Below are positions 1-64,000 of a stretch of 64,000 nt of DNA, piece after piece. This stretch comes from a virus. The stretch lies in IMG/VR virus record IMGVR_UViG_3300032007_000018, positions 8,445 through 72,444 of that record; one strand, 5' to 3'. The first letter of the stretch is position 1. Every line of letters begins with the position of its first letter. Made by a program: the position numbers and the translations under genes. The notes under the pieces were generated by a model. The model was not told where the DNA came from and did no database searches. It saw nothing but the letters and a program-made list of their open reading frames with translations.

Positions 1-1424
1 AAGAAGAATATAAGAATCCTCGTAATTTTGCAGCGGGTAGTATTCGTCTATTAGACGCAAGCGAGTGCGCCAAAAGAAAATTAACCTTCGTAGTTTGGGA
101 AGTAATTGAAGGATTTGAAGAAATTGATTCTCTACAAGAGCGTTTGGCTAAAATAGAGAAACTAGGTTTCTTTACAGTCCCATGCTTAAAAACTGCGATG
201 ATTACTGATGATGTAGTCGAAACTATTAAAACTTTAAGCCAAAATATTCCAATAGATGGAGTTGTTTTTAAGTTTGATAGTGTCTCTTTTGGCAAAACTC
301 TTGGAGAAACTGCCCACCATCTTAAAAACGCTATTGCCTATAAATTCTATGATGAAGTTTATTCAACTACTTTACGCAGTATCGCATGGACAATGGGTAG
401 AACTGGAGTTCTTACTCCAGTAGCATTATTTGATCCTGTAGATATTGATGGTACAGAAGTTGAACGAGCTAGTCTTCATAATTTAAGTATTCTTGAAGAA
501 ACTCTAGGTAAAACTCCATGGAACGGTCAACTTATTGGCGTTTTTAAAGCAAATATGATTATTCCACAAATTGGATGGGCAGATTTAGATACTGTTCCAG
601 AAGAAAATAAGATAATTCCTATTTTAACGCATTGCCCAATTTGCGGCAGTCCGTTAAGAAAAAAACAAAATAATGATTCGGTCTTTTTAGAGTGTAGTAA
701 TGATGATTGCGATGGTAAGCTTATTAATCGCCTAGATCATTTCTGCGGAAAAAAGGGATTAGATATTAAAGGATTATCTAAGGCTACATTAGAAAAATTA
801 GTCGATTGGGGCTGGGTAAATAGCCCAGTGGATATTTTTTACCTGGGAGAGCATCAAAAAGATTGGTCTGGAAAACCAGGCTTTGGAGAGAAATCTGTTC
901 AAAATATTCTTGATGCTATTGAGGCAAGTAAAGAATGTAGTTTTGAATCGTTTATCTCCTCTCTTGGCATTCCTCTTATCGGAAGGAATGTAGCTAAAGA
1001 TTTAGCAGGACATTTTGGCTGTTATGACTGCTTATATGAAGCAATTAAAGAAAATTACGATTTTTCTCAACTTCCAGGCTTTGGAGAAAGTAAATCTCAA
1101 GCTTTATTAAATTTTGATTATACGGAAGCAGATCAATTATATGGAATTCTTGACGTGCAAATGTCCGAAATAACAACAAATGATGCAAAATTACCTTTAA
1201 AAGATATGAAATTTGTAATTACAGGAACTGTAAAGCATTTCAAGAACAGAGCTGAATTGCAAGAATGCATCGAGAAAAATGGCGGCAAAGTTGTATCTAC
1301 TATTTCTAAAAATGTTAATTATTTAATTAATAATGATGTAAATTCAACTTCATCTAAGAATGTCGCAGCAAAAAAGATGGGAATTCCAATCCTATCAGAA
1401 GACGAGTTTTTGGAGAAAATTTGA
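1..1424 (+). CDS. ligA: NAD-dependent DNA ligase (LigA), 5'-partial. The frame is open from the window start, the stop is TGA, and there are no in-frame TAGs. OB-fold (DGVVFKFD, AIAYKF), Zn-finger (CPICGS..C..C), HhH and C-terminal BRCT-like region are present.
   Basis: Frame-3 translation is open from nt 3. Motifs NPRNFAAGSIRLLD, DGVVFKFD and AYKF are typical of LigA; the Cys4 Zn finger is present. Confidence 0.85.
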   Translation, partial: EEYKNPRNFAAGSIRLLDASECAKRKLTFVVWEVIEGFEEIDSLQERLAKIEKLGFFTVPCLKTAMITDDVVETIKTLSQNIPIDGVVFKFDSVSFGKTLGETAHHLKNAIAYKFYDEVYSTTLRSIAWTMGRTGVLTPVALFDPVDIDGTEVERASLHNLSILEETLGKTPWNGQLIGVFKANMIIPQIGWADLDTVPEENKIIPILTHCPICGSPLRKKQNNDSVFLECSNDDCDGKLINRLDHFCGKKGLDIKGLSKATLEKLVDWGWVNSPVDIFYLGEHQKDWSGKPGFGEKSVQNILDAIEASKECSFESFISSLGIPLIGRNVAKDLAGHFGCYDCLYEAIKENYDFSQLPGFGESKSQALLNFDYTEADQLYGILDVQMSEITTNDAKLPLKDMKFVITGTVKHFKNRAELQECIEKNGGKVVSTISKNVNYLINNDVNSTSSKNVAAKKMGIPILSEDEFLEKI

Positions 1425-1678
1425 TTGATTTTTCTAAAAATTTTTCGTACAATAAAATTGTAAAAATTAAGGATGAAAATTTTGTAATGAAACTAAAAGA
1501 ACTCAAAAAGCTGGCTAAAGAAATCGTCACTTTAGAGCAAATTATCGATACGAATGAAGATGAAAAAGCCGTGAATAAGGCAAAGAACCGAATTATTGAA
1601 ATTTCCGGCCATTTAGATCCGGAAGATATGATGCGTATCGACGAATTAGTTCAAGAACAAATGCAGAACCAATCTTGA
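1421..1678 (+). CDS. Hypothetical small protein (85 aa from TTG 1421; the alternative ATG at 1487 has an AAGGA RBS).
   Basis: ORF track frame 2. Its start overlaps the ligA stop. Confidence 0.45.
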   Translation: MIDFSKNFSYNKIVKIKDENFVMKLKELKKLAKEIVTLEQIIDTNEDEKAVNKAKNRIIEISGHLDPEDMMRIDELVQEQMQNQS

Positions 1679-1694
1679 TTTTAAAAAAATTTTT

Positions 1695-1703
1695 TGATAT
1701 AAT
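1695..1703 (+). promoter_or_regulatory. Extended -10 promoter element TGATATAAT upstream of CDS 1769.
   Basis: The same TGnTATAAT motif recurs at 4143, 7613, 15496 and 18697, each 30-70 nt upstream of a gene start. Confidence 0.4.
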
Positions 1704-1768
1704 TTTTACATAAGGTAAAGAAATTACCGAGAAATAAAAAAATATTTTTTAACAAGGAGAAATTTATT

Positions 1769-2035
1769 ATGGCTATGAAGGAAAATTCTAAGAAGGTTCT
1801 TGAGTATTTGAAGACTATTAACGGTCAGGACGTTACCGCTGCTGATGTTGCCGACGCTCTCGGTCTTGAAAAGCGCTCTGTTGATGGTATTTTTACCTCT
1901 GCTATCCAGCGCAAGGGTCTCGGTATCCGTACCCCTGCTGAGATTGAGCTTGACGATGGCACCCACAAGGCTGTTAAGTTCCTTTCTCTTACCGATGCAG
2001 GTATGGCATTCGATCCCGATGCCGATGCTGAGTAA
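1769..2035 (+). CDS. Small acidic winged-helix-like DNA-binding protein (88 aa). Strong RBS AAGGAGA; codon usage is GC3-rich like highly expressed genes.
   Basis: ORF track. The wHTH-like segment VTAADVADALGLEKRSVDGIFTSAIQRKGL is flanked by a strong promoter and terminator. Confidence 0.65.
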   Translation: MAMKENSKKVLEYLKTINGQDVTAADVADALGLEKRSVDGIFTSAIQRKGLGIRTPAEIELDDGTHKAVKFLSLTDAGMAFDPDADAE

Positions 2036-2050
2036 TTAAAGCATAAATTA

Positions 2051-2087
2051 TGCGGGGTGGGTTAATCGCCCACTCCGCATTTTTTAT
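2051..2087 (+). terminator. Rho-independent terminator (stem tgcggggtggg/cccactccgca followed by a T-run).
   Basis: Inverted repeat plus TTTTTTAT immediately after the TAA of CDS 1769..2035. Confidence 0.7.
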
Positions 2088-2088
2088 A

Positions 2089-3078
2089 ATGATTATCCTA
2101 TATGTACTTATCGGCCTACTTGTAGGAAGTCTTGGGATCTATTTACTACTTAGGCCGAAATTAAAAATTACTGCTCAAAAAAATATTGCTATAGAATAGG
2201 CAAATCAATAGCTTGAAATTCAAAATAGTAATTTGCTTGATGTTCAACAACATCGCAAAGAATTATTAGATAAAACAACTCAAGAATATCATGAAATGGG
2301 AGCCAAAAGAGAAGAAATCAAAAAGGCTCTTGAAGATTTGCGCGAAACATAGCAAAAAGCCGCTGAAGACTTATATAGTTAGGCTTTAAATATTGCCGAA
2401 AATTCATATGAAAAAGAAATTGACCGAATTAGTGATGACTTATTTCAACATCGCGAAGAAGCGAAAAATCTTTACCTTCAAGTCACTGAAGAGGCCGTCC
2501 AAGAGTTTGAAGAAGCTATTGAAGAAAAAGAAAAAGAATTTTCATATTGGAATGGACGAATTATTGCCTTACAAAAAGATGTATAGGTCGCTCTTGAAGC
2601 GGCTTAGCGCAAACTCGCCATGGAAACATAGCAAGACTATTATCGTGTATGTCTATCCGATGAAGATGTTACAGAGATAAAACGCTTGCGCGAAGTGCTT
2701 CCATATTTGCGCGACAAAACTCCATTGAATAAAGTTATTTATAAAGTTTATTATGAACGACCATTAACAGACATGATTGGCAGAGTGGTCGGAACTGGTG
2801 TTCATACTGGTATTTATAAAATTACTAACATTAATAACGGAATGTGTTATGTAGGCCAAGCCGCAAACATTGCAGATCGCTGGAAACAGCATTGTAAACG
2901 CGGTGTTGGCGCAGAAGACTGGACCCAGAATAAACTTTACCCAGCTATGTATTCTCTTGGAGTTGAAAATTTTACTTTTGAGATTGTTGAAGAATGCAGT
3001 AGAGATGCTCTCAATGAGAGAGAAGATTATTGGCAAGATTATTTTCACGCAAAAGATTTTGGATATAGTATAAAATGA
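2089..3078 (+). CDS. Membrane-anchored protein: N-terminal TM helix, coiled-coil region (DUF4041-like) and a C-terminal GIY-YIG/T5orf172-like nuclease domain. It contains 8 in-frame TAGs, translated here as Gln.
   Basis: Frame 1 is continuous from ATG 2089 to TGA 3078 if TAG is sense. N-terminus IILYVLIGLLVGSLGIYLLL; C-terminus GIYKITNINNGMCYVGQAANIADRWKQH...NEREDYW. Track ORF 2686..3078 is only the C-terminal fragment. Confidence 0.6.
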
Positions 3079-4145
3079 ATGAAACTTATTATTATCAAAG
3101 AAGTGGCGAATTATATACTAAATATACCAAACGAGAAATTTGGGATATGATTGATCCAAGAGATACTACTACTTTTTTTCCATTTCTACAAGATATGAAT
3201 TACCCATATATTGAAGAAGAGTGGAAAAAATTTCTTGACAAGTATGATCCAAAAGATGGTAGAATTATCGGACGGTATATTGCTCTTATGCGCCTTAAAG
3301 GATATCAACCATATACTTGGTCTGATTCTGCTTTTTTGAACGAATTGAGATAGCAAAAGAATATGAACGAATTTTTATATATGGAAGAAGTTTTATGCTA
3401 CGGTGATACTTTGCCGATAGCATATCATAGCGCACTTGAAGTGTTACAGCAAGCCCCTATTGTTCCTTGTCCGGATTGGAATACAAATCAAAAGGAAATA
3501 TCTGTCACTATGGTCGTTGGAAATCCATTAAAAGAACCAATGATTAGCAAACTATCTTTCTGTGATCCAGATAGCTTGGAACAATATCGTCAAGAAATGC
3601 TTGATGGTATTCTTGATTTTGAAATTGATAAAGGTAATTGGGTATATACTTATCACGATAGAATGGTAAAATATTGCGTTGGCGAAGAATGTGTAAATCA
3701 AATTCAATTTATTATTGATGAATTGAAGCGCAATCCATACTCTCGTCGTGCCGTAATTGACATTCGTAATAACGGTGAGGATATGTATAGTGACGATCCT
3801 GCCTGTTGGCAGCACGCCCAATTTTTCATTAGAGATAATAAACTTTATATGAAAGTTCTATTTCGCTCTAATGATGCTTGTAAAGCCGCTTTTATGAATG
3901 CTTTTGCGTTAATTATGCTCCAGAAGAGAATTGCTGATGAACTCGGTGTTGAAATGGGAACATATACACATAGGGCTAATAGCTTTCATTGTTATGAACG
4001 AGATTTCGATATGCTCGATGGTTATGTTAATAGAATCGCTCATGGTAGTGATGTGACATATTCATACGAGGACGATTGGAAGGAGCTAATGGAAGAGGCA
4101 AGACCTGAGATAGCTAAAAAAGTTGAATTTCTAAAAAATAAATGA
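3075..4145 (+). CDS. Thymidylate-synthase-family enzyme (ThyA or dUMP hydroxymethylase-like) with a ~96-aa N-terminal extension and one in-frame TAG at 3351. The core domain is 3363..4145.
   Basis: Track ORFs 3075..3353 and 3363..4145 are in the same frame, separated only by TAG. Conserved motifs: PYSRRAV, DPACWQHAQF (catalytic Cys), FRSND..FMNAFAL (an Asn at the dUMP-specificity position). There is an ATGA overlap with the upstream gene. Confidence 0.6.
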
Positions 4146-4151
4146 TATAAT
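4143..4151 (+). promoter_or_regulatory. Extended -10 promoter TGATATAAT upstream of CDS 4189.
   Basis: Motif recurrence (see 1695). Confidence 0.4.
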
Positions 4152-4188
4152 ATATATATAAAGAAATGAAAAAGAGGTTATATAAGTT

Positions 4189-4533
4189 ATGTCATTGAAA
4201 CAAGATTTTATTAGTTATGTTGAAAGCAATTTTAGCAAGAACCCTATGCCCGAAAATTTAACTGAATATTGGGAAAAATTTAAGGGCGGCTCCAGCGGCG
4301 GAGATAAGCCGCAGTTTACCGAGAACGGTAAAAAAATTCTAACTTTCCTCCAGATGAATGCAGCTACTCGCACATGGAAGTCAAAAGATATCGCGGATGA
4401 AATGTTTATTTCTTCTCGCACAGTATCTGGCGCCATCCGCAAGCTGGTAACTGACGGATATGTGGAGAAAGTTGGTCAAGACCCTACAATATATTGCATT
4501 ACCGAAAAAGGAATTAATGCACAAATTGAGTAA
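4189..4533 (+). CDS. Winged-helix (MarR-like) DNA-binding protein, 114 aa.
   Basis: ORF track. wHTH segment DIADEMFISSRTVSGAIRKLVTDGYVEKV; RBS AAGAGG. Confidence 0.65.
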   Translation: MSLKQDFISYVESNFSKNPMPENLTEYWEKFKGGSSGGDKPQFTENGKKILTFLQMNAATRTWKSKDIADEMFISSRTVSGAIRKLVTDGYVEKVGQDPTIYCITEKGINAQIE

Positions 4534-4594
4534 AAAATTGGTCAAAATCCTTTCATACTATAAAAATAATTTTTATATTTAATAGAATGGAGGA

Positions 4595-5521
4595 TTGATA
4601 AATATGATCAATGTTACAGAGGTTTCTATACAAGACTATTTTAATAAAAATGAAGAAGATAAGCAAAAATTTTATGATTTGATTTTAATAAATAATAATA
4701 AAGTTTCATCTAATACTCATTATAAAACGGTTATTTCGCCTGCGCCGCAAGCAAAAATCCCAGAAAAATTTTTTCATCAATTACAAGGCAAATTAAAATA
4801 TATTGCTCCACTACGAAAAAAGCATAAACAAAATGGTGGACTATCATTTTTAACCCTATGCGATTGTGGATAGTGGCATATTTTAGATGCGATAGATTTC
4901 AGAAAAGAAAAATAGACAATGTGTCCAACATGTAAATATAATAATATGACAACTATGAAGAATATTTCTGGATAGATTTTTGGATAGCTTTAGGCAATAC
5001 GCCCATCATCAAAACGTGGTTCTGATGGTTCTGTATATTGGATTTGTCAGTGTATAGATTGCGGTAATCAGTAGGAAGTAATTAAATATAATTTAACTAA
5101 AAAAGGTCATTTATGTGCTGTTTGCGGAGAAAAATCTAAAGGAGAATATAAAGTTGCTCAAATGCTTTAGGAAAATAATTTATGTTTTATAAGAGAAAAA
5201 ACATTTGAAGATTGTTTATTCCCAGATTCTTTCGCTCATGCAAAATTTGATTTTTTTGTAGATAATAAATATATTATTGAGATTGATGGATAGCATCATT
5301 TTTTTCCAGTGAAATATGGAAAAAATATAAGCGATCAAGATGCAAAATTATTATATAATAAAGTCCTTAATCACGATAGATACAAAAACCAATATTGTTT
5401 TTTGCATCAAATTCCTATTATTAGAATACCTTATTTAGCTATAGAAACTTTAAAGATAGAAGATTTAATGGTTGAAACAAGTAAATTTTTATTATATAAT
5501 ATAAGTATAAAAAATAATTAA
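4595..5521 (+). CDS. Putative freestanding homing endonuclease: repeated Zn-ribbon DNA-binding modules (YWICQCIDCGN) plus a C-terminal DUF559/Vsr-like PD-(D/E)xK nuclease domain. About 9 in-frame TAGs.
   Basis: Track ORFs 4595..4873 and 5309..5521 are in the same frame and the intervening frame is open except for TAGs. C-terminal FDFFVDNKYIIEIDGQHHF...IIRIPY. Paralog of CDS 15928..16809. Confidence 0.6.
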
Positions 5522-5535
5522 GGAGAATAATAATT

Positions 5536-6468
5536 ATGAAAACTATGATAAATAGCACACATGTCGAGGGCTTAGTTTACGAATCTACTCTTGAGCTTCG
5601 CGTTTCCGGCGAGAATTCTAAGAATCCCGGCACCGAGTTCATTATGGGTAATTTGAACATTGCAACTGATAATGACTGCACAAATATCGTTCCAGTGCAT
5701 TTTACTTATGTGACCGCAACTACTTCCAAGGGTAATGCAAATGCTACCTTTGGCGTCCTCAAGGACATTATTGATGGTAAGATTGGGACCGTTATGGCTA
5801 ATGGCGCAGAGAATGCGGGCAAGGTTCGCATCGATTCTGCTATCGGTCTTAATGAGTTCTATTCCGATAGAAATGGTAAGGAAGAGCTTGTAAGTGCAAA
5901 GCGTAATGAGGGTGGATTTGTTCATACTGTCGCTACTCTGAACGAAGACGAAAAAGCTCGTAATACTTTTACTGCTGATATGCTGATTACCAGCGTAACT
6001 CATGTTGATGCTGACGATCTTAAGGGAACTAAAGAGAAGGCTCTTGTTCGCGGCTGCGTTTTTGACTTCCGCAAAGCAGTTCTTCCTGTTGAGTTCTCTG
6101 TAACCAATGCTCGTGGTATGGATTATTTTGAGGGACTTGATGCTTCTCCTAAGACTCCTGTATTTACCAAGGTTTGGGGCCGTCAGGTTTCTAAGACCGT
6201 GACCAACGAGAAAATTGAGGAGTCTGGTTGGGGCGAAGCTAACGTTCAGACAAGCACCAGTACTCGTCGTGACTGGGTTATCACTGGTAGTAATACTGAG
6301 CCTTATGAGTGGGATAGCGAAGAGACTATCACAGCTAAGGAACTCACCGAGGCTATGGCAAATCGTGAAGTATATCTCGCTGGCATTAAGCAGCGTTAGG
6401 ATGAGTATAAGGCAAGTAAGGCTGCTGCTCCCGCGGCGGCTCCTGCCACAGGTGGGTTCAACTTCTAA
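5536..6468 (+). CDS. Hypothetical abundant protein (310 aa; possibly an ssDNA-binding partner of the downstream Sak4-like ATPase). It reads through the TAG at 6397 and ends with ...GGFNF at TAA.
   Basis: ORF track 5536..6399 plus an in-frame extension. Codon usage is GC3-rich and highly biased. It lies immediately upstream of the recombination ATPase. Confidence 0.55.
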
Positions 6469-6480
6469 GAAGTTGAACCC
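6444..6480 (+). terminator. Perfect 11-bp hairpin (gggttcaactt/aagttgaaccc) overlapping the stop of CDS 5536.
   Basis: Inverted repeat read directly from the sequence; the downstream T-run is weak. Confidence 0.5.
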
Positions 6481-6564
6481 CGGAAGTCTCTGTTGATATA
6501 ACAACATATAAGAATTTATAAAAAGAGAAGAATTAACAGTATTAAAAAATAAGGAGACATAATT

Positions 6565-7563
6565 ATGGCAGAAATTTCCCTACTTGACCTTAAACCACAT
6601 TAGGTTTCTCGTGACCTGCGCGGTTATTCTGTAATGTTTTATGGAACATATAAAACAGGAAAAACAACTATCGCAAGTCATTTCCCAGGCGCCCTCTTAT
6701 GCGCCTTTGAAAGAGGATATAATACTCTTCCCGGTGTTTATGCTCAGCAGATTCTTTCATGGGGCGATTTTAAAAAGGTTATTAACCAGTTAAAGCAACC
6801 TGCTGTTGCTGAGAAATTCCAGACTATCATCATTGATACTGGCGATATCGCATATGATATGTGTGTCAAATATATCTGTTCTAGAGAATCTACCGCAGAT
6901 AAGGTCTATGAAACTATTGGCGATATTCCCTATGGCAAGGGTTATACTCTTGCCATGCAAGAATTTGATGAACAACTTCGTAAAATTCTCCAGTTAAATT
7001 ATGGTCTTGTCATTATTTCTCATGATAAAGACAAGGTTTTTAAGGATGAAGCTGGCCAAGAATATAATAAAATCATTCCCACTATGGATAGTCGTGCTGC
7101 TCTTGTTTGCGAACGCACTTGTGACATTATTGGTTATGTTCGTGTTGTAAACACTGAAGAAGGTCAGCAGACTCGTCTTTTCATGCGTGGAACTCCTCGC
7201 TATGAAGCAGGTTCTCGATTCCGCTATACTCCAGATTCAATTGAGTTTACATACGATGCTCTTGTAAATGCAATTGCCGATGCTGTTGAAAAAGAGGCTT
7301 CACAGGGCGCAAATCGTGTAACTGATGAAAGTCAGGCTGCAAAAGTTTACGCTGAAGAAGAATCTTACGATTTCAAGGGTATGATGGACGAGTTCCAGAG
7401 TCTCTGTGGCACTCTGCTCCAGAAGAGTCCTAATATGCCGGCTAAGATTACTGCTATTGTTGATAAGCATCTTGGCAAGGGGAAGAAAGTTGGAGATTGC
7501 ACCGAAGCAAATGCTCCACAGCTCGATCTTATTTTGTATGATTTGAGAGAGCTTAATAAGTAA
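6565..7563 (+). CDS. Sak4-like RecA-family recombination ATPase (AAA_24-like), with one in-frame TAG.
   Basis: Walker A GTYKTGKTT. ATG 6565 has RBS AAGGAGA and is in-frame with track ORF 6634..7563. Confidence 0.7.
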
Positions 7564-7569
7564 TATATC

Positions 7570-7602
7570 AGCCCCGCGGTTTTCTGCGGGGCTTGACTTT
7601 TA
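7570..7602 (+). terminator. Rho-independent terminator (gccccgcgg/ctgcggggc + T-run).
   Basis: Hairpin followed by TTGACTTTTAT after the TAA of CDS 6565. Confidence 0.65.
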
Positions 7603-7612
7603 TATAAATATA

Positions 7613-7621
7613 TGGTATAAT
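7613..7621 (+). promoter_or_regulatory. Extended -10 promoter TGGTATAAT.
   Basis: Motif recurrence. Confidence 0.4.
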
Positions 7622-7651
7622 ATTTATATAGAATGATGAAAGGGGGATTTA

Positions 7652-8188
7652 TTGTTGGCCCATTATGTAACTTGCTCCATCTGTAATAAACGTTTTGACC
7701 GCGATAAATTTCCGGCAGTCCTGACCAGCTCAAGACGCTATGCTCATGCGTCCTGTGCTGGATAGCTATCTGAAGAAGACGCATAGAAAGAAAAAGATTA
7801 TTTAGATTTAGAAGCATATATTATTAAGTTATTCAATTTAGAGCATATGGACGGTCGCATAACTCTTCAAATTAAGAAGTATATGCAAGACCATCCGGAG
7901 TATACATATTCAGGTATTAAAAGAACTTTACAATATTTTTATGAAGTAAAAGGCAATTCTATTGAAAAAGCGAATGGTGGAATTGGCATTGTTCCTTGGG
8001 TATACGATGAAGCAAAAAGATATTACTACAATCAATGGTTATTGAGCCAAAAGAATGCGGATAAAGATATTCAAGCATATACCCCAAAAGTAAAAGAAAT
8101 AACTATCAAACCGCCAAAACGAGAACCGAAGAAGAAGAGAATCTTTATGTTCCTAGATGAAGAGGAGGTCAAAGACTGTGGCAAGTAA
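7652..8188 (+). CDS. Hypothetical Zn-finger protein (CSICNKRF...HASC) with 2 in-frame TAGs. The start is a TTG near 7652/7655 after an AGGGGGA RBS.
   Basis: Frame 2 is open from 7652 and joins track ORF 7847..8188. Confidence 0.45.
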
Positions 8189-9722
8189 ATATATTGATAC
8201 AACCGCAATCATGTAGGTAATTGGTAATGTTTTTAATAATCCACAGCTTTTGGACTTTACAGATAAATATACAGTAAATGACGAAGATTTTCCAGACCAA
8301 TTTCATAAAATAGCCTTTGGCGCAATTTATAAGCTTCATGAACTTGGCGTTCAGAAGATAACACTAAATGCGATTGCAGACTTTCTGGCGGCGAGACCTA
8401 AAAGTGAAGCGGTATTCAAACAGCAAAAAGGCGAGGAATGGTTGCTCAAAGTCGCAGAGAATTGCACACCAAATGCTTTTGATTATTACTACGATAGATT
8501 AAAAAAGTTTACTTTATTAAGAGCATATAACGCTTATGGAGTAGATGTTACTGATATATATGATCCAGACGACATTCTTGATACTAAGAAAAGACAAGCT
8601 CAAGAAGATAAATTAGATAATATGAGTCTGGTTCAAATAGCGGATTTAGTTGATAAAAAGATAGAGGATATTCGTCTTCGATTCGTTGATGAAGTAATTG
8701 ACGAAGCGCAACAGGCTGGCGAAGGAATTTTTGAACTAATTCAAGGGTTCAAAGATAACCCAGAAGCAGGAGTATCTTTATATGGTCCGCTTATAAATAC
8801 AGTAACCCGTGGCGCACGATTGAAGAAATTCTATCTGCGCTCGGCCGCTACTGGTGTCGGAAAATCTCGTTCAATGGTGGCGGATGCTTGTTATATCGGA
8901 TGTAATAAGATGTATGATGAAATCTTCGGTTGGATTAAAACGGGACCAGCGCAGCCAACTTTATATATTGCAACCGAGCAAGATTTAACAGAAATTCAAA
9001 CAATGATGCTTGCATTCTTATCCAATGTGAATGAAGAACATATCATTGATGGTAAGTATGAAGGCGATGAAGAAGAGCGCGTGATGGAAGCTGGAAGAAT
9101 TCTTAAAGATTCTCCATTGTACGTAGAACATCTTCCCGATTTTTCGCTTCAAGATGTTGAGAACAAAATCAAGCGTAATATTCGTGATCACGATGTTAAA
9201 TATATTTTCCACGACTATATTCATACTTCAATGAAGATTCTTGAAGAAATTACTCGTCGTAGCGGTGGCGTTAAGTTGCGTGAAGACAACATCTTATTCA
9301 TGCTTTCTAACAAGATTAAAGATATATGTAATGAATATGGCGTATTTATTATGTCAGCGACTCAGCTAAATGCTGATTATCAAACTAGCGAGACTCCAGA
9401 CCAAAACTTACTTCGTGGCGCAAAGAGCATCGCCGATAAGATTGACTTCGGCGCGATTATGCTTCTTGTAAAAGATGATGATAAGAAAGGTTTGGAAAAG
9501 ATACTCGCTACTGGAACGTTTGAAGTTCCAACGATTAAGATTTCAATTTATAAAAACCGCCGAGGAAGATATAAAGGAATCTACCTTTGGTGTAAAGCAG
9601 ATTTAGGCACCTGCCGCATTAAACCAATGTTCGCAACGGGATGGGATTATGAACTTATCCCGATTGATGATACAAGAATACATATAGCAAGCGCATTTCC
9701 AGATGATGAAGATGAAGATTAA
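8178..9722 (+). CDS. dnaB: DnaB-like replicative DNA helicase (GTG start with AGGAGG RBS; TAG at 8211).
   Basis: Walker A GVGKS, a DnaB-like N-terminal domain and an arginine finger RRGR. In-frame with track ORF 8250..9722. Confidence 0.7.
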
Positions 9723-9733
9723 GGAGAAAAATT

Positions 9734-9958
9734 ATGCTTAGAAAAAGTGAAAAGTTTGGAACAAGTATTATGAAGCTCGGCTCTGAAACTGGTAGAGTCG
9801 GGTCCGTAGAGTATCAGATGCCGCAGAAGATGGCTGATATGCTCCTAAAAGAGCGTAAGGGCCAGGACAAGAATATGCGTCCGCAGGACTTTCTTGTGAA
9901 ATATGTTAATGACGAATGTCGTCTACTTTATAAGTGCGTGAAGGTGACCACTATCTAA
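9734..9958 (+). CDS. Hypothetical 74-aa protein.
   Basis: ORF track; RBS AAGGAGA. Confidence 0.5.
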   Translation: MLRKSEKFGTSIMKLGSETGRVGSVEYQMPQKMADMLLKERKGQDKNMRPQDFLVKYVNDECRLLYKCVKVTTI

Positions 9959-12099
9959 TGTTAGTCTTTGATAAACAAGAAATAAGAGACAGTTTATCAA
10001 TCGACGATATTTTTGACCTTCTAGAAGAGTGGGGCGGTGAGCCAGAACATTGTCCAACTGGCCTCATCGCCCGTACTATTTGTCATAACTTGCTAACAGA
10101 TGAAGCATCACGCAAATTATATTATTACGAGAACACTGGGCTATTTAGATGTTATACAGGGTGTGAAGATCCAGTCTTCGACATTTTCCAACTCTGTATA
10201 AAAGTAATGAATCTCCAGCATAATGTCGTATACGATTTAAATGATGCGGTCAGATGGGTGGCAAGAAGATTCGGTTTATCTGGCAGAGAAGAAGATAGCC
10301 CAGAAGAAGAAGGACTTGAGGATTGGAAAATTTTAGCAAACTATTCACGTATTTAGGATATACAAACTGCAGCTCCTCATGTCGTTCTCGAAGAATATGA
10401 TGATACAATTCTAACTCGATTTAATTATAATGTAAAGATAAAACCTTGGCTTGATGAAGGCATTTCTCAATAGGCGATTGAGCATGCCGAGATTGGCTTC
10501 TATCCAGGAGATGCACAAATCACTATTCCACATTTTGATAAGAATGGCAGATTTATCGGTCTGCGCGGACGCACAGTAGTTGCGGAAGATGCAGAAAAAT
10601 ATGGCAAGTATCGTCCCATAAAAGTCAATGGGCAAATGTATAATCATCCCCTTGGATTAAATCTTTATAATTTCAATAATAGTCGTTGTATTATTCCAAA
10701 GATGCGTAAAGCGATTGTTTTTGAGGGTGAACTATTCGCCCTAGTCTACTTTTCCCAGTTGCTACTGGGGGTCTGCGCGAAGGGAAAAATTCCCGTCAAT
10801 TTTTGGAAAGGCGCAGGCTAACGGGGAAGCCTAAAAATTTTATAAATTCATGGTAATCCCGTGGGAAAATCTGTTTAAACATCTAACTTCATTTTTCATA
10901 TATCAGTGAGAAAAGGAGTTGATTGTATGAACGTTATTTATGCTTATAAAAAGAAAAGTATAGATAAGATTGTTTATGTTGGTTAGACAAATAATTTAGA
11001 ATATAGACATAAACAACATATTTATTATGATCCATTTAATATTAATAATCCAGAGTATGAATATCCTCTTAGTAGAGGAATTCGTAAATATGGCGAAGAA
11101 GAATATTAGTTAATTGTTTTAGAAGAAAATATTCCAGATGATAAAATAAATGAACGAGAAATTTATTGGATAAAATATTATAATACATATTTTGATGGTT
11201 ATAATCAATCTACTGGTGGCACTAGCCCAGTAAAACCAATATATACAGATGATGAAGTGAATTAGGTAATTGAAATGTTAAAAGATGAAAGTTATTCATT
11301 TAATGATATTTCAAAGAAAACAGGATTTTCGTTAACTCATATTTATAATATAAATACTGGAAAAAGGCGCCCACAGCCAAATATACAATATCCAATTCGT
11401 TCAAATAAAACAAAAGGGACAAAAGGATTAAAATTTTCTCCGGAAGAGTGTAAAAAAATTCACGAAGAAATATTAAAAAATGATAAAACATTAAAAGAAC
11501 TTGGAGAAATGTTTAACTGTTCTTCTTCAACAATATCTGATATTATTAATGGAAAAACTTAGGCATATAAATTAGAAGGTTATTCTTATCCATTAAGAAA
11601 TAATCGTTCTATAGGGGCTAAATAGATGTGGAAAAACAGATAAACCTGTATCGACTATCCCGATAAAGGGAGTAGGAGTATTATTAGCACATACTCCGAA
11701 ATAGTAGCAGTTTTAAAAACTGGAAGATATAGTCAGTGCCGTTGGAAACAATGGAATAACACGGAAAAAAGTTGTTTGTTGTATCAAACATATTTTGGAT
11801 TTGAAAATGATATTTCTGTCGCTTGTTGCGGCAGTAGCTTATCTTCCTATCAGACGCAACTTCTTATTGATGCCGGGGCGCAAGAAATTATCGTCGCTTT
11901 TGATAGATAGTTTCAAAATGTTGGTGATGATGAATATTGCCATTTAGTAAATAATCTAAAAAAGATTCAAATGAAATATAAGAACTATGTAAATATCTCT
12001 TATATCCTCGATCGCAAGAAGATAACCGGATATAAGTGCAGTCCAATTGATTGCGGACGAGAAAAATTTTTGGTATTATATAAGGAGAGGGTTCAGTGA
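9958..12099 (+). CDS. dnaG: DnaG-like DNA primase split by an intron. Exon 1 is 9958..10728 (CHC2 Zn-finger CPTG..H..C..C and the start of TOPRIM ...AIVFEGE). Exon 2 is ~11764..12099 (KSCLLYQTYFGFENDISVACCGSS...LLIDAGAQEIIVAFDRQ). Both exons are in frame 1 and carry TAG=Gln codons.
   Basis: Zn-finger and TOPRIM motifs were read from the translation. The two exons join in frame across a 1035-nt insert (a multiple of 3). Confidence 0.55.
10729..11763 (+). mobile_element. Group-I-like self-splicing intron inserted in the primase TOPRIM region, carrying a GIY-YIG homing endonuclease ORF.
   Basis: R-like element ...ATCGACTATCC (~11652-11663) and S-like element AAGATATAGTCA (~11717-11728) can pair (GACUA/UAGUC) to form P7. 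The 5' splice site follows a T and the 3' splice site follows a G. Stop codons TAA lie in every frame between the exons. Confidence 0.5.
10927..11565 (+). CDS. GIY-YIG homing endonuclease (I-TevI-like) inside the intron, with 3 in-frame TAGs.
   Basis: NVIYAYKKKSIDKIVYVG(Q)TNNLEYRHKQH...YPLSRGIRKYGEEEY(Q)LIVLEE...EREIYWIKYYNTYFDGYNQS. TAG falls on the conserved Gln of YVGQT. Confidence 0.75.
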
Positions 12100-12383
12100 A
12101 GGGAATCATATGGTATTATACAAGCGAAGATATTGGACTATAGCGATTAGAAAAATTAATTGAAGAGTATCGCTCCATTAGGATAGAAGTAGTTCATCGA
12201 ACAAAAAGAGAAGTTGCTTTTGATAATGGAGATCTTTGGAGAATTGCTCCATGCAACGATCACAGCAGAGGCCAATCTTGTAATGTCGCTTTAATTGAAC
12301 GAGGAACTCCAAAAGAAGTTGAATAGGTTAGGATTATGCCTTGCATTAAGCAACGCCCTTATCGTGCCTATAATTATTACTAA
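12096..12383 (+). CDS. Hypothetical 95-aa protein (GTG start, RBS AAGGAGAGG, 2 TAGs).
   Basis: Frame 3 is open, with an RBS; it overlaps the primase stop. Confidence 0.4.
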
Positions 12384-12447
12384 GGAGATAGTGAATGAAA
12401 AAGAGGCTTTCTGGATAGTGGTAAATGTGAAAGGAGGTTGATTTTCT

Positions 12448-14226
12448 ATGGAATATCAACTTTTGAAGCCAAGCATCCCGGTACAACACGATTTTTCACC
12501 GGTCGAATTGGTCTTCGCGAACAGAGGAATGTTTCCCTCTGACATTTATCATTATCTCCACACAACAAGAGAAGATATTCTCGATCCTAGTTTATTAGAC
12601 AATATTGACTAGGGTGCGAAAATGTTCGTGCGACACCTGGCTGCAGGCGACAAGATTTTCGTATAGGTTGATAGCGATGTAGATGGTTATACATCTGCGG
12701 CAGCCATCATCAACTATGCAAATCGAATTGCTCCAGGCCATGCGCAGTAGAATATCTCCTACCGTATCCACGATGGAAAAGAACATGGAATTATTTTAGA
12801 TACAATTCCAGAAGATGTAAAATTAGTTATAGTTCCGGATGCGGGAAGCAACGACTACGAGCAACATAAAATTTTACACGATAAAGGTGTAGATGTTCTT
12901 GTAATCGATCACCACGAAGCCGACAAGGTTTCAGCCGACGCCTGCATAATTAACAACCAGTTGAGCAGTCAGTACTCAAATAAGACACTCTCTGGAGTTG
13001 GTGTTGTTTACAAATTTTGTCAATATATTGACAAATTCCTTGATAAAAATTATGCAGATGATTTGCTTGACCTTGTTGCTGTTGGCATGGTCTCTGATAT
13101 GATGGATTTGAGAAGTTTTGAGACAAGAGAACTTATTAGTCTTGGCGCTAATTAGTTAAGAAATCCATTTATCATTGATTTTGTCAATGCGTAGAGTTAT
13201 TCCTTAAAAGGAGAGGTTACACCTTTTGGAATTTCTTTCTACATCGCCCCATATATCAATGCCACAATCCGCGTTGGTACATTGGACGAAAAACTGCTCT
13301 TATTTGAATCAATGTTAGACTTTAAATCATATGAGTCTATTCCTTCAACTAAGCGTGGTTGTAAGGGACAATTTGAAACAAGAGTAGAGCAGGCTTGTAG
13401 AAATTGCAAAAATATCAAGAATAGGCAAACAAAAGCAAGAGATACAAGCCTTGAAGTAATTGAAGGAATCATTGAGAGAGATAATCTTTTGTCGCACCCA
13501 ATTTTGATTATTCAACTTGATAATCCAGTAGAAGAGAATCTAACCGGATTGATTGCTAACCAAATCATGGGTAAATATATGCGGCCGGTGCTTCTACTCA
13601 ATCGACACGTTGAGATTGATGAAGAAACAGGCGAAGTAACAAAGTTCGCTTGGCGTGGCTCTGGTCGTAATGCGACTTATTCTAAACTCGCTAATCTGCG
13701 TGAGTTTCTATCTGAAAGTGGTCTTGTAGAATACGCTCAAGGACACGCATCAGCTTTTGGCGTGAGTATTTTAGATGAAAATTTAGAAGCATTTAAGAAT
13801 TATATTGATGAAAAATTAAAAGATTTTGATTTTAATAACTGTTACCGTGTTGATTTTATTTGGATTGCTAATGAAGTAGAAAAATATAAACAAGACATAA
13901 TGGATATTGGTAAGCTTGGGGCGTTTTGGGGTCAAGGATTACCTGAACCACAAGTGGCTATTGAAACCATTCAAGTCAGAAGCGCAAACTTACAACTTAT
14001 GTCGCCGGATAAAAAACCAACATTAAAGATTACTCTCCCTGGTGGTTTGACTTTGATTAAGTTCGGGTCGAGTCAAGAAGAATATGAAAGCTTATATTCT
14101 GAAACAGGTTGTATAACAATTAATGTCGTTGGCACTTGTAACCTCAATGAGTGGAACGGCAATTTCAGTCCTCAAATTATTATTGAAGATTATGAGATTG
14201 TTAATAAATCAGCTTATTATTTTTAA
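12448..14226 (+). CDS. recJ: RecJ-like DHH/DHHA1 phosphoesterase (ssDNA exonuclease), ~592 aa with ~6 in-frame TAGs.
   Basis: Motifs DSDVDG, DAGSND, VLVIDHH (DHH) and a GHASAFG DHHA1-like motif. ATG 12448 has RBS AAGGAGG and is in-frame with track ORFs 12961..13155 and 13282..14226. Confidence 0.65.
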
Positions 14227-14261
14227 TCGACCTAATTAAAAAAATTAGGAGAGGTTTAACT

Positions 14262-15050
14262 ATGAATATTCCATACAAAAAAGAAATAAAGATTTGCTTT
14301 ACTTGTGCATTATTGATTGCCCTTATTTTAGGACTAATTAGTTTGTGTTGTTGTAGAGCAAATGCTGCATCGCCATTTATTGAAACACCAGATTTAAGCA
14401 TTGATGGTTTTATGAGTTCATATACAGATAATTTTATTTTGCAGCAAAAACAAGAATATGCTCATACAATGGCTGAATGTGCACGAAATCTCGGCTATCC
14501 AGAAGATTGTGAAACTATTGTAAATGCAAAAAAAGAATGGTCTAACTGTGAAGAACAAATTAAAAAGAACTTAGAAAAAGAACAAGTCTGGAAAGAAAAA
14601 TTTGAAGAATATCCTTATGCAACTTATATTTGGTTATATTTTACAAAAGGACTTGGTTATAGTGAAGAAGTCACAGCAGGTATCCTTGGAAATATTATGA
14701 CTGAATGCGGCGGGGGAGGAACTTTAAATCTTCATTATTGGGCATATGGTTCTGGTGGTTTTTATTATGGTATGTGTCAATGGGGTAAAACATGGTTTCC
14801 AGAAGTTAGAGGAATGAATTTAATTGAACAGTGTGATTATTTGGCTGGTAATATTGAAACTCAAATAAATGCTTTTGGTAAATCATATGGAAAAGCAGAT
14901 GCTTTTTCAGAATTTTTAGAATTAACCTCTTGTCGAGATGCTGCTCTAATGTTCGCTCAATTATATGAGGCTTGTAGTTCAGCCGGATATGGTTTTCGCC
15001 AAAACTGTGCTGAAAAGGCATATGAGTATTTTACAACGGGGTTGAATTAA
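14262..15050 (+). CDS. Secreted/membrane-anchored peptidoglycan hydrolase, phage-tail-lysozyme-like (probable endolysin).
   Basis: N-terminal signal/TM segment; AGILGNIMTECGGGG...GMCQWGKTW motif. Confidence 0.5.
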   Translation: MNIPYKKEIKICFTCALLIALILGLISLCCCRANAASPFIETPDLSIDGFMSSYTDNFILQQKQEYAHTMAECARNLGYPEDCETIVNAKKEWSNCEEQIKKNLEKEQVWKEKFEEYPYATYIWLYFTKGLGYSEEVTAGILGNIMTECGGGGTLNLHYWAYGSGGFYYGMCQWGKTWFPEVRGMNLIEQCDYLAGNIETQINAFGKSYGKADAFSEFLELTSCRDAALMFAQLYEACSSAGYGFRQNCAEKAYEYFTTGLN

Positions 15051-15067
15051 TCAACCCCGTTTTTTTA
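15037..15067 (+). terminator. Rho-independent terminator (ggggttga..tcaacccc + T7).
   Basis: Read from sequence. Confidence 0.7.
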
Positions 15068-15498
15068 TGGAGAACGATATGACAGATTATGAAGATTTAA
15101 TTATGACAATATCGGCGGTAGCTTCGCGCATTGGTGTATCTGCGCAAGAAGCCGGTGATGCACTTCGCGCATTAAGTGAAGCCCTTATGGATGAATATGA
15201 AAAATATCAAGTTGATGAAGAGACAATAGATAAATTCAATAGAATAGGTTGTACTTCATTTCGCATGAGTCCAGAGGAAATAAACAATTTACATAGAAAT
15301 GCAATATCAATGCTTGAGAATAGTAAAGGTGTTGACCTGCTCGCGCCGGAGACGCCCAGCACATCCGAAATCCAAAACGAAAAAACCGTTTTCGATTTTT
15401 TAGAGCCAAAAGCAGTAAAATTAGGTATTAATATTTTCGACCTAATGGACGACAAGACCGATTGCATCACGCCGCTTGACAACAATGAATTTTTATGA
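15067..15498 (+). CDS. Hypothetical protein (143 aa; the start could be ATG 15079).
   Basis: ORF track. Confidence 0.45.
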   Translation: MENDMTDYEDLIMTISAVASRIGVSAQEAGDALRALSEALMDEYEKYQVDEETIDKFNRIGCTSFRMSPEEINNLHRNAISMLENSKGVDLLAPETPSTSEIQNEKTVFDFLEPKAVKLGINIFDLMDDKTDCITPLDNNEFL

Positions 15499-15504
15499 TA
15501 TAAT
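15496..15504 (+). promoter_or_regulatory. Extended -10 promoter TGATATAAT.
   Basis: Motif recurrence. Confidence 0.4.
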
Positions 15505-15536
15505 ATATATAGAAATAAAAGTATAGGAGAATTGAA

Positions 15537-15875
15537 ATGTCTGCATAGGACTATATTGATCACGAGTGTAAGTATGATGAAGCGCTTAAATATAATGTAG
15601 AATGTTTAGATAAATATGATTTTTGTGAATTTTTAAACGATGGAAGAAGTCTATACGATATATGTAATGCTATTGAAGATAAGTATGATAATGAATTTTT
15701 AGAAAAATTTGGAATCTATGTTTTTGATAGTATAAGCAATGAAGATCTTACTTATTATTTTAAAAGTAGATATAACGTATGGTTTCAAGAATATACAGAT
15801 TGGGTGGTGAGACACGATAATGGAGCTTACGAGAAAACAAGAAGAATAACAAAAAAACAGGACAAAGTAGATTAA
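15537..15875 (+). CDS. Hypothetical 112-aa Cys-rich protein (TAG is codon 4).
   Basis: ATG with RBS TAGGAGA; frame open to TAA. Confidence 0.45.
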
Positions 15876-15927
15876 ATAATTATTTTAATTTTTCATATAT
15901 AATAGAAAAATTAAAGGAGGATTTGCA

Positions 15928-16809
15928 ATGATAGGTTCTGTTTTTGGAAGTTATCTTGTCTTAGAATAGGATAAAGTCTCACATCCATCTGCGGCCGCAC
16001 GCTACTGGAAGATTAAATGTATTTATTGTGGAGAGGAAAAGATTATCCGTTCTGATACATTAAAAAAATGCCCTATTTGTAAATGCCAAAAAGATAAGAT
16101 GATAGGGAATACTTTTGGAGATTTTTTAGTATTAGAAAAATCTAAAGAAAAAGCAAAAGATAATTGTTTAAAATATAAATGCAAATGCATTCATTGTGGC
16201 AATATTGAAGAAGTGGCAAGTAATGTATTAAGATCTCAACGTAAGCACTGTAGCAATTGTCATATTCGTGCATCAACATTAATTGATTTAACCGGTAAAA
16301 CATATGGATTTTTAAAAGTTTTATATAGAGATACTAATCCAATTTATATGGGACACGAAAATGATGCTTATTGGGTGTGCCAATGCTTAAAATGTGGTAG
16401 TATAAAAACAATCAGAGGTTATTCATTACGGAATGGATTAACACAGTCATGTGGCTGTATTAAAAGTTTTGGTGAAGAACAAATCGCCACAATATTAACA
16501 AATAATAATATTCTATTTTAGCGGGAATATATATTTAATGATTGTTATTTAACTAATAAAAAAAATAAATTACGATTTGATTTTGCTATTTTTAATACTG
16601 ATGGCACTCTATCTCATCTTGTTGAATACGATGGTAAACAACATTTTGAAGAAAATATACGAAATAGCGGCTGGAATACAAAAGATAATTATTAGCAAAC
16701 CCATTTACGAGACGAGTATAAAAATAATTATTGCCAATCTCATCATATTAAGTTAATTCGTATAAGATATAATGAAGAAATAACCTTATAGAAAATATTA
16801 GGAGAATGA
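15928..16809 (+). CDS. Putative freestanding homing endonuclease, paralogous to 4595..5521: three Zn-ribbon modules (YWKIKCIYCG, KCKCIHCGN, YWVCQCLKCGS) plus a DUF559/Vsr-like nuclease domain. 3 in-frame TAGs.
   Basis: ATG 15928 (RBS AAAGGAGG) is in-frame with track ORF 16099..16521 and continues past TAG to TGA 16809. C-terminal FDFAIFNTDGTLSHLVEYDGKQHF. Confidence 0.6.
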
Positions 16810-16814
16810 AAAAA

Positions 16815-18024
16815 ATGGAATTAAGTAGAAAACAAGAGGAGGGACTGCAAACTGTGTTAGCCAGATATAAAGCGGGTGAAAAATATACCGTAATATCTGG
16901 CTACGCTTAAAGCAGGAAGCGGAAAATCGACGTTAATAAAATTCATTATCGCTGCGATGAAGCTCTACCCAAACGAAGTAAGATATATCGCTTATACGGG
17001 TAAGGCCGCGAATGTATTAAAAAATAAGGGATGCGAAGGTGCTACTACCGCGCACAAACTCATTTATCACGCAAAGCTAATGCCCAATGGAAAATATATT
17101 TTTACTCCAAAAAAAATAACCGAAATGGAAAGAGAAATTAAGGTTGTAGTTGTAGACGAGGTTTCGATGTTGCCAAAATCTATGTGGGATTTACTATGTC
17201 AGTATAATTTCTACATCATAGCCTGCGGCGACCCGGAACAGCTACCTCCTGTACCAGATGGTAAGGAAGATCCAGACAATCACGTTTTGGATAATCCTCA
17301 CATCTTCCTTGACGAGATTATGCGTCAGGCCCAAGAGAGTGAGATTATTCGTCTCTCAATGCACATAAGAGAAGGTAAGCCTTTATTTACCTTTCCTGTG
17401 TAGAATGAGCAGGTTATGATTTTTGATAAGAAAGACGTAACAGATTCAATGCTACTCTGGGCTGATCAAGTATTGTGCGCGACCAATAGAAATAAGGTTG
17501 CTCTCAATCAGCGTATGCGGCAAGCCTATAACTTCCTACCCGAAACTCAAGTCGGAGACAAAATTATCAATGTTCATAATGAATGGGACATATGCTCAAA
17601 TCTTGAGAACCCATTAACTAATGGGGTAATTGGTAAGATATTACAAATGGAAATGCAAGAATGGGAATATCCTTATTGGTTGCGCAATGAAGTACTGCGT
17701 GTTCCTATCCTTGTCGCTACTATCTCCGGAGACGAAGAGGGTGAAGCATTTCAGATGCTGCCTTTTGACTATAATGAGATAGCAACAGGACAGCCGAGTT
17801 TGAGCGGCAAAGAAGAGTATACAATTATGAAGCGACTGGAAATGGCTGTTCCGCTTCATGCAAATTATGGTTATGCCATTACCGTATGGAAAGCGCAAGG
17901 TAGCGAGTGGGGTAAGGTTTTACTCTTCCAGGAACCTGGCTGGCCGAAGCAGCCAGACGATCGCCGCAGATATATGTATACCGGCATAACAAGAGCAGTA
18001 GATAAATTAGTGGTGGTGTCATAA
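16815..18024 (+). CDS. Dda/RecD-like SF1 DNA helicase. The N-terminal 31 aa are in frame 3 (ATG 16815) and the rest in frame 1 from ~16909 (Walker A AGSGKST), implying a +1 frameshift at GCT-TAA-A, or an assembly error. There is also a TAG at 17401.
   Basis: Motifs VVVDEVSM (II), GDPEQLPPV (III), ITVWKAQGSEWG and TGITRA (V/VI). Track ORFs 16957..17403 and 17416..18024 are in the same frame, separated by TAG. Confidence 0.55.
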
Positions 18025-18680
18025 TGGGACAATATAGTAATAAAGGATTATATAACTCTTACAGAAAAAACAACAAAGAAAGAGCTGAACTTGACTACTA
18101 TGCAACTCCAACGGCAGAAGTTGAGAATATTCTTAATGCTCTTAACTATAATTTTAACGGTCTTAGTATTCTTGAGCCTTGCGTTGGAGGCGGCCATATG
18201 CTTGATGGTATCATTAATTATTGCGATCAACGTGGCCAGACTCCTAAGTCTATTATCGGGACCGAATGGGCAGACAGGGGATATCGCAACGACAGATGTA
18301 ATCTCACTTATGGCCTTGATTTTCTTGATGATAATTACCCTGCTAGCAAAGCAGACGTAATTGTTATGAATCCTCCTTATGCAACTCTTGAGCCTTTCCT
18401 TATTCGCGCTCTTGAGATTGCGCAACGAGACTTAATTGTGCTTTGCCGCACACAGGTTCTCGAAGGAGCAAGCAGATATAAAAATATCTTTTCTACTAAT
18501 CCTCCAGATCAAATCTATCAGTATATTGATAGAATTCAGTGCTGGAAGAATGGTAAGAAACCTACTGGTTCTTCTGCGCAAGCCTATTGCTGGCTAGTGT
18601 GGAAAGGCATGAATATCACTGGGACGTTAATTCGCCCGAATATAAAACCCCAGCTCAACTGGATTCACCGAGCAGATTGA
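18024..18680 (+). CDS. DNA N6-adenine (or N4-cytosine) methyltransferase.
   Basis: Motif I ILEPCVGGGH and motif IV NPPY. Confidence 0.65.
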   Translation: MGQYSNKGLYNSYRKNNKERAELDYYATPTAEVENILNALNYNFNGLSILEPCVGGGHMLDGIINYCDQRGQTPKSIIGTEWADRGYRNDRCNLTYGLDFLDDNYPASKADVIVMNPPYATLEPFLIRALEIAQRDLIVLCRTQVLEGASRYKNIFSTNPPDQIYQYIDRIQCWKNGKKPTGSSAQAYCWLVWKGMNITGTLIRPNIKPQLNWIHRAD

Positions 18681-18696
18681 TTTATATAAAAATTTA

Positions 18697-18705
18697 TGTT
18701 ATAAT
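18697..18705 (+). promoter_or_regulatory. Extended -10 promoter TGTTATAAT upstream of the polymerase gene.
   Basis: Motif recurrence. Confidence 0.4.
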
Positions 18706-18736
18706 ATAAGTACAATAATAAAAGCGGAGGTTTTTT

Positions 18737-21700
18737 ATGAAGTCATACTTCGGAGTTCATAATCATACAGCCGTGGGTTCAAATATTAGACTTATTGACT
18801 CAATCAACAAACCAGCAGACCTCATCGACAAAGCGATCGAGTTAGGACTCTCTGGGATTGCGATAACAGATCATGAATGTCTTTCGGCTCACGTAGAGGC
18901 TGAAAAGCATATGGCAGAAATAAAGGAAGCGCATCCAGATTTTAAACTGGCATTCGGCAATGAGATTTATCTTGTTGATGAAAGAAAACCAGGTCAAAAA
19001 TATTATCACTTTATTTTAATTGCCAAGGATGCACTAGGTCATCGCGCACTTCGAGAACTAAGTTCAAGGGCGTGGATGAATTCGTATGTGGACCGCCGTA
19101 TGGAGCGTGTTCCAACTACGAAAGAGGAGTTAAAAGAGATTGTAAATAAGTTCAAAGGTCATTTGATTGCAACAACCGCTTGTATTGGTGGAGAATTGCC
19201 AACTCTCGCATTGACTTATACAAAAGCAAGAATGGTAAATGATAACAACAATGCAATGTATTATTACAAAGAAATTGACAAGTTTTTGAACTATTGTTTG
19301 GAACTATTTGGAGAGGATTTTTACATTGAGTGCGCGCCGGGAACGGCCCCAGATCAGGTGGCGGCAAATAAAGCCTGTCGGAAAATTTCAGATTTTTATG
19401 GTATTAAAATGGTAGTCGGGACAGATGCGCACTACCTAGATAAAGACGCAAGGGCCGTTCATAAGGCTTACTTAAACTCCAAGGAAGGAGACCGCGAAGT
19501 CGATGCGTTTTATGAGTATACCTACCTTATGGATTACGATGAAGTTACGAATCTATTAGGTTTTACTTTTGATGGAGATATGGATTATGCATATCAAGTA
19601 GCGGATAACACTCTAGCAATACAAGAGAAGATACAAATGTATTCTCTCTTTCACAAACAAGATATCCCATCAGTAGAAGTACAGAATTATCCAAAGTCCG
19701 CGTGGTGGGGAGTAAATAACGACTACGCGAATGAAATGGAAAAGTACCCAACCTTAAAGAAACTATTCACATCTGACGATATTCAAGATAGATATTGGGT
19801 AAATCAATGTTGGGATAAACTCAACGAGATTGGCCATGGTTGGGATAATTATAATGAAACTGGCGATGATCGTTATCTCGTGGAGCTTGAAGAAGAGGCG
19901 CGAGTAAAGAGTGTCATTAGTGAAAAGTTAGAAACAAATATGTTCCGTTATCCAAATACACTTCAACACTATATTGATTTGATTTGGGATTGCGGTTCGA
20001 TGGTAGGTGCCGGACGAGGTTCATCTTGTGCGGCGTTAAACCATTATTTGATGGGTATAACGCAGTTAGACCCGATTGAATGGGAGCTTCCATTCTTCCG
20101 TTATTTGAACGACGAGCGTGTTGAATTAGGCGATATTGATATTGATATCTGTCCTTCCAAGTGCGGTCTCGTCTTACAGAAGATTGCGGCTGAGCGCAGT
20201 CAGATGTTTAATGATGATGTTCCGGAATGGGCGAAGAAGTTGTTTGGTTGTACGAGAATCTCAACTTTTGGAACTGAAGGAACAAAGTCGGCAGTTTTGA
20301 CAGCGTGCCGTGGTTATCGGTCTGAGGATTATCCCGATGGAATTGATGTTGATGAAGCGCAGTATATGGCATCATTGATTCCTCAAGAGCGTGGATTCTT
20401 GTGGCCGATTAAAGATGTTATCGAAGGAAATGAAGAGAAGAATCGTAAGCCAGTAGCAAGTTTCATTCGAGAAATCAATAATTATCCGGGACTTCTGGAT
20501 ATTGTTAAAGGTATTGAAGGCTTGGTAAGTAAGCGTAGTTCTCACGCATCAGGTATCGTTCTTTTCGATGGTGACCCATTCGAGCATAGCGCTTTTATGA
20601 AAACTCCAAAAGGAGAAATCATTACTCAATATAATCTGCACGATGCAGAGTATATGGGATTAACAAAATATGACTTCCTGGTAACAGAAGTTCAAGATAA
20701 AATCGTTCAAACAATCCAGTTCCTCCAGGAGGATGGAGAGATTGAAAAAGATTTAAGTCTGCGCGAAGTCTATAATAAGTATCTGCATCCAAGCGTATTG
20801 CCGATTAAAACAGATACAAAAATGTGGGATGCATTGGGCGATGTATCGGTTATCAATACATTCCAATTCGATAGCGCAGAGGGATCAAAGGCAGCAAAAC
20901 AATTAAAACCACGAACTATCTTAGAGATGGCCGATGCCAATGGTCTGATTCGTCTGATGGGCGAGGAAGGGCAGGAGCGCCCGATTGATAAGTATTATCG
21001 TTATAAAAATGATATTAGTTTGTGGTACGAAGAGATGGATAACTTTGGTTTGACAAAAGCAGAACAGAAAACTTTGGAGCCATATTTTAAACCATCTTAT
21101 GGTGTTCCACCTAGCCAAGAGCAGTTAATGAAGATGCTGATGGATCCAAACATCTGCGGATTCACCTTGGGAGAGGCGAACAACGCACGTAAAATCGTCG
21201 GTAAGAAGCAGATGAAAAAGATTCCAGCACTTCGTGAGCAGGTTCTCAAGCAGGCGAAGAGTCCGCGTCTCGGCCAGTATATTTGGAGATTTGGGGCTGG
21301 GCCGCAGATGGGTTATTCATTCTCTGTTATTCACGCACTCGCATATAGCTTCGTCGGGGCGCAAACATTGTATCTCGGCACTCATTGGAATCCAATCTAT
21401 TGGGATACGGCATGTCTGGTGGTTAATAGTGGTTCTCTTGAGGACGCGGTTGATGAAGACGGTGAAGCGCTCTATGATGAAGAGATAGAGGAAGAAGCTA
21501 CCGATGATAAGAAAAAGAAAGCAACAAGTACTGACTATGGTAAAGTCGCAAAAGCATTGAATGATATTATCAATGCCGGTATTAACGTCAGTCTTGTGAA
21601 TATAAACGGTTCTGACTTTGGTTTTAAGCCAGACGTAAAGAACAATCGAATCCTCTTTGGTATGAAAGCATTACTGAATGTAAATGATGATTTGGTAAAA

Positions 21701-22747
21701 CGAATCATTGATAATCGTCCATATAGAGGAATTAAAGATTTTTATAAAAGAATCAAGCCAACTAAGCAAGCAATGGTCTCTCTTATAAAGGCTGGCGCCT
21801 TTGATGATATGATGGAGAGAAAAATTGCGATGGCATGGTATATCTGGGAAACTTGCGATAAAAAATCAAGATTGACTTTGCAGAATTTCCCAACGTTAGT
21901 AAAACAAGATATGGTTCCGAAGGATACGCCAGAAAGAGAGGCCGCGTATTCAATATATGAATTTAATCGGTATCTTAAAGCCATATGTAAAACTAAAGAG
22001 TATCCTAATGATTATCGCCTTGATCCTCGCGCAATTGAATTTCTTTATAAGATGGGATTTGAAAATCTGATAGTAGATGATAATCTTTTGGATATGAAGA
22101 AATGGGATAAGAAGTACCAAGGATTCATGGACGTATTCAGAGAGTGGCTGCGCGCAGACGGCGATGAGATTCTAAATGAACTTAATACGAGAATTTTCAA
22201 AGCCGACTGGGACAAGTATGCAGGCGACGCAAATTATTCTGCATGGGAAATGGAAGTTCTTTGTTTCTATAAGCATGAACACGAACTCGCGCATGTTGAT
22301 ATGAAGAAATATGGTTTGAGTAATTTCAGCGAGTTGCCAGAAGATCCAGAAGTAGAGAGAACATTCTACAAGGCAAATAAAGCAATCAATATATTCAAAC
22401 TGAGCCGTATTGCAGGAACCTGTATAGCAAAAAATAAAGTAAAGAGCGTAGTTACAATTCTAACAACTGATGGCGTTGTTAATGTCAAGTTCAGAAAAGA
22501 ATATTTCGCATTGTTCGATAAGAGAATTTCTGAGCGTGGCGAAGATGGTGTAAAGCACGTCGTTGAAAAGAGTTGGTTTGATAGGGGAAGTATGATTATG
22601 GTACAGGGTATCCGGTCTGGTGATACATTCATCACAAAGAAGTATGCATCAACAGTTGGGCATCAATTGTATCATATTATTGAAGTAACTCCAAGTGGAG
22701 ATTTGATTCTTCAGAACGAAAGATATAAAGGGGAGGGTGGAGAATGA
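18737..22747 (+). CDS. dnaE: DNA polymerase III alpha subunit (DnaE-type, N-terminal PHP domain), 1336 aa, with no in-frame TAG.
   Basis: N-terminal PHP motifs (HNHT...ITDHE) and length. An uninterrupted 4-kb ORF with RBS AAGCGGAGG. Confidence 0.75.
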   Translation: MKSYFGVHNHTAVGSNIRLIDSINKPADLIDKAIELGLSGIAITDHECLSAHVEAEKHMAEIKEAHPDFKLAFGNEIYLVDERKPGQKYYHFILIAKDALGHRALRELSSRAWMNSYVDRRMERVPTTKEELKEIVNKFKGHLIATTACIGGELPTLALTYTKARMVNDNNNAMYYYKEIDKFLNYCLELFGEDFYIECAPGTAPDQVAANKACRKISDFYGIKMVVGTDAHYLDKDARAVHKAYLNSKEGDREVDAFYEYTYLMDYDEVTNLLGFTFDGDMDYAYQVADNTLAIQEKIQMYSLFHKQDIPSVEVQNYPKSAWWGVNNDYANEMEKYPTLKKLFTSDDIQDRYWVNQCWDKLNEIGHGWDNYNETGDDRYLVELEEEARVKSVISEKLETNMFRYPNTLQHYIDLIWDCGSMVGAGRGSSCAALNHYLMGITQLDPIEWELPFFRYLNDERVELGDIDIDICPSKCGLVLQKIAAERSQMFNDDVPEWAKKLFGCTRISTFGTEGTKSAVLTACRGYRSEDYPDGIDVDEAQYMASLIPQERGFLWPIKDVIEGNEEKNRKPVASFIREINNYPGLLDIVKGIEGLVSKRSSHASGIVLFDGDPFEHSAFMKTPKGEIITQYNLHDAEYMGLTKYDFLVTEVQDKIVQTIQFLQEDGEIEKDLSLREVYNKYLHPSVLPIKTDTKMWDALGDVSVINTFQFDSAEGSKAAKQLKPRTILEMADANGLIRLMGEEGQERPIDKYYRYKNDISLWYEEMDNFGLTKAEQKTLEPYFKPSYGVPPSQEQLMKMLMDPNICGFTLGEANNARKIVGKKQMKKIPALREQVLKQAKSPRLGQYIWRFGAGPQMGYSFSVIHALAYSFVGAQTLYLGTHWNPIYWDTACLVVNSGSLEDAVDEDGEALYDEEIEEEATDDKKKKATSTDYGKVAKALNDIINAGINVSLVNINGSDFGFKPDVKNNRILFGMKALLNVNDDLVKRIIDNRPYRGIKDFYKRIKPTKQAMVSLIKAGAFDDMMERKIAMAWYIWETCDKKSRLTLQNFPTLVKQDMVPKDTPEREAAYSIYEFNRYLKAICKTKEYPNDYRLDPRAIEFLYKMGFENLIVDDNLLDMKKWDKKYQGFMDVFREWLRADGDEILNELNTRIFKADWDKYAGDANYSAWEMEVLCFYKHEHELAHVDMKKYGLSNFSELPEDPEVERTFYKANKAINIFKLSRIAGTCIAKNKVKSVVTILTTDGVVNVKFRKEYFALFDKRISERGEDGVKHVVEKSWFDRGSMIMVQGIRSGDTFITKKYASTVGHQLYHIIEVTPSGDLILQNERYKGEGGE

Positions 22748-23184
22748 CCGTTGAAGAATGCGTAAAGAAATATCATTACAAGCCACTCCCAAGTGAGATT
22801 TCAGCCAAGTAGAGATTACTCTACTTGGTGAATCTCCCCGCGTTTTATGAGGTAGATGGGAATTTAAATTGTAATATCTATGATAATTTATATAACTTAA
22901 TTGCTCATGGATATTCCCGTGTGGTAATTGGTGATTATGGCGCCTATGTAGAAATACCATTAGAGAAAATGATATTAGACGACATTATCATAAAACCAGG
23001 ACAAGAATATCGTTTTCAGCCAGAATATAAAAATGTAAAATATCATTGGTATTGTTTAAAAAATAACCCAGATATTAAAATCTACTACCAAAAACATCCA
23101 GTAGATTATGCGGATTATAAACCGGAAATGTTTTATATCTCTCCATATGAATTACGTATAGTAGGAGGTAAGATCAATGAATGA
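22744..23184 (+). CDS. Hypothetical protein (146 aa, 1 TAG).
   Basis: ATG 22744 (RBS GGGGAGGG) is in-frame with track ORF 22825..23184. Confidence 0.5.
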
Positions 23185-23401
23185 TATGGTTAATCATCCT
23201 GCTCATTATACAGCCGGTGGTATTGAGTGTATTGATGCACTCGCAGCCGCCACTGTAGATTTGACCGGGATTGAAGCGGTATGCACCGCGAACGCAATTA
23301 AATATTTATGGCGCTGGAAACTAAAGAATGGTGCAGAAGATTTAAAAAAGGCTTAGTGGTATATCAATTATCTAATTGAACATCTGGACAAAGATGATTA
23401 A
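23177..23401 (+). CDS. DUF3310-like small phage protein (74 aa, 1 TAG).
   Basis: NHPAHYTAGGIECID...NAIKYLWRWKLK pattern; RBS GGAGG. Confidence 0.5.
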
Positions 23402-23475
23402 AAATTCAATCTGAAACTCTAAATATATTGATAAACCTGTAGGAAAAAATACAAGATTTAGTATGGAGGATTGAA

Positions 23476-25713
23476 ATGATTAAAGTAGTAAAAAGAGATG
23501 GAACAGAAGTTCCATTTGATAAACAAAAAATTATAAACGCAATCAATGCGGCTTTCATTGAGGTTGATGGGCAACTTTATGAAGATGATACTGCAAAAGA
23601 TATTGCAAATGAAATTGCCTAGAAATGTAATGATACAGGAGTAACCGTAGAAGATATTTAGGATGCGGTTGAGCAATATTTAATGCGTTCTGAGCGACCA
23701 GATGTTGCTCGCGCATATATTCGCTATCGTTATAAAAAAGAAGTTGCCAGAGATGTCAAAAGCGATTTCTTTGATGCTATTGGAGAAAAACTCGAAGCGA
23801 GAAATGTTCAAAATCAAAATGCAAATGTTGATGAACGCTCTTTTGGAGGTCGTATTGGCGAAGCATCTTCTTATATGACTAAACAATATGCGTTAGATAA
23901 TCTAATATCAAAAATGGCAAGAGAGAATCATGAAGGTAATATGATTTATATTCATGACCTTGATGCATATGCAGTTGGTTCTCATAATTGTCTAAGCATT
24001 CCTTTTGATGATTTACTTGCAAATGGATTTAATACTCGTCAAACAGACGTGCGGCCGGCCGGTTCAGTGAACACCGCGTTCCAGCTCGTAGCAGTGATTT
24101 TTCAGTTGCAAAGTCTGCAACAGTTTGGTGGAGTAAGTGCTACCCATCTTGATTGGACAATGGTACCATATGTGCGCAAGTCTTTTCATAAACATTTTAG
24201 AGATGGAATTGTTTGGGTTGAACACAGAATTCTTGACTGTACACCACCTGATGGGGTAGAAATTACTGATTTAGCTATTGATGGGGAATTTTATAAAGAT
24301 CTTAAATGCCCGAATGCTTATGATTATGCTATGGTAATGACGGAAAGAGAAGTCCATCAAGCGGTTGAGGGAATGTATCATAACCTTAATACCCTTCAAT
24401 CCAGAAGCGGCAATCAACTTCCATTTACCTCAATCAATTACGGTACTTGCACTCTTCCAGAAGGAAGAATGGTAACTGAAGCATTACTCAATGTTTCTAT
24501 TGAAGGACTTGGAAAATTACATAAAACATCTATATTTCCGTGTGGAATTTTCCAGTTGATGAAAGGAGTTAATCGTAAGCCAGGAGATCCAAACTATGAT
24601 CTCTATCAATTAGCTCTTGAATCAACTGCTAAAAGACTTTATCCAAACTATGCAAATGTGGACTGGTCTGGAAATGCTGGATACGATAAAAACGACCCAC
24701 GGACTTACTTTAGTACCATGGGATGCCGCACTGCGAATGGCTGGGATATTAACGGATTCGGACAACTCAAAGATGGACGTGGAAACATTTGTCCTGTAAC
24801 TATTATCCTACCAACTCTTGCGATGATGGCAAAAAAGGGTGCAGAAAGTGTAAATGATCCATATATAACTGAAAAAGATTTAATTGATTGCTTTATGGAT
24901 ATCCTTGATGATAAAATCCATGAAGCAAAAGATATGTTAATTGAACGCTTTGAATGGATTTGCTCACAAGATCCATCAAGTGCAAAATTTATGTATGAAA
25001 ATCATACAATGCTTGGCTATCATCCAGAAGAAGGAATTAAGAGCGCTCTTAAGCATGGAACTATTGTTATTGGTCAACTGGGCCTCGCAGAATGCCTTCA
25101 AATCCTAATTAAAACTGACCATACTACTCCAGAAGGAATGAAATTAGCCAAGAGGATTGAGCAATTATTTAAAGACCGTTGCGCCGAGTTTAAAGAAGAA
25201 TATAAATTAAACTTTGGTGTATATTATACGCCTGCTGAAAATCTTTGCTATACTGCGTTAAAGAATTTCAGAAAGAAGTATGGTGTTATTCCAAATGTAA
25301 GTGATAAAGAGTTCTTTACAAATAGTATGCACGTTCCCGTCTGGCATCAACTCAGTCCATTTGAAAAGATTGATATTGAGAGCCAGTTAACCGGATATTC
25401 AAGTGCTGGTTGTATTACTTATGTAGAACTTGATGCCTCTGCAGTCCATAATACAGAAGCATTAGAGCAGATTGTAAATTACGCTATGGATCACGATATT
25501 CCATATTTCGCTATCAATGTACCGAGTGATACTTGCCTTGATTGCGGATTCCAGGGTGAGATAAATGATTCCTGTCCTGCTTGCGGCGGACGCAATATTT
25601 AGCAACTTCGTCGTGTCACCGGCTATCTGACCGGAAACTATACTACCGCTTTTAATCTTGGAAAACAAGATGAAGTTCATCATAGAACTAAGCACGTTGG
25701 AGTGATGGAGTAA
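23476..25713 (+). CDS. nrdD: Anaerobic ribonucleoside-triphosphate reductase NrdD, with an N-terminal ATP-cone and C-terminal glycyl-radical motif. 3 in-frame TAGs, including the apparent stop of the track ORF at 25602.
   Basis: ATP-cone MIKVVKRDGTEVPFD. The track ORF 23683..25602 is extended in-frame through TAG to RVTGYLTGNY...(glycyl radical) and TAA 25713. The Cys-rich C-terminus CLDCG..CPACGG is present. Confidence 0.8.
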
Positions 25714-26204
25714 TGCGTTACGCAGGAATTATTAAGAATGATATTGCCGCAGGTAAAGGTATAAATCTCACATTTTTTACACAGGGTTGTCCATTCCACT
25801 GTCACGGATGTCACAACCCTGGCACCTGGGACTTTGATGGTGGTAAAGAATTTACGACTGATACATTAAAAGAACTTGTAGATAGTATGGATAAGAATGG
25901 TATTCCGAGAAATCTGAGTATCATGGGTGGCGAACCACTTTGTCCGGAAAATCTATTTTTAACACAATTAGTAATTACCACTATATTGGAAAAGTTCCCA
26001 AAAACAAAAGTATATGTTTGGACTGGATATACTTATGAAGAACTTGTTGAAAGACATGAACAGAAACTCGATTGGGTTTTAGATAATATTGATTATCTTA
26101 TCGATGGGCCTTTCATCCTCGCAGAACGCGATATAACGCTGGAAATGAGGGGCAGCCGCAATCAGAGAATTTTGAATATGAGGGAATTAAGAAACAATGA
26201 ATGA
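25713..26204 (+). CDS. nrdG: Anaerobic RNR activating protein NrdG (radical SAM).
   Basis: CPFHCHGC cluster; positioned immediately after nrdD. Confidence 0.8.
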   Translation: MRYAGIIKNDIAAGKGINLTFFTQGCPFHCHGCHNPGTWDFDGGKEFTTDTLKELVDSMDKNGIPRNLSIMGGEPLCPENLFLTQLVITTILEKFPKTKVYVWTGYTYEELVERHEQKLDWVLDNIDYLIDGPFILAERDITLEMRGSRNQRILNMRELRNNE

Positions 26205-26712
26205 ATTTAATTTTATTGGAACAGTAAAAACATTAGGAGATCTTGATAGTCAAGTTGCTAATCCTGGTGATTTTATAGTTTGTTTAGAAGATCAAAAAAC
26301 TTATTAGTATAACGGAAAAGATTGGCGCTCTATTGAAATTGATGGCGGACTTAATATGTCACTATATGATATTAACAAGGGTGCTTTTGGTTCTATGAAA
26401 CCATATACAAAAGAAAAGCTTGATCAGTTACAAACTAAAATAAATGATTGGGAAACCGGCAGCGATTATTTTATGTTACTATGCAATGACATTCGATATT
26501 ATACCGTTCTGCGCAATACGCAACATAAGAAAGCTGACTTCTCAACTCTTGGTGAAGCTGTTGTTGAACTTCTTCTGGAAAGAAATTATACAATTCATTT
26601 TGATGATATTGCTTCAGATTATTTTGAAATATGGGTAAAGGATTGTGAGAATGGAGAAGTTTATATGTTCGCGCTATTTCCTTACGATTGGGGGGTAATT
26701 AACTATGGCTAA
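26197..26712 (+). CDS. Hypothetical protein (171 aa, 1 TAG).
   Basis: ATG overlaps the nrdG stop and is in-frame with track ORF 26356..26712. Confidence 0.45.
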
Positions 26713-26986
26713 ATTAGTTATTGGTGTTAGTATGTTTTCTATGAGTCAAAATATTTATAGAGTAGATGGAGATAAAATAGAAACTCTAGCAGCAACAGAT
26801 TTAGAGCAGATCCCTGAAGCTGTAAACGCTTTAATGGGCAAGTTTGAAGATATTGATGAAATTGAACTTGATGGCCCAAATAAATATATTGAAAAATATG
26901 GTTATGATATTTTATTAGAATTAGAAAAAAATTATGCTGAAAGAAATGTGAGGGTAAAATTAAATGGCACGTTATTTAATCAATGA
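26705..26986 (+). CDS. Hypothetical protein (93 aa).
   Basis: ORF track. Confidence 0.45.
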   Translation: MAKLVIGVSMFSMSQNIYRVDGDKIETLAATDLEQIPEAVNALMGKFEDIDEIELDGPNKYIEKYGYDILLELEKNYAERNVRVKLNGTLFNQ

Positions 26987-27212
26987 TGTAACTACATATA
27001 GAGTTGGAACTGTTGAGGAAGTAGAAGAGCTGCATCAAGAACTGCTCAATGATAATACTTTTGAACTTACAGCTTTTAGTTATACAACGAAGTATATCAA
27101 AGTAAAAGGTGAAATCGCAGAAGAGTATCAGGTAGTAAAGGCTAAGAAAGTATTTAATAATGAAAAGGAGCCTGATACTGACGTAGAAGTTAAGTATGAG
27201 GTGAATTTCTGA
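26964..27212 (+). CDS. Hypothetical protein (82 aa).
   Basis: ORF track. Confidence 0.45.
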   Translation: MARYLINDVTTYRVGTVEEVEELHQELLNDNTFELTAFSYTTKYIKVKGEIAEEYQVVKAKKVFNNEKEPDTDVEVKYEVNF

Positions 27213-27802
27213 TGACAATGGATACCACTTTAATATATCCACGATTTGAACTGGTAAGTGATTTTGCTGACTAGCCAGAGTTGCTACCTGTACGAAGCAC
27301 AAAATTTAGTGCTGGTTATGACTTTGTCGTGGCACAAGATACAATTGTTCCTGCGGCCGGAAATCAAATGGATTTGATTAATTCCTATATCCACTCTGAG
27401 AAAATTTCGGGTCGCATGGAATATAATCAACCATCACTTTTTACACTGGACGAAGTAGCCAAGATTACCAAGAGCGCTAAAGCGAAAGTTACTCTCGTTC
27501 CAACTGGAGTTAAGGCTTATATGCCAGAAGGAATGTTCCTACAAATCTCCGTACGCTCTTCTTGCCCACTAAAGCATTGGCTTATTTTAGGCAACGGCGT
27601 CGGAATTATTGATGCCGATTATTATAACAATCCGGATAATGAAGGACATATCTTCTTCCAGATTATCAATCTATTCCCACATGATATTCTTCTCCACAAG
27701 GGAGACAAAATCGGATAGGGTATCTTCCTGCCTTACTTTACAACATATGGAGATAACGTCGAAACCGAGCGCGAAGGCGGTTTTGGCTCAACAAGCAAAT
27801 GA
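27212..27802 (+). CDS. dut: dUTP pyrophosphatase (trimeric dUTPase), 2 in-frame TAGs.
   Basis: Motifs RSS, GVGIIDADY, GDKIG(Q)GIF (TAG at the conserved Gln of the R-I-A-Q motif) and C-terminal GGFGSTSK. In-frame with track ORF 27281..27718. Confidence 0.75.
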
Positions 27803-28284
27803 GAATACTTGCTCTAGATTAGGCCAGTCGCGTCTCAGGCTGGGCGATCTTCGATGAAGATAATCTTGAGCAGTATGGAAAGATTGATGTAAGTAAATAT
27901 TATGAACTTGGCGAGAGACTCCACGTAATACGCCAAGAGGTAGAACATCTAATAGATGATGAGCATATTGATGCAGTTGTGCTTGAAGATATCTATATGG
28001 ATGGTTAGAGAGTAAATAATGTATAGACTTTTAAAGCTCTCGCAGAAGTCTTTGGTGTTCTATATGAATTATGTGTAGATATGGAAAAACCGGTTGAAGC
28101 TGTCCTAGCTGGAACCTGGAAATCTACACTCGGAATTAAAGGCAAAACGAGACCCGATCAAAAAAGAAACGCACAAGAATGGGTAGTTCAAAATTACGGA
28201 GTAAAACCAACCCAGGATGAATGTGATGCCATCTGCATTGGCGCTCATAAAGTGCGCTCAATGGTAAATGATTGGGGAGAATAA
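27799..28284 (+). CDS. RuvC-like Holliday junction resolvase, 3 in-frame TAGs.
   Basis: MRILALD(Q)ASRVSGWAI...DECDAICIGA. ATGA overlap with dut; in-frame with track ORF 28081..28284. Confidence 0.65.
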
Positions 28285-28296
28285 GGAGGCAATAAG

Positions 28297-28770
28297 ATGG
28301 CAATTTTAATTGGTAGCAAAATACTTGCTAGCGATATAGTTAATGGTCTTGGTAAAGTATAGACAGGTTCTTATACTGGAACAGGAGCTAGTGGTTCTAG
28401 TAGAAAAAATTCTATTACTTTTAATTTTACTCCAAAATTCGTATTGTTTTTTGGCGGAGGTCACTATGCCTCAAGTATCTGGGGGGATGTTGGGTATACC
28501 GGTGCTAATACTGGTTTTTCTTTTTGGATAAATACCGATCCAAACGTTATTTTTTTAGGTCCAGAATTAGATTTTAGTGATTAGCAAACCATTTATACTT
28601 CAGATTATACTAAAGCCTCTTTATCTGGAAATACATTATATTTTTGGACAGAGACAGGATCAGCGCAATCACCGGGGGCATATACCTAGAGCGGAAGCTA
28701 TGTACAAAATGCTTCTGGTCTACAATTAAACGTCTATAACCTTAAATATAGATGGGTAGCTTTTGGTTAA
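28297..28770 (+). CDS. Hypothetical beta-rich protein (157 aa, 3 TAGs).
   Basis: ATG with RBS TAAGGAGG; frame open to TAA apart from TAGs. Confidence 0.45.
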
Positions 28771-28783
28771 GGAGATAAAAAAT

Positions 28784-29185
28784 ATGGAACTTAAAGAACT
28801 ATTAACTACAATTACACAAACTGTAATTATTCCTCTTTTAATTGCTTTAGTTGGCTATGCCGTTAAATGGCTTAACGCAAAAGCTAATGAGATTAAGACA
28901 AAAACAAAAGATGAAACTACAAAAAAATACATTTCGATGCTTAATGATACAATTGTATCTGCGGTAATTGCTGTAAATCAGACGTATGTAGATGCACTTA
29001 AAGAAAAAAATGCTTTTGATATTGAAGCATAGAAAGAAGCATTTAATAGGGTATATGAAACTATTATCGCAACAATGACAGAGGAATCTGACAGATATTT
29101 AAGTGAAGCTATTGGCGATTTAGATGAATATATTAAAACAAAAATTGAAGAAGCGGTAAAAGAACATAAACTCGTAAAATAGTAA
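28784..29185 (+). CDS. Small membrane protein (1 TM; holin-like candidate) that reads through TAG 29030 to TAA 29185.
   Basis: RBS AAGGAGAT. TM segment LLTTITQTVIIPLLIALVGYAV. Confidence 0.45.
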
Positions 29186-29193
29186 AAAAAATA

Positions 29194-29231
29194 AGGGCGA
29201 CAGTCTTAATTGACTGTCGCCCTTATTTTTT
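29194..29231. terminator. Bidirectional rho-independent terminator (agggcgacagtc/gactgtcgccct, flanked by an A-run and a T-run).
   Basis: It sits between the convergent genes 28784..29185 (+) and 29232..29696 (-). Confidence 0.7.
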
Positions 29232-29696
29232 TTATAATTGTTTATTAAACTTTTCAACTACACTCGCGTGTAAGGCATCTCCTCTATGGTTGCCACCAAG
29301 TCCTTTATAAGCAGCATAATCTTCCTCAAACTGCGCGTATTCTTGAATGGTGATAACATGGTCTGGCTTTAATAGTTCTTCACACATATCTCTAAACTAT
29401 TTACCTTGGATAGATAAAATCCCAGTATTTAAATTTTCAATAGCAACAAAAATTGAACTTATCTCTTTATTAATCCTATCGTCTTCTTCTCGCAGCATTG
29501 CTACTTCGTCTTCTCGTTCTTGAATCAATCTATCCATAACTTCACTTTTAGCCTTCTCTTCGCGTTCTTTCCATTTCTCTTCAAAAGCGGCTTTTTGTAA
29601 TTTTACATAATGCTTAGCAAATAATGCAATTCCACCAGCTATAAGCATGCAAAGCCAATTAACCCAATACTTTGCAATCCATTCTAAAACTTCCAT
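29232..29696 (-). CDS. Membrane-anchored coiled-coil protein (i-spanin-like candidate), 154 aa, TAG at 29397.
   Basis: Track ORF 29397..29696 continues in-frame through TAG to TAA at 29232. N-terminal TM plus EEKWKEREEKAKSE coiled coil. Confidence 0.45.
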
Positions 29697-29788
29697 TGTA
29701 TCAAACTCCTCCTTTTATTTTGCTGTGGAAATTTATCAACCCTTTCAAAATATTTAAGTATTATGATACTACATTTAGTAAGTTCTGC

Positions 29789-29813
29789 CCGTTGGGAAAA
29801 ATTTCCGGAAATT
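29789..29813. promoter_or_regulatory. 25-bp palindromic motif GGGAAAAATTTCCGGAAATTTTTGG, copy 1 of 2 in the divergent intergenic region.
   Basis: The core AAAAATTTCCGGAAATTTTT is a perfect 20-bp palindrome. Related copies are at 29867..29891 and 10781..10805. Confidence 0.5.
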
Positions 29814-29866
29814 TTTGGGCGAAGAAGGAAAATGAATTAAAACTAAATCTCATATACTATTGCGGA

Positions 29867-29891
29867 AAGGGAAAAATTTCCGTGAATTTTT
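29867..29891. promoter_or_regulatory. Palindromic motif copy 2 (GGGAAAAATTTCCGTGAATTTTTGG), ending 20 nt before the ATG at 29911.
   Basis: See 29789. Confidence 0.5.
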
Positions 29892-29910
29892 GGTAAAAGG
29901 AGGTTTAGCA

Positions 29911-30309
29911 ATGCCATATCAACCACAGAACTATTATTATCAGCCCCCAACAACTCAGCCTCGTTAGCCTTTATTTGGGTTAAAAGGACGTCCAGTGACT
30001 GGGTTAGAAGAGGTAAGGGCTGCCGCAGTTGATTTTGATGGAACAGTTTCATTCTTTCCAGATTTGGCCAATGGAAAGATTTATACAAAGCAATGCAATG
30101 TAGATGGAACTGCATCGCTTAACATGTATGAAATTAAAGAAATCCCTGCGACTCCAGAAGCAAATCCAAATGTTTATGTAACCCGAAAAGAATTTAACTC
30201 CGTAATGGAAAACCTAAAACAGATATTGGCGCATGCTAATCTTGTGGAGGAAAAAAGTCCTGATCAAACTAAATCCGAACAAACTTCTACTCCTGAATTC
30301 AATTTTTAA
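29911..30309 (+). CDS. Hypothetical protein with a Q/P/Y-rich N-terminus (132 aa, 1 TAG).
   Basis: RBS AAAAGGAGG; in-frame with track ORF 29995..30309. Confidence 0.5.
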
Positions 30310-30328
30310 GGAAAGAGAGGTTTCTTAA

Positions 30329-30568
30329 ATGACGAATCCAATTATGCAGTTTATGCAAATGGTTAGAAGCGGCGGAAATCCAGAAGCAATGATGATGAAT
30401 ATGCTCCAATAGAAAGTAGGAAATAGCCCAGTGGGACAAAACCTATTAAAAATGGCGCAAAATAACGATGGAAAGGGGATTGAAAAAGTCGCTCGTAACT
30501 TGTGTGCGCAAAGAGGCCTCGACTTCGACAAAGAATTCGCTGCTTTTAAGCAGCAACTAGGATTATGA
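30329..30568 (+). CDS. Hypothetical M/Q-rich small protein (79 aa, 2 TAGs).
   Basis: ATG 30329 is open to TGA if TAG is sense. Confidence 0.45.
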
Positions 30569-30582
30569 AGGAGGAAAACTCA

Positions 30583-31380
30583 ATGTTTAACACAAGTGAA
30601 GGTTATAGTTTATCTGATATCGCTGCTGCTACAGGTAATCGTGGCGGCCTGTTCGGCGATGGTGCTGGTTTTGGCGGATGGTGGATCATTCTACTCTTCC
30701 TGTTTGCTTTTGGCGGCTGGGGCAATGGCTTCGGCGGAGGCTGGGGCAACAATGGCATAACCGCGGATGTTGGCTACAATTTTGATATGCATGATGTATC
30801 TTCTGGTATTAGAGATCTTGCTTCTAGCACAGCAAATGGTTTTTATAATCTTAATACCGGTTTACTGAATGGCTTCTCCGGTACTCAGGCTCAGATTTGT
30901 AATACCGGCTTTGATACCATTCAGGCTATTAATGGTCAGACCATTAGCGCACTTCAGAGCGCAAATGCACTTCAGGCTCAGCTTGCTGCACACAGCGCCG
31001 ATGAACAACTCTGCTGCTGCCAGACTCAAGGCAAGATTGATTCCAATTTCGCAACTCTTAACTATAATCTTGCCACAGAAGCTTGCGCAGATCGCGCTGC
31101 GGTTACTACTGGCGTCCGTGATGTTATTGATAATCAGAACGCTAATACTCGTCAGATTCTTGACTTCTTAGTTCAGGATCGTATTACTGCTCTTACTACT
31201 GAAAATGCGGCTCTTAAAGGCCAGATTTCTCAAAGCGAGCAGAATGCTTATCTCATTAATGCTTTACGTCCAGCCGCAGAACCCGCATATCTTGTAGCAA
31301 ATCCATACACCGGCACAATCGGCACCTATGGATATAATGCTATGTATGGCGGACCAGTTTGCAACGGATACATGGGTTAA
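30583..31380 (+). CDS. Gly/Trp-rich membrane protein followed by a Q/A/N-rich region and a Cys cluster (CCC). GC3-biased codon usage.
   Basis: GGWWIILLFLFAFGGWGNGFGGGWGNNG; RBS AGGAGG before ATG 30583 (track ORF 30565..31380). Confidence 0.5.
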   Translation: MFNTSEGYSLSDIAAATGNRGGLFGDGAGFGGWWIILLFLFAFGGWGNGFGGGWGNNGITADVGYNFDMHDVSSGIRDLASSTANGFYNLNTGLLNGFSGTQAQICNTGFDTIQAINGQTISALQSANALQAQLAAHSADEQLCCCQTQGKIDSNFATLNYNLATEACADRAAVTTGVRDVIDNQNANTRQILDFLVQDRITALTTENAALKGQISQSEQNAYLINALRPAAEPAYLVANPYTGTIGTYGYNAMYGGPVCNGYMG

Positions 31381-31399
31381 TTAAGGAGGTAAACGAATA

Positions 31400-31821
31400 A
31401 TGGAAATAACTGCTAATGCGGCTCAGATAGTAGCCGTTAATCAGCCTGTTCTTTTTACCGAGACTGCTATTCCCGGTAATTGCTCTATGATTCATAGAGA
31501 GGGCAGTGGGTTAGTTGGCTTGCGCGGACTTCCTAATGGACAGTGTCGCGCAAGATTCCTCGTTGAATTCGGTGCTAATATTGCGGTGCCTACTGATGAA
31601 ACAGTAGGCCCCGTAAGTCTCGCCATCGCAATCAACGGAGAACCAGTCGCTACTTCATAGATGATTTCAACTCCTGCTGCCGTTGAAGAATTTAATAACG
31701 TAGGAGCAAGTCTTTACATTGACGTTCCTATTGGTTGTTGCAGTCAGATCAGTGTTGAAAATACTGGAACTATTCCTGTAAGCGTTCAAAATGCTAATTT
31801 CATTATTGAGAGGGTGGCGTG
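31400..31821 (+). CDS. Hypothetical beta-rich protein (140 aa) that reads through TAG 31658.
   Basis: RBS AAGGAGG. Track ORF 31400..31660 extends in-frame to TGA. Confidence 0.5.
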
Positions 31822-32415
31822 ATGGATCAGCTAAAAACAATTAAAGAACAATTAGTTATGTAGGTCCAAGGCCAAATGGGTGATTTACGCTGCGTAGATA
31901 CCGAAGAACTTGGCGACGTAATTGATATGATTAAAGATCTTGCAGAAGCAATGTATTACTGTTCTGTAGCAGAAGCAATGGAAGATGCTAAAGAAGGTGA
32001 AGAAAAACGCCAAACTTATTATTATATGGAGAAATATTTACCTTATTATCCATATAATGGTAGAGAGGGTGATTATCACGACGGTAGAATGTATTATAAT
32101 GGTGGTTCTTCTTCTGGTTCTGGTGGTAGCAGTCAAGGAGGGTCTCAAATGAGCGGTGGCAGTAGCAACTACTACGAAGAAACTTATCCTATGATGCACG
32201 ATGAGCGTGAAGGTAAAGCTGGATAGAAGCGTAAGATGTATATGGAATCTAAAGCTATGAATCACGATTAGCCAAAAAAGATTCAAGAATTAGATGAATA
32301 TATGAAAGAATTAACCAGCGATATTACAGAAATGATATCTGGAGCTTCCCCAGAAGAGAAAGCACTATTGCAGCGCAAGATGAACACTTTAGTAACTAAG
32401 TTACAAAATGTTTAA
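31822..32415 (+). CDS. Tyr/Gly/Ser-rich low-complexity protein (197 aa, 3 TAGs).
   Basis: YYYMEKYLPYYPYNGREGDYHDGRMYYNGGSSSGSGGSS... In-frame with track ORF 31876..32226. Confidence 0.45.
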
Positions 32416-32719
32416 GATTAATGGGGTTTGGTGGGATGTGAAAAAAGTCTCACCAAACCATCCAAAAGTACGAAGATAGAATGGTTAGTATGCGCTTGCG
32501 GCATGCGATGATGATACTAAAACCATTTATCTAAGTTGGAGTATTCCAAAATGGAAGCTAAAAAAAGTTCTTTGCCATGAGATTACGCATGCGGCAATGT
32601 TTAGTTATAATGTCTATATGACAGTTGATTAGGAAGAGTTAGTAGCCGATTTAATTGCGACTTATGGTGAAGAAATTATTGAAGTAACCAATAGAATTTT
32701 CAGTAAAATAGCAAAATAA
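32408..32719 (+). CDS. Small Zn-metallopeptidase (HExxH; ImmA/IrrE- or SprT-like), 103 aa, 3 TAGs.
   Basis: ...KVLCHEITHAAMFSY... It overlaps the upstream gene by 8 nt. Confidence 0.55.
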
Positions 32720-32721
32720 AA

Positions 32722-32760
32722 AAGGGAGATACCTTTATGGTATCTCCCTTTTTTTTTATT
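32722..32760. terminator. Bidirectional terminator (agggagatacc/ggtatctccct with A-run and T-run) at the convergence point of the + and - modules.
   Basis: Read from sequence. The - strand fibre gene stops at 32759. Confidence 0.7.
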
Positions 32761-34063
32761 ATCTAATTCTAATCCAAACTCGATCTTTTACTTCAACATT
32801 TCCAGTACCCCACGTCTCATAATCGGGAACTGCACTAATTGTGCCAATAATACGACTTGGATAATCTTTTTCTTCCTCTGGCGTCATAATTGAAACTGTA
32901 CCATTTGGGCCAGAACATACAGGTTCTCCAATATGCTTGCGGAATTCTTCTCTGTCTTCATACGGGTAAGCTAAAACACGCCCAGAAGAAGCAATAGGTG
33001 TTTTACAATTATCTGTTTCACCGATTGCGAAACCAAAAGTATCTGAAACTATTTCACAACCAGGTTGAAGTCTATTATCAGTTAATACGAGAGTATCATC
33101 ACCAACTTCGCGTACACAACGACCTGGTTCTAAAACTTCTGATTGACGATATTCTGCATAGTCATTCCATACTGCGCCGTAAACTTTTGAAGCATATACA
33201 TTTGTTAAAGCAGTGCCACCATTACAAAAACGGTAAGCTGAAATCGTAGCACTAGATGTACCATCTGCCCACTTATATCCTACATGAATAGTATTACTAC
33301 TAGAAAATTTATTATTAAATCTTATTTCATTTGTTGAAACTAAATTTAAATAATTTGCATAAGTAGCAGTCGTTGCGGTTGCTGCGTTACCAGATAAATT
33401 TGCTACTTTTAATGTTTGAGTCGAAGTCTAATAAGCAAAATTATCATCGTAAGCTGGACGGCCGGTTACATTATCATTATAAGCAAACCAGACTCTTCTC
33501 CATGTTGCACTAGATGATGCTGCATCTCCAGCAGCTAGATTTGTTAATTTACTTGCTGTTGCGGCATTACCAGAAATGCTAATCCCCCAAGTGCCACTGG
33601 CATTACTACCATCGGTAGCAGCTAATGTTTTAGAAGCACTTGGCAAAGTATAGGTAGCTCCACTTGTACCAGATATTTTCATGTACCATTTTGGATTATC
33701 ATCTGTTGCACCGCTACAACTAGTTCCTCCAAAAGTGACAATCGGCTGGCTATGACAACAATCTAATAATCCTCTAGTGTCATTGCATCCCCACACGAGA
33801 GATGCACTATATGTCGCACTATTCCAAGCAGCTGGACTATTATTGTAAGCTATCGCAATAGAGGGTGAATAACCTCTACCATTAAGAGTTGCCCATCCTC
33901 CAGAAGATAATGAACCAGTATAGGCTTTAATATTAGCTTGTAAATAATATGAAGTTGCAGTAGGAACACCATTATTTATATAAACAGGTTGCGTTCCACT
34001 ACCATATGTATTAACTAGTTTTTTTGCCTCATGGGATGTAAATAAATTTGACCCAGTAGCCAT
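32759..34063 (-). CDS. Tail fibre protein (434 aa). It reads through the TAG at 33428 into a 222-aa C-terminal extension.
   Basis: Track ORF 33428..34063 plus in-frame continuation to TAA 32759. RBS AAGGAGG. Gly/Ser/Thr-rich fibre-like sequence. Confidence 0.55.
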
Positions 34064-34080
34064 ATTAATTCACCTCCTTA

Positions 34081-35874
34081 TTACGATACATCCGCAGATG
34101 TAGCATCGGAAATCTCAGAACCGCGAATAACAAGAATATATCCACTTACATTGCCACCTACTGCAACGGTGGTATTTAATGTAATCGTACCTGCAGTACT
34201 GCCAGTTCCAGCAGAAGTCCAAGTGATACCTGCGCCCAGATTAGATTCTCCGCTAGTAATAATAATTTGAATTACATAAGAATTTACAGTAAAGGAAGCG
34301 TGAGTTAATATAACACCTTTCTTTCCACTATTAATTGTGAAAGGAACTTTCTAAACAATGGAAACTGCTGTTGGAACACCATCATTCCAGTAAACTGGAG
34401 TATAAGCATCGCCATAACTATCTGCCGTACCTATATATAATTTTTGCCATTTATACGTTGTATTACCAAGTGTTTGAAAATTGTTTGCCATTGGTAATAA
34501 ACTACCCGCGAGTCTTTCATTACCATTCCAATCAAGGGTTCTGGCATTGGACTTACTAGAACTATCAACACCATTACCAACAATTTCAACATAAGATCCT
34601 CGACTTGCTGAATCATTGCCATGTCCAGTATCAGGTTTATTATACTATCCAAAAACATGCTAAACAGCAGCCTCAGCAGTAGTATAATATCCTTCTGCAT
34701 GAGAATAATTACCACTAGCAGTTGTATGATATCCTTCTGAATGAGAGCCAGTACCACTAGCAGTCGTATTATCACCTATTGCACTTGAGCAATCGCCACT
34801 AGCAGTCGTATAATACCCCTCTGCATGAGCGTAAGTGCTCGCTGTCGTATGATCGCCCTCAGCATGCCCACACCAGCCATTAGCCGTAGTAGATAGTCCT
34901 TCGGCATGGGTAAAGCGACTACCAGCAGTGGTTGCATATCCTTCTGCGTGAGCATAATCATTTGTTGCATTGGTGCTTTCTCCTTCTGCATGTGAAGCAT
35001 ACCCCGAAGCTGTCGTATAAGAACCTTCTGCATGAGCACAATAGTTGCTGGCTACAGTAGTACATCCTTCTGCATGAGTATAATTACCACTAGCGGTTGT
35101 ATCATATCCCTCAGCGGTTACATATGATCCTAATGTAGTTCCAGATTTTTGCCCGCCGTTTATCCAACCACCGATATGTTTTGAGTCAGGAATAATAACA
35201 ATTCCACTATCGGCAAAAGTGCCATGAGTATCATTGTAATAGGCGATTGCATTCTATGTTGTTGTTAAGTCAGCAGCTGTAGCCGTTGCGGAATTACCAC
35301 CATAGCTTGTAATAGCTGTTGGGACGCCTGCATTCCAATATATTGGCTCTGTAGATGAACCATAGCTATCTGATGGCAAATTCCAGTTAGCCATAATCCA
35401 TCCAGGATTTGAACCACCAGTTCCCTCGGTATAAAAGAAAATAATAATAGAACCGGCATCCCAAGATTCCACCGAGGTATTACCTGCGGCTTTACCAAAA
35501 CATTTATAAATTGGTACACTATCTTCTTCTCCATTAATGATTAATTCTGGATTTTCTGCGCTATTTTCGTGCGCAAAATAAACAGCGATCATTGAACCAA
35601 CTTGTTGAGTCCAACCTTCTGTAGCGATAGTAATTTCTTTAAATCTTAAAGAGGCCGCAGTATTGCATACCGTGTAAGGTAGCATAAGTCCAGTCGTTGC
35701 AACATCAGAAAATTTACTATTTAACGGTACTCTGGTACCGGTTGTAGTACCATTACCATCCGTATCAATGTAAAATTTATTTGTTGTTGCATCAAAATAA
35801 CAATATCCTTTATTATATGTAGCAGGTAAATTGTTATTTGAATCAATATTGTTAAAAATCTTAAAGAGTGCCAA
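34081..35874 (-). CDS. Tail fibre protein (~597 aa) with ~10 tandem 14-aa YadA-head/Hep_Hag-like repeats (..SHAEGY.TTASG.Y..) and about 5 TAGs.
   Basis: Track ORF 35254..35874 (TTG start, RBS AAGGAG) continues in the same frame to TAA 34081. The track ORFs 34431..35039 in this span are spurious alternative frames of the repeats. Confidence 0.55.
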
Positions 35875-35917
35875 TCTTCAGCAACTCCTTTCTATATAAA
35901 TCTATTCTAATTTATAT

Positions 35918-35998
35918 AAAAAAAAAGCCAAATCTCATAAAGAGATTTGGCCTATATAAAAAAATTTAAAGGGAAAGGATAATTCCTTTCCCTTATGT
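35918..35998 (-). terminator. Two tandem rho-independent terminators on the - strand (ggccaaatctc..gagatttggcc+T9 and aagggaaagga..cctttccctt+T-run).
   Basis: Read from the reverse complement, downstream of CDS 36000..36218. Confidence 0.5.
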
Positions 35999-35999
35999 A

Positions 36000-36218
36000 T
36001 TAATCATTAAAAGCCTGGTATTCAGCAACTTCATCAATGAATTCTTCAATATCAGCTAAAATGGCAGCTCTGTTGTTTGCATAGGTATCACTATCATCAA
36101 TATTGAAGCTAATATTAAAGTTGTTACCAGCACGGCTACCACTAAAATAGCCAATTTGAGCGCCATTAATAATGCAAGCGCCACTATAATTAGTATTCTT
36201 TGAATCGAGTCTAAGCAT
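36000..36218 (-). CDS. Hypothetical 72-aa protein.
   Basis: ORF track; RBS GAGGAGG. A TGCTATAAT extended -10 element lies on the - strand at 36258..36266. Confidence 0.5.
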   Translation of the reverse strand: MLRLDSKNTNYSGACIINGAQIGYFSGSRAGNNFNISFNIDDSDTYANNRAAILADIEEFIDEVAEYQAFND

Positions 36219-36318
36219 GGAAAAACCTCCTCGTTTATTATATATCTATTATAGCAAAAATTTCTTTTATTGTCAATATAAAAACATGGGGAAGAGTTAA
36301 AACCCTTCCCCATAATAA

Positions 36319-36966
36319 TTATACATCTATCCAATAAACATTGCGCTTATTGATTTCATCAATCTTCTGATAGATATTCAATACTTCGCTTGGAGCGATC
36401 TGATAATATTCCTCATTCAGAATTTCTGTGCCAATGCCATAAAGAACCTTACTTGTCGCTGGCAAAGTAGAAAGATTATAAATAAACTTTGTATCGCCAT
36501 CTGGAATATGCTCTTGACCATTATTATCAATATAGCTTTGAGCTACCGAATATTTGTCGATACGATAGAAGCGGAAAGAGAAGGTTACATCGCCTGGATA
36601 AGTAGTAACATTACCACTAATATTCCAAGGAATAATCATCTGATTTTCAAGTGGGCCACCAAAAGTGTCAGTATCAAAATAAGGAACATTATAAATATAA
36701 CTTTCATTATTTGCGTTAATATACTGAACAACGCAGGTGGACTTAGATAAATCATAGTTGTCATAATAACGATCAACTACAAAGTACAATGTTTCAGCCT
36801 TATGGTCATGTGCCACACTTAAAAACTCTGGAGCTTCAATCTTTCTTGTATTTAAATCTATCTTATAAATTCTTTCAGTTGAGGGTAATAAGATCGCATT
36901 TTGTGGAGCGTTTTCATCTTGAACTCTATATAAAAGACGATTATACTCTTCTACTGGAGTAATCAT
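36319..36966 (-). CDS. Virion structural protein (215 aa). Its N-terminal domain is paralogous to that of CDS 37001..39172.
   Basis: ORF track. Shared segments IDLNTRKIEAP../..YFVVDRYYDNYDLS../..VTFSFRFYRI. Confidence 0.55.
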   Translation of the reverse strand: MITPVEEYNRLLYRVQDENAPQNAILLPSTERIYKIDLNTRKIEAPEFLSVAHDHKAETLYFVVDRYYDNYDLSKSTCVVQYINANNESYIYNVPYFDTDTFGGPLENQMIIPWNISGNVTTYPGDVTFSFRFYRIDKYSVAQSYIDNNGQEHIPDGDTKFIYNLSTLPATSKVLYGIGTEILNEEYYQIAPSEVLNIYQKIDEINKRNVYWIDV

Positions 36967-37000
36967 TTGTTATTCGCTCCTCTCTATTATTAGACTTCAA

Positions 37001-39172
37001 TTATGGGTTAACGAAGTTATAGAATGGAGTATAGTCAGAGTTGGTAGCTCCATTAAGATGGTTTGTCATAATGCAATAATAATATCCAGACTCTTCTGGT
37101 CTAAATGTTGCACTAGTCTCACCCTCGAGGAGAGTATCGGTCTCAGGCTCATACTCAGGAACATCTTCCTCGTCGCCCAAAGTAACCTTGTACCATTGAT
37201 AAGTTTCATCATCGGAATGAATAATATCAGTGCTGAGGGTTACGCTCTGACCGACGATCTTCTGGAGTAATTGAATACCACCATAGTTGGCTCCAAGAGG
37301 CTCAAGCAGGATTGGCTTCTCTGGAGCGGCAGTTACACGATAAGGCTTGCTGTACTTCAATGCCTATGCAAGGTTACGATTGTTAATAACCTTAGCATAG
37401 AATACCTTATCATAATTAGCAAAATCATCGGCGGAAACACTGACCTCATAAGAATCGGCAAGAGCATCAGTAATCTTATATTCATCAGCAATCATTCCGC
37501 CAGCGTCTGGAGTTTCAGAATAAATCTGAGTGCCTTCTAAGCCATTATTATCTGCCTTATACCACTGATAAGTTAATTCAACAAGAGGGGTTGGAAGATC
37601 TTCGGCTTCTGCCTCTGCGATTTCTGGAGAAACAGCAGTTACATGAAGTTCAGCAGTGCGGCTATCACGATCTAAGAGAACATGAATAATATTTTCTTCC
37701 TCATTCACAGCATTATATTCAACGCCAGTAGAGCTTTCAACAGTATTCTCAGATTCTTCTGGGAGAATCTCTGGAATGTAAGGCATAGGAATGATAATTT
37801 TATAAGAATCCAAAGAGGAAACTTTGCCAACGCGACGATTTACAGCAACAACGTGATATACACCCGCGCTTGTAGCAATACCAGTAGAATGTCTCTCATA
37901 AAGAGTGATATTAGTACCATTGACTGTGATTTGACTATTCGCGTCAATAACAATACTGGTATCGGTTAAAGGATATGGTTTATATCCTTGGATATGGTCT
38001 GGAACCTCATGCCCCTCATCGTCTTTTACGTAAGCATATTCAGCAACGTAGTAAACTCTAGAAGGATCTCTTGGACCAGGCTCGGCAGGCTCATAAAGAG
38101 CATTATTAACTAAAGATACAGGAATATCTTCGGAGGCAATATTTCTATTTGCGTCGATATCAGAATGTAACCAGTTATAGCTAATAGCTCCATCGCCAAC
38201 AGCATAAGCCTTCATTACATAGCCTTTTGCAGGAACAGCAACACCATTAACCACAGTTTCCTGTAATGTCTGGAGATCCTTAACGAGATACTTCTTAGCT
38301 GCGAAATCTGCTGCTGCACGAGCTGCAGCCTTAGCTGCGATTTCTTCTTCGGTATCATCAGGCATTTCATCAACTGGACCATAAATCTTTTCGAGAGTAG
38401 CAATATCAGCAAGATTGATAATCCACTCTGGAGCACCTGGATTAGGAATAGATGGGTCAGTAAGAACACTATTAACGATACGGCTAAGGATTAAATCATT
38501 GTGATTTACGATATCAAGCTTTGTATTCTTACCATGAAGGTCATAATCAAGAGAACCATTGATTTTAGCTTCGGCGGTAAGAGTATTGAAGTTATAAGTA
38601 AGATATGGCTGAGATACTGCTTGACCATTATCAGCTGTTACAGTTCTCTCACCAATCTTATAGAAACGAACAGAGAACTTTACTATGCCAGGATTGTTGG
38701 TAATTTCACTAGAAAGAGGCCAACCAAAAATTAATTTACCTGGACGAGAAGAAATATCACGAACAAACTCACGAGATACACCAGCAATCTTATTAGAGGT
38801 CTCCCATTGAATAGCAATATTCATGGACTTATCGCTTAAGTCTGTAGCGTCAAAGAAACGATCAATGGTGAAATAAACTACTTCTGCAATTTCATCACCC
38901 TGAACACCAATACCGTTCTTTGCAAAAGAAGCAGGAACGTTAATTTTACGTGTATTGGCATCAATATCAAAAGTCTCTTCATCTACAGGAAGCATAGTGT
39001 AATATGCGCCCTCTGGTGTTTGCGCAAGATCCCTTAAATAAAGAAAATACTCTTCAAGAGTAGTAATTTCAGAGTCGCTAGTAATGACTTCGTTTGCACG
39101 TAAAACAGCTGTTGCCTGCTCGAAACGAGTATTATAAAGACCTCTGTTACTACTATCAACATAAGTAATCAT
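37001..39172 (-). CDS. Virion structural/fibre protein (723 aa) with Ig-like repeats (TYQWYK x2) and a TAG at 37364.
   Basis: Track ORFs 37364..39172 and 37001..37360 are in the same frame, joined across TAG. Confidence 0.55.
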
Positions 39173-39278
39173 ATTACGCTTTCATCCTTTCTTCAAGTTT
39201 ATAAGATTGGGCGAGGGCAGAACCCTCGCCCTTAACTTACCTTTTCAACATATATGAAAAGGATTTAATTTAAGATAA

Positions 39279-39491
39279 TCAGTTTTGGCCTGTAACGTAG
39301 ACCTCTCTCCATTTAGAGGCTTCTTCTTCTGGTACTTTAATAGACTTTACTTTCTGAGTACCATTAGTGAGAACCTTATTTTTATCCGCGATAAGAGTTA
39401 CCAAACGAACAGAATAAATACCTTCTAAATGGACAGGAGATTCAATTACACCATTAGTTCCAAGGTAACGATAGATAACTTGTTGCTTCAT
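39279..39491 (-). CDS. Hypothetical 70-aa protein.
   Basis: ORF track; RBS AAGGAGG. Confidence 0.55.
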   Translation of the reverse strand: MKQQVIYRYLGTNGVIESPVHLEGIYSVRLVTLIADKNKVLTNGTQKVKSIKVPEEEASKWREVYVTGQN

Positions 39492-39509
39492 AATTATTTA
39501 ACCTCCTTA

Positions 39510-42500
39510 TTAAAGTGGTAAAAACTGCTGATTTGGGAAATACTCGAGGTTAATACTGATTAACTCAAGGAAGTTATCCCAGTTTGCAATAGCAGGAGAC
39601 TTCCAAACTATAATAGAACCGCTATGATTATTCAATTCACCATCGAGTCCTGTTGCACCACCAAATAGGTTCTCGCCTATGGTAGAAAAGTCTTGAGTAC
39701 AAGGTTCAGCTTCAGTACCAAAAATAATAGTTGTAAGATTTCTTAAACCACCAAAAGCACCTTCATCATAAGTATAACTATGACCTGGAATTGACAGATA
39801 TTTGATCGATTCACAACCACCAAAAACAACTTGACCGATTGTTGTAACCGGCTCTAAGAAATCGTACATAAATGCGCCTTCGGCAGTATCTGTACTCATA
39901 AAGCTAGTGCATCCAGAGAATGCATTATCTCTAATAGTCGTACAAGTATCAGGCATTTCAAAATATACTAGATCAGTATCGCCAGCGAATGCCTCCTAAT
40001 TAATTGCAACAAGCCCACGGCCTTCACGAGCCCAGAAGATATGAGTTATATTATTTTCTTTTCCTCCGGCCTTAGAGAAGCCAGTTCGCGCAATTGACGT
40101 GATGGTTGTTCCGCCAATAGAAGTAGGAATTGTAATCTTGCCTTCAAGTACATAATTAGTGTTCAGAAGAATAGAAGAACCATTTACTATTTGGAAATAC
40201 TTTTCATCAAGAACATCATCGTAGACACTAACGTCTGTATAGATTGCTATAAATGAGCGATTTCTATCTGGTGAAAGAGTAGTTAAATCTACTCTTGATT
40301 GAGTTCTATCATTTGGATCTGCCCAATGAGAGAATTTATATTTTCTATATAACCCAAGTTCACCATTTTCTGTTAAAGCAGAATCTGCAATATCATATGG
40401 CTTAGTTGGAATTACAGAAGGTGTATTAAGACCAGGAGTTGCTTTCCAGTCGGTAGTGATTACACGCACTGGTTTGCCGTCGTCAAAATCAAAAGAAGTT
40501 TTATAAGCGTGAGGTCTAAAAATAGCGTACAAAGTGATAATAGAATTGGTTTCTGGATTAAATGTCATTTCTTCTGCGTAGTCATCAAAATGATTAGTAA
40601 ATGTACCGCCCTCATTATGTGCATCATCATTTGTGTAGGTAAACGAAGAAACAATCTTTGTACCAGCAGTATCAAGAGACCAGCCAATGAAATCATGATA
40701 CTCTCTTTCTGGAATTAAGGTTACATCAATAGTAGGCTGTTCTGTAATAGTAGGATCCAACTTATTGACCTATAATTCTTCTTCTTTACCACTATCATTT
40801 ATTTGTACAAACTTTGAAATAAACGATTCAATAACATTAGCAGCGTAGATATTTAAGTTCGGCCAATATACTTTGTATTTAGAAGTGAATTTATCTTCAG
40901 CGATTTTATGAGCTGCGTCATTGGAAACATAAAGTTCACCTGTAATAGCAGGAACGGAGCATGCGGCGGAAGGATTTTGGAATTGAGTTTCGACGCCTTG
41001 AACTTTTGCAGTTTCCATAGCATCAATAAAATCATCTAACATATTAAGATTGGTAATAATCTTTTCTTGTACTTCACCATTATTTGGATCGGTATTATAA
41101 TTCTCATTATAAGTGTAAATCTTACCATTTAATAAGTTATAATCCCAATCTTCGGTAGTTGAGTAAGAATAAGGCTCAAAAGTGCTGTGGTCGTTAAGAC
41201 GATAATAAGTAATATTTTCATCGTAACGTTCTCCTTCTTCTGCCTGGATATAAGGAGACCAGTTAACATCCTTTAAGGAGATAACTACCTGCTTATTAGT
41301 CTGACTAATAATACTTACTAAATTGGAAAGAATCTTATAAGAGTCATAACCTAATCCACCACCGCTGATTGTAAGAGAAGTAATGTTGCAATCTACACCG
41401 GCACTACCATCGTAGTCGGTAAGGTTCTCAACGTACAAACCTCTATAGGTAGATGGATCGGCATAAATAACCTTATCTTGAGCATCAAGTGTAGCTACAA
41501 CAGGTTTTGAAGTAAGAATTCTTGTTAAATCCTTATTCTCAACGAACTGTAATGTAGAAATGGACTTAGGTAAATGTACTGTGTGTAATGGCGCACCATT
41601 AGCAAAATATACATTCTGTAAGCCAGTATTTAATGCTCTGAATTCCTCTAACTTCTCAGAACCTTGAGTATCAACGGTTCCGCGCAAGGAAGTAATTCCA
41701 GTGAAGATAATCTTCTTTAAGAGGGATTTCTTTGTGGTACTATTTGGACCATCAGCGATAGTGAACTTGCCACCATCACCGGCCTTAAGCAAGTTGTTCT
41801 TATAACCAGGTACGTCGCTGCCGAGAGTTAAATCAAGGAGACGCTTACCAGCAGTTAAAGTAAACTCGCTGAAATAAGAAGTACTTAAGTCGCCAAGAGA
41901 GGAGAGGTAATCAACACCAGGGAGATATACCAACTGCTCATTAGGAGACTCTGGATCTGTCTTATAAGTCTCAATAGTATCAGCGTTAACAGAAGTCCAA
42001 ACGCCATCTCTCTCGTCTGTAGTTGCATTATACTTTACAGGAGCGCCAGGTACTTCATCGGTAAAGAATGTAACGTACTGCTTCAAAAATGGCTTGAGCT
42101 TGAATCCTGGGCGAGAATCGAAGTAGTCAACAGGATAAGTCTTGGAAAGGAATCCATCATACTTTGTATTACCGTTAGCTACTTGTTCGTCAATAGTTGC
42201 TTGTGGAACATCAAGATAGGTATCAGATGTTTGAGTACCACGGTTACCATTTACACGGCCCCAGAATTGACCTTGTTTTACGGCATTAATCTGATAAGAA
42301 CCACCGAGCCACCAAGAGTCAATATAATTCAAACGGTTGCGAAGGAGTAATTCAGTTGTAAGTTTCTTATCTCCTTGGCAAGCATAAGCGTACTCTGGAG
42401 TATCTTCAACTATTGTCTTACCTTCGGTATCAAAGTAACCAGTTTTAGTGGTTGCGAAATATTTATAATATTCATCAAGTCCAATAGCAATAATAGGACG

Positions 42501-45500
42501 AATACCTTTCATTGCATAGGAACCAAATATTTCTGGATTGCACTCATAAGCACCAGTGATTTTTTCGTAGGTGAGGTTGTTAACAACTCTAGAACCATCA
42601 TTGGCGCCACGAAGAGCACGATATTTATTTTTAATATCTTCTTCAAAAGCTGTAAAGAAGTTGTTCCAAAGAACACTACCAGGAGTAGAGAACAATCCGT
42701 CAAGAGTTACGTCAGCATCATAATCCCAGAGGTAAGCACCAGAGTTATTAAGGCCAAGCTAAGTATCAATATCATAGAAGATAGGATACCATACATAATC
42801 TCCTCCAGCCTCACGAGGACCCCAAGATGCAATCATCATATTCTTACCACGAGAGTCGTAGCAGAGAAGAAGTTCAGTGAGGATAAAGTAGATTAAGCAA
42901 TACTCTTTATCTAAATGCTTTGGAAACTCATTGCGGAATTTCTCAATACGATATCCAGCAGTATCTTTAGAGAAGGTAGTATTATAATAGCTAATAGAGT
43001 AGGTATAATATGTAACACCATCTGCGAAGGCGTCAATATTTACTCTCTGGTAAGACTCTCCTACTTTGATATAATACTCTTCATCGCGGTCGAAAGATAC
43101 ACCCTATGCCACTGCATTGTAACCTACTACCGGTTCAGAACTTTCGCCTGCGGCAGCATATGCAGTAGGAGTTTTCCATGTTACTGGAGTAATCTAACCA
43201 TTTGTAGCAGTAGAAGTATCTGTGGAGTCAATCCAGTCAAACAGAACTTCGAGGTTAGCATACTTAGCTCTGATGTATTCACTCTTTTCGGCATCAGTAG
43301 TACCGATTTCCGCAATAATATCTTCATCGCTTGTAATACCATCGTATTTACCATCTGCGCCAATAGCATCAAGCTAATCGCCATATGGAGAATAACGATA
43401 TTCGAAGTGACGAATAACTTCTAAGCGATTTGGATTATCTGGCCATGTAGTACCAAAACGAGTAGCACGTGCGGCCGCATTAGGATATTTCCAAGAAGTC
43501 CAAGTGCCTTGATTATCAGAAAGCTCCCAGCACTCAGCGATATCTTTAATAGTAGGATGATACTGTTCGGTTGTAGTTTCACCAGTGTTTTCATCGGTTA
43601 CTTCTCTTTCCAAGGTAAGATAAGGCTGAGGTGTTTTTAATTCAAATCCGTAATATTCATTAGAACCCTTATCAAGATTCATATTATAACGGCCAATATA
43701 CTCATAAGTTGCTCCTGGGTTAGATTGGTTATAAGAACCATCTGCGTACTTATGGAATGTTAATACAGGAAAACCATAAACAGAAGTTCTATAATTAGAA
43801 CCATCAATACCGAGGTCATCAAGAGGATGCTTGGTGTAAAGAGGATATTGTGGATTACCTAACAAGTTAGCAAAACCAGTGTTATAAGTTCCAGAAGACT
43901 CCATGTAGTCAATCTTCCAAGTGAATTTATTAGTAGCAAGCTCTTCATTATCCATATGGAATGTCTTGGCAATTTTGTGAGATACGCCATTCTTATCATT
44001 GACATAATGATCCTCGGTTAAGCTCTGTCCAGCGAGAGAACCCTTAGTATATACCCAAGTTTTTGCCTTCTTGAACTTGGTCTTGTAGTTACGGCGTGGA
44101 TAGCCCTGTGAAGAAGTACCCTAAACGTCAATATCTACTCCAGTAGCAGCATAGCTAGGACAATGAGTGTAATACTCAAATTCATCTATATCACCATTCT
44201 CAAGAGCTTCGTCAAGAGATGGATTTACAAATTCAACATCAACTTTGCAAGCATCACCCTTGAAGTAAGGTAACTTCTCATTGCGGCTGGCGTTAGTAAT
44301 AGTCCAAATCGCATAAGGCATGGTAAGTGCGCCCGGGTGATTCTCATTATATTCTTTAAGCAAATCGAAAGATAAGCAAGTTGGTGTTCTTGCCTCGGTA
44401 AGCTGGTTTTGGTCATAAAGTGTAATGTTGTGTAAGTCAGAAAGGTAATTATGAATTACTTCTGGCATAGTTAAACCAGTTCTAAATACACGGAATCTGT
44501 AAAGGTCGATATCGCAATATTTAGAGTTGAATAAGAATGGGCTTGTAATACGGAAAGCACCACCCTGGCTTGGAAGTGAATCTGCGCCAGAAAGGATACC
44601 ATTTAAGTAAATGTAAACAAGACCCTCAGACTTAGAAATAACAACAGAAATGTTGATAACTTCATCTTCTTTATAACGAACACTAACGATACCACGAGGA
44701 GAGCGGAAGTAAGCTTCCTGTGAACCAATAACAAGACCTTCGTTATTATTATTCATCCACTTACAAATAACACCCTCTTCAGTCTTATAGGACTTCTGAA
44801 CATCCTCGGCCATTAATGGACTACCATATTGGTCGATGACTAACTCTTTATGGTTTTCATCAATCCAAGACTTCAAAGCAGGCTCTGACGCTTGAGCACC
44901 AAGAGTGCGAGTGTAATAAGTTACTCCCTCTTCAAATTCTGTGATCTGCACTTTATCATAGATATTAACATCTGGGCGTTTTACATAATAATCAATACTT
45001 GAATCAAATTCTGCATTTTCATCAACTTCATTATAACTATCTTCATAGTAATAATAGAGTGGCAAACTTTGAACAAGTGTAGAATACTCTTGAACATTAC
45101 GAATTCTAAATCTCATTTCGATACTGAAATCATTATCGTAATTAAGATAAATAGAATCAACAGGAATGGAAACAGTGGCTCCATTAGTAAGAGAAAGATA
45201 AGTTCCATTGTCAACGCCATTGATTGTTACACCATCATTGCGCCAACCATTGTTCTGCCAGTTAAATCCAGTTAATGTAGCAGGAGTATCGTGGATAGTA
45301 TCTTTCCAAACACTACGTGTACTTTTAATTTCAGAGTTGGAACGACCGGCCGCACTGAAATTTGTGAGCAAAGTTACAGCCTGGCGCAAACCTAAATCAC
45401 GAGAACCTTCTTTAGTTACTGTGATAGGAATATCAACTCTTGTACCGCGGCAGACGATAGCAAATGTCTGCTGGCCTACTGTGTATGCGCTAGTGATATC

Positions 45501-46793
45501 CCATAACCACCAGTCGTCGGCTTTATAGGATTCTTCACTTTCAAGAAGTTTAATACCATCTTTGTATTTATAAACAGTAGCAGGCAAATTATTTCTATCC
45601 TTGACAGGATCATAAACCATGTACTTAATGTAAGAGTTCTCATAGTTTATAATTAATGGATCATATCCACCAAGCCAAATGATAGGTCTATCTTCTCCTT
45701 CGGTTGCCCAAGCACCTTGGAACTCGATAGGGTCAGTATAAACTGTTTCACCATTTACAACTACACTAGCCTTTAACGCAATATTATGAACGCCGTGAGA
45801 CTGACGAGGAATAGCAATAGTGTCCTTTGTTCCAAAGTAGCTAGCAGGAATTATTTTGCTCTTGGAAATCAATTCCTCATTGTCAACATAAACATGAAGA
45901 GTTTCCTCAATACTTGGATCACCATGAGGAATATAATCAAGAGTTAATTCGCCTGCAAGGTTATCAGGCTTTACCAAGGGTAAGAAAGCACTCTCGTTAT
46001 ATTTTGTTAAATATACTTTAACAACTTTAACATTTGGAATAACACGCTTTGGACGCTGTGCTGGCTTCATTGTAGTGTTAGAAGAAGTTACCTTAACAGT
46101 AATAGTTAAGTTCTTACTTTCTGGAAGAGAAGCAGCATCAATCACAAAAGTCTTACCACTCTTATATGGAGGATAAGTGGTTTCATAAGTTTTATCATGC
46201 TCTAAATCATCAATAGTTACTGTAATAATGACATTGGTATCTTTAGTAGATGTAGCAACAAGGGTTAAGTCTTTTTGCTGACCATAAAGGAATGTGGCTC
46301 CATCGTAAAGCTCATTTCCCATTGTCAAAGTCAGATCTACATTAGAACCACTACCGCCGCCACTTCCACCGACACCAGAAACAGCAATTAAATTTAATTC
46401 AACTAAATTATTTTCTGCATCAGAGCCGGTTACTCGAAAGAAACGACCATCAGAGTTAATCACTAAAAGTCCTTTTTGAGGATATTTAGGATTCTCTTCA
46501 GAAGATCCTTCAATGGCAAAAACAGACATGGTATAACGGACATCGTCATCATCTTCTTCATTTATCTTCCAAAGAGTGGTAAGATCTTCGGCATCTTCCT
46601 CGGCGTCAGCCCAAACAAAACTGGAACCGCTACCAGTTCCATTGCCACCAAAGGTATAAGTCTCACCATCTTTGATAAGATAAATAAAACCAGTATCGTA
46701 AGCGAAATAAATATCACCATCGTGGCCGCTAGTCTGCATAACTTTTAAAAGGTCTGCTTCTTTGCCACGAATAGGTCTAAATATCTTTGCCAT
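39510..46793 (-). CDS. Giant tail-fibre/receptor-binding-like protein, 2427 aa. It has a phage-fibre N-terminal motif (RG..DL...GDIYFAYDTGFIYL), central beta-rich regions and a C-terminal BspA-type leucine-rich-repeat domain. At least 8 in-frame TAGs.
   Basis: Five track ORFs (44121..46793, 43374..43955, 40770..42695, 39996..40760, 39510..39956) are all in the same frame. I translated every gap and found it open apart from TAG. ATG 46793 has RBS AAAGGAG. LRR segment NAFSGCTSF...GAFGGLRNLTTIIF. Confidence 0.55.
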
Positions 46794-46939
46794 ATGTTTT
46801 CTCCTTTCATCTCAAAATATACAAAAAAGGGTATGAAGAAAAAGGAAACTTTTTCTCCATACCCTTTTATTTATAGAGTTATTTCCTCTAATAAATTCAA
46901 AAAATTTAAGAGGTTAATTAAAAACATTTGTCCGGAATA

Positions 46940-48736
46940 TTAGAAAGTACCCCAGTTGAAGTCAATAGTAACCTGACCGATTGCGCCAGCAGTACCAGCG
47001 GTACCAGAAGTAGAAGCACCAAGGGTTAAGTTATTAGAAGTGATTTGCATCTGACTAGAAGGAGAAGATACAGCAGTATCTTTATTACCAAGATAATGAG
47101 TAATAGTAGCTACATTATGATTACTGTCAACTGTAGCAGAGGTAGAGTGAATTGTAATGTAGTTATGAGTATCTTTTACTGTGATTTTCTTAGTATGTAC
47201 AGCTGTAATATGACCATAGGCATCGCGAACAATACCATCATCTGTATCTCCATTGCCAGCTAATACATAGAACTCAAGTGCGTTAGTTGCAGAAGCTGAG
47301 GCGAAAGTAGAACTTTGAACAGCGCCCGTAGTATCTTTGGTATCAACGCCATTACCCTTTGCAATAGATGCGTGAGAAACAGTAACTCTACGAAGCTTAC
47401 CGGTATTAGCATCGGAAAGGGTAATCATATTGCCTTCAATTAGCTCAATACCAGCCTCTACTGTTCCATTTGCGCCACCAGCCAATAAACGAACACCGTG
47501 TGTAATAAGCTCGCCAACATAAACAGGCTCATCACCAGATGGCACAAGTTCCCAAGTTGCATCATTGCCAGTTAACTTTCCAGAAGCATCTTCTGTGCCG
47601 GTAGCAATTAACAAGTCACCAGTTTTGATATTAAGAATATTAACTCCGGTAAATGGACCATTTCTACCCATCTTATAAGTGTCTCCAGCAGAGCAGTTAG
47701 ACAATGCAGGAACACCATCTGCGGTGGAGATAACACCCTTAAATTGCATAGCGTTAAATGCCTGTTTTGCTACATTGATTGCAGTAGCAATTGCGCTATC
47801 TGTTTCTGAAGTTGTATAAACATCGAGATCTGCAGTACCAAGAGCAAATTTAGCTTCTGTGGTATATGTTCCACTGGCACCACTACCATAATGAATTATA
47901 GGATCAATAGTGGCTCTATCATTTGCAAGATTATTATTGACATTAACGCCAACTTTCCAACCGGTGCCACTATCATGTGTCTCACTTGCACCATTTATAA
48001 GTTGACCAGTAATAGTAACTTGTCCGGCAGTAGCAGTATCAACGTCAACGCGATTGCCAATAAGTTTTACTTTTTGAGTGGTAGTACCATCACTTAAAGT
48101 AAGATAATGATTTTGAGCATCATCTTCGCTGCTTACTCCAAGAGTATATGTCGTATCGGCGGAAGTCAGAGTAATAGTTTTAGCACTATTATCATAAGCA
48201 ACTGTCAAATTACTAGAACCCAATAGTTTCCAAGAATCGTTTACAGAATGGCCTGCGCTATCAGTAACAGAAGTTCCGATATTAACCGCATTACTATTGC
48301 CACTAACCGAGGTCAATGTATGTGTTAAAGAAGTATTGGTTGTATTAGTATTTAGCTATACCCAAGTGCAAGTTCTATCGCTATCGCTTGTGCCCTCTAC
48401 CTTCGCGCAAACACAAAGGATGTTTTCATCCTCGGCATAGTAGAAATCGCCAATATTGGCTGTATTAGGAAGATGGTCTACATCTTCAACAGTGGTAACA
48501 CCTTCATTAACAGGAACAGGAACAATCTTAGAGCTGTCAGATGCCAACTTACGACCAACATACAGACGAGAAGTGTCAGATGTTAAATAAAAAGCACCTT
48601 CAACAGCATCTTGACTAGATATTAAAGCATTTAATGCTAATTGAGTTCCCTGTAAGAACTTAATGCCAACATTACCTGCGTTAGCACTAAATAAGCTATA
48701 TTTATTTTTAATGTTTTCTCTATTTTTAATAGCCAT
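46940..48736 (-). CDS. Tail-fibre-like protein (598 aa) with the N-terminal fibre motif (GAFYLTSDTSRLYVG) and a TAG at 48356.
   Basis: Track ORFs 48356..48736 and 46940..48316 are in the same frame; RBS AAAGGAG. Confidence 0.55.
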
Positions 48737-48752
48737 TTATATAACTCCTTTC

Positions 48753-49814
48753 TTATTCTTCATCATCATCGGGAAGATTCTCCCAAATAATACGATCATT
48801 AATCGCATTGATTTGATTATTGATTTTAGTAATTTCATTAACAATAGTTGTATTTTTAGACAAGATGCTATTTAAATCACCAATAGCCGCATAATTAACC
48901 AACTTTGTTTCAATATCACTTACTCTTGTAACGAGTCCCTTTTGGATTACATTGTTAGAAACATCTGTCTAATCAAAAAGAACATTAGAAATTGGTGTTA
49001 TTTGATTGCGGACATATGTTTTAGTAGCATAGGCAGAAAGGTTCGCGCCAGTTCCACCAAAAGAACCAACTTTTTCGAGTTGTCCATCTATAATCAAATA
49101 TTCTTCATAGTGATCATCTTCCGTGTCGGTTCCATCGGTCTTTTTCACCATAAAGATTTTATTAACCGCTTCAAGACTGGAAGTATCAATATCGTCTGTA
49201 CTATCAACTATAGTTCTGGATAAAGCGGTAGGTTGAGGAATCCAGATAAGATTACCATCAGAATCTACACTAGCAATATTGCCAGGGTTAGCCTCTAAAA
49301 TACCCTTAAGTGCCACTTTACCATTAGAAGTCTCTTCTAATGAACCGGAGTGTAAGGTTACTTTAGGAACAGGTGTCCAGACACCATCGCCACGTAAGAA
49401 TTTCCCCTCATCGCCCGCTTCTGGAGCTGGAACCAATCCGCCTTCACCATCGGCATAGGCGGTTGCCCCAACCATAGTACCAATCGCAGTATCAATAATC
49501 GTTGAAAGGTCGGCATTTACCCATTCGCCGTTATTATAAACAAGAATTTGTTTGTTGGCAAGAGGTATTCCATCTTCGCCTTCTAATACTACATCGCCTA
49601 AATCGCCAATAGAAAATTCACTAATAATAGTATTATTTCCATCAATAGAACCACTGATTAGTTTTTCACCAAGATACAATAAACCTTTAGTGGCATCGCT
49701 ATTATTATAGACAAAATATAATGTATCAGAATCTAAATGATGTGCCGCTTTTAAGCGTTGATAAGCTTCAATAGTACCACGGGAAAATCGAACATAATGA
49801 ACTGTCTCAGCCAT
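48753..49814 (-). CDS. Tail fibre protein with an Mtd_N-like N-terminal domain (HYVRFSRGTIEAY...DTLYFV) and a coiled-coil C-terminus (353 aa, TAG at 48969).
   Basis: Track ORF 48969..49814 extends in-frame to TAA 48753; RBS AAAGGAGAG. Confidence 0.55.
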
Positions 49815-49946
49815 ATTGTCTCTCCTTTCTTTAGATTATCCATTATAATATAAAAAGCAATATAAATAAATTACCCCAATCTGGCCTACTAAAAAAAACC
49901 AGATTGGGGTAAAATATTAAAGCAATGATTTACGATATTCTAATTC

Positions 49947-52871
49947 GCTCAACTCGTCTTTTGCAGTTGCTAAAGTATCTCGTGCTAAATTGATTAAGCC
50001 AGTAAAATTATTAGTTAATCTATTAATAGGAGACTAAGCTCCAATCATCTAATAAAGACGTAAAAGAAGCCCATTAATTGAGTTTCTACCATTATTAAAT
50101 CCAGTAATTTCTAATGCTGAATATTCATCCATCTCTATTCCAAGAATAATAGGCCATGGAATAGTATCGGTTGGTGTCTAGAAAGTCCACGGATAACCAA
50201 CACTATGCTAATTTAATAAATCCTGAAATACAACACAAGATCTTTTTACTGCATACTATCCATTTTCGCGCATACTAAAACTTCTATCTATTGTATAGAT
50301 ATCATTTTCATCTAATCTCCAATAGTAACAGTTCATCAAATAAAAATAAGGTACAATAGTAGAAGATATAATAGTATAATAGTCTGTAATGGGAGAAAAA
50401 TCATTTGCAGTCGCAATGCTTAAAGTAGTTTGACTTCTATAAAAATAATATTTATTATCAATAAAAAGGCTGTCCATAATGCTAGTTAATACAACATCCT
50501 AGAAGCGTTGAGCACTATCAAAAAATGATGCTGGCTATTTAGATAGCCATTCTTCAGTTACAAGATAGTAATTATTATCATTCTGATCATAAAAATAATA
50601 ATCCGTTTCTAATGTCCCAGGAGTAAATGAAACTGGAATTTTCTATTTAATATAATAACCAATTACATAAGTGCCTTCACTGGTCAGAACTGGTGTTAAT
50701 GTTTGTTCCAATTCTAAATAATAATATGTCTTAGAAAAATCTGGGATTAAACGAGTTTCTTTCTTTAAATCTAAAGGTGGATTAACAATTCCTTCATCTG
50801 CATAATAATAGTAAATATTAGGCTTATAAATATAACCGGCACCACCAGGACCAGGGAAATCATGAGTTTCACTAATCGTATAATAAGTTTTAGTAAGATC
50901 GGCAGACTCATCCGAAGAAAGAATAATATTTCCATTAGAGTCTAAAACATAATATGTGTCAGGAGTATAAGCATAATCAAAATTCATCGGTTCACTTAAA
51001 GCTAAATCTAAATAATGAGTTTCTTGGTCTGGCGTTATTGCTATTTCAAGTTGATAATCTGTGCCAACTCTTTTCCAATATCTATTAGGTTCATAATTTG
51101 CTAACTAAATAGGAATATATCCCGTTTCGGATAGGTCTTGATACTTTCTATAATAAGTTGCAGTGCTATCAAACTCGTTACTCCTATCATATGCAAGAAA
51201 TACATTTCCATCTATGGTAACATCCGCGTCACGCTAATTATTAACCACTTTATAATATACTAGTGGTCTCCACGTTTCAACATCTAGTGTGATAGGCTCA
51301 TAGTAAATATCAAATGGCGAAGTATAATTTAATATTCCTTTATAAAAATACTTATCTAATAATTCATAATAATATATTTTATCATAATCCCAATAAACTT
51401 CAATTTCCTATGCACTTGGAAGAGAATTATCTTCAGTATTAACAACAATAATTTGACCTAAACGATCATGTAAAGTATTTATTGTACCGGCTAAAGTGGA
51501 TAAATCACGAGTTTTTCCACCAAGACTATAATCTCCATTTTCAATATAATGTTGTTGCAATGGAGAATACCATTTAACATCCAATGCTCGTTTATGTTCT
51601 CCTGACTCCGCACCAGTGCCATATAGCATATCATAAACATCTGAAATAGCATTTCCAATAGCAGGTAAACTAATTGATAATTCTTGCATATCAGCACTAG
51701 CAACTTCATCTTGTATAAACTAAGAATCTTTATAGCGATTTTCAAAATTAGAACTTTTACCTGTTGGTGCAACTTTAATTTCATTAGGAGTAGATTCATC
51801 ATATGTTCTAATTGTTTTGTCAAATCCATCTTTATTATAGTAAATTGCACCATCTACTTCTTCTTCTTCTGTTTCATAATCTCCCAAAGAATAAAAGAAT
51901 GTTTTTTGTTTTATTTTTTCATCCGAGGGTTCTCCTTCTTCAGCACTTTTTATTCTAAAGCCCCAAGGAGATTGCATATGCATTTTATAAAATCCATCTA
52001 AACTATCGGCGCCCTAGAATGGAGCTACAGGCTCATCGGTTGGAGGTTCTGCAACAACTGCAATTCCAGGAGTTACAGGATTTAAATGAGCTATTAATAC
52101 ATAACGCTCATTTCCTTCACCAACAACCTTTTCCCAAACAGTGCTATCGTATCCACGATAAAGAATACCCCACGTATCATCGATGTCTTTATAATGCTTT
52201 AAATCAAATGTATATCTCTTAAAATAATTATCTAATACACTTTCATTATCTTCATCAGCTTGCGAACTATATAAAAATAATGGTCTAAATTTAGCCACAT
52301 CAGGATTAGATTCACTATCTGGACCAATACATATATAGAAATCATCGGTGTAAGCTAATGGTTCTGGATTATTAATATCGCTATTATTTGTTATACCATT
52401 ACATCTGCGATGAACTATTTCGCCTTGAGTAATACCGCTCGTTGAAGCAAGGACATGATCACTAGTCATTTTGTAGTATGATTCATGTTCAACAAAAGAA
52501 CCAACCTTATAATAAAAACCATTTTTTTGAATATAGTATTTATTTATATCTTCTGCCATAGGTTCTGCTACTAATTCATAATTAGTATAAACAAAAGGTT
52601 TAGTACACTACGCATCAGCATAGAGAATTAAATCATCATATGTAGTTGGAGATATGGTTTGATCTTGGCTATCAGAGTAAGCTACACGATAATCGCTACT
52701 AATAACACCAATGCTATTCAAATCTTCGTCATATCCATAACTAACTAAAACAAAACGACCTGGGGCAATTCCGTCTCTCTACATTCCATCTTCCATAGCA
52801 TATCGAGAGGTATAGATTTTATCAAACTAAAAAGTAGTATGAGTAGTATTTGTTCTATTACCATAAAACAT
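49947..52871 (-). CDS. Large virion structural protein (~974 aa), TAG-dense (>=10).
   Basis: Track ORFs 50256..50477, 50643..50987, 51408..51689, 51720..51983 and 52014..52559 are all in the same frame. The gaps I checked are open apart from TAG. ATG 52871 has RBS GGGGGAGGGA; stop is TGA at ~49947. Confidence 0.45.
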
Positions 52872-53224
52872 CAGTTATCTCCCTCCCCCTCATATACCAT
52901 ATCAACTATTATCCAGGCACTAGGATTATTTATAATATAATTCAAAGAAGTTTTATTAAATGATAGCCGTGCTATTCCACTTCCATCTGTAAAATCTAAT
53001 TCAAATAATCCCGTGTAATTTATAATGGCTTCTGTGTCAGAATCGTTAATATTAAAACGAGTTCCAGGAGGCGCTGAAATACCAAGTTTTATAATAGGAG
53101 CATATTTATCGAATAATGTTCCATCGCCCCATGCTGCAATTACATCATTAGCCAAACTAAATCTTGGCTCATTATTCATCGCTGATAAATTATAAAAACG
53201 AAATTGCTTAAATTTTTGCGCCAT
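52871..53224 (-). CDS. Hypothetical 117-aa protein.
   Basis: ORF track; RBS AAAGGAGGAA; TGATG overlap with the downstream gene. Confidence 0.55.
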   Translation of the reverse strand: MAQKFKQFRFYNLSAMNNEPRFSLANDVIAAWGDGTLFDKYAPIIKLGISAPPGTRFNINDSDTEAIINYTGLFELDFTDGSGIARLSFNKTSLNYIINNPSAWIIVDMVYEGEGDN

Positions 53225-53244
53225 AATGATTCCTCCTTTTTCTC

Positions 53245-56200
53245 TTAAATAATGCGCTCGGGCGCTTTTGTTGCGGTAATTGACATTGTACCATTATAAG
53301 TAAGAGGTACAGTAATTTTGTTAATTATATATTCTCCATCAATACCAGTTTTTTCATCTTTTACAAATATACGAGTATTTGGTTGTAAATAATATACTGG
53401 TAATGCAGTAATACTAATATTTTCAATGCAATAAGAATGTTGATATACTAGACTATCAATTTCATCTTTTGCTGATTTTCCTCGATAACTAATTGTAAAT
53501 AATTTTTCCATTGAAGGAGATAAAAATATCCAAGAATATCCTGTCTTCTCTTTAATAGCATCTCTATTAATATTAGAGGTAGAAGTAAAAATAAAATGAG
53601 GAACCTCTTTAAAATAAATACCGCTTACTTTAGAATCATTAAGTACTTTGGTTCTATCCCCAACTTGTGGTACAGAAAAAGCTCCAACGCTACTATCATC
53701 TTCCAAAAAATCAAACCAAAAATTTAAAGTATCGGGAGACTCAAATACCGCTCGATTCCAATATGCAATATTGCTTCCACTTGGAACAAAAATTTTATTT
53801 ACTTTTTCTTCTAATTCATCAGTAAAATCATTTGCATAAGAGTCGGTTATTAACTCGTATTCATCGCCCTACGGACCACCATTGCCTTGCAAATCTTCAT
53901 TCATATCTCCATTGCTGGTTTCTGTACCAGGCAAAAAGAAATCACAATTTACATCAATTAAATGACCAGCGTTCCAAACAACTGATTTATCATAAGTTCC
54001 TGTAATAGGATTTTCATTAGTTTTACTATCAGAATAATAACCATTTGACCAAGTTAATTCTAATTTCGCATCCGGATTATACAGCTAACGCCAAAAACCT
54101 TGCATATCAGTATAATACTGTTCATACCCAGTATAACCAGTAGGATAAAATACTGGATTATACTTAGCGATAGTTGGAAGAAAATCATCTTTTTCATTAT
54201 TAGCAAAATAATCTATTGCCATCTAATAAATTATTTCTCTCCAGTCTACAACATAGTCAGTTTCTTGAGAGAATATAACAGAACCATCTAACTGTTCTGA
54301 TAAAGTATCTAAAACCTAAAATCCTTCAACGGTTCCATATGTTTCACCTTTATAGTTTGTATAAATAATAGGCTTTTTATCAATAGCATAACGCATATGT
54401 ACAGGAATATCAATTCCAGATACGCCCTTGCGCACACCCCATACTGAATAATCATTTTTCATATTAGCAATATTAGGAGTATTCTAAAATGCTGAAATAA
54501 GTTTATTACCAACAAAGCTATATAGCGAAGAAGAAGTTAATGCTGATGGAATTACCATAGTATCGCCTTCTACTTCTTTAATAGCAGACCAAGCAGTGTC
54601 TATATAAGTCTACTTCTTTTGGAATACAAACTATCCATCAAGATTATAAAAATATTCAAAATTACCGAGCATATTTTTAATTTTATCTAAAACGGAAGTG
54701 ACAGTATCGCCAATCGCCGCAATCAATTCTCCTGCATATACCAAATCAGTTGTACGATAACCGGCATCTTCACCGTAGTTTAATAGTCGCACTACATAAA
54801 CAGAAGGCATACGAGTGCCTGCTACATAGGCTCCTTCTCTAATCACCCAGGTTAAATCAGTAATACTTCTTTCTGCAATACCGCCTGTTGCTGTATCAGT
54901 AATAATACCATCTTCAATAGCTTCAGCTATTGTTTTTTTAGGCCAGGAATTTCTAGTAGATACATTAAAATAGTCAAGTATGGCCTTATTCAAACCGGCT
55001 GTTACGCCTAACGCATTATAGTCTTCGGAAGGTAATATATACACCATGCCCTGACTATTGGTAGAAAGCTAGCGATAAATATCATCGTTAATTGGTTTAA
55101 AACAATATAGTGTTTTATCGCCATTATAAACTAATTGCTCTAACCCAAAATCATCTAAGTCATTGATGATTATATTCTAATACGGCTCTCCAGCCCATGC
55201 GTGAACAGCTTCACGAATAATTTTTTTAATTGGAATAGAAGTCTTTGTAACTATTTCTTCTTTATCATAGTATGTTTGAGAAGGCGTATAACTACCCTCT
55301 GCCAAAACATATTTACGAACATAATACTCGGTATTAGTCGCAAAATAAGTAATATTGGCTACGTTATAAACACTACCATTCTTTGTGTAATAGGTCTAGT
55401 AAGTACTAAAATTACCTTTATATTTAGTATATTCATTAGTTGGAACATAATATTTATGACTAGTATATTCTCTAATATCTGTAAAACTATGAGGAGTATA
55501 AATATAATCTATCATTTCTTCTTGGCCAAAATCGATAGATGCTGTTAATTGACCACCAAGATCTCCATTTAACATACACATTTTATCTTTTCCGTTAATT
55601 GTAACAGTCTACCCATTTGCTTGAATAGAAGAGTTAAAGGCGGAAATTATAAAAGTTCCTTGCGGGAACCATAGTATATCCGGATAAGGATTCTTTTCAT
55701 AAAATGGATTATTTGCTTTAATATGATATCGAATGAACTATTGCTAATTGTCATCAAGCGTTATCATATTATTATTTGCATCAACATATCCATCTATTTC
55801 ATAAATACCAGAAGAAGTCATTGTATAGTGACTTACATATTCTACTCCATTAGAAGCGGTATAGTAATATAACGTATTACCATTTGAATCTTTTTCATAC
55901 GTATAGTGATTTTTTAATATATCGCCAACAGTATTTTTCAATCCAATTTCAACCTTGATTTTGGTTTTTATACCCCAATAAAAATCATTAATATCTAAAT
56001 CTTGACTAACCAAGGTTAAATTACAGGTTCTTCTTACTGCTGAATTACCATCAACATTAATGGAACCAGCAGTAAGACGACCTTCGATATATTCAATAGG
56101 ATTTTCATCCATATCTAAGGAAGTAATGCGGGCATAAATTTCTCGATGCTCTTTCTGATCAAGTTGCTCTAAGAATTCTTTATCTTGCAAATAAGAATAA

Positions 56201-58782
56201 AGCATTTATTATACCCCCTCATACTCCTAAGATTCTATTGCCGCGAGCAATTCTTCAAGTCTTTGTAAATAATAAGGATGATTTACATTATTATTGCATT
56301 GCACCAAGAGCTAACGTAATTCATCTTCTTTTTCAATTTCATAATTTACCAATTTCAAAGTATAAGTACAAATTGCGGCAACTCCATTGTAAACAAATAC
56401 TTCGTCATAAGAAGAATCGGAAAAGATAAAATCTTGAGGAGAACCGCTATCTACGCGGAACATTTCTCCATTAACCTTAACGCTATAATTAATTCCAGAT
56501 TCTCCCTAGTCAATTAGGAAAAATTTTGGATTTACAGAAGTTCCATCATAATCTAAATAATAATATCTAATTCTATTCAGATCAGGTCTAGTGATTTTAT
56601 AGATCTTATCTCGCGCAAGTAAATTTACATCGACTGCGCCAGAAAATACGTCATTATCATAATCGGTATAATAAACTGTATTACTGCCAGAACCGGTTTC
56701 ATATAATTCTACAATCTATTTTCTATAAAATTGTATTGAATGGAACTTATAAACTTCTCGCTTACAATTTCCATTAACAGAAGAAATAATCTCTACTGGA
56801 CCAACATACGTTTCAGCTCTATCTTCTAACGATATGTCATCAATAACACTAAATCTATTTACTGCGGAAGTAATATATCTATATGTTAATGAACCAATCA
56901 GCCCAGGCTGTTCTGGGTCATCAGATGGAATATAAATATCTGGTTGATTAGTTGTTCCAGTATCAATAGTTAAGATATTATTATTTGTGATATAAATCTT
57001 TTCTCGCTATTCTACTGGCTATGAATCGCTTCCTCTTAAAACATAGCTTCCTGGCAATGCGCCTTGAATCTGCATCCAACCAGCGATTGTATAATTATTA
57101 ATTTTACCATACTGATAAGCATTATCTTTAAAGAATGGAACCGTTTCATATGCATAATAAGATTTTTCTACATCAGATGTTTTGAAAAATCCAAGAGAGA
57201 GTAAATTATCATATGTAAAATCAGCTACCTAATATGCTGTGGCTGAAAAAGTATGAAGCATGCGGCTGAGCTTATCTTCTGGAGCCAGAGAAATATTAAG
57301 TAATCTTACTAAAAAATTACCCTCGGCTGGAGATTTAAATAATTTCATTTCTCCATTTCCAAGCCATTGTAAGACTGACATTTTAAATTGTCTTTCGGCA
57401 TAAATGTTATAATCAACCAGGTCAGTGGTTGGATTTTTATATTTAGTAATTTTTTCTTTTTGGAAATCTTTTTCTTTAGTTGTAATTCTATGTTCAGTAA
57501 CATAATCAAGTCCTAATTGACCTTTTTCAATAAAAAACTCATTTTCATCACTTAAGTAAGAAAGCAATCCAGAAATAGGAAATTCAAAATATTCAACATT
57601 TCCATTTCTAAAAATAAATGGAAACTTGCTACCAATAGTATCAAGTTTTTGCTCTAAACGATCGATCTTAATTGAACTTACTTTTGGATTATATCTAATC
57701 TTTAATTGCTTCTCACCATCGTAGAGAAACATATCTTCAAAACACGCTTCTACTTTTGGCGAAAGAATACGCGCAGAATATAATCCATTATGATTATACT
57801 GCTGTACGGAATATTGATAAATTTTTCCCTGCTCAATAGTAAAATCTTTATATTCCCACGTAGTAACAGATAAATCTGAACTTAAATAGAATTTATATAA
57901 TTCATCCCAGTATAAAAATCCATTATCTGCGCAAGTACGACTTACCACATAAGTACCATGAGAACTAATTGGAGAAGGGCTTAAAGGCTCAAAACTTAAT
58001 TGAATATATCCATTATCATAATTATTTTTAGCCAATAAATTAACCTTTAAATAAGAACGGATACCTTCAACATCCATAATGGGATATGTTTGACTATATA
58101 CCTCTAATCCATTAATAGTACGCACGCCATATTCTACTTTGTATGTCTCCATAGGTATAAGCGTTTGCGCAAATGAATAACTATCAATACTTTGAGATAA
58201 TGCCAATATTTGATTGGAGCTTGTATCAATAGAAGAATTGTGTAATAACCATCCGCTAGATTGCATTAGGTTATTATGTAAATCATACAAATTAAAAATA
58301 TATGAATGAACCTTTTCAGATGTATCACATTCTTCTCCTACCTACTGATATAAACCTACATAAGTACGTTTAAATGTATTAACACCTGTCTCCATACCCT
58401 GAATAGTTACTGTTGGTTTTGCTGTAAATTTTGCTATTCCAACAGTAGAGTAATAACCAACGCCTGCTGTACTAACAAAAGCTATCTAAATTTTAAAGTA
58501 TTGACCTATCATCATATTTTTGACTGTCTCAACTGGTATAATAAATTTTGCTACCAATTCATCAACAGCTTCTTGCGGATTAATGCTATATAATGTCTGC
58601 GTTAAAGTATTACTCTAAACGGTTTTAATTTTTAATGAAATACCAGATACTTCATTTTTACTAACCGCTCTATTCATAGAAAACGGGACGGCAAGATTAG
58701 CCGTCCCATCCTAATTCTTGTAAAAGGCAGGTATTGTACCCTCTATAGATGGGGGATATAATTTTTCAGTCAATACTGCCAT
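53245..58782 (-). CDS. Giant virion structural protein (1845 aa; tail/baseplate-like, beta-rich), TAG-dense.
   Basis: Track ORFs 53245..53706, 54631..55047, 55396..55581, 55744..56205 and 57229..58290 are all in the same frame. I translated the gaps 53707-54630, 55048-55395 and 58291-58782 and found them open apart from TAG. ATG 58782 has RBS AAGGAGG. Confidence 0.45.
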
Positions 58783-58788
58783 TTTAGA

Positions 58789-58983
58789 TTAAGCCTCCTT
58801 TACTTCTGGAGAACTTGCATTCTTTTGCTCGCTTTCTGCGGTCTTAGCAATTTCAGTTACAACTTGCTCGAGAGCGCGGAGAGAATCGGTCATAAGGAAA
58901 CTACTCTCGCCCTTTGTATGAACCTCAAGAAGAGTGTTATAAATACGAGTAAGTTGAGTAAATTGTTCTTGTGTAATAGTCAT
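58789..58983 (-). CDS. Small 64-aa protein with GC3-biased (high-expression) codon usage.
   Basis: Inside track ORF 58789..59028. ATG 58983 has a strong RBS AAAAGGAG 7 nt upstream. Confidence 0.5.
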   Translation of the reverse strand: MTITQEQFTQLTRIYNTLLEVHTKGESSFLMTDSLRALEQVVTEIAKTAESEQKNASSPEVKEA

Positions 58984-59193
58984 AATCAAAAACTCCTTTT
59001 TTTCCATTTTTATATATAAAATACTCAAGCGAATCGAGCATATATACCATATTGATTCTATGCGGAAACATTAACCGTAAGAATTCCACTATTGTAATCT
59101 ATAACACGCGTTGCATTGTTTGGATTAGAATGTCTATCGCCGACTGGAGCGACAGGTCCTAGTTGAAAGCGTTCACAATATACCATAAACTAA

Positions 59194-62100
59194 TCAAAAT
59201 TTGGTGGCGTAGTTACATTTAATGATTTCATTCCTGATATACGAACATCTTTTTTTATATTGCCTGTGTCTGGACCAGCCTCAATAATAATACTGTTATC
59301 ACTCTAAATTCCAAATAATTGAGTTTTTCTATAGCGTTTTCTACCACTTGCAGTGTAATAAATTTCTCCACCAGAAGCTTGTCCTATCGATCCATTAACT
59401 GCACTATTAGCGCTTTCTATTATAATAGTGTCTGTTGTAATAGTACCATCCGAACTATCTAAAATGGTTAAACTTTTACCATTGGTCGGCTGACTTCTTA
59501 GCAATGGATTATCAATAATCCATCCTCCGATAGTGCCTACGTCGGCATATAACTCACTAGCTTGTACATAAGTACCTTCAATACGAGCACCTTCAATATA
59601 GCTACCGTGAATTTCTCCACCAGTAATATAACCACCATCAATAATTCCGCCAGTTAAGGTACCAGTAACGGTTAAATTACCAAGGGTTCCTGTTTTAGCA
59701 TTAATGTTTCCTGTGAAGTCTCCATTGGCAATATAAACATCTCCGTTCCAATTAACCCTGAATGGTCTACGAGAAGTAGATTTTTCGACGCCAATAGCAA
59801 GTGGATATGTTTTTTCATTCGCGCCTAAAGTAATATGTCTTGTGACATTGCCTGCACTTAAATCAAACACATAGTATTGTGCCAATGGATCAAAATGGTT
59901 ACCGCCAGAATTATTTGACGCAACAGTATTATTACGAGTAATTTCATAACCGAATTCTCTATAATCATCTTCCTAAGAAATATCATTTCCTTTTGTATAT
60001 AAAATACCTTTAATTGAATCTCTATTAGAAGATGTTAAATGTGAAAATGCGCTATGTTGAGAATAAGATTTATTATCACCCTTAACAATAGCGGTAAAAT
60101 TAGTAAAATAGTAAAGTAAATCTGGATTATACGTATCTGTGCTGTGCCCAGTATATGCTTGACTTAATCCTAAATACTTTATTGTTCTTGTAGAGTAATT
60201 ATATTTAGTCTAACCTTCATCTATCACAGGTGTTTCTTCTGTAATGGAATAAACAATAGCTGGAAAATTCTCATTATATGAATTATAAGGATAGCTGACT
60301 ATATCATAATAGATATCTGTTGTAGGGGACCAATTATTCTTTTTTGCAACTTTTTCTTCTGTGATAATATTTGTTTCTACTTTATAAAAGTAATCATAAT
60401 TAGGTAAATATGTCTATGTGTCAAATGTTTTTGTTGATTGCGCGGAGGTTAAATCTGGCATATAAATCACTACGCTATTATTTACATTTGTAAAACTAAA
60501 GCTACTATTCTGAGTAGACATAAGTAAAGATATAAAATCTTTCTTAACCCAAAAACTTTGAGTAGCTTCTTTAGTATTTAAGAACGTAATAAAATTAGTG
60601 GATGTATTAAAAGTTTTAAGCTATTGTGCAACTTTATTAGACATATGAATAAATCCATCATCCAGATCCATCATCATGCCTTCTTTTCGGATTAGCCAGT
60701 TATTAGAATAAATAGTTGAATTATCTCCCCCAAGGAAGATACGACCTTTACCATCTTTTCCAATAAAACCAGTACCATCTTCTTTAAAAGCATAACTCAT
60801 AGCCCCTTTGTGGAAGCCATAAATACCAGTCTTTTTAGTAATTGAAGAACAAGTATCTGTTCTTGACCAATCTCCAATCATAACACCTGTAAAAGTGTTA
60901 TCAGTTTCTTTTTTACCAGCAGCTAAAGCTGATGCTAAAATAGTTCCGGTATCGTTATCTGTTTCAATGTCTGTACCATTCCAGGCATTAATTGTACTTG
61001 ATGGATAATTATCCTAATAAACTAGAATTGGCTATGTCCAAAAAGCTGCATTCTCACCTGTGAATACAATTTGTGATCTATACTAAATTCCATAATTTGG
61101 AGCATTTGGAATATACATATTTAATGGTTCTAAAATATCATTATTTAGTTTTGGTTGAAATGCCAAATCTGCCCCAGAAGAGAATACACTATTACTTGGA
61201 ATTAATAATGTCCAAGTCATTTGATAAGCCTATGGATCTGTAATTAGCTTGCCGTCTTGAATAACGTATGCTTTATATGGATTCTTATAATATTCTGGCA
61301 CTTCTCCAGAGGAAGTGTATCTAATAGAAGTGGCTCCTTCAATAGAATCGTACCATAAACTATAATCAAGAGCTCTCGGCTCTTTTATAAGAGTATAATT
61401 AGTATTTGATACAGTAACAATCTAATTCTATAATAGAACTCTACGAATTGGTATTGGATAAGAAGCTACTAAATCATAATCTCCAAAATTCTTTATTGTA
61501 ACTCTCAAGATATTAAGAGAATTCATTATTTCAGATAATGTAATATAATTATTTATATCTTGATAATACTAAGTATTTATACTAATTCGTTTGCGAGTTA
61601 TATTATCTGCATTAGTACATATTAATGGAGTAGTTAAATGTGTTACTTCCTAAGTATATACTGGATAATAATATGTTTCAACCTCATTCCACTCTTTTGC
61701 GGTATCAAGGATAAACATACCATTTCGTTGAATATATAATTTACCAACCTTATTATATAAAACTTCTGCGGCATTTTCAATAGAGTCTGTATTTGTTAAA
61801 GCTCTAATTGTACCTGAGCCGTTCATCTGTACTCTATTATCAGATAATAGCTGGCCTTCATTATTATACTAATCAATAACAATTTCTTCACCGCTTTTAG
61901 CTGAAAAATCTGGGAAAATTTCGAACTCAATTTTATATTTTCTATTTATATCGTTCTAAGCACGACGATATAATATAACTGAATTTTTCAGCCTATAGGT
62001 TACTACATTATTACTTGTGCTTGTTGTAAAATAGCTAGAAGGCAAACTGCTTAATGTGGTAATCAGATTAAATTTTCCATTATCATAATAATAATAACCA

Positions 62101-64000
62101 CCAGCAGAGAAGTCTTGAGAAGTGGTATTAGATGTATAATATAATACATTACCAATATTTCTTCCATCCTCAAAATAATAGTTAGTATGTGCATCGTTAA
62201 AATAATTATTCGCGCTATGCGGATAAGCTACATTTGACTAATCTAACGTAGAAGACTATCCCGTTTGAATTTTTAATGCACTTTGATCATTGAAAAATAT
62301 CGGATATAACAAATCTTCAGTCTCTACTGTATATTCAGTAGCGGCTTCTTTGTTTGTCTTCATTTCAGCGACAAGCCAATCGAAATCAATAGATACTTTG
62401 CTAGCTTCATTAAGACGATTAAAAGCATCAGTTTCTTTCGCCGTTTTAATTGTCGCTCCAATAGTTGTAGAAGCATTATACTGATTTGGATTCTATAATC
62501 CAGAGGAAGAGTAAAAATCCCAATATGTATCATCTAATACTGCAGAATATTTTTCACGAAGAATTAAACCAAGACTGCGCTTATGTGCAATATTAGTTGG
62601 ATCGTTATCATTTGGAATATTCTTATATGCTTCAATATTAGAATCTACAGATGTTAATAAATCGATTTCTTTTCCATTCTATCCGTATAAATGGACTTGC
62701 GCAATTAATGCATAGTATGAATTTATATCTCCTAAATCCATAGCTCTACCTTCTACGCTTTGATAAAATCTGTTTCTATATCCCTGTAAAGTGCTGGCCT
62801 GTTCGCCATATACTGATAACGCATTTTGATTATTATCAAAAGTAACACTTACAGTATAAGAAGAACCAGACGTACCAGATTGACCAAAAAGAAGATCTTT
62901 TGTTACATGATAAGTAATCTTATCTTTTACAATCTGGCAATGAACTGTATTGTCAACTAGATTAGGCGCATAGGTTTTTCTAATAAAATAATGTGCTGTA
63001 ATTAAATCAAACTGATCTGATAAATCACCACTAACGATATCACCAAAGTGAGTTAATTCAATAAGTTTGGTTGCAGTATTAAATGTCGCTAGTAATTTTC
63101 TATCTTCGGTCTGAGCAATAACCAATCTATTTTCAATAGTGCCAAAAGCACGCTTCAATAGCTCTACTTCGTCAGCTGTAGGATCTCGCAAAGTAGCTTT
63201 TTCTAATTCAATAAAAGTATCTAAATAAAACACTGGACGAAGCATTGTATTTGAACTTGGAAACATCCAAGTAATACAAGTTGCCTCATTCAACAGGTTA
63301 TCTTCTGGATTAGTTTTACTATCTTTCATAGAGCGGAATGTAGCTGTTAAACTAAATCTTTCTTTAGCTCTATGTTCATCAACTAATTCATTTCCTTTTT
63401 TATAAATAAAGAACATTCCTTGCTCTGGCTCTAAATAGAATATATCATTCTCTTGACGATGACCACAAAGAATACCCAGCGCTTCAGAAATATCTGTTGT
63501 AGTAGTACTTGGTATGTCGTAAAGATTTGTGAAAACAAGCTAGTTAGTACGAGCAATTTCAGAATCGTTTTTTATAATTACAACCTAAAATTTTTCCTAT
63601 TCTTTATTTATATCTGGATAAAAACTTAACTAAAAAGGATCATCAACATCTTTCAACATATTCTGCAATGTTGGCAATGTTTCTTTGATGTATCCTTGGT
63701 ATAATTCAACAGTATCAAAATTAACTACTATGTTCTAATATAACTCAATAATTGAATTACAAAAATTATAGTTAGAAGCTAATTCATCAGCGCAATTTTG
63801 ATACCAACCAATTTTCTCCTTATTGTCGATAATATAATTATAAGCTGCATTATAAGCAGTTAAATAAGTGCTATCAACATCGACAGGGTTATTAATAGTA
63901 AAATTAGTAATATTGGTTGAAACATTTATAATAGTAGATAAATTCTATAAGTCTTCTGGCATAGTTAGATGCTGCTAAGTAATATCTTGTCTACTCTAAA
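59194..64000 (-). CDS. Giant virion structural protein, 5'-partial (it continues beyond the window end), >=1565 aa, beta-helix-like (NLTVTGTLTGGIIDGGYITGGEIHGSYIEG), TAG-dense.
   Basis: Track ORFs 59304..59885, 60621..60881 and 62679..63416 are in the same frame. I translated 59886-60240 and 63417-63660 and found them open apart from TAG. The frame is still open at 64000. The 3' end is uncertain: TAG at 59304 or TGA at ~59194. Confidence 0.4.

What the first reader, a model, noticed from the sequence alone, without database searches (positions are those of the whole stretch)
18737..22747. The two longest replication genes (Pol III alpha, 4 kb; ligA, >=1.4 kb) contain no TAG, whereas structural genes average one TAG per ~250 codons
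This fits the model in which early essential genes must be translatable before a phage suppressor tRNA accumulates, while late genes depend on recoding. It is not absolute: DnaB, RecJ, NrdD and two homing endonucleases do contain TAG, so some of these may be middle or late genes.
Basis: seen in the sequence. Interest (0 to 1): 0.55.

Follow-up and report, generated by a model that had tools for sequence, protein, structure and literature searches.

The report
TAG-free polymerase in an amber-recoded phage
This phage reads the stop codon TAG as glutamine. Its main DNA polymerase and ligase avoid TAG, and so do their relatives, which fits a published idea that such phages make a few key enzymes before the code switch.

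Summary
The window is part of a roughly 155 kb phage that reads TAG as Gln (code 15). Pol III alpha (18737-22747, 1336 codons) and the LigA fragment (3-1424) have no in-frame TAG. I counted 151 TAG in 20,367 coding codons across the window.

Inside the window alone the evidence is moderate:
- P is about 2e-5 per codon, but 0.04-0.06 once gene-to-gene scatter or GC3 is modelled.
- TAG density tracks GC3, not the replication/structural split.
The rate is 1/120, made up of 1/361 in one tail block and 1/68 in the other.

Relatives settle the question. In 15 TAG-recoded relatives the polymerase carries 4 TAG among 507 Gln-type codons, against 17% in neighbouring genes. This holds where its GC3 is as low as or lower than the neighbours'. 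A host sigma-A-type promoter sits just upstream of the gene in 10 of 11 relatives.

- 17 of 29 replication genes need TAG readthrough, including DnaB, primase, helicase, RecJ and NrdD.
- Three relatives have TAG at invariant Gln positions in the polymerase.
- One tail-module gene is as TAG-poor as the polymerase.
- No suppressor tRNA was found.

The early-standard/late-recoded model is already published (Borges 2021, Yutin 2021). This is a new example, not a new principle.

The parts
18737..22747 (+). DnaE/YorL-type DNA polymerase III alpha gene, 1336 codons, 0 in-frame TAG (20 CAA, 19 CAG, 34 out-of-frame TAG)
18677..18705 (+). Sigma-A-type promoter just upstream of the polymerase: -35 TTGATT (18677-18682), 17-nt spacer, extended -10 TGTTATAAT (18697-18705). 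An SD sequence GGAGG lies at 18726-18730.
   Evidence: The promoter is present upstream of the polymerase in 10 of 11 relatives.
3..1424 (+). 3' part (473 codons) of the NAD-dependent DNA ligase gene LigA, 0 TAG. The full gene is 642 codons and also has 0 TAG.
8178..9722 (+). DnaB helicase gene, 1 TAG at codon 13, inside the DnaB N-terminal domain
9958..12099 (+). Primase gene in two pieces (9958-10821 and 11644-12099, 3 TAG in total). It is interrupted by an insertion carrying a GIY-YIG endonuclease gene (10927-11643, 5 TAG).
   Evidence: Relatives have one uninterrupted ORF of 369-381 aa.
12448..14226 (+). RecJ gene, 5 TAG in 592 codons. It is TAG-rich across the clade (53/185 Gln-type codons).
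16894..18024 (+). RecD-like helicase gene, 3' part, with 1 TAG in mid-gene between the AAA_30 and UvrD_C_2 domains. An endonuclease-like gene (15928-16809, 4 TAG) lies upstream.
23476..25713 (+). NrdD gene, 3 TAG in 745 codons. Two are in the ATP-cone domain and one is near the glycyl-radical end.
2050..5521 (+). Region with two TAG-dense endonuclease-like genes (2050-3078, 7 TAG; 4604-5521, 8 TAG). They flank a thymidylate-synthase-like gene and a small ORF.
49917..63998 (-). TAG-dense tail/baseplate block downstream of the tape-measure gene: 69 TAG in 4665 codons (1 per 68), GC3 about 0.20
   Evidence: Orthologues in distant recoded relatives are also TAG-rich.
32759..49814 (-). TAG-poor distal tail or fibre-like block: 15 TAG in 5417 codons (1 per 361). 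It includes 46940-48736, whose orthologues stay TAG-poor (1/54).

Best explanation
The window belongs to a roughly 155 kb phage of a Bacillota-type host that reads TAG as glutamine.

Once TAG can be decoded, C-to-T change turns CAG into TAG in most genes. Purifying selection removes those changes from a small set of genes that must be translated efficiently while host release factor 1 still reads TAG as stop, at the onset of infection. That set is Pol III alpha, LigA, a GyrA-like subunit and, less strictly, DnaB, the RecD-like helicase, an SSB-like protein and a Sak4-like ATPase. The polymerase has its own host-type sigma-A promoter, so it can be transcribed and translated by unmodified host machinery.

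Genes needed later or in tiny amounts tolerate or accumulate TAG. Their output is then tied to the code switch. These are the homing endonucleases, RuvC-like resolvase, RecJ, NrdD/NrdG, dUTPase and the tail/baseplate proteins.

What is shown: the code, the gene-specific and clade-conserved TAG depletion, its independence from GC3, and the promoter. What is inferred: the timing, the suppressor tRNA, and the reason for selection.
For: Code:
- Treating TAG as sense raises long-ORF content from 13,057 to 21,504 aa.
- Residues aligned to TAG in orthologues are Gln in 40% of cases, against a 3.4% background.

Depletion in the polymerase:
- 0 of 39 Gln-type codons in the window.
- 4 of 507 across 15 orthologues, against 366 of 2098 in neighbouring families.
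- 3 of 92 Gln-bearing columns against 214 of 670, Fisher 7e-11. At conserved Gln columns the polymerase has CAA 157, CAG 105 and TAG 3, against 596, 174 and 126 elsewhere.

Not compositional:
- There are 34 out-of-frame TAG in the polymerase.
- In relatives the polymerase GC3 (0.13-0.29) is equal to or below that of neighbours, yet it has 0-2 TAG.
- (TAG+CAG)/Gln is about 30-44% in the larger families, while TAG/(TAG+CAG) runs from 2% in the polymerase to 83% in RuvC. TAG therefore replaces CAG specifically (computed).

Not a recent arrival:
- Orthologues at 53-85% identity lie in conserved gene order in all 15 loci.

Other large DNA enzymes:
- Full LigA has 0 of 19 and the GyrA-like gene 0 of 14.
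- LigA is TAG-free in the recoded relatives.

Promoter:
- TTGATT, 17 nt, TGTTATAAT lies before the polymerase. It is present upstream of the polymerase in 10 of 11 relatives.

Late suppression must be nearly complete:
- The 2081-aa tail protein carries 37 TAG. Selection against TAG is therefore most plausible only while suppression is incomplete.

The model itself is published.
Against: - Primase, DnaB, helicase, the SSB-like and Sak4-like proteins, RecJ and NrdD all carry TAG. Some follow the same class of promoter. The replisome cannot be completed without readthrough.
- Three relatives have TAG at invariant Gln positions in the polymerase.
- A tail-module gene (46940-48736) is as TAG-poor as the polymerase across distant relatives.
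- Within the window the late-module label adds nothing once GC3 is included.
- No suppressor tRNA or release-factor gene was seen.
- Orthologues are not phylogenetically independent.
Confidence: 0.6

Rival explanations
1. Yield tuning rather than timing. TAG decoding always competes with release factor 1, so each TAG lowers output. Genes whose products are needed at full yield avoid TAG whenever they are expressed. Genes whose products should be scarce, such as homing endonucleases and nucleases, accumulate it.
For: - TAG-poor and TAG-rich genes lie in the same co-directional cluster behind the same kind of promoter.
- A tail-module gene is persistently TAG-poor.
- The endonucleases are the most TAG-dense genes, at 20 per 1000 codons.
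- Families form a graded series rather than two classes.
Against: Very long tail proteins carry 29-37 TAG each. That is only workable if late readthrough per codon is close to complete, which leaves little room for a yield penalty at that stage.
Confidence: 0.22
2. Short residence. The TAG-free genes were acquired recently from standard-code donors and have not yet drifted towards TAG.
For: - Standard-code relatives exist for the tail module and for LigA.
- The polymerase has the highest GC3 of the long genes in this window.
- Exchange of tail-fibre genes could explain the TAG-poor tail genes.
Against: - The polymerase is present in conserved gene order in all 15 relatives, down to 53% identity.
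- Its Gln codons have switched between CAA and CAG many times without becoming TAG.
- Its GC3 has fallen to 0.13-0.16 in relatives with no gain of TAG.
Confidence: 0.08
3. Chance plus composition. TAG is simply rarer in GC-richer genes, and the longest TAG-free ORF was picked after the fact.
For: - GC3 correlates with the TAG fraction (rho = -0.49).
- With GC3 or overdispersion modelled, P rises to 0.044-0.055 for the polymerase.
- LigA alone is not significant.
Against: Clade-level depletion holds at matched or lower GC3. The polymerase contains plenty of out-of-frame TAG.
Confidence: 0.04

Closest known systems
Alternatively coded (code 15, TAG to Gln) gut phages with partial recoding, as in Borges et al. 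2021/2022 (Agate, Sapphire, crAss-like and Lak clades) and Yutin et al. 2021 (crAss-like)
   Same: - In-frame TAG read as Gln.
- Structural genes are heavily recoded.
- Core replication enzymes are in standard code.
- An intron-type homing endonuclease in an early gene is preferentially recoded.
- Standard-code close relatives exist.
- Genome size of about 130-160 kb resembles Agate or Sapphire.

   Different: - The replication module here is not a clean standard-code block. 17 of 29 genes carry TAG. Borges et al. do note that use of alternative code is variable in the replication machinery.
- No suppressor tRNA, release factor or lysis cassette lies in the window.
- Clade membership by TerL phylogeny was not tested.
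SPbeta-type replication module of Bacillus and Enterococcus phages (YorL polymerase, YorF, YorH, YonG)
   Same: The polymerase is 37-39% identical over 99% of its length to YorL of SPbeta, phi3T and Enterococcus phages. Neighbouring genes hit Pfam YorF, Phage_SPbeta_YorH and YonG_N.
   Different: In the literature and records consulted here these phages are not among the stop-codon-recoded groups; I did not test their code. There is no nucleotide-level match in the phage collection.
phAss-1 / proposed Phassvirus (Babkin et al. 2023): 136 kb gut phages with TAG-recoded ORFs and three suppressor tRNAs
   Same: Large gut phages with TAG to Gln and many recoded core genes.
   Different: No megablast match between window 18000-30000 and the phage collection (whether the collection holds phAss-1 was not checked). 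No suppressor tRNA was seen in the 64 kb examined.

Membership tests
Code-15 (TAG to Gln) alternatively coded phage | Conserved genes are broken by in-frame TAG and restored when TAG is read as sense | tested here: met
   Long-ORF content rises from 13,057 to 21,504 aa. Genes then tile the window tightly. Pfam domains span TAG in the helicase, NrdD, RecJ and DnaB.
Code-15 (TAG to Gln) alternatively coded phage | TAG aligns with glutamine in homologues | tested here: met
   Gln makes up 40% of 1712 aligned residues, an 11.8-fold enrichment. CAA and CAG are the top aligned codons.
Code-15 (TAG to Gln) alternatively coded phage | Phage-encoded suppressor tRNA with anticodon CUA | tested here: inconclusive
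   No tRNA in the window, in about 13 kb of same-genome flanks, or in 34 related loci. Borges et al. detect suppressors in only 40% of TAG-recoded genomes.
Early-standard / late-recoded partition (Borges, Yutin model) | Structural and lysis genes use the recoded stop | tested here: met
   10 of 14 minus-strand genes carry TAG. The tail/baseplate block has 1 TAG per 68 codons. The tape-measure fragment has 32 TAG in 1197 codons.
Early-standard / late-recoded partition (Borges, Yutin model) | DNA replication machinery is encoded in standard code | tested here: not met
   This holds only for Pol III alpha, LigA, the GyrA-like gene and a few small genes. 17 of 29 replication and nucleotide-metabolism genes contain TAG.
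Early-standard / late-recoded partition (Borges, Yutin model) | TAG-free genes are expressed before TAG-containing genes | not testable with these tools
   The only proxy is a conserved sigma-A-type promoter before the polymerase. The same promoter type precedes TAG-containing genes.
DnaE/YorL-type Pol III alpha | PHP, Pol III alpha core, finger and HhH domains in that order, at full length | tested here: met
   Pfam PF02811, PF07733, PF17657 and PF14579. 99% coverage against YorL.
NAD-dependent DNA ligase (LigA) | Adenylation, OB, Zn-finger, HhH and BRCT domains | tested here: met
   for the window fragment. for the full 642-aa product.

The most novel reading that the evidence does not exclude
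TAG load may be a conserved, graded, gene-family-specific label that splits the replication module into two tiers.

The first tier is a TAG-free core: Pol III alpha, ligase, gyrase A and, nearly so, DnaB, the helicase and the SSB-like protein. It is made by host machinery.

The second tier is TAG-dependent: primase, RecJ, RuvC-like resolvase, NrdD/NrdG and dUTPase. It becomes available only after the code switch.

Under this reading the genetic-code switch itself would time the move from replisome assembly to full replication, recombination and DNA processing, and not only lysis and virion assembly.
Probability: 0.2. Interest if true: 0.5.

Novelty: new member of a known kind. Interest (0 to 1): 0.27.

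Why it matters
The result adds a well-controlled example to the published model. In a lineage with an SPbeta-like replication module, avoidance of the recoded stop in the replicative polymerase persists over deep divergence (down to 53% amino-acid identity) and does not depend on base composition.

It also shows the limits of the simple early-equals-standard-code rule. Most replication genes here do need readthrough, and at least one tail-module gene avoids TAG just as strongly.

For annotation, the practical lesson is that TAG-free ORFs in such genomes look normal under code 11 while their neighbours are shattered. The code has to be judged for the whole genome.

Tried and rejected
- Megablast of 18000-30000 against the phage collection found no match.
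- Rfam at gathering threshold found nothing in the window. E-value-level scans of the primase insertion and of 28.7-30.0 kb gave only hairpin-type noise. The putative introns are therefore unclassified.
- tRNA searches of the window and 34 loci found none.
Proteins were then given as letters with TAG as Q.
- A look-up of the small tail gene failed once because I gave wrong coordinates. It worked on the second try.
- Searching for relatives with the 117-aa protein at 52871-53224 gave one weak locus.
- PHROGs and Pfam on the tail genes and a PDB sequence search for 46940-48736 gave no usable function. "Structural" therefore rests on position downstream of the tape-measure gene, on protein size and repeats, and on one weak tail hit.
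- A 5' bias of TAG in replication genes looked real in the window (P = 0.004). It was weak in the clade, with P = 0.04, and 0.24 when the window's own columns are left out. It is not claimed.
- GC3 as the cause of the TAG-free polymerase was considered and rejected on the clade data.
- TAG acting as a true terminator was considered. By my own count from the translations, 4 of 151 TAG lie in the last 10 codons, against about 4 expected, so there is no sign of it.
Full report
**What the window is**

With the standard code, ORFs of at least 150 aa sum to 13,057 aa. Treating TAG as sense raises this to 21,504 aa. Treating TGA as sense gives only 14,977 aa. Under the TAG-sense reading, ORFs tile the window almost without gaps. 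They run on the plus strand from 1 to 32719 and on the minus strand from 32759 to 64000. This matches the GC-skew switch near 32 kb.

The plus-strand block encodes the following proteins:
- LigA, a thymidylate-synthase-like protein, an SSB-like YorF-family protein and a Sak4-like AAA_24 ATPase.
- DnaB, a split primase, RecJ and a RecD-like helicase.
- A 218-aa protein I guessed to be a methyltransferase, with no family hit.
- Pol III alpha, NrdD, and products I read from the sequence as NrdG, dUTPase-like and RuvC-like.

The polymerase is 37-39% identical over 99% of its length to YorL of SPbeta-type Bacillus phages and to Enterococcus phage polymerases. Together with AGGAGG ribosome-binding sites and the SPbeta-family neighbours, this points to a Bacillota host.

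The minus-strand block lies directly downstream of a 3059-aa tape-measure gene in the same genome. It consists of very large proteins, some with fibre-like repeats. Family searches gave almost nothing for these proteins, so "tail/baseplate/fibre module" is an inference from context.

Contigs from ENA sample ERZ27256887 carry the same sequence. L030 has 0 mismatches over 11,975 bp. L035, from the same sample, has the same ORF lengths and TAG counts for the tail genes it shares with the window. A JGI contig of 155.5 kb also carries it.

**TAG means glutamine**

I aligned 28 gene families between the window and 15 related loci. Residues opposite a TAG are Gln in 40% of 1712 cases, against a background of 3.4% (11.8-fold). 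CAA and CAG are the commonest aligned codons.

**Checking the observation**

My gene table has 55 genes and 20,367 codons, with 151 in-frame TAG, or 1 per 135.
- Pol III alpha (18737-22747): 0 TAG in 1336 codons, 20 CAA, 19 CAG and 34 out-of-frame TAG.
- LigA fragment: 0 TAG in 473 codons. The full gene, read from the identical contig, has 0 TAG in 642 codons.
- There are four endonuclease-like genes, with 7, 8, 5 and 4 TAG.

Structural genes carry 1 TAG per 120 codons, not about 250. That average hides two blocks:
- 32759-49814 has 1 per 361.
- 49917-63998 has 1 per 68.

LigA is also not the second-longest replication gene. NrdD has 745 codons.

**How surprising is a TAG-free polymerase within the window?**

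Against the rest of the window the probability of zero is 2.4e-5 per codon and 7.8e-5 per Gln codon. Those figures assume all genes share one rate, and they do not. Heterogeneity gives chi2 = 109, df 39, P = 1.4e-8.

More careful comparisons give weaker results:
- Against same-module non-endonuclease genes: 0.004.
- Against genes of similar GC: 0.007.
- Beta-binomial fitted to the other genes: 0.044.
- Logistic model on GC3: 0.055.

LigA alone is about 0.02-0.05.

The TAG fraction falls with GC3 (rho = -0.49). In a model with both GC3 and a late-module term, GC3 is significant (z = -4.2) and the module term is not (z = 1.5). Replication genes other than the polymerase and LigA have the same TAG fraction as the tail block 32759-49814 (odds ratio 1.08, P = 0.87).

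On the window alone the finding is therefore suggestive, and confounded with composition.

**Relatives resolve the question**

A scan of IMG/VR found 15 loci encoding polymerases 53-85% identical to this one, all in TAG-recoded contexts.
- The orthologues carry 4 TAG among 507 Gln-type codons (16,271 codons).
- The neighbouring families carry 366 among 2098, or 17%.
- Counting alignment columns, to reduce pseudo-replication, 3 of 92 Gln-bearing columns ever hold TAG in the polymerase, against 214 of 670 elsewhere (Fisher 7e-11).
- At conserved Gln columns the polymerase uses CAA 157, CAG 105 and TAG 3. The others use 596, 174 and 126.

In the relatives the polymerase's GC3 is 0.13-0.29, equal to or lower than that of its neighbours. 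It still has 0-2 TAG, while neighbours run at 15-29%. GC3 is therefore not the cause.

From the counts, (TAG+CAG)/Gln is about 30-44% in the larger families. TAG/(TAG+CAG), by contrast, runs from 2% in the polymerase to about 82% in RecJ and RuvC. TAG thus replaces CAG by a single C-to-T change, and this replacement is blocked in the polymerase.

LigA is also TAG-free in the recoded relatives that carry it. The GyrA-like gene upstream of the window has 0 TAG in 782 codons.

Families form a series:
- Polymerase: 3% of Gln columns ever hold TAG.
- A lysozyme-like gene: 4%.
- DnaB: 9%.
- Sak4-like ATPase: 14%.
- SSB-like protein: 15%.
- Helicase: 18%.
- Primase: 33-44%.
- NrdD: 44%.
- RecJ: 46%.
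- RuvC-like resolvase: 52%.

**Evidence on timing**

A family of complete sigma-A-type promoters (TTGAnn, about 17 nt, TGnTATAAT) lies in plus-strand intergenic gaps at 1695, 4143, 5488, 7613, 15496 and 18697. The last lies 32 nt upstream of the polymerase start codon. A promoter of this type is present upstream of the polymerase in 10 of 11 relatives. That fits transcription by unmodified host RNA polymerase.

No such promoter lies in the tail operon between 64000 and 36300. One lies at 36256 on the minus strand.

The same promoter type also precedes TAG-containing genes, so it does not separate the two classes.

- 17 of 29 non-endonuclease replication and nucleotide-metabolism genes need readthrough. 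They include DnaB, both primase exons and the helicase.
- L006 and L007 carry TAG at one invariant Gln column of the polymerase, and L003 at another. A TAG-free polymerase is a strong bias, not a necessity.
- In distant recoded relatives (27-45% identity), the orthologues of 49917-63998 remain TAG-rich, with a TAG/Gln fraction of 0.36-0.48. The tail-module gene 46940-48736 stays at 1 of 54. Strong avoidance is therefore not confined to replication genes.
- No suppressor tRNA was found anywhere I could reach.

One indirect argument still favours timing over simple yield tuning. The tail proteins carry 29-37 TAG each. Late readthrough must therefore be nearly complete, and selection against TAG should bite mainly while it is not.

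**Comparison with what is known**

Borges et al. describe exactly this model. Early genes are translated in the host's standard code, and code-change factors are then produced. Structural and lysis genes are recoded. [quoted passage not shown] Yutin et al. report reassignment mostly in the late genes of crAss-like phages.

The present case is a further example, in a lineage with an SPbeta-like replication module. Its size is comparable to the Agate and Sapphire clades. Clade membership was not tested.

**Verdict**

Interest is low to moderate.

Noticed in passing
window 9958-12099; L003, L005, L008, L012, L013: The primase gene is split after about residue 264 by an insertion of roughly 1 kb carrying a GIY-YIG endonuclease gene (10927-11643). 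Five relatives have one uninterrupted ORF of 369-381 aa. L004 has the same endonuclease at 98% identity while the flanking exons are 85-87% identical, so the element looks mobile. Rfam does not recognise an intron there.
   Followed up: partly
window 15537-18024: The RecD-like helicase ORF (16894-18024) has its Walker A motif upstream of any start codon. It lacks the first 33 or so residues seen in the 404-aa orthologues. An endonuclease-like gene (15928-16809) sits in between, so this is probably a second intron-type insertion.
   Followed up: partly
L030 1726-4726 (same genome, upstream of the window): GyrB appears as a 518-aa piece and a 66-aa GyrB_C piece, separated by another GIY-YIG gene. 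This would be a third interrupted replication gene.
   Followed up: no
window 1695, 4143, 5488, 7613, 15496, 18697 (+) and 36256 (-): A family of complete sigma-A-type promoters with an extended -10 box (TGnTATAAT) and a -35 box lies in intergenic positions. There are 10 matches to the core motif against 1.6 expected by chance.
   Followed up: partly
window 10782-10806, 29794-29818, 29869-29893: A 25-nt element, GGGAAAAATTYCCGNNAATTTTTGG, occurs three times against zero expected. One copy is at the start of the primase insertion, upstream of its endonuclease. Two copies lie just upstream of the TAG-rich block starting at 29911. It may be a regulator site or a phage-specific promoter.
   Followed up: no
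window 29186-29232 and 29235-29697: A strong bidirectional terminator hairpin closes the long plus-strand block. It is followed by a minus-strand gene of about 154 codons with 1 TAG, encoding a membrane and coiled-coil protein. That gene is not in my gene table.
   Followed up: no
window plus-strand genes 1-28284: In replication genes, 14 of 27 TAG lie in the first quarter of the gene (KS P = 0.004). TAG positions are uniform in endonuclease and tail genes. Across the clade the bias is weak (P = 0.04) and vanishes when the window's own columns are excluded (P = 0.24).
   Followed up: yes
window 32759-63998; L045, L057, L060-L062: TAG density in the tail module is bimodal, at 1/361 against 1/68. 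The difference between gene families persists in relatives only 27-45% identical.
   Followed up: partly
L046-L056, L058, L059; L022-L024, L026: Relatives of the tail module show no TAG recoding, and relatives of LigA appear to end the gene with TAG. The genetic code therefore varies within this lineage.
   Followed up: partly
window 5536-6468 and 29911-30309: The only TAG of the SSB-like protein lies 22 codons before its end. Standard-code translation would drop the C-terminal tail ending in GGFNF. Another small protein ends in PEFNF.
   Followed up: no
window 3075-4145: A single TAG joins a 92-residue YonG_N-like segment to the thymidylate-synthase domain, and an ATG follows 4 codons later. 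A code-11 gene call in another contig splits this into two proteins.
   Followed up: no
window about 11975: Two independent assemblies (ENA k141_1173200 and, by my coordinate arithmetic, JGI Ga0256407_10000190) both end near this position inside the primase insertion. This suggests presence/absence polymorphism of the element.
   Followed up: no
window 34639-35112 (-): Ten tandem 42-nt (14-aa) repeats, with a recurring HAEG motif, lie in a 597-aa fibre-like protein.
   Followed up: no

What the first reader, a model, noticed from the sequence alone, without database searches (positions are those of the whole stretch)
29911..32719. A self-contained operon of six small proteins with extreme composition, ending in an HExxH metallopeptidase
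The operon is bounded by the palindrome-containing intergenic region and a bidirectional terminator. It encodes a Q/P/Y-rich protein, an M/Q-rich 79-aa protein, a Gly/Trp-rich membrane protein with a CCC cluster and high-expression codon usage, a beta-rich 140-aa protein, a Tyr/Gly/Ser-rich low-complexity protein reminiscent of spore-coat proteins, and a 103-aa Zn-peptidase (..LCHEITHA..). None of them looks like a standard replication, lysis or virion-core protein. They could be host-modulating proteins (for example affecting sporulation or the cell envelope, or anti-defence), decoration proteins, or ejected proteins.
Basis: inference. Interest (0 to 1): 0.6.

Follow-up and report, generated by a model that had tools for sequence, protein, structure and literature searches.

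The report
Conserved stalk-and-knob cassette in gut phages
The six small genes are real but readable only if the stop codon TAG is read as an amino acid; they are one copy of a gene cassette of unknown function shared by thousands of gut viruses, built around a membrane-seeking helical protein and a knob folded like a spore-surface protein.

Summary
The operon at 29911-32719 is real. It has a 214-bp regulatory spacer upstream and a bidirectional terminator downstream. It only reads as six genes if TAG is a sense codon, as it is throughout this phage window (code 15, TAG=Gln). Ten in-frame TAGs lie in five of the six genes.

The six genes are not a random set of oddities. In all 88 related loci analysed the colinear order is [g0] g1 g2 g3 g4 g5 [g6 or g7]. 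The cassette sits at different genome positions in unrelated phages.

- **g6**: a ~100-aa minimal gluzincin with invariant HExxH...E. Its best solved relative is selecase MJ1213.
- **g3**: a short Gly/Trp-flanked hydrophobic peptide, a long polar helical hairpin with CCC at the turn, and a Cys/Tyr/Gly tail. Its family also occurs in crAss-like phages, Bacteroides and C. perfringens phages, and viruses assigned to methanogenic archaea. This argues against a sporulation-specific role.
- **g1, g2, g5**: low-complexity partner proteins.

Function is unproven. My best guess (about 0.3) is a protease-matured, Cys-linked stalk-and-knob complex that acts at a surface or membrane.

The parts
29697..29910 (+). 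Regulatory spacer upstream of g1. It holds two copies of the 24-nt motif GGAAAAATTTCCGNGAATTTTTGG (29795-29818 and 29870-29893). The second copy forms a hairpin followed by a U-run that ends about 17 nt before the g1 start codon.
   Evidence: The motif occurs 3 times in the window against 0 expected. It is conserved at the same place in relatives L005-L009, with a compensatory stem change (GCGGAAA/TTTCCGT versus GCGGGA/TCCCGC). Fold z-scores are -2.6 and -2.8. It is listed as terminator-like. No Rfam family matches.
29911..30309 (+). g1, 132 aa. It has a Tyr/Pro/Gln-rich N-terminus, a ~55-aa beta-rich domain, then a 'YVTRKEF' helix and a charged tail. One in-frame TAG at 29965.
   Evidence: phrog_21718 at E 1.7e-10, function unknown. 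The family is found in nearly all cassettes with the same architecture. The family profile finds no PDB relative, and Pfam gives only sub-threshold hits that differ from member to member.
30329..30568 (+). g2, 79 aa, Met/Gln-rich (Met 6.3x, Gln 3.3x). One in-frame TAG at 30410.
   Evidence: Composition. The window-type g2 family is found between g1 and g3 in all g6-type cassettes and in C. perfringens phage XP41-N3. No Pfam or PHROG hit.
30583..31380 (+). g3, 265 aa. Hydrophobic peptide WWIILLFLFAF with Gly/Trp-rich uncharged flanks (residues ~22-57). Two long polar helices (about 69-147 and 156-227) with CCC (143-145) at the turn. Conserved LRPxxxPAY motif and a Tyr/Gly(/Cys)-rich tail. No TAG.
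   Evidence: phrog_16490 at E 1.3e-26. AlphaFold gave a low-confidence topology, pLDDT 56.6. The family has 1895 clusters at 50% identity, all about 230-300 aa. CCC is present in 106 of 121 representatives. The hydrophobic core has a median length of 13 aa, with few Lys/Arg in the flanks. Homologues occur in crAss-like, Bacteroides, C. perfringens and Methanomassiliicoccales viruses.
31400..31822 (+). g4, 140 aa. A stand-alone TNF/C1q-fold jelly-roll (BclA-C/ExsFA-like) with an invariant GCC loop (residues 112-114). One in-frame TAG at 31658.
31822..32415 (+). g5, 197 aa. Acidic N-terminal helix, Tyr/Gly/Ser(/Arg)-rich disordered middle of variable length, and a conserved C-terminal helix. Three in-frame TAGs (31861, 32224, 32269). 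Its start overlaps the g4 stop (ATGA).
   Evidence: Family alignment A8 shows the same three-part architecture, with an R/G/Y/S-rich middle in other phages. The close relatives have a 227-aa version. No significant Pfam or PHROG match.
32408..32719 (+). g6, 103 aa. A minimal gluzincin-type metallopeptidase (HEITH at 57-61, Glu77). Three in-frame TAGs (32477, 32486, 32630). Its start overlaps the end of g5.
   Evidence: phrog_1233 at E 5.5e-15. Pfam hits are below cut-off: DUF6782 19 bits, SprT-like 16.7, M78 12. H57, E58, H61 and E77 are invariant in 19 homologues. Profile against PDB: selecase MJ1213 E 6e-4, IrrE 0.008, Wss1/WLM 0.012.
32718..32754 (.). Bidirectional intrinsic terminator. It is shared with the convergent minus-strand ORF (32759-34063) that heads the large minus-strand gene block.
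   Evidence: 16-bp stem with T-runs on both strands; sequence.

Best explanation
The six genes are one copy of a widespread, mobile accessory cassette of gut tailed viruses: [g0] g1 g2 g3 g4 g5 [g6 or g7].

Shown:
- The block is colinear and co-oriented in every locus examined, and it moves between genome positions.
- g4 has a BclA-C/ExsFA-like TNF/C1q jelly-roll fold.
- g6 carries an invariant HExxH...E gluzincin site in a ~100-aa body.
- g3 has the only strongly hydrophobic segment of the operon. That segment is short, Gly/Trp-flanked and almost free of flanking positive charge. It is followed by long polar helices with a conserved CCC and a Cys/Tyr/Gly-rich tail.
- None of the other five proteins has a signal peptide.

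Inferred:
- All six proteins are made in the cytoplasm during infection.
- g3 forms an elongated, probably oligomeric, helical stalk.
- g4 forms a trimeric knob that is tied to g3 through the conserved Cys clusters (CCC in g3, GCC in g4).
- The Met/Gln-rich g2 shields the hydrophobic peptide of g3.
- The low-complexity g1 and g5 act as assembly or linker proteins.
- g6 trims one of the components. In other phages g6 is replaced by g0, which looks like a Cys/His peptidase.
- The matured stalk-and-knob complex leaves the cell with the virion. It then acts at a surface or membrane: the knob binds, and the hydrophobic peptide inserts.

In other words, it works like the knob/anchor/protease logic of the BclA-ExsFA exosporium nap, not in spores but on a virus.
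For: - Synteny: the same order and strand in 88 of 88 loci. The identical six-gene block is present in close relatives.
- Mobility: the cassette lies after the endolysin, between lysin and integrase, next to integrase and replication genes, or between portal and major capsid genes in different phages.
- g4 fold and its sequence link to BclA_C.
- g6 active-site invariants and the selecase match.
- g3 features and family size.
- Only g3 is hydrophobic; there are no signal peptides.
- Host-independent distribution of g3 (Bacillota, Bacteroidota and archaeal viruses) fits a virion or membrane role better than a host-pathway-specific one.
- The cassette sits inside or next to structural genes in Dulem virus 35, L041, crAss-like cr115_1, archaeal virus vir335 and this window.
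- Depositors annotated crAss homologues of g3 as 'viral fiber' or 'spike'.
- TNF-fold knobs are common tips of phage fibres (ranks 14, 15, 43, 48, 53).
Against: - There is no proteomic, expression or genetic evidence for any member.
- In many phages the cassette lies outside the structural block. It is after the lysis genes, or among recombination and replication genes in C. perfringens XP41-N3 and Bacteroides phage C3_41T2LP.
- In this window it is on the strand of the early/replication arm. Its upstream motif recurs only once, at 10783 in the replication arm, and never in the 30-kb minus-strand gene block.
- At least 24 cassettes have their own small sigma-region-4-like gene, which suggests separate regulation.
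- The g3 model has low confidence.
- No g3-g4 contact was computed.
- The roles proposed for g1, g2 and g5 rest on composition alone.
- Outside Clostridia phages, g3 is paired with other small beta-rich Cys proteins that show no detectable homology to g4.
Confidence: 0.3

Rival explanations
1. A cell-associated complex. g3 anchors in the cytoplasmic membrane of the infected cell or lysogen, with its long domain in the cytoplasm. It recruits g4, g1 and g5 there to control lysis timing, block superinfection or remodel the envelope.
For: Holins or endolysins lie directly upstream in many loci, in this window (holin 28784-29185, phrog_13712, E 4.8e-31) and in crAss cr115_1. The cassette often lies between the lysis genes and the integrase, which is the classical moron site. 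The partners have no signal peptides, so a cytoplasmic-face complex is self-consistent. Many cassettes carry their own sigma-like regulator.
Against: The hydrophobic core is only about 13 residues and lacks positively charged flanks, which is atypical for a membrane anchor. Known exclusion and lysis-control functions are single small proteins, not 6-7 genes. The cassette is also in phages that are lytic in culture and inside head modules. Cys clusters would stay reduced in the cytoplasm.
Confidence: 0.25
2. A cytoplasmic host-takeover or anti-defence module. The low-complexity proteins (Q/P/Y-rich g1, M/Q-rich g2, Y/G/S/R-rich g5) form an assembly or condensate organised by g3 and g4, with g6 cleaving a host target.
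For: In several phages, and in this window, the cassette lies in or beside early/replication regions. The compositions are typical of self-associating disordered proteins. Polyvalent-protein-type metallopeptidases occur in the Bacteroides version. g1 has a weak LPD3 hit, E 0.002, below cut-off.
Against: There are no hits to PADLOC or to any anti-defence family. Occurrence in viruses of bacteria and of archaea argues against a specific host target. A TNF-fold knob and a hydrophobic peptide are not expected for such a role.
Confidence: 0.12
3. An exosporium or spore-coat mimic. The phage adds BclA/ExsFA-like and Cys/Tyr-rich proteins to the surface of host spores.
For: The closest folds to g4 are F-BclA, BclA-C and ExsFA. 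Cys-, Tyr- and Gly-rich partners and a protease recall coat and exosporium assembly. Most cassette hosts are Clostridia.
Against: The cassette is in a phage propagated lytically on Butyrivibrio fibrisolvens, which to my knowledge does not sporulate. It is in MAGs labelled Subdoligranulum and Agathobacter. The g3 family is in Bacteroides and crAss-like phages and in viruses assigned to methanogenic archaea. There is no collagen-like region and no exosporium-targeting N-terminus in g4.
Confidence: 0.05
4. g6 is an ImmA/IrrE-type anti-repressor protease that controls induction, and the other five genes are unrelated morons.
For: HExxH is present. There are weak profile matches to IrrE (E 0.008) and Pfam M78 (E 0.19).
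Against: The M78 score is 12 bits against a cut-off of 22. No repressor gene is adjacent. g6 is translationally coupled to g5, always follows g5, and is replaced by g7/g0 in about half of the cassettes. The five other genes are strictly syntenic with one another, so they are not independent morons.
Confidence: 0.04

Closest known systems
BclA C-terminal domain, ExsFA/BxpB and F-BclA (Bacillus exosporium nap and endospore-appendage tip proteins; Pfam PF18573)
   Different: g4 is encoded by viruses, including ones whose hosts are not known to sporulate. It has no collagen-like stalk and no exosporium-targeting N-terminal motif. It has an invariant GCC loop. The window protein itself does not reach the Pfam model. 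Its partners (g1, g2, g3, g5) have no counterparts among known exosporium proteins.
Minigluzincins (selecase MJ1213, projannalysin) and the wider IrrE/ImmA (M78), SprT/Wss1 and DUF6782 zincins
   Same: g6 is ~100 aa with HExxH plus a Glu 16 residues downstream. The best solved relative is the 110-aa selecase (E 6e-4), with alignment over the beta-strand, active-site helix and following helices.
   Different: All matches are marginal and below Pfam cut-offs. g6 is phage-encoded and translationally coupled to a low-complexity protein. There is no partner repressor (unlike ImmA) and no DNA-binding domain (unlike SprT/Wss1).
crAss-like phage genes annotated 'spike protein/glycoprotein' or 'outer capsid protein/viral fiber' (phrog_16490)
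   Same: These are true homologues of g3 (HMM E 1e-40 to 1e-44). They have the same Gly/Trp-flanked hydrophobic peptide, CCC, SQQAQTANxxNQxRP motif and GCGC tail. They are followed by small beta-rich Cys proteins and R/D/Y-rich proteins, and in one Bacteroides phage by a metallopeptidase.
   Different: The names are database-derived guesses, not tested functions. The neighbours are not detectably homologous to g1, g2, g4 or g5. DUF7841 proteins take part instead.
Class I viral fusion subunits (influenza HA2, coronavirus S2, retroviral TM with CX6CC)
   Same: This is an architectural resemblance only. Both have a Gly/aromatic-rich hydrophobic peptide, a long helical hairpin, a Cys cluster at the chain reversal, a separate globular binding subunit with conserved Cys, and an associated protease. 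A diverse g3 profile gives weak PDB hits dominated by HA2, aligned from the GGWxGxxNGW part of the fusion peptide through the long helix (E 0.03-0.5), and by a coronavirus HR1/HR2 core (E 0.049).
   Different: The E-values are not significant, and the hits may reflect composition and coiled-coil bias. These are non-enveloped tailed viruses. There is no C-terminal transmembrane anchor. The g3 model has low confidence.
Phage morons / accessory cassettes at module boundaries
   Same: The cassette is inserted at variable boundaries (after lysis genes, beside the integrase, within the head module). It has its own regulatory region and terminator, and its GC is higher than its surroundings (0.428 against about 0.36).
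   Different: Morons are usually single genes. This is a 6-7-gene unit with strictly conserved order, present in thousands of viruses.

Membership tests
BclA_C / C1q-TNF jelly-roll (PF18573) | Ten-stranded TNF-like jelly-roll fold | tested here: met
BclA_C / C1q-TNF jelly-roll (PF18573) | Match to the Pfam model above the gathering score | tested here: not met
   The window g4 gives no hit at E<=5. Only 4 of 56 homologues hit, best E 4.4e-7. A family profile does not find BclA in the PDB by sequence.
BclA (exosporium collagen-like glycoprotein) | Collagen-like GXY repeat stalk and N-terminal exosporium-targeting region | tested here: not met
   g4 has no run of GXY triplets, and the whole 140 aa is the jelly-roll.
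BclA_C / C1q-TNF jelly-roll (PF18573) | Homotrimer | not testable with these tools
   Only monomer prediction was available.
Gluzincin / minigluzincin metallopeptidase | HExxH plus a downstream Glu as third zinc ligand, conserved across the family | tested here: met
   H57, E58, H61 and E77 are the only invariant columns in 19 sequences of 20-59% identity.
Gluzincin / minigluzincin metallopeptidase | Significant sequence similarity to a characterised member | tested here: inconclusive
   Profile against PDB: selecase E 6e-4 (22.6 bits), projannalysin E 0.71. No structure was predicted for g6.
Gluzincin / minigluzincin metallopeptidase | Zn-dependent peptidase activity | not testable with these tools
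   Needs a biochemical assay.
ImmA/IrrE (Peptidase_M78) anti-repressor protease | Pfam PF06114 match and an adjacent ImmR/Xre-type repressor substrate gene | tested here: not met
   12 bits against a cut-off of 22. There is no HTH repressor gene in or next to the operon.
Genetic code 15 (TAG = Gln) phage | In-frame TAG in many genes, TAG never used as terminator, and TAG aligned to conserved Gln | tested here: met
   136 sense TAGs. Stops are TAA (26) and TGA (11). Allowing TAG raises ORF coverage from 54.8 to 81.9 kb. In the dUTPase, GDKIG-TAG-GIF falls on the Gln of the GxRIAQ motif, which I know from the family rather than from a tool result. The code was validated experimentally in other gut phages (PMC9523058).
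Genetic code 15 (TAG = Gln) phage | Suppressor tRNA(CUA) or other code-switch machinery | tested here: not met
   ARAGORN finds no tRNA in the 64-kb window. Contigs carrying close relatives of g3 and g4 reach 160-197 kb, so any such genes may lie outside the window.
Known anti-phage defence systems (PADLOC) | Match of any component to a PADLOC model | tested here: not met
   No hit at E<=1 for g1-g6, g0 or g7.
Class I viral fusion protein | Significant homology or a confident structural match to HA2, S2 or gp41-type subunits | tested here: inconclusive
   Only weak profile hits, E 0.03-0.5. The g3 model is too poor for a fold search (pLDDT 56.6).

The most novel reading that the evidence does not exclude
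g3, g4 and the protease are a class-I-fusion-like, membrane-active machine carried by non-enveloped tailed viruses. Under this reading, a protease-primed protein with a Gly/Trp-rich 'fusion peptide' and a helical hairpin (g3) is disulfide-tethered to a TNF-fold receptor-binding knob (g4). The complex is used to breach or fuse the cytoplasmic membrane of very different hosts (Gram-positive, Gram-negative, archaeal). If so, this would be a host-independent entry or exit device shared horizontally among gut viruses, and a previously unrecognised functional class of phage genes.
Probability: 0.12. Interest if true: 0.9.

Novelty: new variant of a known kind. Interest (0 to 1): 0.62.

Why it matters
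A strictly ordered 6-7-gene block takes up about 4-9% of some phage genomes. Its g3 family comprises about 1,900 clusters at 50% identity, and its g4 family exceeds 8,000 clusters at 90% identity. It moves between unrelated gut viruses, and its core protein is shared by phages of Clostridia, phages of Bacteroides (including crAss-like phages) and viruses assigned to methanogenic archaea. Yet no member has a known function.

Such conservation implies a strong and general selective advantage in the gut. Whichever reading is right (virion knob, membrane-active entry device, or envelope or lysis control), it would name a large block of viral 'dark matter'. Three cultured phage-host pairs carry the cassette, so experiments are possible.

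There is also a practical point. The genes are invisible to standard gene callers in this phage because of TAG recoding.

Tried and rejected
- **Standard-code ORF calling.** It fragments five of the six genes and was replaced by TAG=Gln.
- **Direct family searches.** Pfam, NCBIfam and PADLOC on the window proteins give nothing above cut-off.
- **PDB sequence searches.** Nothing for g3, g4 and g6 as single sequences, or for the g1 and g4 family profiles.
- **Second homologue search.** I ran it with a mixed g4 profile to gain diversity. It returned the same >77%-identical set and was wasted.
- **AlphaFold of g3.** Low confidence, pLDDT 56.6, so I ran no fold search on it.
- **g2 fused to g3.** I tested whether g2 corresponds to the N-terminal extension of Bacteroides and archaeal g3 proteins (a gene fusion). 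It is not supported; HMM scores are about 0-3 bits.
- **Ena/DUF3992 in XP41-N3.** I tested whether the Cys-rich 125-aa beta protein after g3 in C. perfringens phage XP41-N3 is an Ena/DUF3992 protein. There is no Pfam hit.
- **Sigma-like gene in this window.** The sigma-region-4-like gene that precedes the cassette in at least 24 other loci is not found here.
- **Rfam scan of 28-34 kb.** Only terminator hairpins below threshold.
- **Literature searches.** Searches on BclA/C1q in phages, phage-borne exosporium genes, Ceridwen, crAss 'spike' genes and Bacteroides uniformis phages found no description of the cassette.
- **Sporulation-related function.** Considered and largely rejected on host distribution.
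- **'High-expression codon usage' for g3.** Not testable without the host genome.


Full report
**1. What is in the sequence**

Under the standard bacterial table, the interval 29911-32719 is a litter of short ORFs. Reading the DNA shows why. In-frame TAG codons sit inside otherwise continuous reading frames, for example ...CCTCGT TAG CCTTTA... in the first gene and ...ACTTCA TAG ATGATT... in the fourth.

This holds for the whole window.
- Allowing TAG as sense raises the length covered by ORFs of at least 100 codons from 54.8 to 81.9 kb. It also merges fragments into ORFs of up to 2427 aa.
- In 37 curated genes there are 136 sense TAGs, against 340 CAA and 183 CAG.
- Every gene ends in TAA (26) or TGA (11).
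- In the dUTPase the motif GDKIG-TAG-GIF places TAG on the Gln of the GxRIAQ motif, which I know from the family rather than from a tool result.

The window is therefore part of a phage that uses genetic code 15 (TAG=Gln). That code has been validated by metaproteomics in other gut phages (PMC9523058). No tRNA lies in the window. Contigs carrying close relatives of g3 and g4 reach 160-197 kb, so the code-switch genes are probably elsewhere.

| Gene | Coordinates | Length | In-frame TAGs |
|---|---|---|---|
| g1 | 29911-30309 | 132 aa | 1 |
| g2 | 30329-30568 | 79 aa | 1 |
| g3 | 30583-31380 | 265 aa | 0 |
| g4 | 31400-31822 | 140 aa | 1 |
| g5 | 31822-32415 | 197 aa | 3 |
| g6 | 32408-32719 | 103 aa | 3 |

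g1 to g4 have good ribosome-binding sites. g5 and g6 overlap the preceding stop, which suggests translational coupling.

Downstream is a 16-bp-stem bidirectional terminator (32718-32754), shared with the convergent minus-strand ORF at 32759-34063. Upstream, a second bidirectional terminator (29185-29232) closes the holin gene. It is followed by a minus-strand gene (29232-29696) and a 214-bp spacer.

The spacer carries two copies of a 24-nt motif. The motif occurs three times in the window against none expected; the third copy is at 10783. The copy next to the g1 ribosome-binding site is conserved in relatives with a compensatory stem change. It folds as a hairpin followed by a U-run. No Rfam family matches it.

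The composition claims hold for g2 (Met 6.3x, Gln 3.3x), g5 (Met 4.8x and a Tyr/Gly/Ser middle), g1 (Pro/Gln/Tyr N-terminus) and g3 (Gly/Ala/Cys, with CCC).

**2. It is a conserved, mobile cassette**

Close relatives in gut metagenomes carry the same six genes (132, 79, 268, 140, 227 and 103 aa) in the same place.

g4 homologues also occur in unrelated, standard-code phages:
- In Butyrivibrio phage Ceridwen the block follows the endolysin.
- In Dulem virus 33 it lies between the lysin and the integrase.
- In Dulem virus 39 it is beside integrase and replication genes.
- In Dulem virus 35 it is between the portal/minor-head genes and the major capsid gene.

A scan of species-representative genomes found 204 further loci. 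Nearly all are in Clostridia MAGs or isolates, in phage or prophage contexts.

I built HMMs for each gene and mapped them on 88 loci. The order is always [g0] g1 g2 g3 g4 g5 [g6 or g7] on one strand. A second g2 subtype, the window type, fills the apparent gaps.

Two flavours exist. One has g0, a 125-aa protein that by eye has a Cys/His papain-like pattern (phrog_3754, no Pfam hit), usually together with g7. The other ends in the zincin g6, as here.

At least 24 loci have a ~70-aa sigma-region-4-like gene just upstream. This window has none. The 'self-contained operon' is therefore a real functional unit that moves between genomes.

**3. The parts**

*g4.* It is the most conserved member (phrog_20016, E 1.6e-50). 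AlphaFold on a 90%-identical proxy gave pLDDT 87 and pTM 0.83.

Four of 56 homologues also hit Pfam BclA_C (best E 4.4e-7), although the window protein does not. The nearest predicted viral structures are other stand-alone ~135-aa phage proteins. g4 has no collagen stalk. A GCC loop is invariant.

*g6.* It has only four invariant residues in 19 homologues: H57, E58, H61 and E77, the gluzincin signature. Its family profile best matches the 110-aa peptidase selecase MJ1213 (E 6e-4), then IrrE and Wss1. Pfam matches are below cut-off.

*g3.* This family (phrog_16490) is large, with 1895 clusters at 50% identity, all about 230-300 aa and never fused to another domain. Its conserved features are:
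- a 13-residue aromatic hydrophobic core with Gly-rich, nearly uncharged flanks;
- a CCC, in 106 of 121 representatives;
- the motif SQxAQNxYLxxLRPxPxPAY;
- a Cys-rich tail.

The low-confidence AlphaFold model (pLDDT 56.6) suggests two ~75-residue helices with the CCC at the turn.

*g1, g2, g5.* g1 has a Y/P/Q-rich head, a small beta domain and a helix. g5 has an acidic helix, a variable Y/G/S/R-rich middle and a conserved C-terminal helix. Neither g1, g2 nor g5 has any detectable relative of known function.

Only g3 has a hydrophobic segment, and none of the others has a signal peptide.

**4. Distribution that constrains function**

g3 homologues are not confined to Clostridia phages. Full-length homologues (HMM E 1e-40 to 1e-44), with the same hydrophobic peptide, CCC and tail, occur in these groups:
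- many crAss-like phages, where depositors called them 'spike protein/glycoprotein' or 'outer capsid protein/viral fiber';
- Bacteroides uniformis phage C3_41T2LP;
- C. perfringens phages XP41-N3 and CPD1;
- viruses assigned to Methanomassiliicoccales archaea (HMM E 3.7e-15).

In the Bacteroides versions, g3 is followed by a small beta-rich protein with a CC motif, a beta-plus-coiled-coil protein, an R/D/Y-rich protein and DUF7841. In the isolate C3_41T2LP a metallopeptidase follows as well. The theme is the same, but these partners are not detectably homologous to those in this window.

Ceridwen is lytic in culture on Butyrivibrio fibrisolvens (PMC7372960), which to my knowledge does not sporulate. 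Together these facts argue against a sporulation-specific or peptidoglycan-specific role. They favour something that does not depend on host type, such as the particle itself or a membrane.

**5. Mechanism**

My preferred reading (about 0.3) is a protease-matured stalk-and-knob complex assembled in the cytoplasm:
- g3 is an elongated helical stalk with a membrane-seeking peptide.
- g4 is a trimeric knob tied to g3 through the conserved Cys clusters.
- g2, which is Met/Gln-rich, shields the hydrophobic peptide.
- g1 and g5 act as linker or assembly proteins.
- g6, or g0 in other phages, is the maturation protease.
- The complex leaves the cell with the virion and acts at a surface or membrane.

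The folds, motifs, synteny and distribution are shown. The contacts, oligomeric states, timing and location are inferred.

The main rival (about 0.25) puts the same complex at the cytoplasmic membrane of the infected cell or lysogen, for lysis control or exclusion. It is supported by the frequent adjacency to holins and endolysins and to the lysogeny module. It is also supported by the cassette having its own regulation. In this window the upstream motif is absent from the 30-kb minus-strand gene block.

A cytoplasmic takeover or anti-defence role, a spore-coat mimic and an ImmA-like role for g6 are less likely. The evidence for and against each is given in the rival explanations.

**6. A more novel reading**

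The g3 N-terminus (GGLFGDGAGFGGWW...) resembles viral fusion peptides. A diverse g3 profile gives weak PDB hits that are dominated by influenza HA2. They align from the GGWxGxxNGW part of the fusion peptide through the long helix to the Cys near the chain reversal (E 0.03-0.5). A coronavirus HR1/HR2 core also appears (E 0.049).

Add a separate Cys-bearing binding subunit and a protease, and the architecture recalls class I fusion machinery. The statistics are not significant, and composition bias is a plausible cause. I rate this reading at about 0.12.

**7. Verdict**

The cassette is uncharacterised, very widespread and experimentally tractable, since three cultured phages carry all or part of it.

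Its components have known folds (a TNF/C1q knob and a minigluzincin), but the system as a whole matches nothing described. I file it as a new variant of a known kind: an accessory knob/anchor/protease assembly. There is a real chance that it is something categorically new.

Noticed in passing
window 1-64000: The whole window uses TAG as a sense codon (136 sense TAGs; stops only TAA or TGA). TAG density is uneven. It is 0 in the 1336-aa DNA polymerase III alpha-like ORF (18737-22747), and 1.3-2.6 per 100 codons in the minus-strand ORFs beyond 49.9 kb and in low-GC ORFs. No tRNA is present in the window.
   Followed up: partly
window 10783-10806, 29795-29818, 29870-29893: A 24-nt motif, GGAAAAATTTCCGNGAATTTTTGG, occurs three times against none expected. 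The copy next to the g1 ribosome-binding site forms a hairpin plus U-run and shows a compensatory change in relatives. It could be an attenuator, operator or specialised promoter. The third copy lies in the replication arm, upstream of a low-GC ORF.
   Followed up: partly
window 28784-29185 (+), 29185-29232, 29232-29696 (-): A holin gene (phrog_13712, E 4.8e-31) lies just upstream of the operon. It ends in a 20-bp-stem bidirectional terminator, which is followed by a convergent 154-aa gene for a protein with a hydrophobic N-terminus and a charged helical body. No endolysin was identified nearby.
   Followed up: partly
window 28297-28770 (+): A 157-aa Gly/Ser/Thr-rich protein with three TAGs and no Pfam or PHROG match lies between the RuvC-like gene and the holin. 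The close relatives have different genes at this position.
   Followed up: no
window 4604-5521, 10927-11643, 15928-16809 (+): Three ORFs have much lower GC (0.26-0.29) and high TAG density. The ORF at 10927-11643 begins like a GIY-YIG homing endonuclease. They are probably mobile endonuclease insertions in the replication arm. Relatives also vary by GIY-YIG or endonuclease insertions (L006, and Dulem virus 33 inside the cassette).
   Followed up: no
window 32759-63962 (-): The minus-strand arm consists of very large ORFs (434, 534, 723, 2427, 598, 353, 984, 986, 857 and 1645 aa) that are probably tail or fibre proteins. This is inferred from size and repeats only. The seven proteins I searched against PHROGs (six from this arm) have almost no matches, and none has a named function. 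The 534-aa protein has repeated (S/T)HAEG motifs. The reading of this arm as a late structural block is therefore unverified.
   Followed up: partly
window ~28000-34000: Cumulative GC skew peaks here (2.20), where plus-strand and minus-strand gene blocks converge. The operon sits at the strand-switch point, and its GC (0.428 for 30-32 kb) is the highest in the window.
   Followed up: no
L090 (crAss-like phage cr115_1) 1586-6631; L089 (Bacteroides phage C3_41T2LP) 3512-6757: crAss-like and Bacteroides phages have an analogous block: a g3 homologue, a CC-containing beta protein, a beta/coiled-coil protein and a DUF7841 protein with an R/G/Y-rich tail. The isolate C3_41T2LP also has a metallopeptidase. 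cr115_1 is itself TAG-recoded. DUF7841-like proteins also replace g5 in a few Clostridia cassettes (for example L071).
   Followed up: partly
L092 (C. perfringens phage XP41-N3) 5550-5927: In this phage the position of g4 is taken by a different 125-aa protein. It has an N-terminal CNRRCNCCNRR cluster followed by a beta-rich body, which is reminiscent of the N-terminal Cys connector plus jelly-roll of endospore-appendage (Ena) subunits. It has no Pfam hit.
   Followed up: partly
L009, L030 (MAGs labelled Methanobrevibacter); L011, L015 (Anaeroplasmatales/Mollicutes); L034, L035 (Alloprevotella); L056 (Akkermansia): Cassette-bearing contigs are binned into taxonomically unlikely MAGs. This may be mis-binning of phage contigs or a genuinely broad host range. 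It matters for the host-independence argument.
   Followed up: no

Follow-up and report, generated by a model that had tools for sequence, protein, structure and literature searches.

The 64-kb window (the whole stretch of viral DNA that was analyzed) carries on its minus strand a single giant reading frame which, when translated with TAG as glutamine, comprised 2427 codons followed by a TAA stop (Table 1). Seven TAG codons and no TAA or TGA codons were present within the frame, and its openness cannot be a product of chance because the remaining two frames of the same stretch hold 79 and 289 TAA plus TGA codons. Under the standard code, the gene appears as five ORFs when the minimum length is set at 60 aa (44121-46793, 43374-43955, 40770-42695, 39996-40760 and 39510-39956). 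These occupy one shared frame, as the distances between their ends are all divisible by three, in agreement with a preliminary description of this DNA which held the five ORFs to be contiguous after TAG read-through. That description counted eight TAGs; the seven that we located cut the frame into eight segments, five of which were long enough to be listed as ORFs. From its sequence, we consider the giant gene to be one real gene of 2427 residues from an uncultivated gut or rumen phage that reads TAG as glutamine. Assembly chimerism across 39.5-46.8 kb is unlikely, since the gene is collinear with about 80 full-length homologues.

Table 1. Features of the giant gene and its flanking regions (coordinates are those of the window).
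Feature	Coordinates	Strand	Basis or remark
Conserved 70-aa ORF directly downstream, Y-x-YLGTNG...P-x-HLE...WRE	39279..39491	-	Orthologues at same place in L001 and L002
Giant protein, complete CDS, TAG=Gln	39510..46793	-	About 80 full-length homologues; standard-code orthologue with 0 internal stops
BspA-type LRR domain, aa 2264-2377; putative receptor-binding tip	39663..40004	-	Pfam LRR_5 44.9 bits (cut-off 27.7), E 1.3e-11
In-frame TAG, codon 2266, start of LRR_5 domain	39996..39998	-	Frame translation and homologue alignment
Listeria-Bacteroides-like repeat (Flg_new), aa ~2013-2054	40632..40757	-	Pfam 19.4 bits (cut-off 27), sub-threshold
In-frame TAG, codon 2008	40770..40772	-	Alignment column variable, mostly D or E
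LRR-like segment after CotH domain, aa ~1560-1860	41214..42116	-	Putative, from L-x-x-L periodicity
CotH-family kinase-like domain, aa ~875-1500; variable insert aa ~1140-1280	42294..44171	-	
In-frame TAG, codon 1345, Q of DIDTQLG	42759..42761	-	Gln in 81/81 homologues
In-frame TAG, codon 1230, inside variable insert	43104..43106	-	Frame translation and homologue alignment
In-frame TAG, codon 1200, inside variable insert	43194..43196	-	Frame translation and homologue alignment
In-frame TAG, codon 1140	43374..43376	-	Gln in 34/81 homologues
In-frame TAG, codon 891, Q of VQGTSS	44121..44123	-	Gln in 81/81 homologues; CAA in L001, CAG in L002
LamG-like (concanavalin-A-like) jelly-roll, aa ~501-800	44394..45293	-	Predicted from homologue matches
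Three tandem Ig-like beta-sandwich domains, aa ~151-460	45414..46343	-	AF2 pLDDT 80-95, all-beta
Gly/Ser-rich linker, aa 139-150, SGVGGSGGGSGS	46344..46379	-	Model pLDDT <50
Beta-rich domain, aa 1-138; putative virion-docking module	46380..46793	-	AF2 model pLDDT 70-87
Shine-Dalgarno AAAGGAG, 7 nt upstream of giant-gene ATG (46793-46791)	46801..46807	-	Read directly from sequence
Terminator-like hairpin, 20-pair stem then T-run, between 598-aa and giant genes	46825..46868	-	Consensus scan only; putative
598-aa fiber-like gene, upstream; N-terminal module in common	46940..48736	-	Syntenic in 66/67 relatives examined
353-aa gene, upstream; related N-terminal module, C-terminal coiled-coil-like tail	48753..49814	-	

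The N-terminal region was modeled with AlphaFold, as the preliminary description had proposed. The model of aa 1-480, built as a monomer from the exact window sequence, was composed of globular beta-domains and a linker, that is, a beta-domain, the Gly-rich linker and three Ig-like sandwiches. For the Ig-like array, Foldseek matches in BFVD were to phage structural proteins rich in Ig, Big or fn3 domains. An elongated trimeric shaft of the classical fibrous type (built as a coiled coil, beta-helix or triple beta-spiral) was considered and rejected, as the aa 1-480 model was globular and the remainder of the protein belongs to globular domain families (LamG-like, CotH-like and LRR modules). For the same reasons the earlier label of fiber-like was abandoned, and globular domains strung one after another are predicted for the giant protein instead of a classical fiber.

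The first domain contains a module at aa 8-44 (RG...G-x-YFA-x-DTG-x-IYL) which is common to the two upstream genes and whose G26 and D33 are invariant across the family. When its motif GDIYFAYDTGFIYL (aa 26-39) was used as a strict regular expression, it was found only in the giant gene and the 598-aa upstream gene, with 0.1 chance matches expected. Local hhalign of family profiles joined the N-termini of the giant and 598-like proteins (probability 87%, E 3.8e-6) and those of the 598-like and 353-like proteins (E 3.6e-7), with the direct comparison of the giant and 353-like N-termini reaching an E of only 1.8e-3. The significant match was attained only with neighbor family profiles from at least 60 syntenic loci; when the giant N-terminal profile was aligned by hhalign with single neighbor sequences, the matches were marginal (E 0.011 and 0.085). 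Judged from these profiles, the module of about 40 residues is shared with the 598-aa gene and, transitively, with the 353-aa gene, so that the earlier statement of a motif common to both upstream genes holds directly for the former and by way of an intermediate for the latter. Its designation as a phage tail-fiber anchor motif found no counterpart among curated families (no Pfam match at E<=0.05), and an anchoring role is one that we infer. A search of PDB sequences with the N-terminal region profile using HMMER likewise gave nothing significant.

For the LamG-like region, no Pfam match to LamG was obtained at E<=0.05 in aa 1-814 of the window protein. LamG scores of its homologues were 25.3-27.8 bits, relative to the PF13385 threshold of 27.6, with that of P0091 (27.8 bits) above the Pfam cut-off, and the Laminin_G_3 match of P0074 maps to aa 671-779 of the window protein. 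The region also has a poorly conserved insert around aa 601-650.

Toward the C-terminus, the LRR-like segment that follows the CotH domain includes a stretch (aa 1706-1750) with 44% identity to the LRR region of the distant family member P0091 (E 1e-7). The Listeria-Bacteroides-like repeat, for which homologue P0001 shows the same Flg_new match, is followed by similar F-x-GW...YA-x-F units that continue to about aa 2200. The BspA-type LRR C-terminus reported in the preliminary description was confirmed by the Pfam LRR_5 match, and the homologues also reached or nearly reached the LRR_5 threshold. LRR matches of P0001 among PDB sequences were to 4fs7, 4gt6 and 6mlx (TpLRR). The C-terminal ~115 aa of the giant protein, being above the Pfam cut-off, thus resemble the BspA-type LRR surface proteins (PF13306; Treponema TpLRR 6mlx, Bacteroides 4fs7). 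Unlike those bacterial proteins, the LRR of the giant is the tip of a phage protein, forms a short array and diverges rapidly among related phages. In windowed comparisons with the closest homologues, identity was 88-97% in the core versus 18-40% in the last 230 aa, and the conservation profile was of a conserved N-terminus and a hypervariable C-terminus, the latter being the most variable part of the protein. Such variation is what would be expected of a receptor-binding tip.

By sequence comparison, the largest and best-conserved element of the giant protein is its CotH-like domain. The motifs that are invariant in this domain are VQGTSS (890-895), YPRRN-K-K (898-906), K960/D962, DSRGKN (1313-1318) and FYD-x-DTQLG (1339-1347). 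The window protein itself scored 17.2 bits (E 0.0038) with Pfam CotH (PF08757), below the gathering threshold of 23.8 bits; matches were obtained in 7 of 13 family members (best E 9.2e-6), and P0091 scored 44 bits. In addition, hhalign of A1 with P0091 gave a probability of 99.8% (E 4e-30) over P0091 residues 978-1407, which span its Pfam CotH match at 987-1274. The CotH atypical-kinase fold was recovered in a model of homologue P0001 (67% identical), not of the window sequence, with a Foldseek E of only 0.21 and a structural-alignment identity of 11%. HMMER comparison of the CotH-region profile with PDB sequences found nothing significant and, within the PDB, CotH was reached by structure comparison only. 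The preliminary description had missed this domain.

Differences from known CotH proteins (PF08757; B. cereus PDB 5jda/5jd9; B. subtilis CotH) were apparent, in that the giant's domain is about 630 aa as opposed to about 360 aa, has an insert of about 130 aa and is embedded in a multidomain phage protein of 2427 aa. In B. subtilis CotH, the substitutions D228Q and D251A abolish activity (PMC7821199). The family residues D1313...N1318 and D1341/D1343 have the same order and similar spacing as D228 and D251, a correspondence mapped by motif order and not by superposition on 5jda. Both D1313-SRGK-N1318 and D1341-I-D1343 are invariant and fall within the Pfam CotH match (profile positions 155-230).

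CotH phosphorylates during spore-coat assembly. Other members of the family have different settings, as the CotH-family invasins of Mucorales are adhesins and CotH-dockerin proteins sit in extracellular cellulosomes. Based on the CotH-like core being the most conserved part of the giant protein and having kept the catalytic and metal-binding Asp/Asn motifs of kinases, we believe it probably retains a nucleotide-dependent activity. That it acts as a phosphotransferase on the phage tail, which would place a conserved virion-borne kinase in hundreds of giant tail proteins from phage lineages with three genetic codes, is a further step that we rate as doubtful. If it were true, the kinase could modify virion components during assembly, comparable to spore-coat patterning, or a component of the host envelope at adsorption, and either action would be a kind of tail-protein enzymology that is undescribed in phages. 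It is difficult to see how a kinase could work on the host surface, because an exposed tail protein has no obvious supply of ATP outside the cell. The alternative of a tail adhesin whose CotH-like domain is catalytically inert and serves as a scaffold or ligand-binding module, by analogy with the Mucorales invasins and CotH-dockerin proteins, is a serious contender, if at somewhat less than even chances. Against it, homologues that are only 27-67% identical overall all retain the D-x-x-x-x-N and D-x-D motifs and the VQGTSS loop without variation, as one would sooner expect for an active site than for a scaffold.

The location of the gene also bears on its function. The gene order 986/117/984/353/598/giant/70/723 aa recurred in the relatives L001 and L002, as it did in about 66 IMG/VR loci. 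The 986-aa gene had a weak match to the PHROG "tail protein" family phrog_1887, and the L002 orthologue of the 984-aa gene a weak match to Phage_fiber_2. PHROGs and Pfam scans of ten neighbor genes and a 1657-aa partial ORF otherwise returned almost only "unknown function" or no match, and a tape-measure protein was not identified among the neighbor genes scanned. As these databases name almost none of the neighbors, the assignment of a tail module was made from the few weak matches and the gene order. The product of the 70-aa ORF may assist assembly or serve as an adaptor. For the giant protein, a role in receptor binding or adhesion is plausible, given that its gene is in a tail/baseplate module and that its conserved N-terminus is coupled to a hypervariable C-terminus. 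Of the "receptor-binding giant fiber" proposed previously, the receptor-binding part thus remains plausible and the fiber does not, the domains being globular.

It is also conceivable, but improbable, that the full-length protein is a non-structural, internal kinase effector, for instance one that modifies host or phage cytoplasmic proteins, and merely lies inside the tail gene block. The enzyme-like CotH domain with intact catalytic-type motifs as the best-conserved part, the requirement of kinases for intracellular ATP and the poor annotation of the adjoining genes would all fit such an effector. It would be at odds with the N-terminal module common to the adjacent fiber-like genes, with the Ig-like array, LamG-like domain, Flg_new-like repeats and BspA LRRs that are typical of exposed adhesins, with a conservation gradient ending in a variable tip as is typical of receptor-binding proteins, and with the synteny of the baseplate/fiber block in about 66 relatives.

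The in-frame TAG codons were analyzed by comparison with homologues. At codons 891 and 1345, both of which lie in glutamine columns invariant across all 81 full-length homologues, L001 and L002 have CAA or CAG, and the counterpart of codon 1345 across 76 IMG/VR loci was CAA in 48, CAG in 27 and TAG in one. An example of giant-protein sequence spanning TAG sites read as glutamine is GVDIDVQGTSSQGYPR. The L002 orthologue is a single uninterrupted ORF of 2475 codons in the standard code, and at least 14 IMG/VR loci of the giant gene had no TAG. The relative P0002 has 24 TAGs, at positions other than those in the window gene; since TAG positions differ in this way between close relatives, truncated products are not under selection. 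Elsewhere in the window, 37 of the 48 modeled genes carried TAG and none ended in it, and read-through of TAG joined ORFs over its entire length on both strands. Together, the comparisons establish TAG as a glutamine codon of the giant gene. With its open frame, invariant Gln columns and uninterrupted standard-code relative, the gene upholds the earlier claim of a single 2427-aa ORF.

The TAG density of the giant gene (2.9 per 1000 codons, 11% of its Gln codons) is at the low end for the window. In the tail genes at 49.9-64 kb, the density is 12.8-17.5 per 1000 codons, with up to 29 TAGs per gene. The high sensitivity to suppressor availability previously ascribed to the gene is therefore relative, and less marked than that of those tail genes. 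No tRNA, including an amber suppressor (anticodon CUA), was detected by ARAGORN in the 64-kb window or in the 27 kb around the L001 and L002 orthologues. Gut phages using code 15 (TAG=Gln) include the crAss-like, Lak and gemstone clades of Borges et al., and proteomic proof of such recoding is available (PMC9523058). Like these recoded phages, the phage studied here has TAGs that are concentrated in structural genes and aligned with Gln; unlike them, its replication genes carry TAGs too and no suppressor tRNA was seen in the window. Phages with an orthologue of the giant protein included ones that use the standard code, TAG=Gln or TGA=Trp, and the presence of relatives on the standard code or TGA=Trp matches the mixed-code phage clades described in bioRxiv 2021.08.26.457843.

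That the five ORFs are separate polypeptides ending at TAG under the standard code, and the long frame a decayed or split gene, accords with their listing under table 11 and with a window free of suppressor tRNA, but is effectively refuted by the comparative data and scarcely credible, as there is no TAA or TGA across 2427 codons, two TAGs fall on Gln invariant in 81/81 homologues, standard-code phages have the orthologue as a single ORF, every fragment past the first would lack its own ribosome-binding site and often a start codon, and most long genes of the window carry in-frame TAG.

The full-length giant protein belongs to a family of 756 representative clusters at E<=1e-30 and has about 80 full-length homologues of 2300-2600 aa; the closest relative in a collection of 5.8 billion proteins was 67% identical. 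Megablast of the giant gene against 50,697 GenBank phage records gave no match, and no close relative was found among the cultured or annotated phages in those records. With tblastn, only the CotH core was matched, in Hankyphage, phage G and a few virome contigs. The family is catalogued yet unstudied, and the window gene is a further member. The gut-virome proteins A0A8S5P140, A0A8S5LCC4 and A0A8S5LDI4 (UniProt) have the same N-terminal Ig-like array (Foldseek E 1e-12 to 1e-21) and are auto-annotated as "Spore coat protein H kinase fold", "Spore coat protein" or "Leucine-rich repeat protein", and PHROG 14959 matched aa 672-1051 of the giant protein (E 4.9e-61). These represent the same kind of giant phage protein with different sequences. 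Bacteroides Hankyphage p00 and Bacillus phage G gp353 have the CotH catalytic core in common with the giant (tblastn 33-36% over ~110-135 aa, E ~1e-14), and gp353 also its N-terminal fold. In both only the core aligns, their lineages are unrelated to that of the present phage and their architectures are different, the tip being, e.g., a C-type lectin diversified by a DGR where the giant has a BspA LRR. Phage CotH kinase domains fused to hypervariable C-type lectins were noted as unstudied by Benler et al.

The single ORF, the reading of TAG as glutamine, the domain identities, the conservation gradient and the synteny are documented above. Our preferred reading is that the giant gene is probably one of the late genes in a TAG=Gln phage of Firmicutes type from the gut or rumen, and that its product would be a modular virion adhesin of the tail tip or baseplate. 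The predicted order of its domains is a beta-domain of ~140 aa, a Gly linker, three Ig-like domains, a LamG-like domain, the CotH-like kinase, LRR-like and Listeria-Bacteroides repeats, and a distal BspA LRR. The first ~40 residues, common with the two preceding fiber-like genes, would dock the protein on the tail, and the hypervariable BspA-LRR tip, aided by the lectin-like and Ig-like modules, would bind the host cell surface. For the full-length protein to be made, the genome would have to encode an amber-suppressor tRNA-Gln outside the window; unsuppressed translation should stop at codon 891 and yield only the anchor, Ig and LamG part. As a best guess, and by analogy with the role of CotH in spore-coat assembly, we speculate that, as long as ATP can be drawn on within the infected cell, the CotH-like core may phosphorylate a partner in the virion or the envelope.

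The giant gene provides a clean and checkable case of amber recoding, with two TAGs on glutamines that are invariant in every homologue, and is a warning that standard gene callers split a recoded gene into fragments. It is also a useful marker for code switches, since phages of three codes (standard, TAG=Gln and TGA=Trp) have an orthologue. It points to a large uncharacterized family of ~2400-aa phage tail proteins in which the most conserved part is of CotH type and is not the receptor-binding tip; host range may be determined by the variable BspA-LRR tip. The CotH-like domain, if inactive, would be a further case of the CotH fold being reused in extracellular assemblies and, if active, would represent a new kind of tail-associated enzyme in Firmicutes phages of the gut and rumen.

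Translation of the giant gene from 46793 to 39510 on the minus strand, with TAG read as glutamine, gave 2427 sense positions followed by TAA. There was no in-frame TAA or TGA over these 2427 codons, the sole internal stops being TAG, and the remaining two frames of 39510-46793 contained 79 and 289 TAA and TGA codons. The preliminary description had presented the gene as a single ORF only under TAG=Gln, an observation confirmed by the open frame and by comparative evidence for glutamine, and the five ORFs of 60 aa or more that the standard code gives here lie in a single common frame. Its count of eight TAG codons was off by one, and the rest of that account of the frame was accurate. A strong Shine-Dalgarno sequence, AAAGGAG, precedes the gene's ATG by 7 nt, and the hairpin listed in the table may reduce its expression relative to the preceding fibre genes.

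Features of the giant gene, its product and the surrounding window (aa, residues of the giant protein)
Feature	Position	Strand	Details
In-frame TAGs of the giant gene (n=7)	codons 891, 1140, 1200, 1230, 1345, 2008, 2266	minus	
Terminator-like hairpin and T-run	46825-46868	minus	20-bp stem; immediately precedes the ribosome-binding site of the giant gene
Conserved 70-aa ORF	39279-39491	minus	starts 18 nt past the giant gene's stop
DnaE/PolIII-alpha-type DNA polymerase, 1336 aa	18737-22747	plus	no in-frame TAG
534-aa protein	34081-35685	minus	about a dozen tandem HAEG-x-x-TTAS-type repeats; 4 in-frame TAGs
ORF of at least 1657 codons	59025-63998	minus	runs past window end; 29 in-frame TAGs
Beta-rich N-terminal domain	aa 1-138		AlphaFold model
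Disordered Gly-rich linker	aa 139-150		AlphaFold model
Three Ig-like sandwiches	aa ~151-460		AlphaFold model
LamG-like domain, inferred	aa ~500-800		Laminin_G_3 matches in homologues
LRR-like stretch	aa 1706-1750		aligns with the LRR region of a distantly related family protein
Listeria-Bacteroides repeat	aa 2013-2054		sub-threshold

Reading TAG as sense joined fragments into long ORFs throughout the window on both strands, and no such merging across the window was obtained with TGA or TAA as sense. Of 48 genes modelled in the window with TAG as sense, not one ended in TAG. A search of 5.8 billion proteins identified approximately 80 full-length homologues of 2300-2600 aa (27-67% identity, query coverage 93-100%). 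In an alignment of the giant protein with 81 homologues, in which the background glutamine frequency was 2.6%, the columns of TAG 891 and TAG 1345 held glutamine in all 81, and that of TAG 1140 in 34 of 81. The codons matching TAG 891 and TAG 1345 were CAA and CAG in the relative L001 (65% identical) and both CAG in the more distant L002 (28% identical), and over 76 IMG/VR loci the codon matching TAG 1345 was CAA in 48, CAG in 27 and TAG in one. These codons in the relatives' DNA indicated that the glutamines are not translation-table artefacts. In L002 the orthologue is a single standard-code ORF of 2475 codons with no internal stop, and the orthologues of at least 14 IMG/VR loci likewise lack one under the standard code. 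L001 has 24 in-frame TAGs, every one at a position other than in the giant gene, so truncated products are not conserved and selection acts on the protein at full length. Together, the invariant glutamine columns, the CAA and CAG codons, the uninterrupted orthologues and the unconserved TAG positions effectively exclude the alternative that the fragments are separate polypeptides ending at TAG; the evidence from relatives is decisive for TAG=Gln.

The full giant protein would be made only with a phage-encoded amber suppressor; without suppression, translation would end at codon 891, just within the CotH domain described below. There were no tRNA genes within the 64-kb window or beside two orthologues, and the suppressor is presumably encoded elsewhere in the genome. 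The suggestion that the gene is very sensitive to suppressor availability was true only in a relative sense, as its TAG load is below that of some neighbours. With a hypothetical 90% read-through per TAG, its yield would be 48% (0.9^7), compared with 5% (0.9^29) for the 29-TAG neighbour, and TAG makes up 11% of its glutamine codons versus 27-44% in genes at 49.9-64 kb.

The BspA-type C-terminal LRR was borne out by Pfam LRR_5 at aa 2264-2377 (44.9 bits, cut-off 27.7), the sole above-threshold Pfam domain in the giant protein. Residues 1-480, modelled with AlphaFold from exactly the sequence in the window and 14 homologues, had a mean pLDDT of 82.8. Laminin_G_3 scored 25-28 bits in homologues against a cut-off of 27.6, one match mapping to aa 671-779. 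This set of LRR_5, Ig-like and LamG-like domains and a repeat forms a chain of globular adhesin-type modules with no fibrous shaft, so that "fibre-like" was not supported.

The core of the giant protein was 88-97% identical to its nearest relatives, and aa 1301-1350 formed the best-conserved stretch of the family (mean column identity 0.84). Neither Pfam nor PHROGs gave the region holding this stretch a confident name. Pfam, profile alignment and a structure model identified the conserved core as a CotH-family kinase-like domain. Pfam CotH gave sub-threshold matches in 7 of 13 family members (best E 9.2e-6), the giant protein itself scoring 17.2 bits, below the cut-off of 23.8. In the distant homologue P0091 the CotH domain passes the Pfam threshold (44 bits, aa 987-1274), and the profile of the giant protein's family aligned to P0091 978-1407 with a probability of 99.8% (E 4e-30). 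In a Foldseek search of the PDB, an AlphaFold model of the CotH region built on the 67%-identical homologue P0001 (pLDDT 72, pTM 0.71) had as top match the B. cereus CotH kinase 5jda, with a target-normalised TM-score of 0.52, yet an E of only 0.21.

VQGTSS, YPRRN-K-K, K960/D962, DSRGKN and FYD-x-DTQLG were invariant across all homologues. The D...N and D-x-D pair falls within the Pfam CotH match, and its order and approximate spacing resemble those of the catalytic Asp and the metal-binding Asp in B. subtilis CotH, which is inactivated by D228Q and D251A (PMC7821199). Judged from these motifs, the active site appears to be conserved.

Searching 1.84 billion representative proteins with a profile recovered 2154 relatives of the CotH-like region, of which 756 reached E<=1e-30; the top relatives were nearly all 2100-2900 aa and carried the domain at the same location. 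In IMG/VR there were 336 loci, mostly on 110-195 kb contigs. Among species-representative genomes, contigs carrying close relatives had been binned into Ruminococcus (75% identity), Erysipelotrichaceae, Clostridia and "Mollicutes" MAGs of rumen and animal-gut origin. More distant CotH-like domains (~30% identity) were located on chromosomes of Bacteroidales, Segatella copri and Chryseobacterium. The genome-contig loci L091, L098, L109, L132, L139, L158 and others carried such ~30%-identical domains with VQGTSS and YDSRGKN motifs, in Segatella copri, Bacteroides, Tannerellaceae, Dysgonomonas, Zongyangia and many Chryseobacterium.

In seven relatives (IMG/VR loci L003, L005, L006, L022, L026, L034 and L038, match region from about 10001) the orthologue was open only with TGA as sense, as one ORF of 2085-2634 codons with 3-17 TGA and no TAG. 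As 39 of 59 aligned TGA positions matched Trp of the giant protein, the gene family spans standard-code, TAG=Gln and TGA=Trp phages.

The N-terminal model matched gut-virome BFVD entries auto-annotated "Spore coat protein H kinase fold", "Spore coat protein" or "Leucine-rich repeat protein", as well as phage G gp353 and crAss-like "spore coat protein-like" proteins. CotH kinase domains are present in phages and unstudied (Benler et al.). Given these entries and that remark, the kind of protein is already catalogued, though functionally uncharacterised; the present sequence is new.

The giant gene belongs to a block of large minus-strand genes, few of which have names in databases; a PHROG "tail protein" family was matched by one neighbour, and the L002 orthologue of another matched Phage_fiber_2. 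The order 984 / 353 / 598 / giant / 70 / 723 aa was kept in L001, L002 and ~66 IMG/VR loci. The N-terminal motif said to be common to the two upstream genes is real and shared with the 598-aa gene (46940..48736), its direct link to the 353-aa gene (48753..49814) being weak. A strict motif pattern matched only the giant and 598-aa proteins (0.1 matches expected by chance). With family profiles drawn from syntenic loci, the giant protein matched 598-like N-termini over its first ~40 residues (probability 87%, E 3.8e-6), and 598-like N-termini in turn matched 353-like ones (93%, E 3.6e-7); the direct giant to 353-like match was weak (E 1.8e-3). Because no curated Pfam family covers these residues, we infer a virion anchor from their position and sharing. 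The 70-aa ORF, whose sequence (Y-x-YLGTNG...P-x-HLE...WRE) and position are kept in L001 and L002, could be an assembly chaperone or adaptor of the giant protein.

Elsewhere in the window, the polymerase shared 38-39% identity with its counterparts in Enterococcus phages VRE9 and EF1 and with Bacillus SPbeta YorL, a similarity consistent with a Firmicutes host. Plus-strand replication genes often contain TAG (seven in 2050-3078, eight in 4604-5521). Gene orientation switches from plus to minus around 32000-32760, where cumulative GC skew is at its maximum (2.20 at 30-34 kb), consistent with divergent replication or transcription arms. Minus-strand genes at 32759-49814 had 0-7.5 TAG per 1000 codons and a GC of 0.37-0.39, and those at 49917-63998 had 12.8-17.5 and 0.30-0.33, except for a 117-aa gene with no TAG. 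This sharp shift inside the structural block may mark a fibre/adhesin module that was acquired or exchanged more recently. The 534-aa protein matched PHROG 25468 (function unknown, E 1.7e-33), and its repeats recall the head repeats of trimeric autotransporter adhesins. The ORF running past the window end had no PHROG match; its C-terminus has Gly-rich, beta-helical-spike-like G-x-I-x-GG-x-I periodic repeats, and it may encode, instead of a tape-measure protein, the baseplate hub or central spike.

The last ~230 aa of the giant protein showed only 18-40% identity even to the closest relatives, and the N-terminal part and core were conserved across the family, a gradient that, as a sequence pattern, fits a receptor-binding protein. 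The preliminary interpretation as a receptor-binding giant fibre stands in part, retaining the ORF and code and the BspA LRR; the fibre-like character was not supported, and the suppressor sensitivity is relative. The N-terminal module would dock the protein on the tail, and binding to the host surface would fall to the distal BspA LRR, aided by the lectin-like and Ig-like modules. We speculate that the CotH core is active and acts intracellularly as assembly proceeds. What is added to the earlier picture is this conserved CotH-like core, together with orthologues of one gene in three genetic codes.
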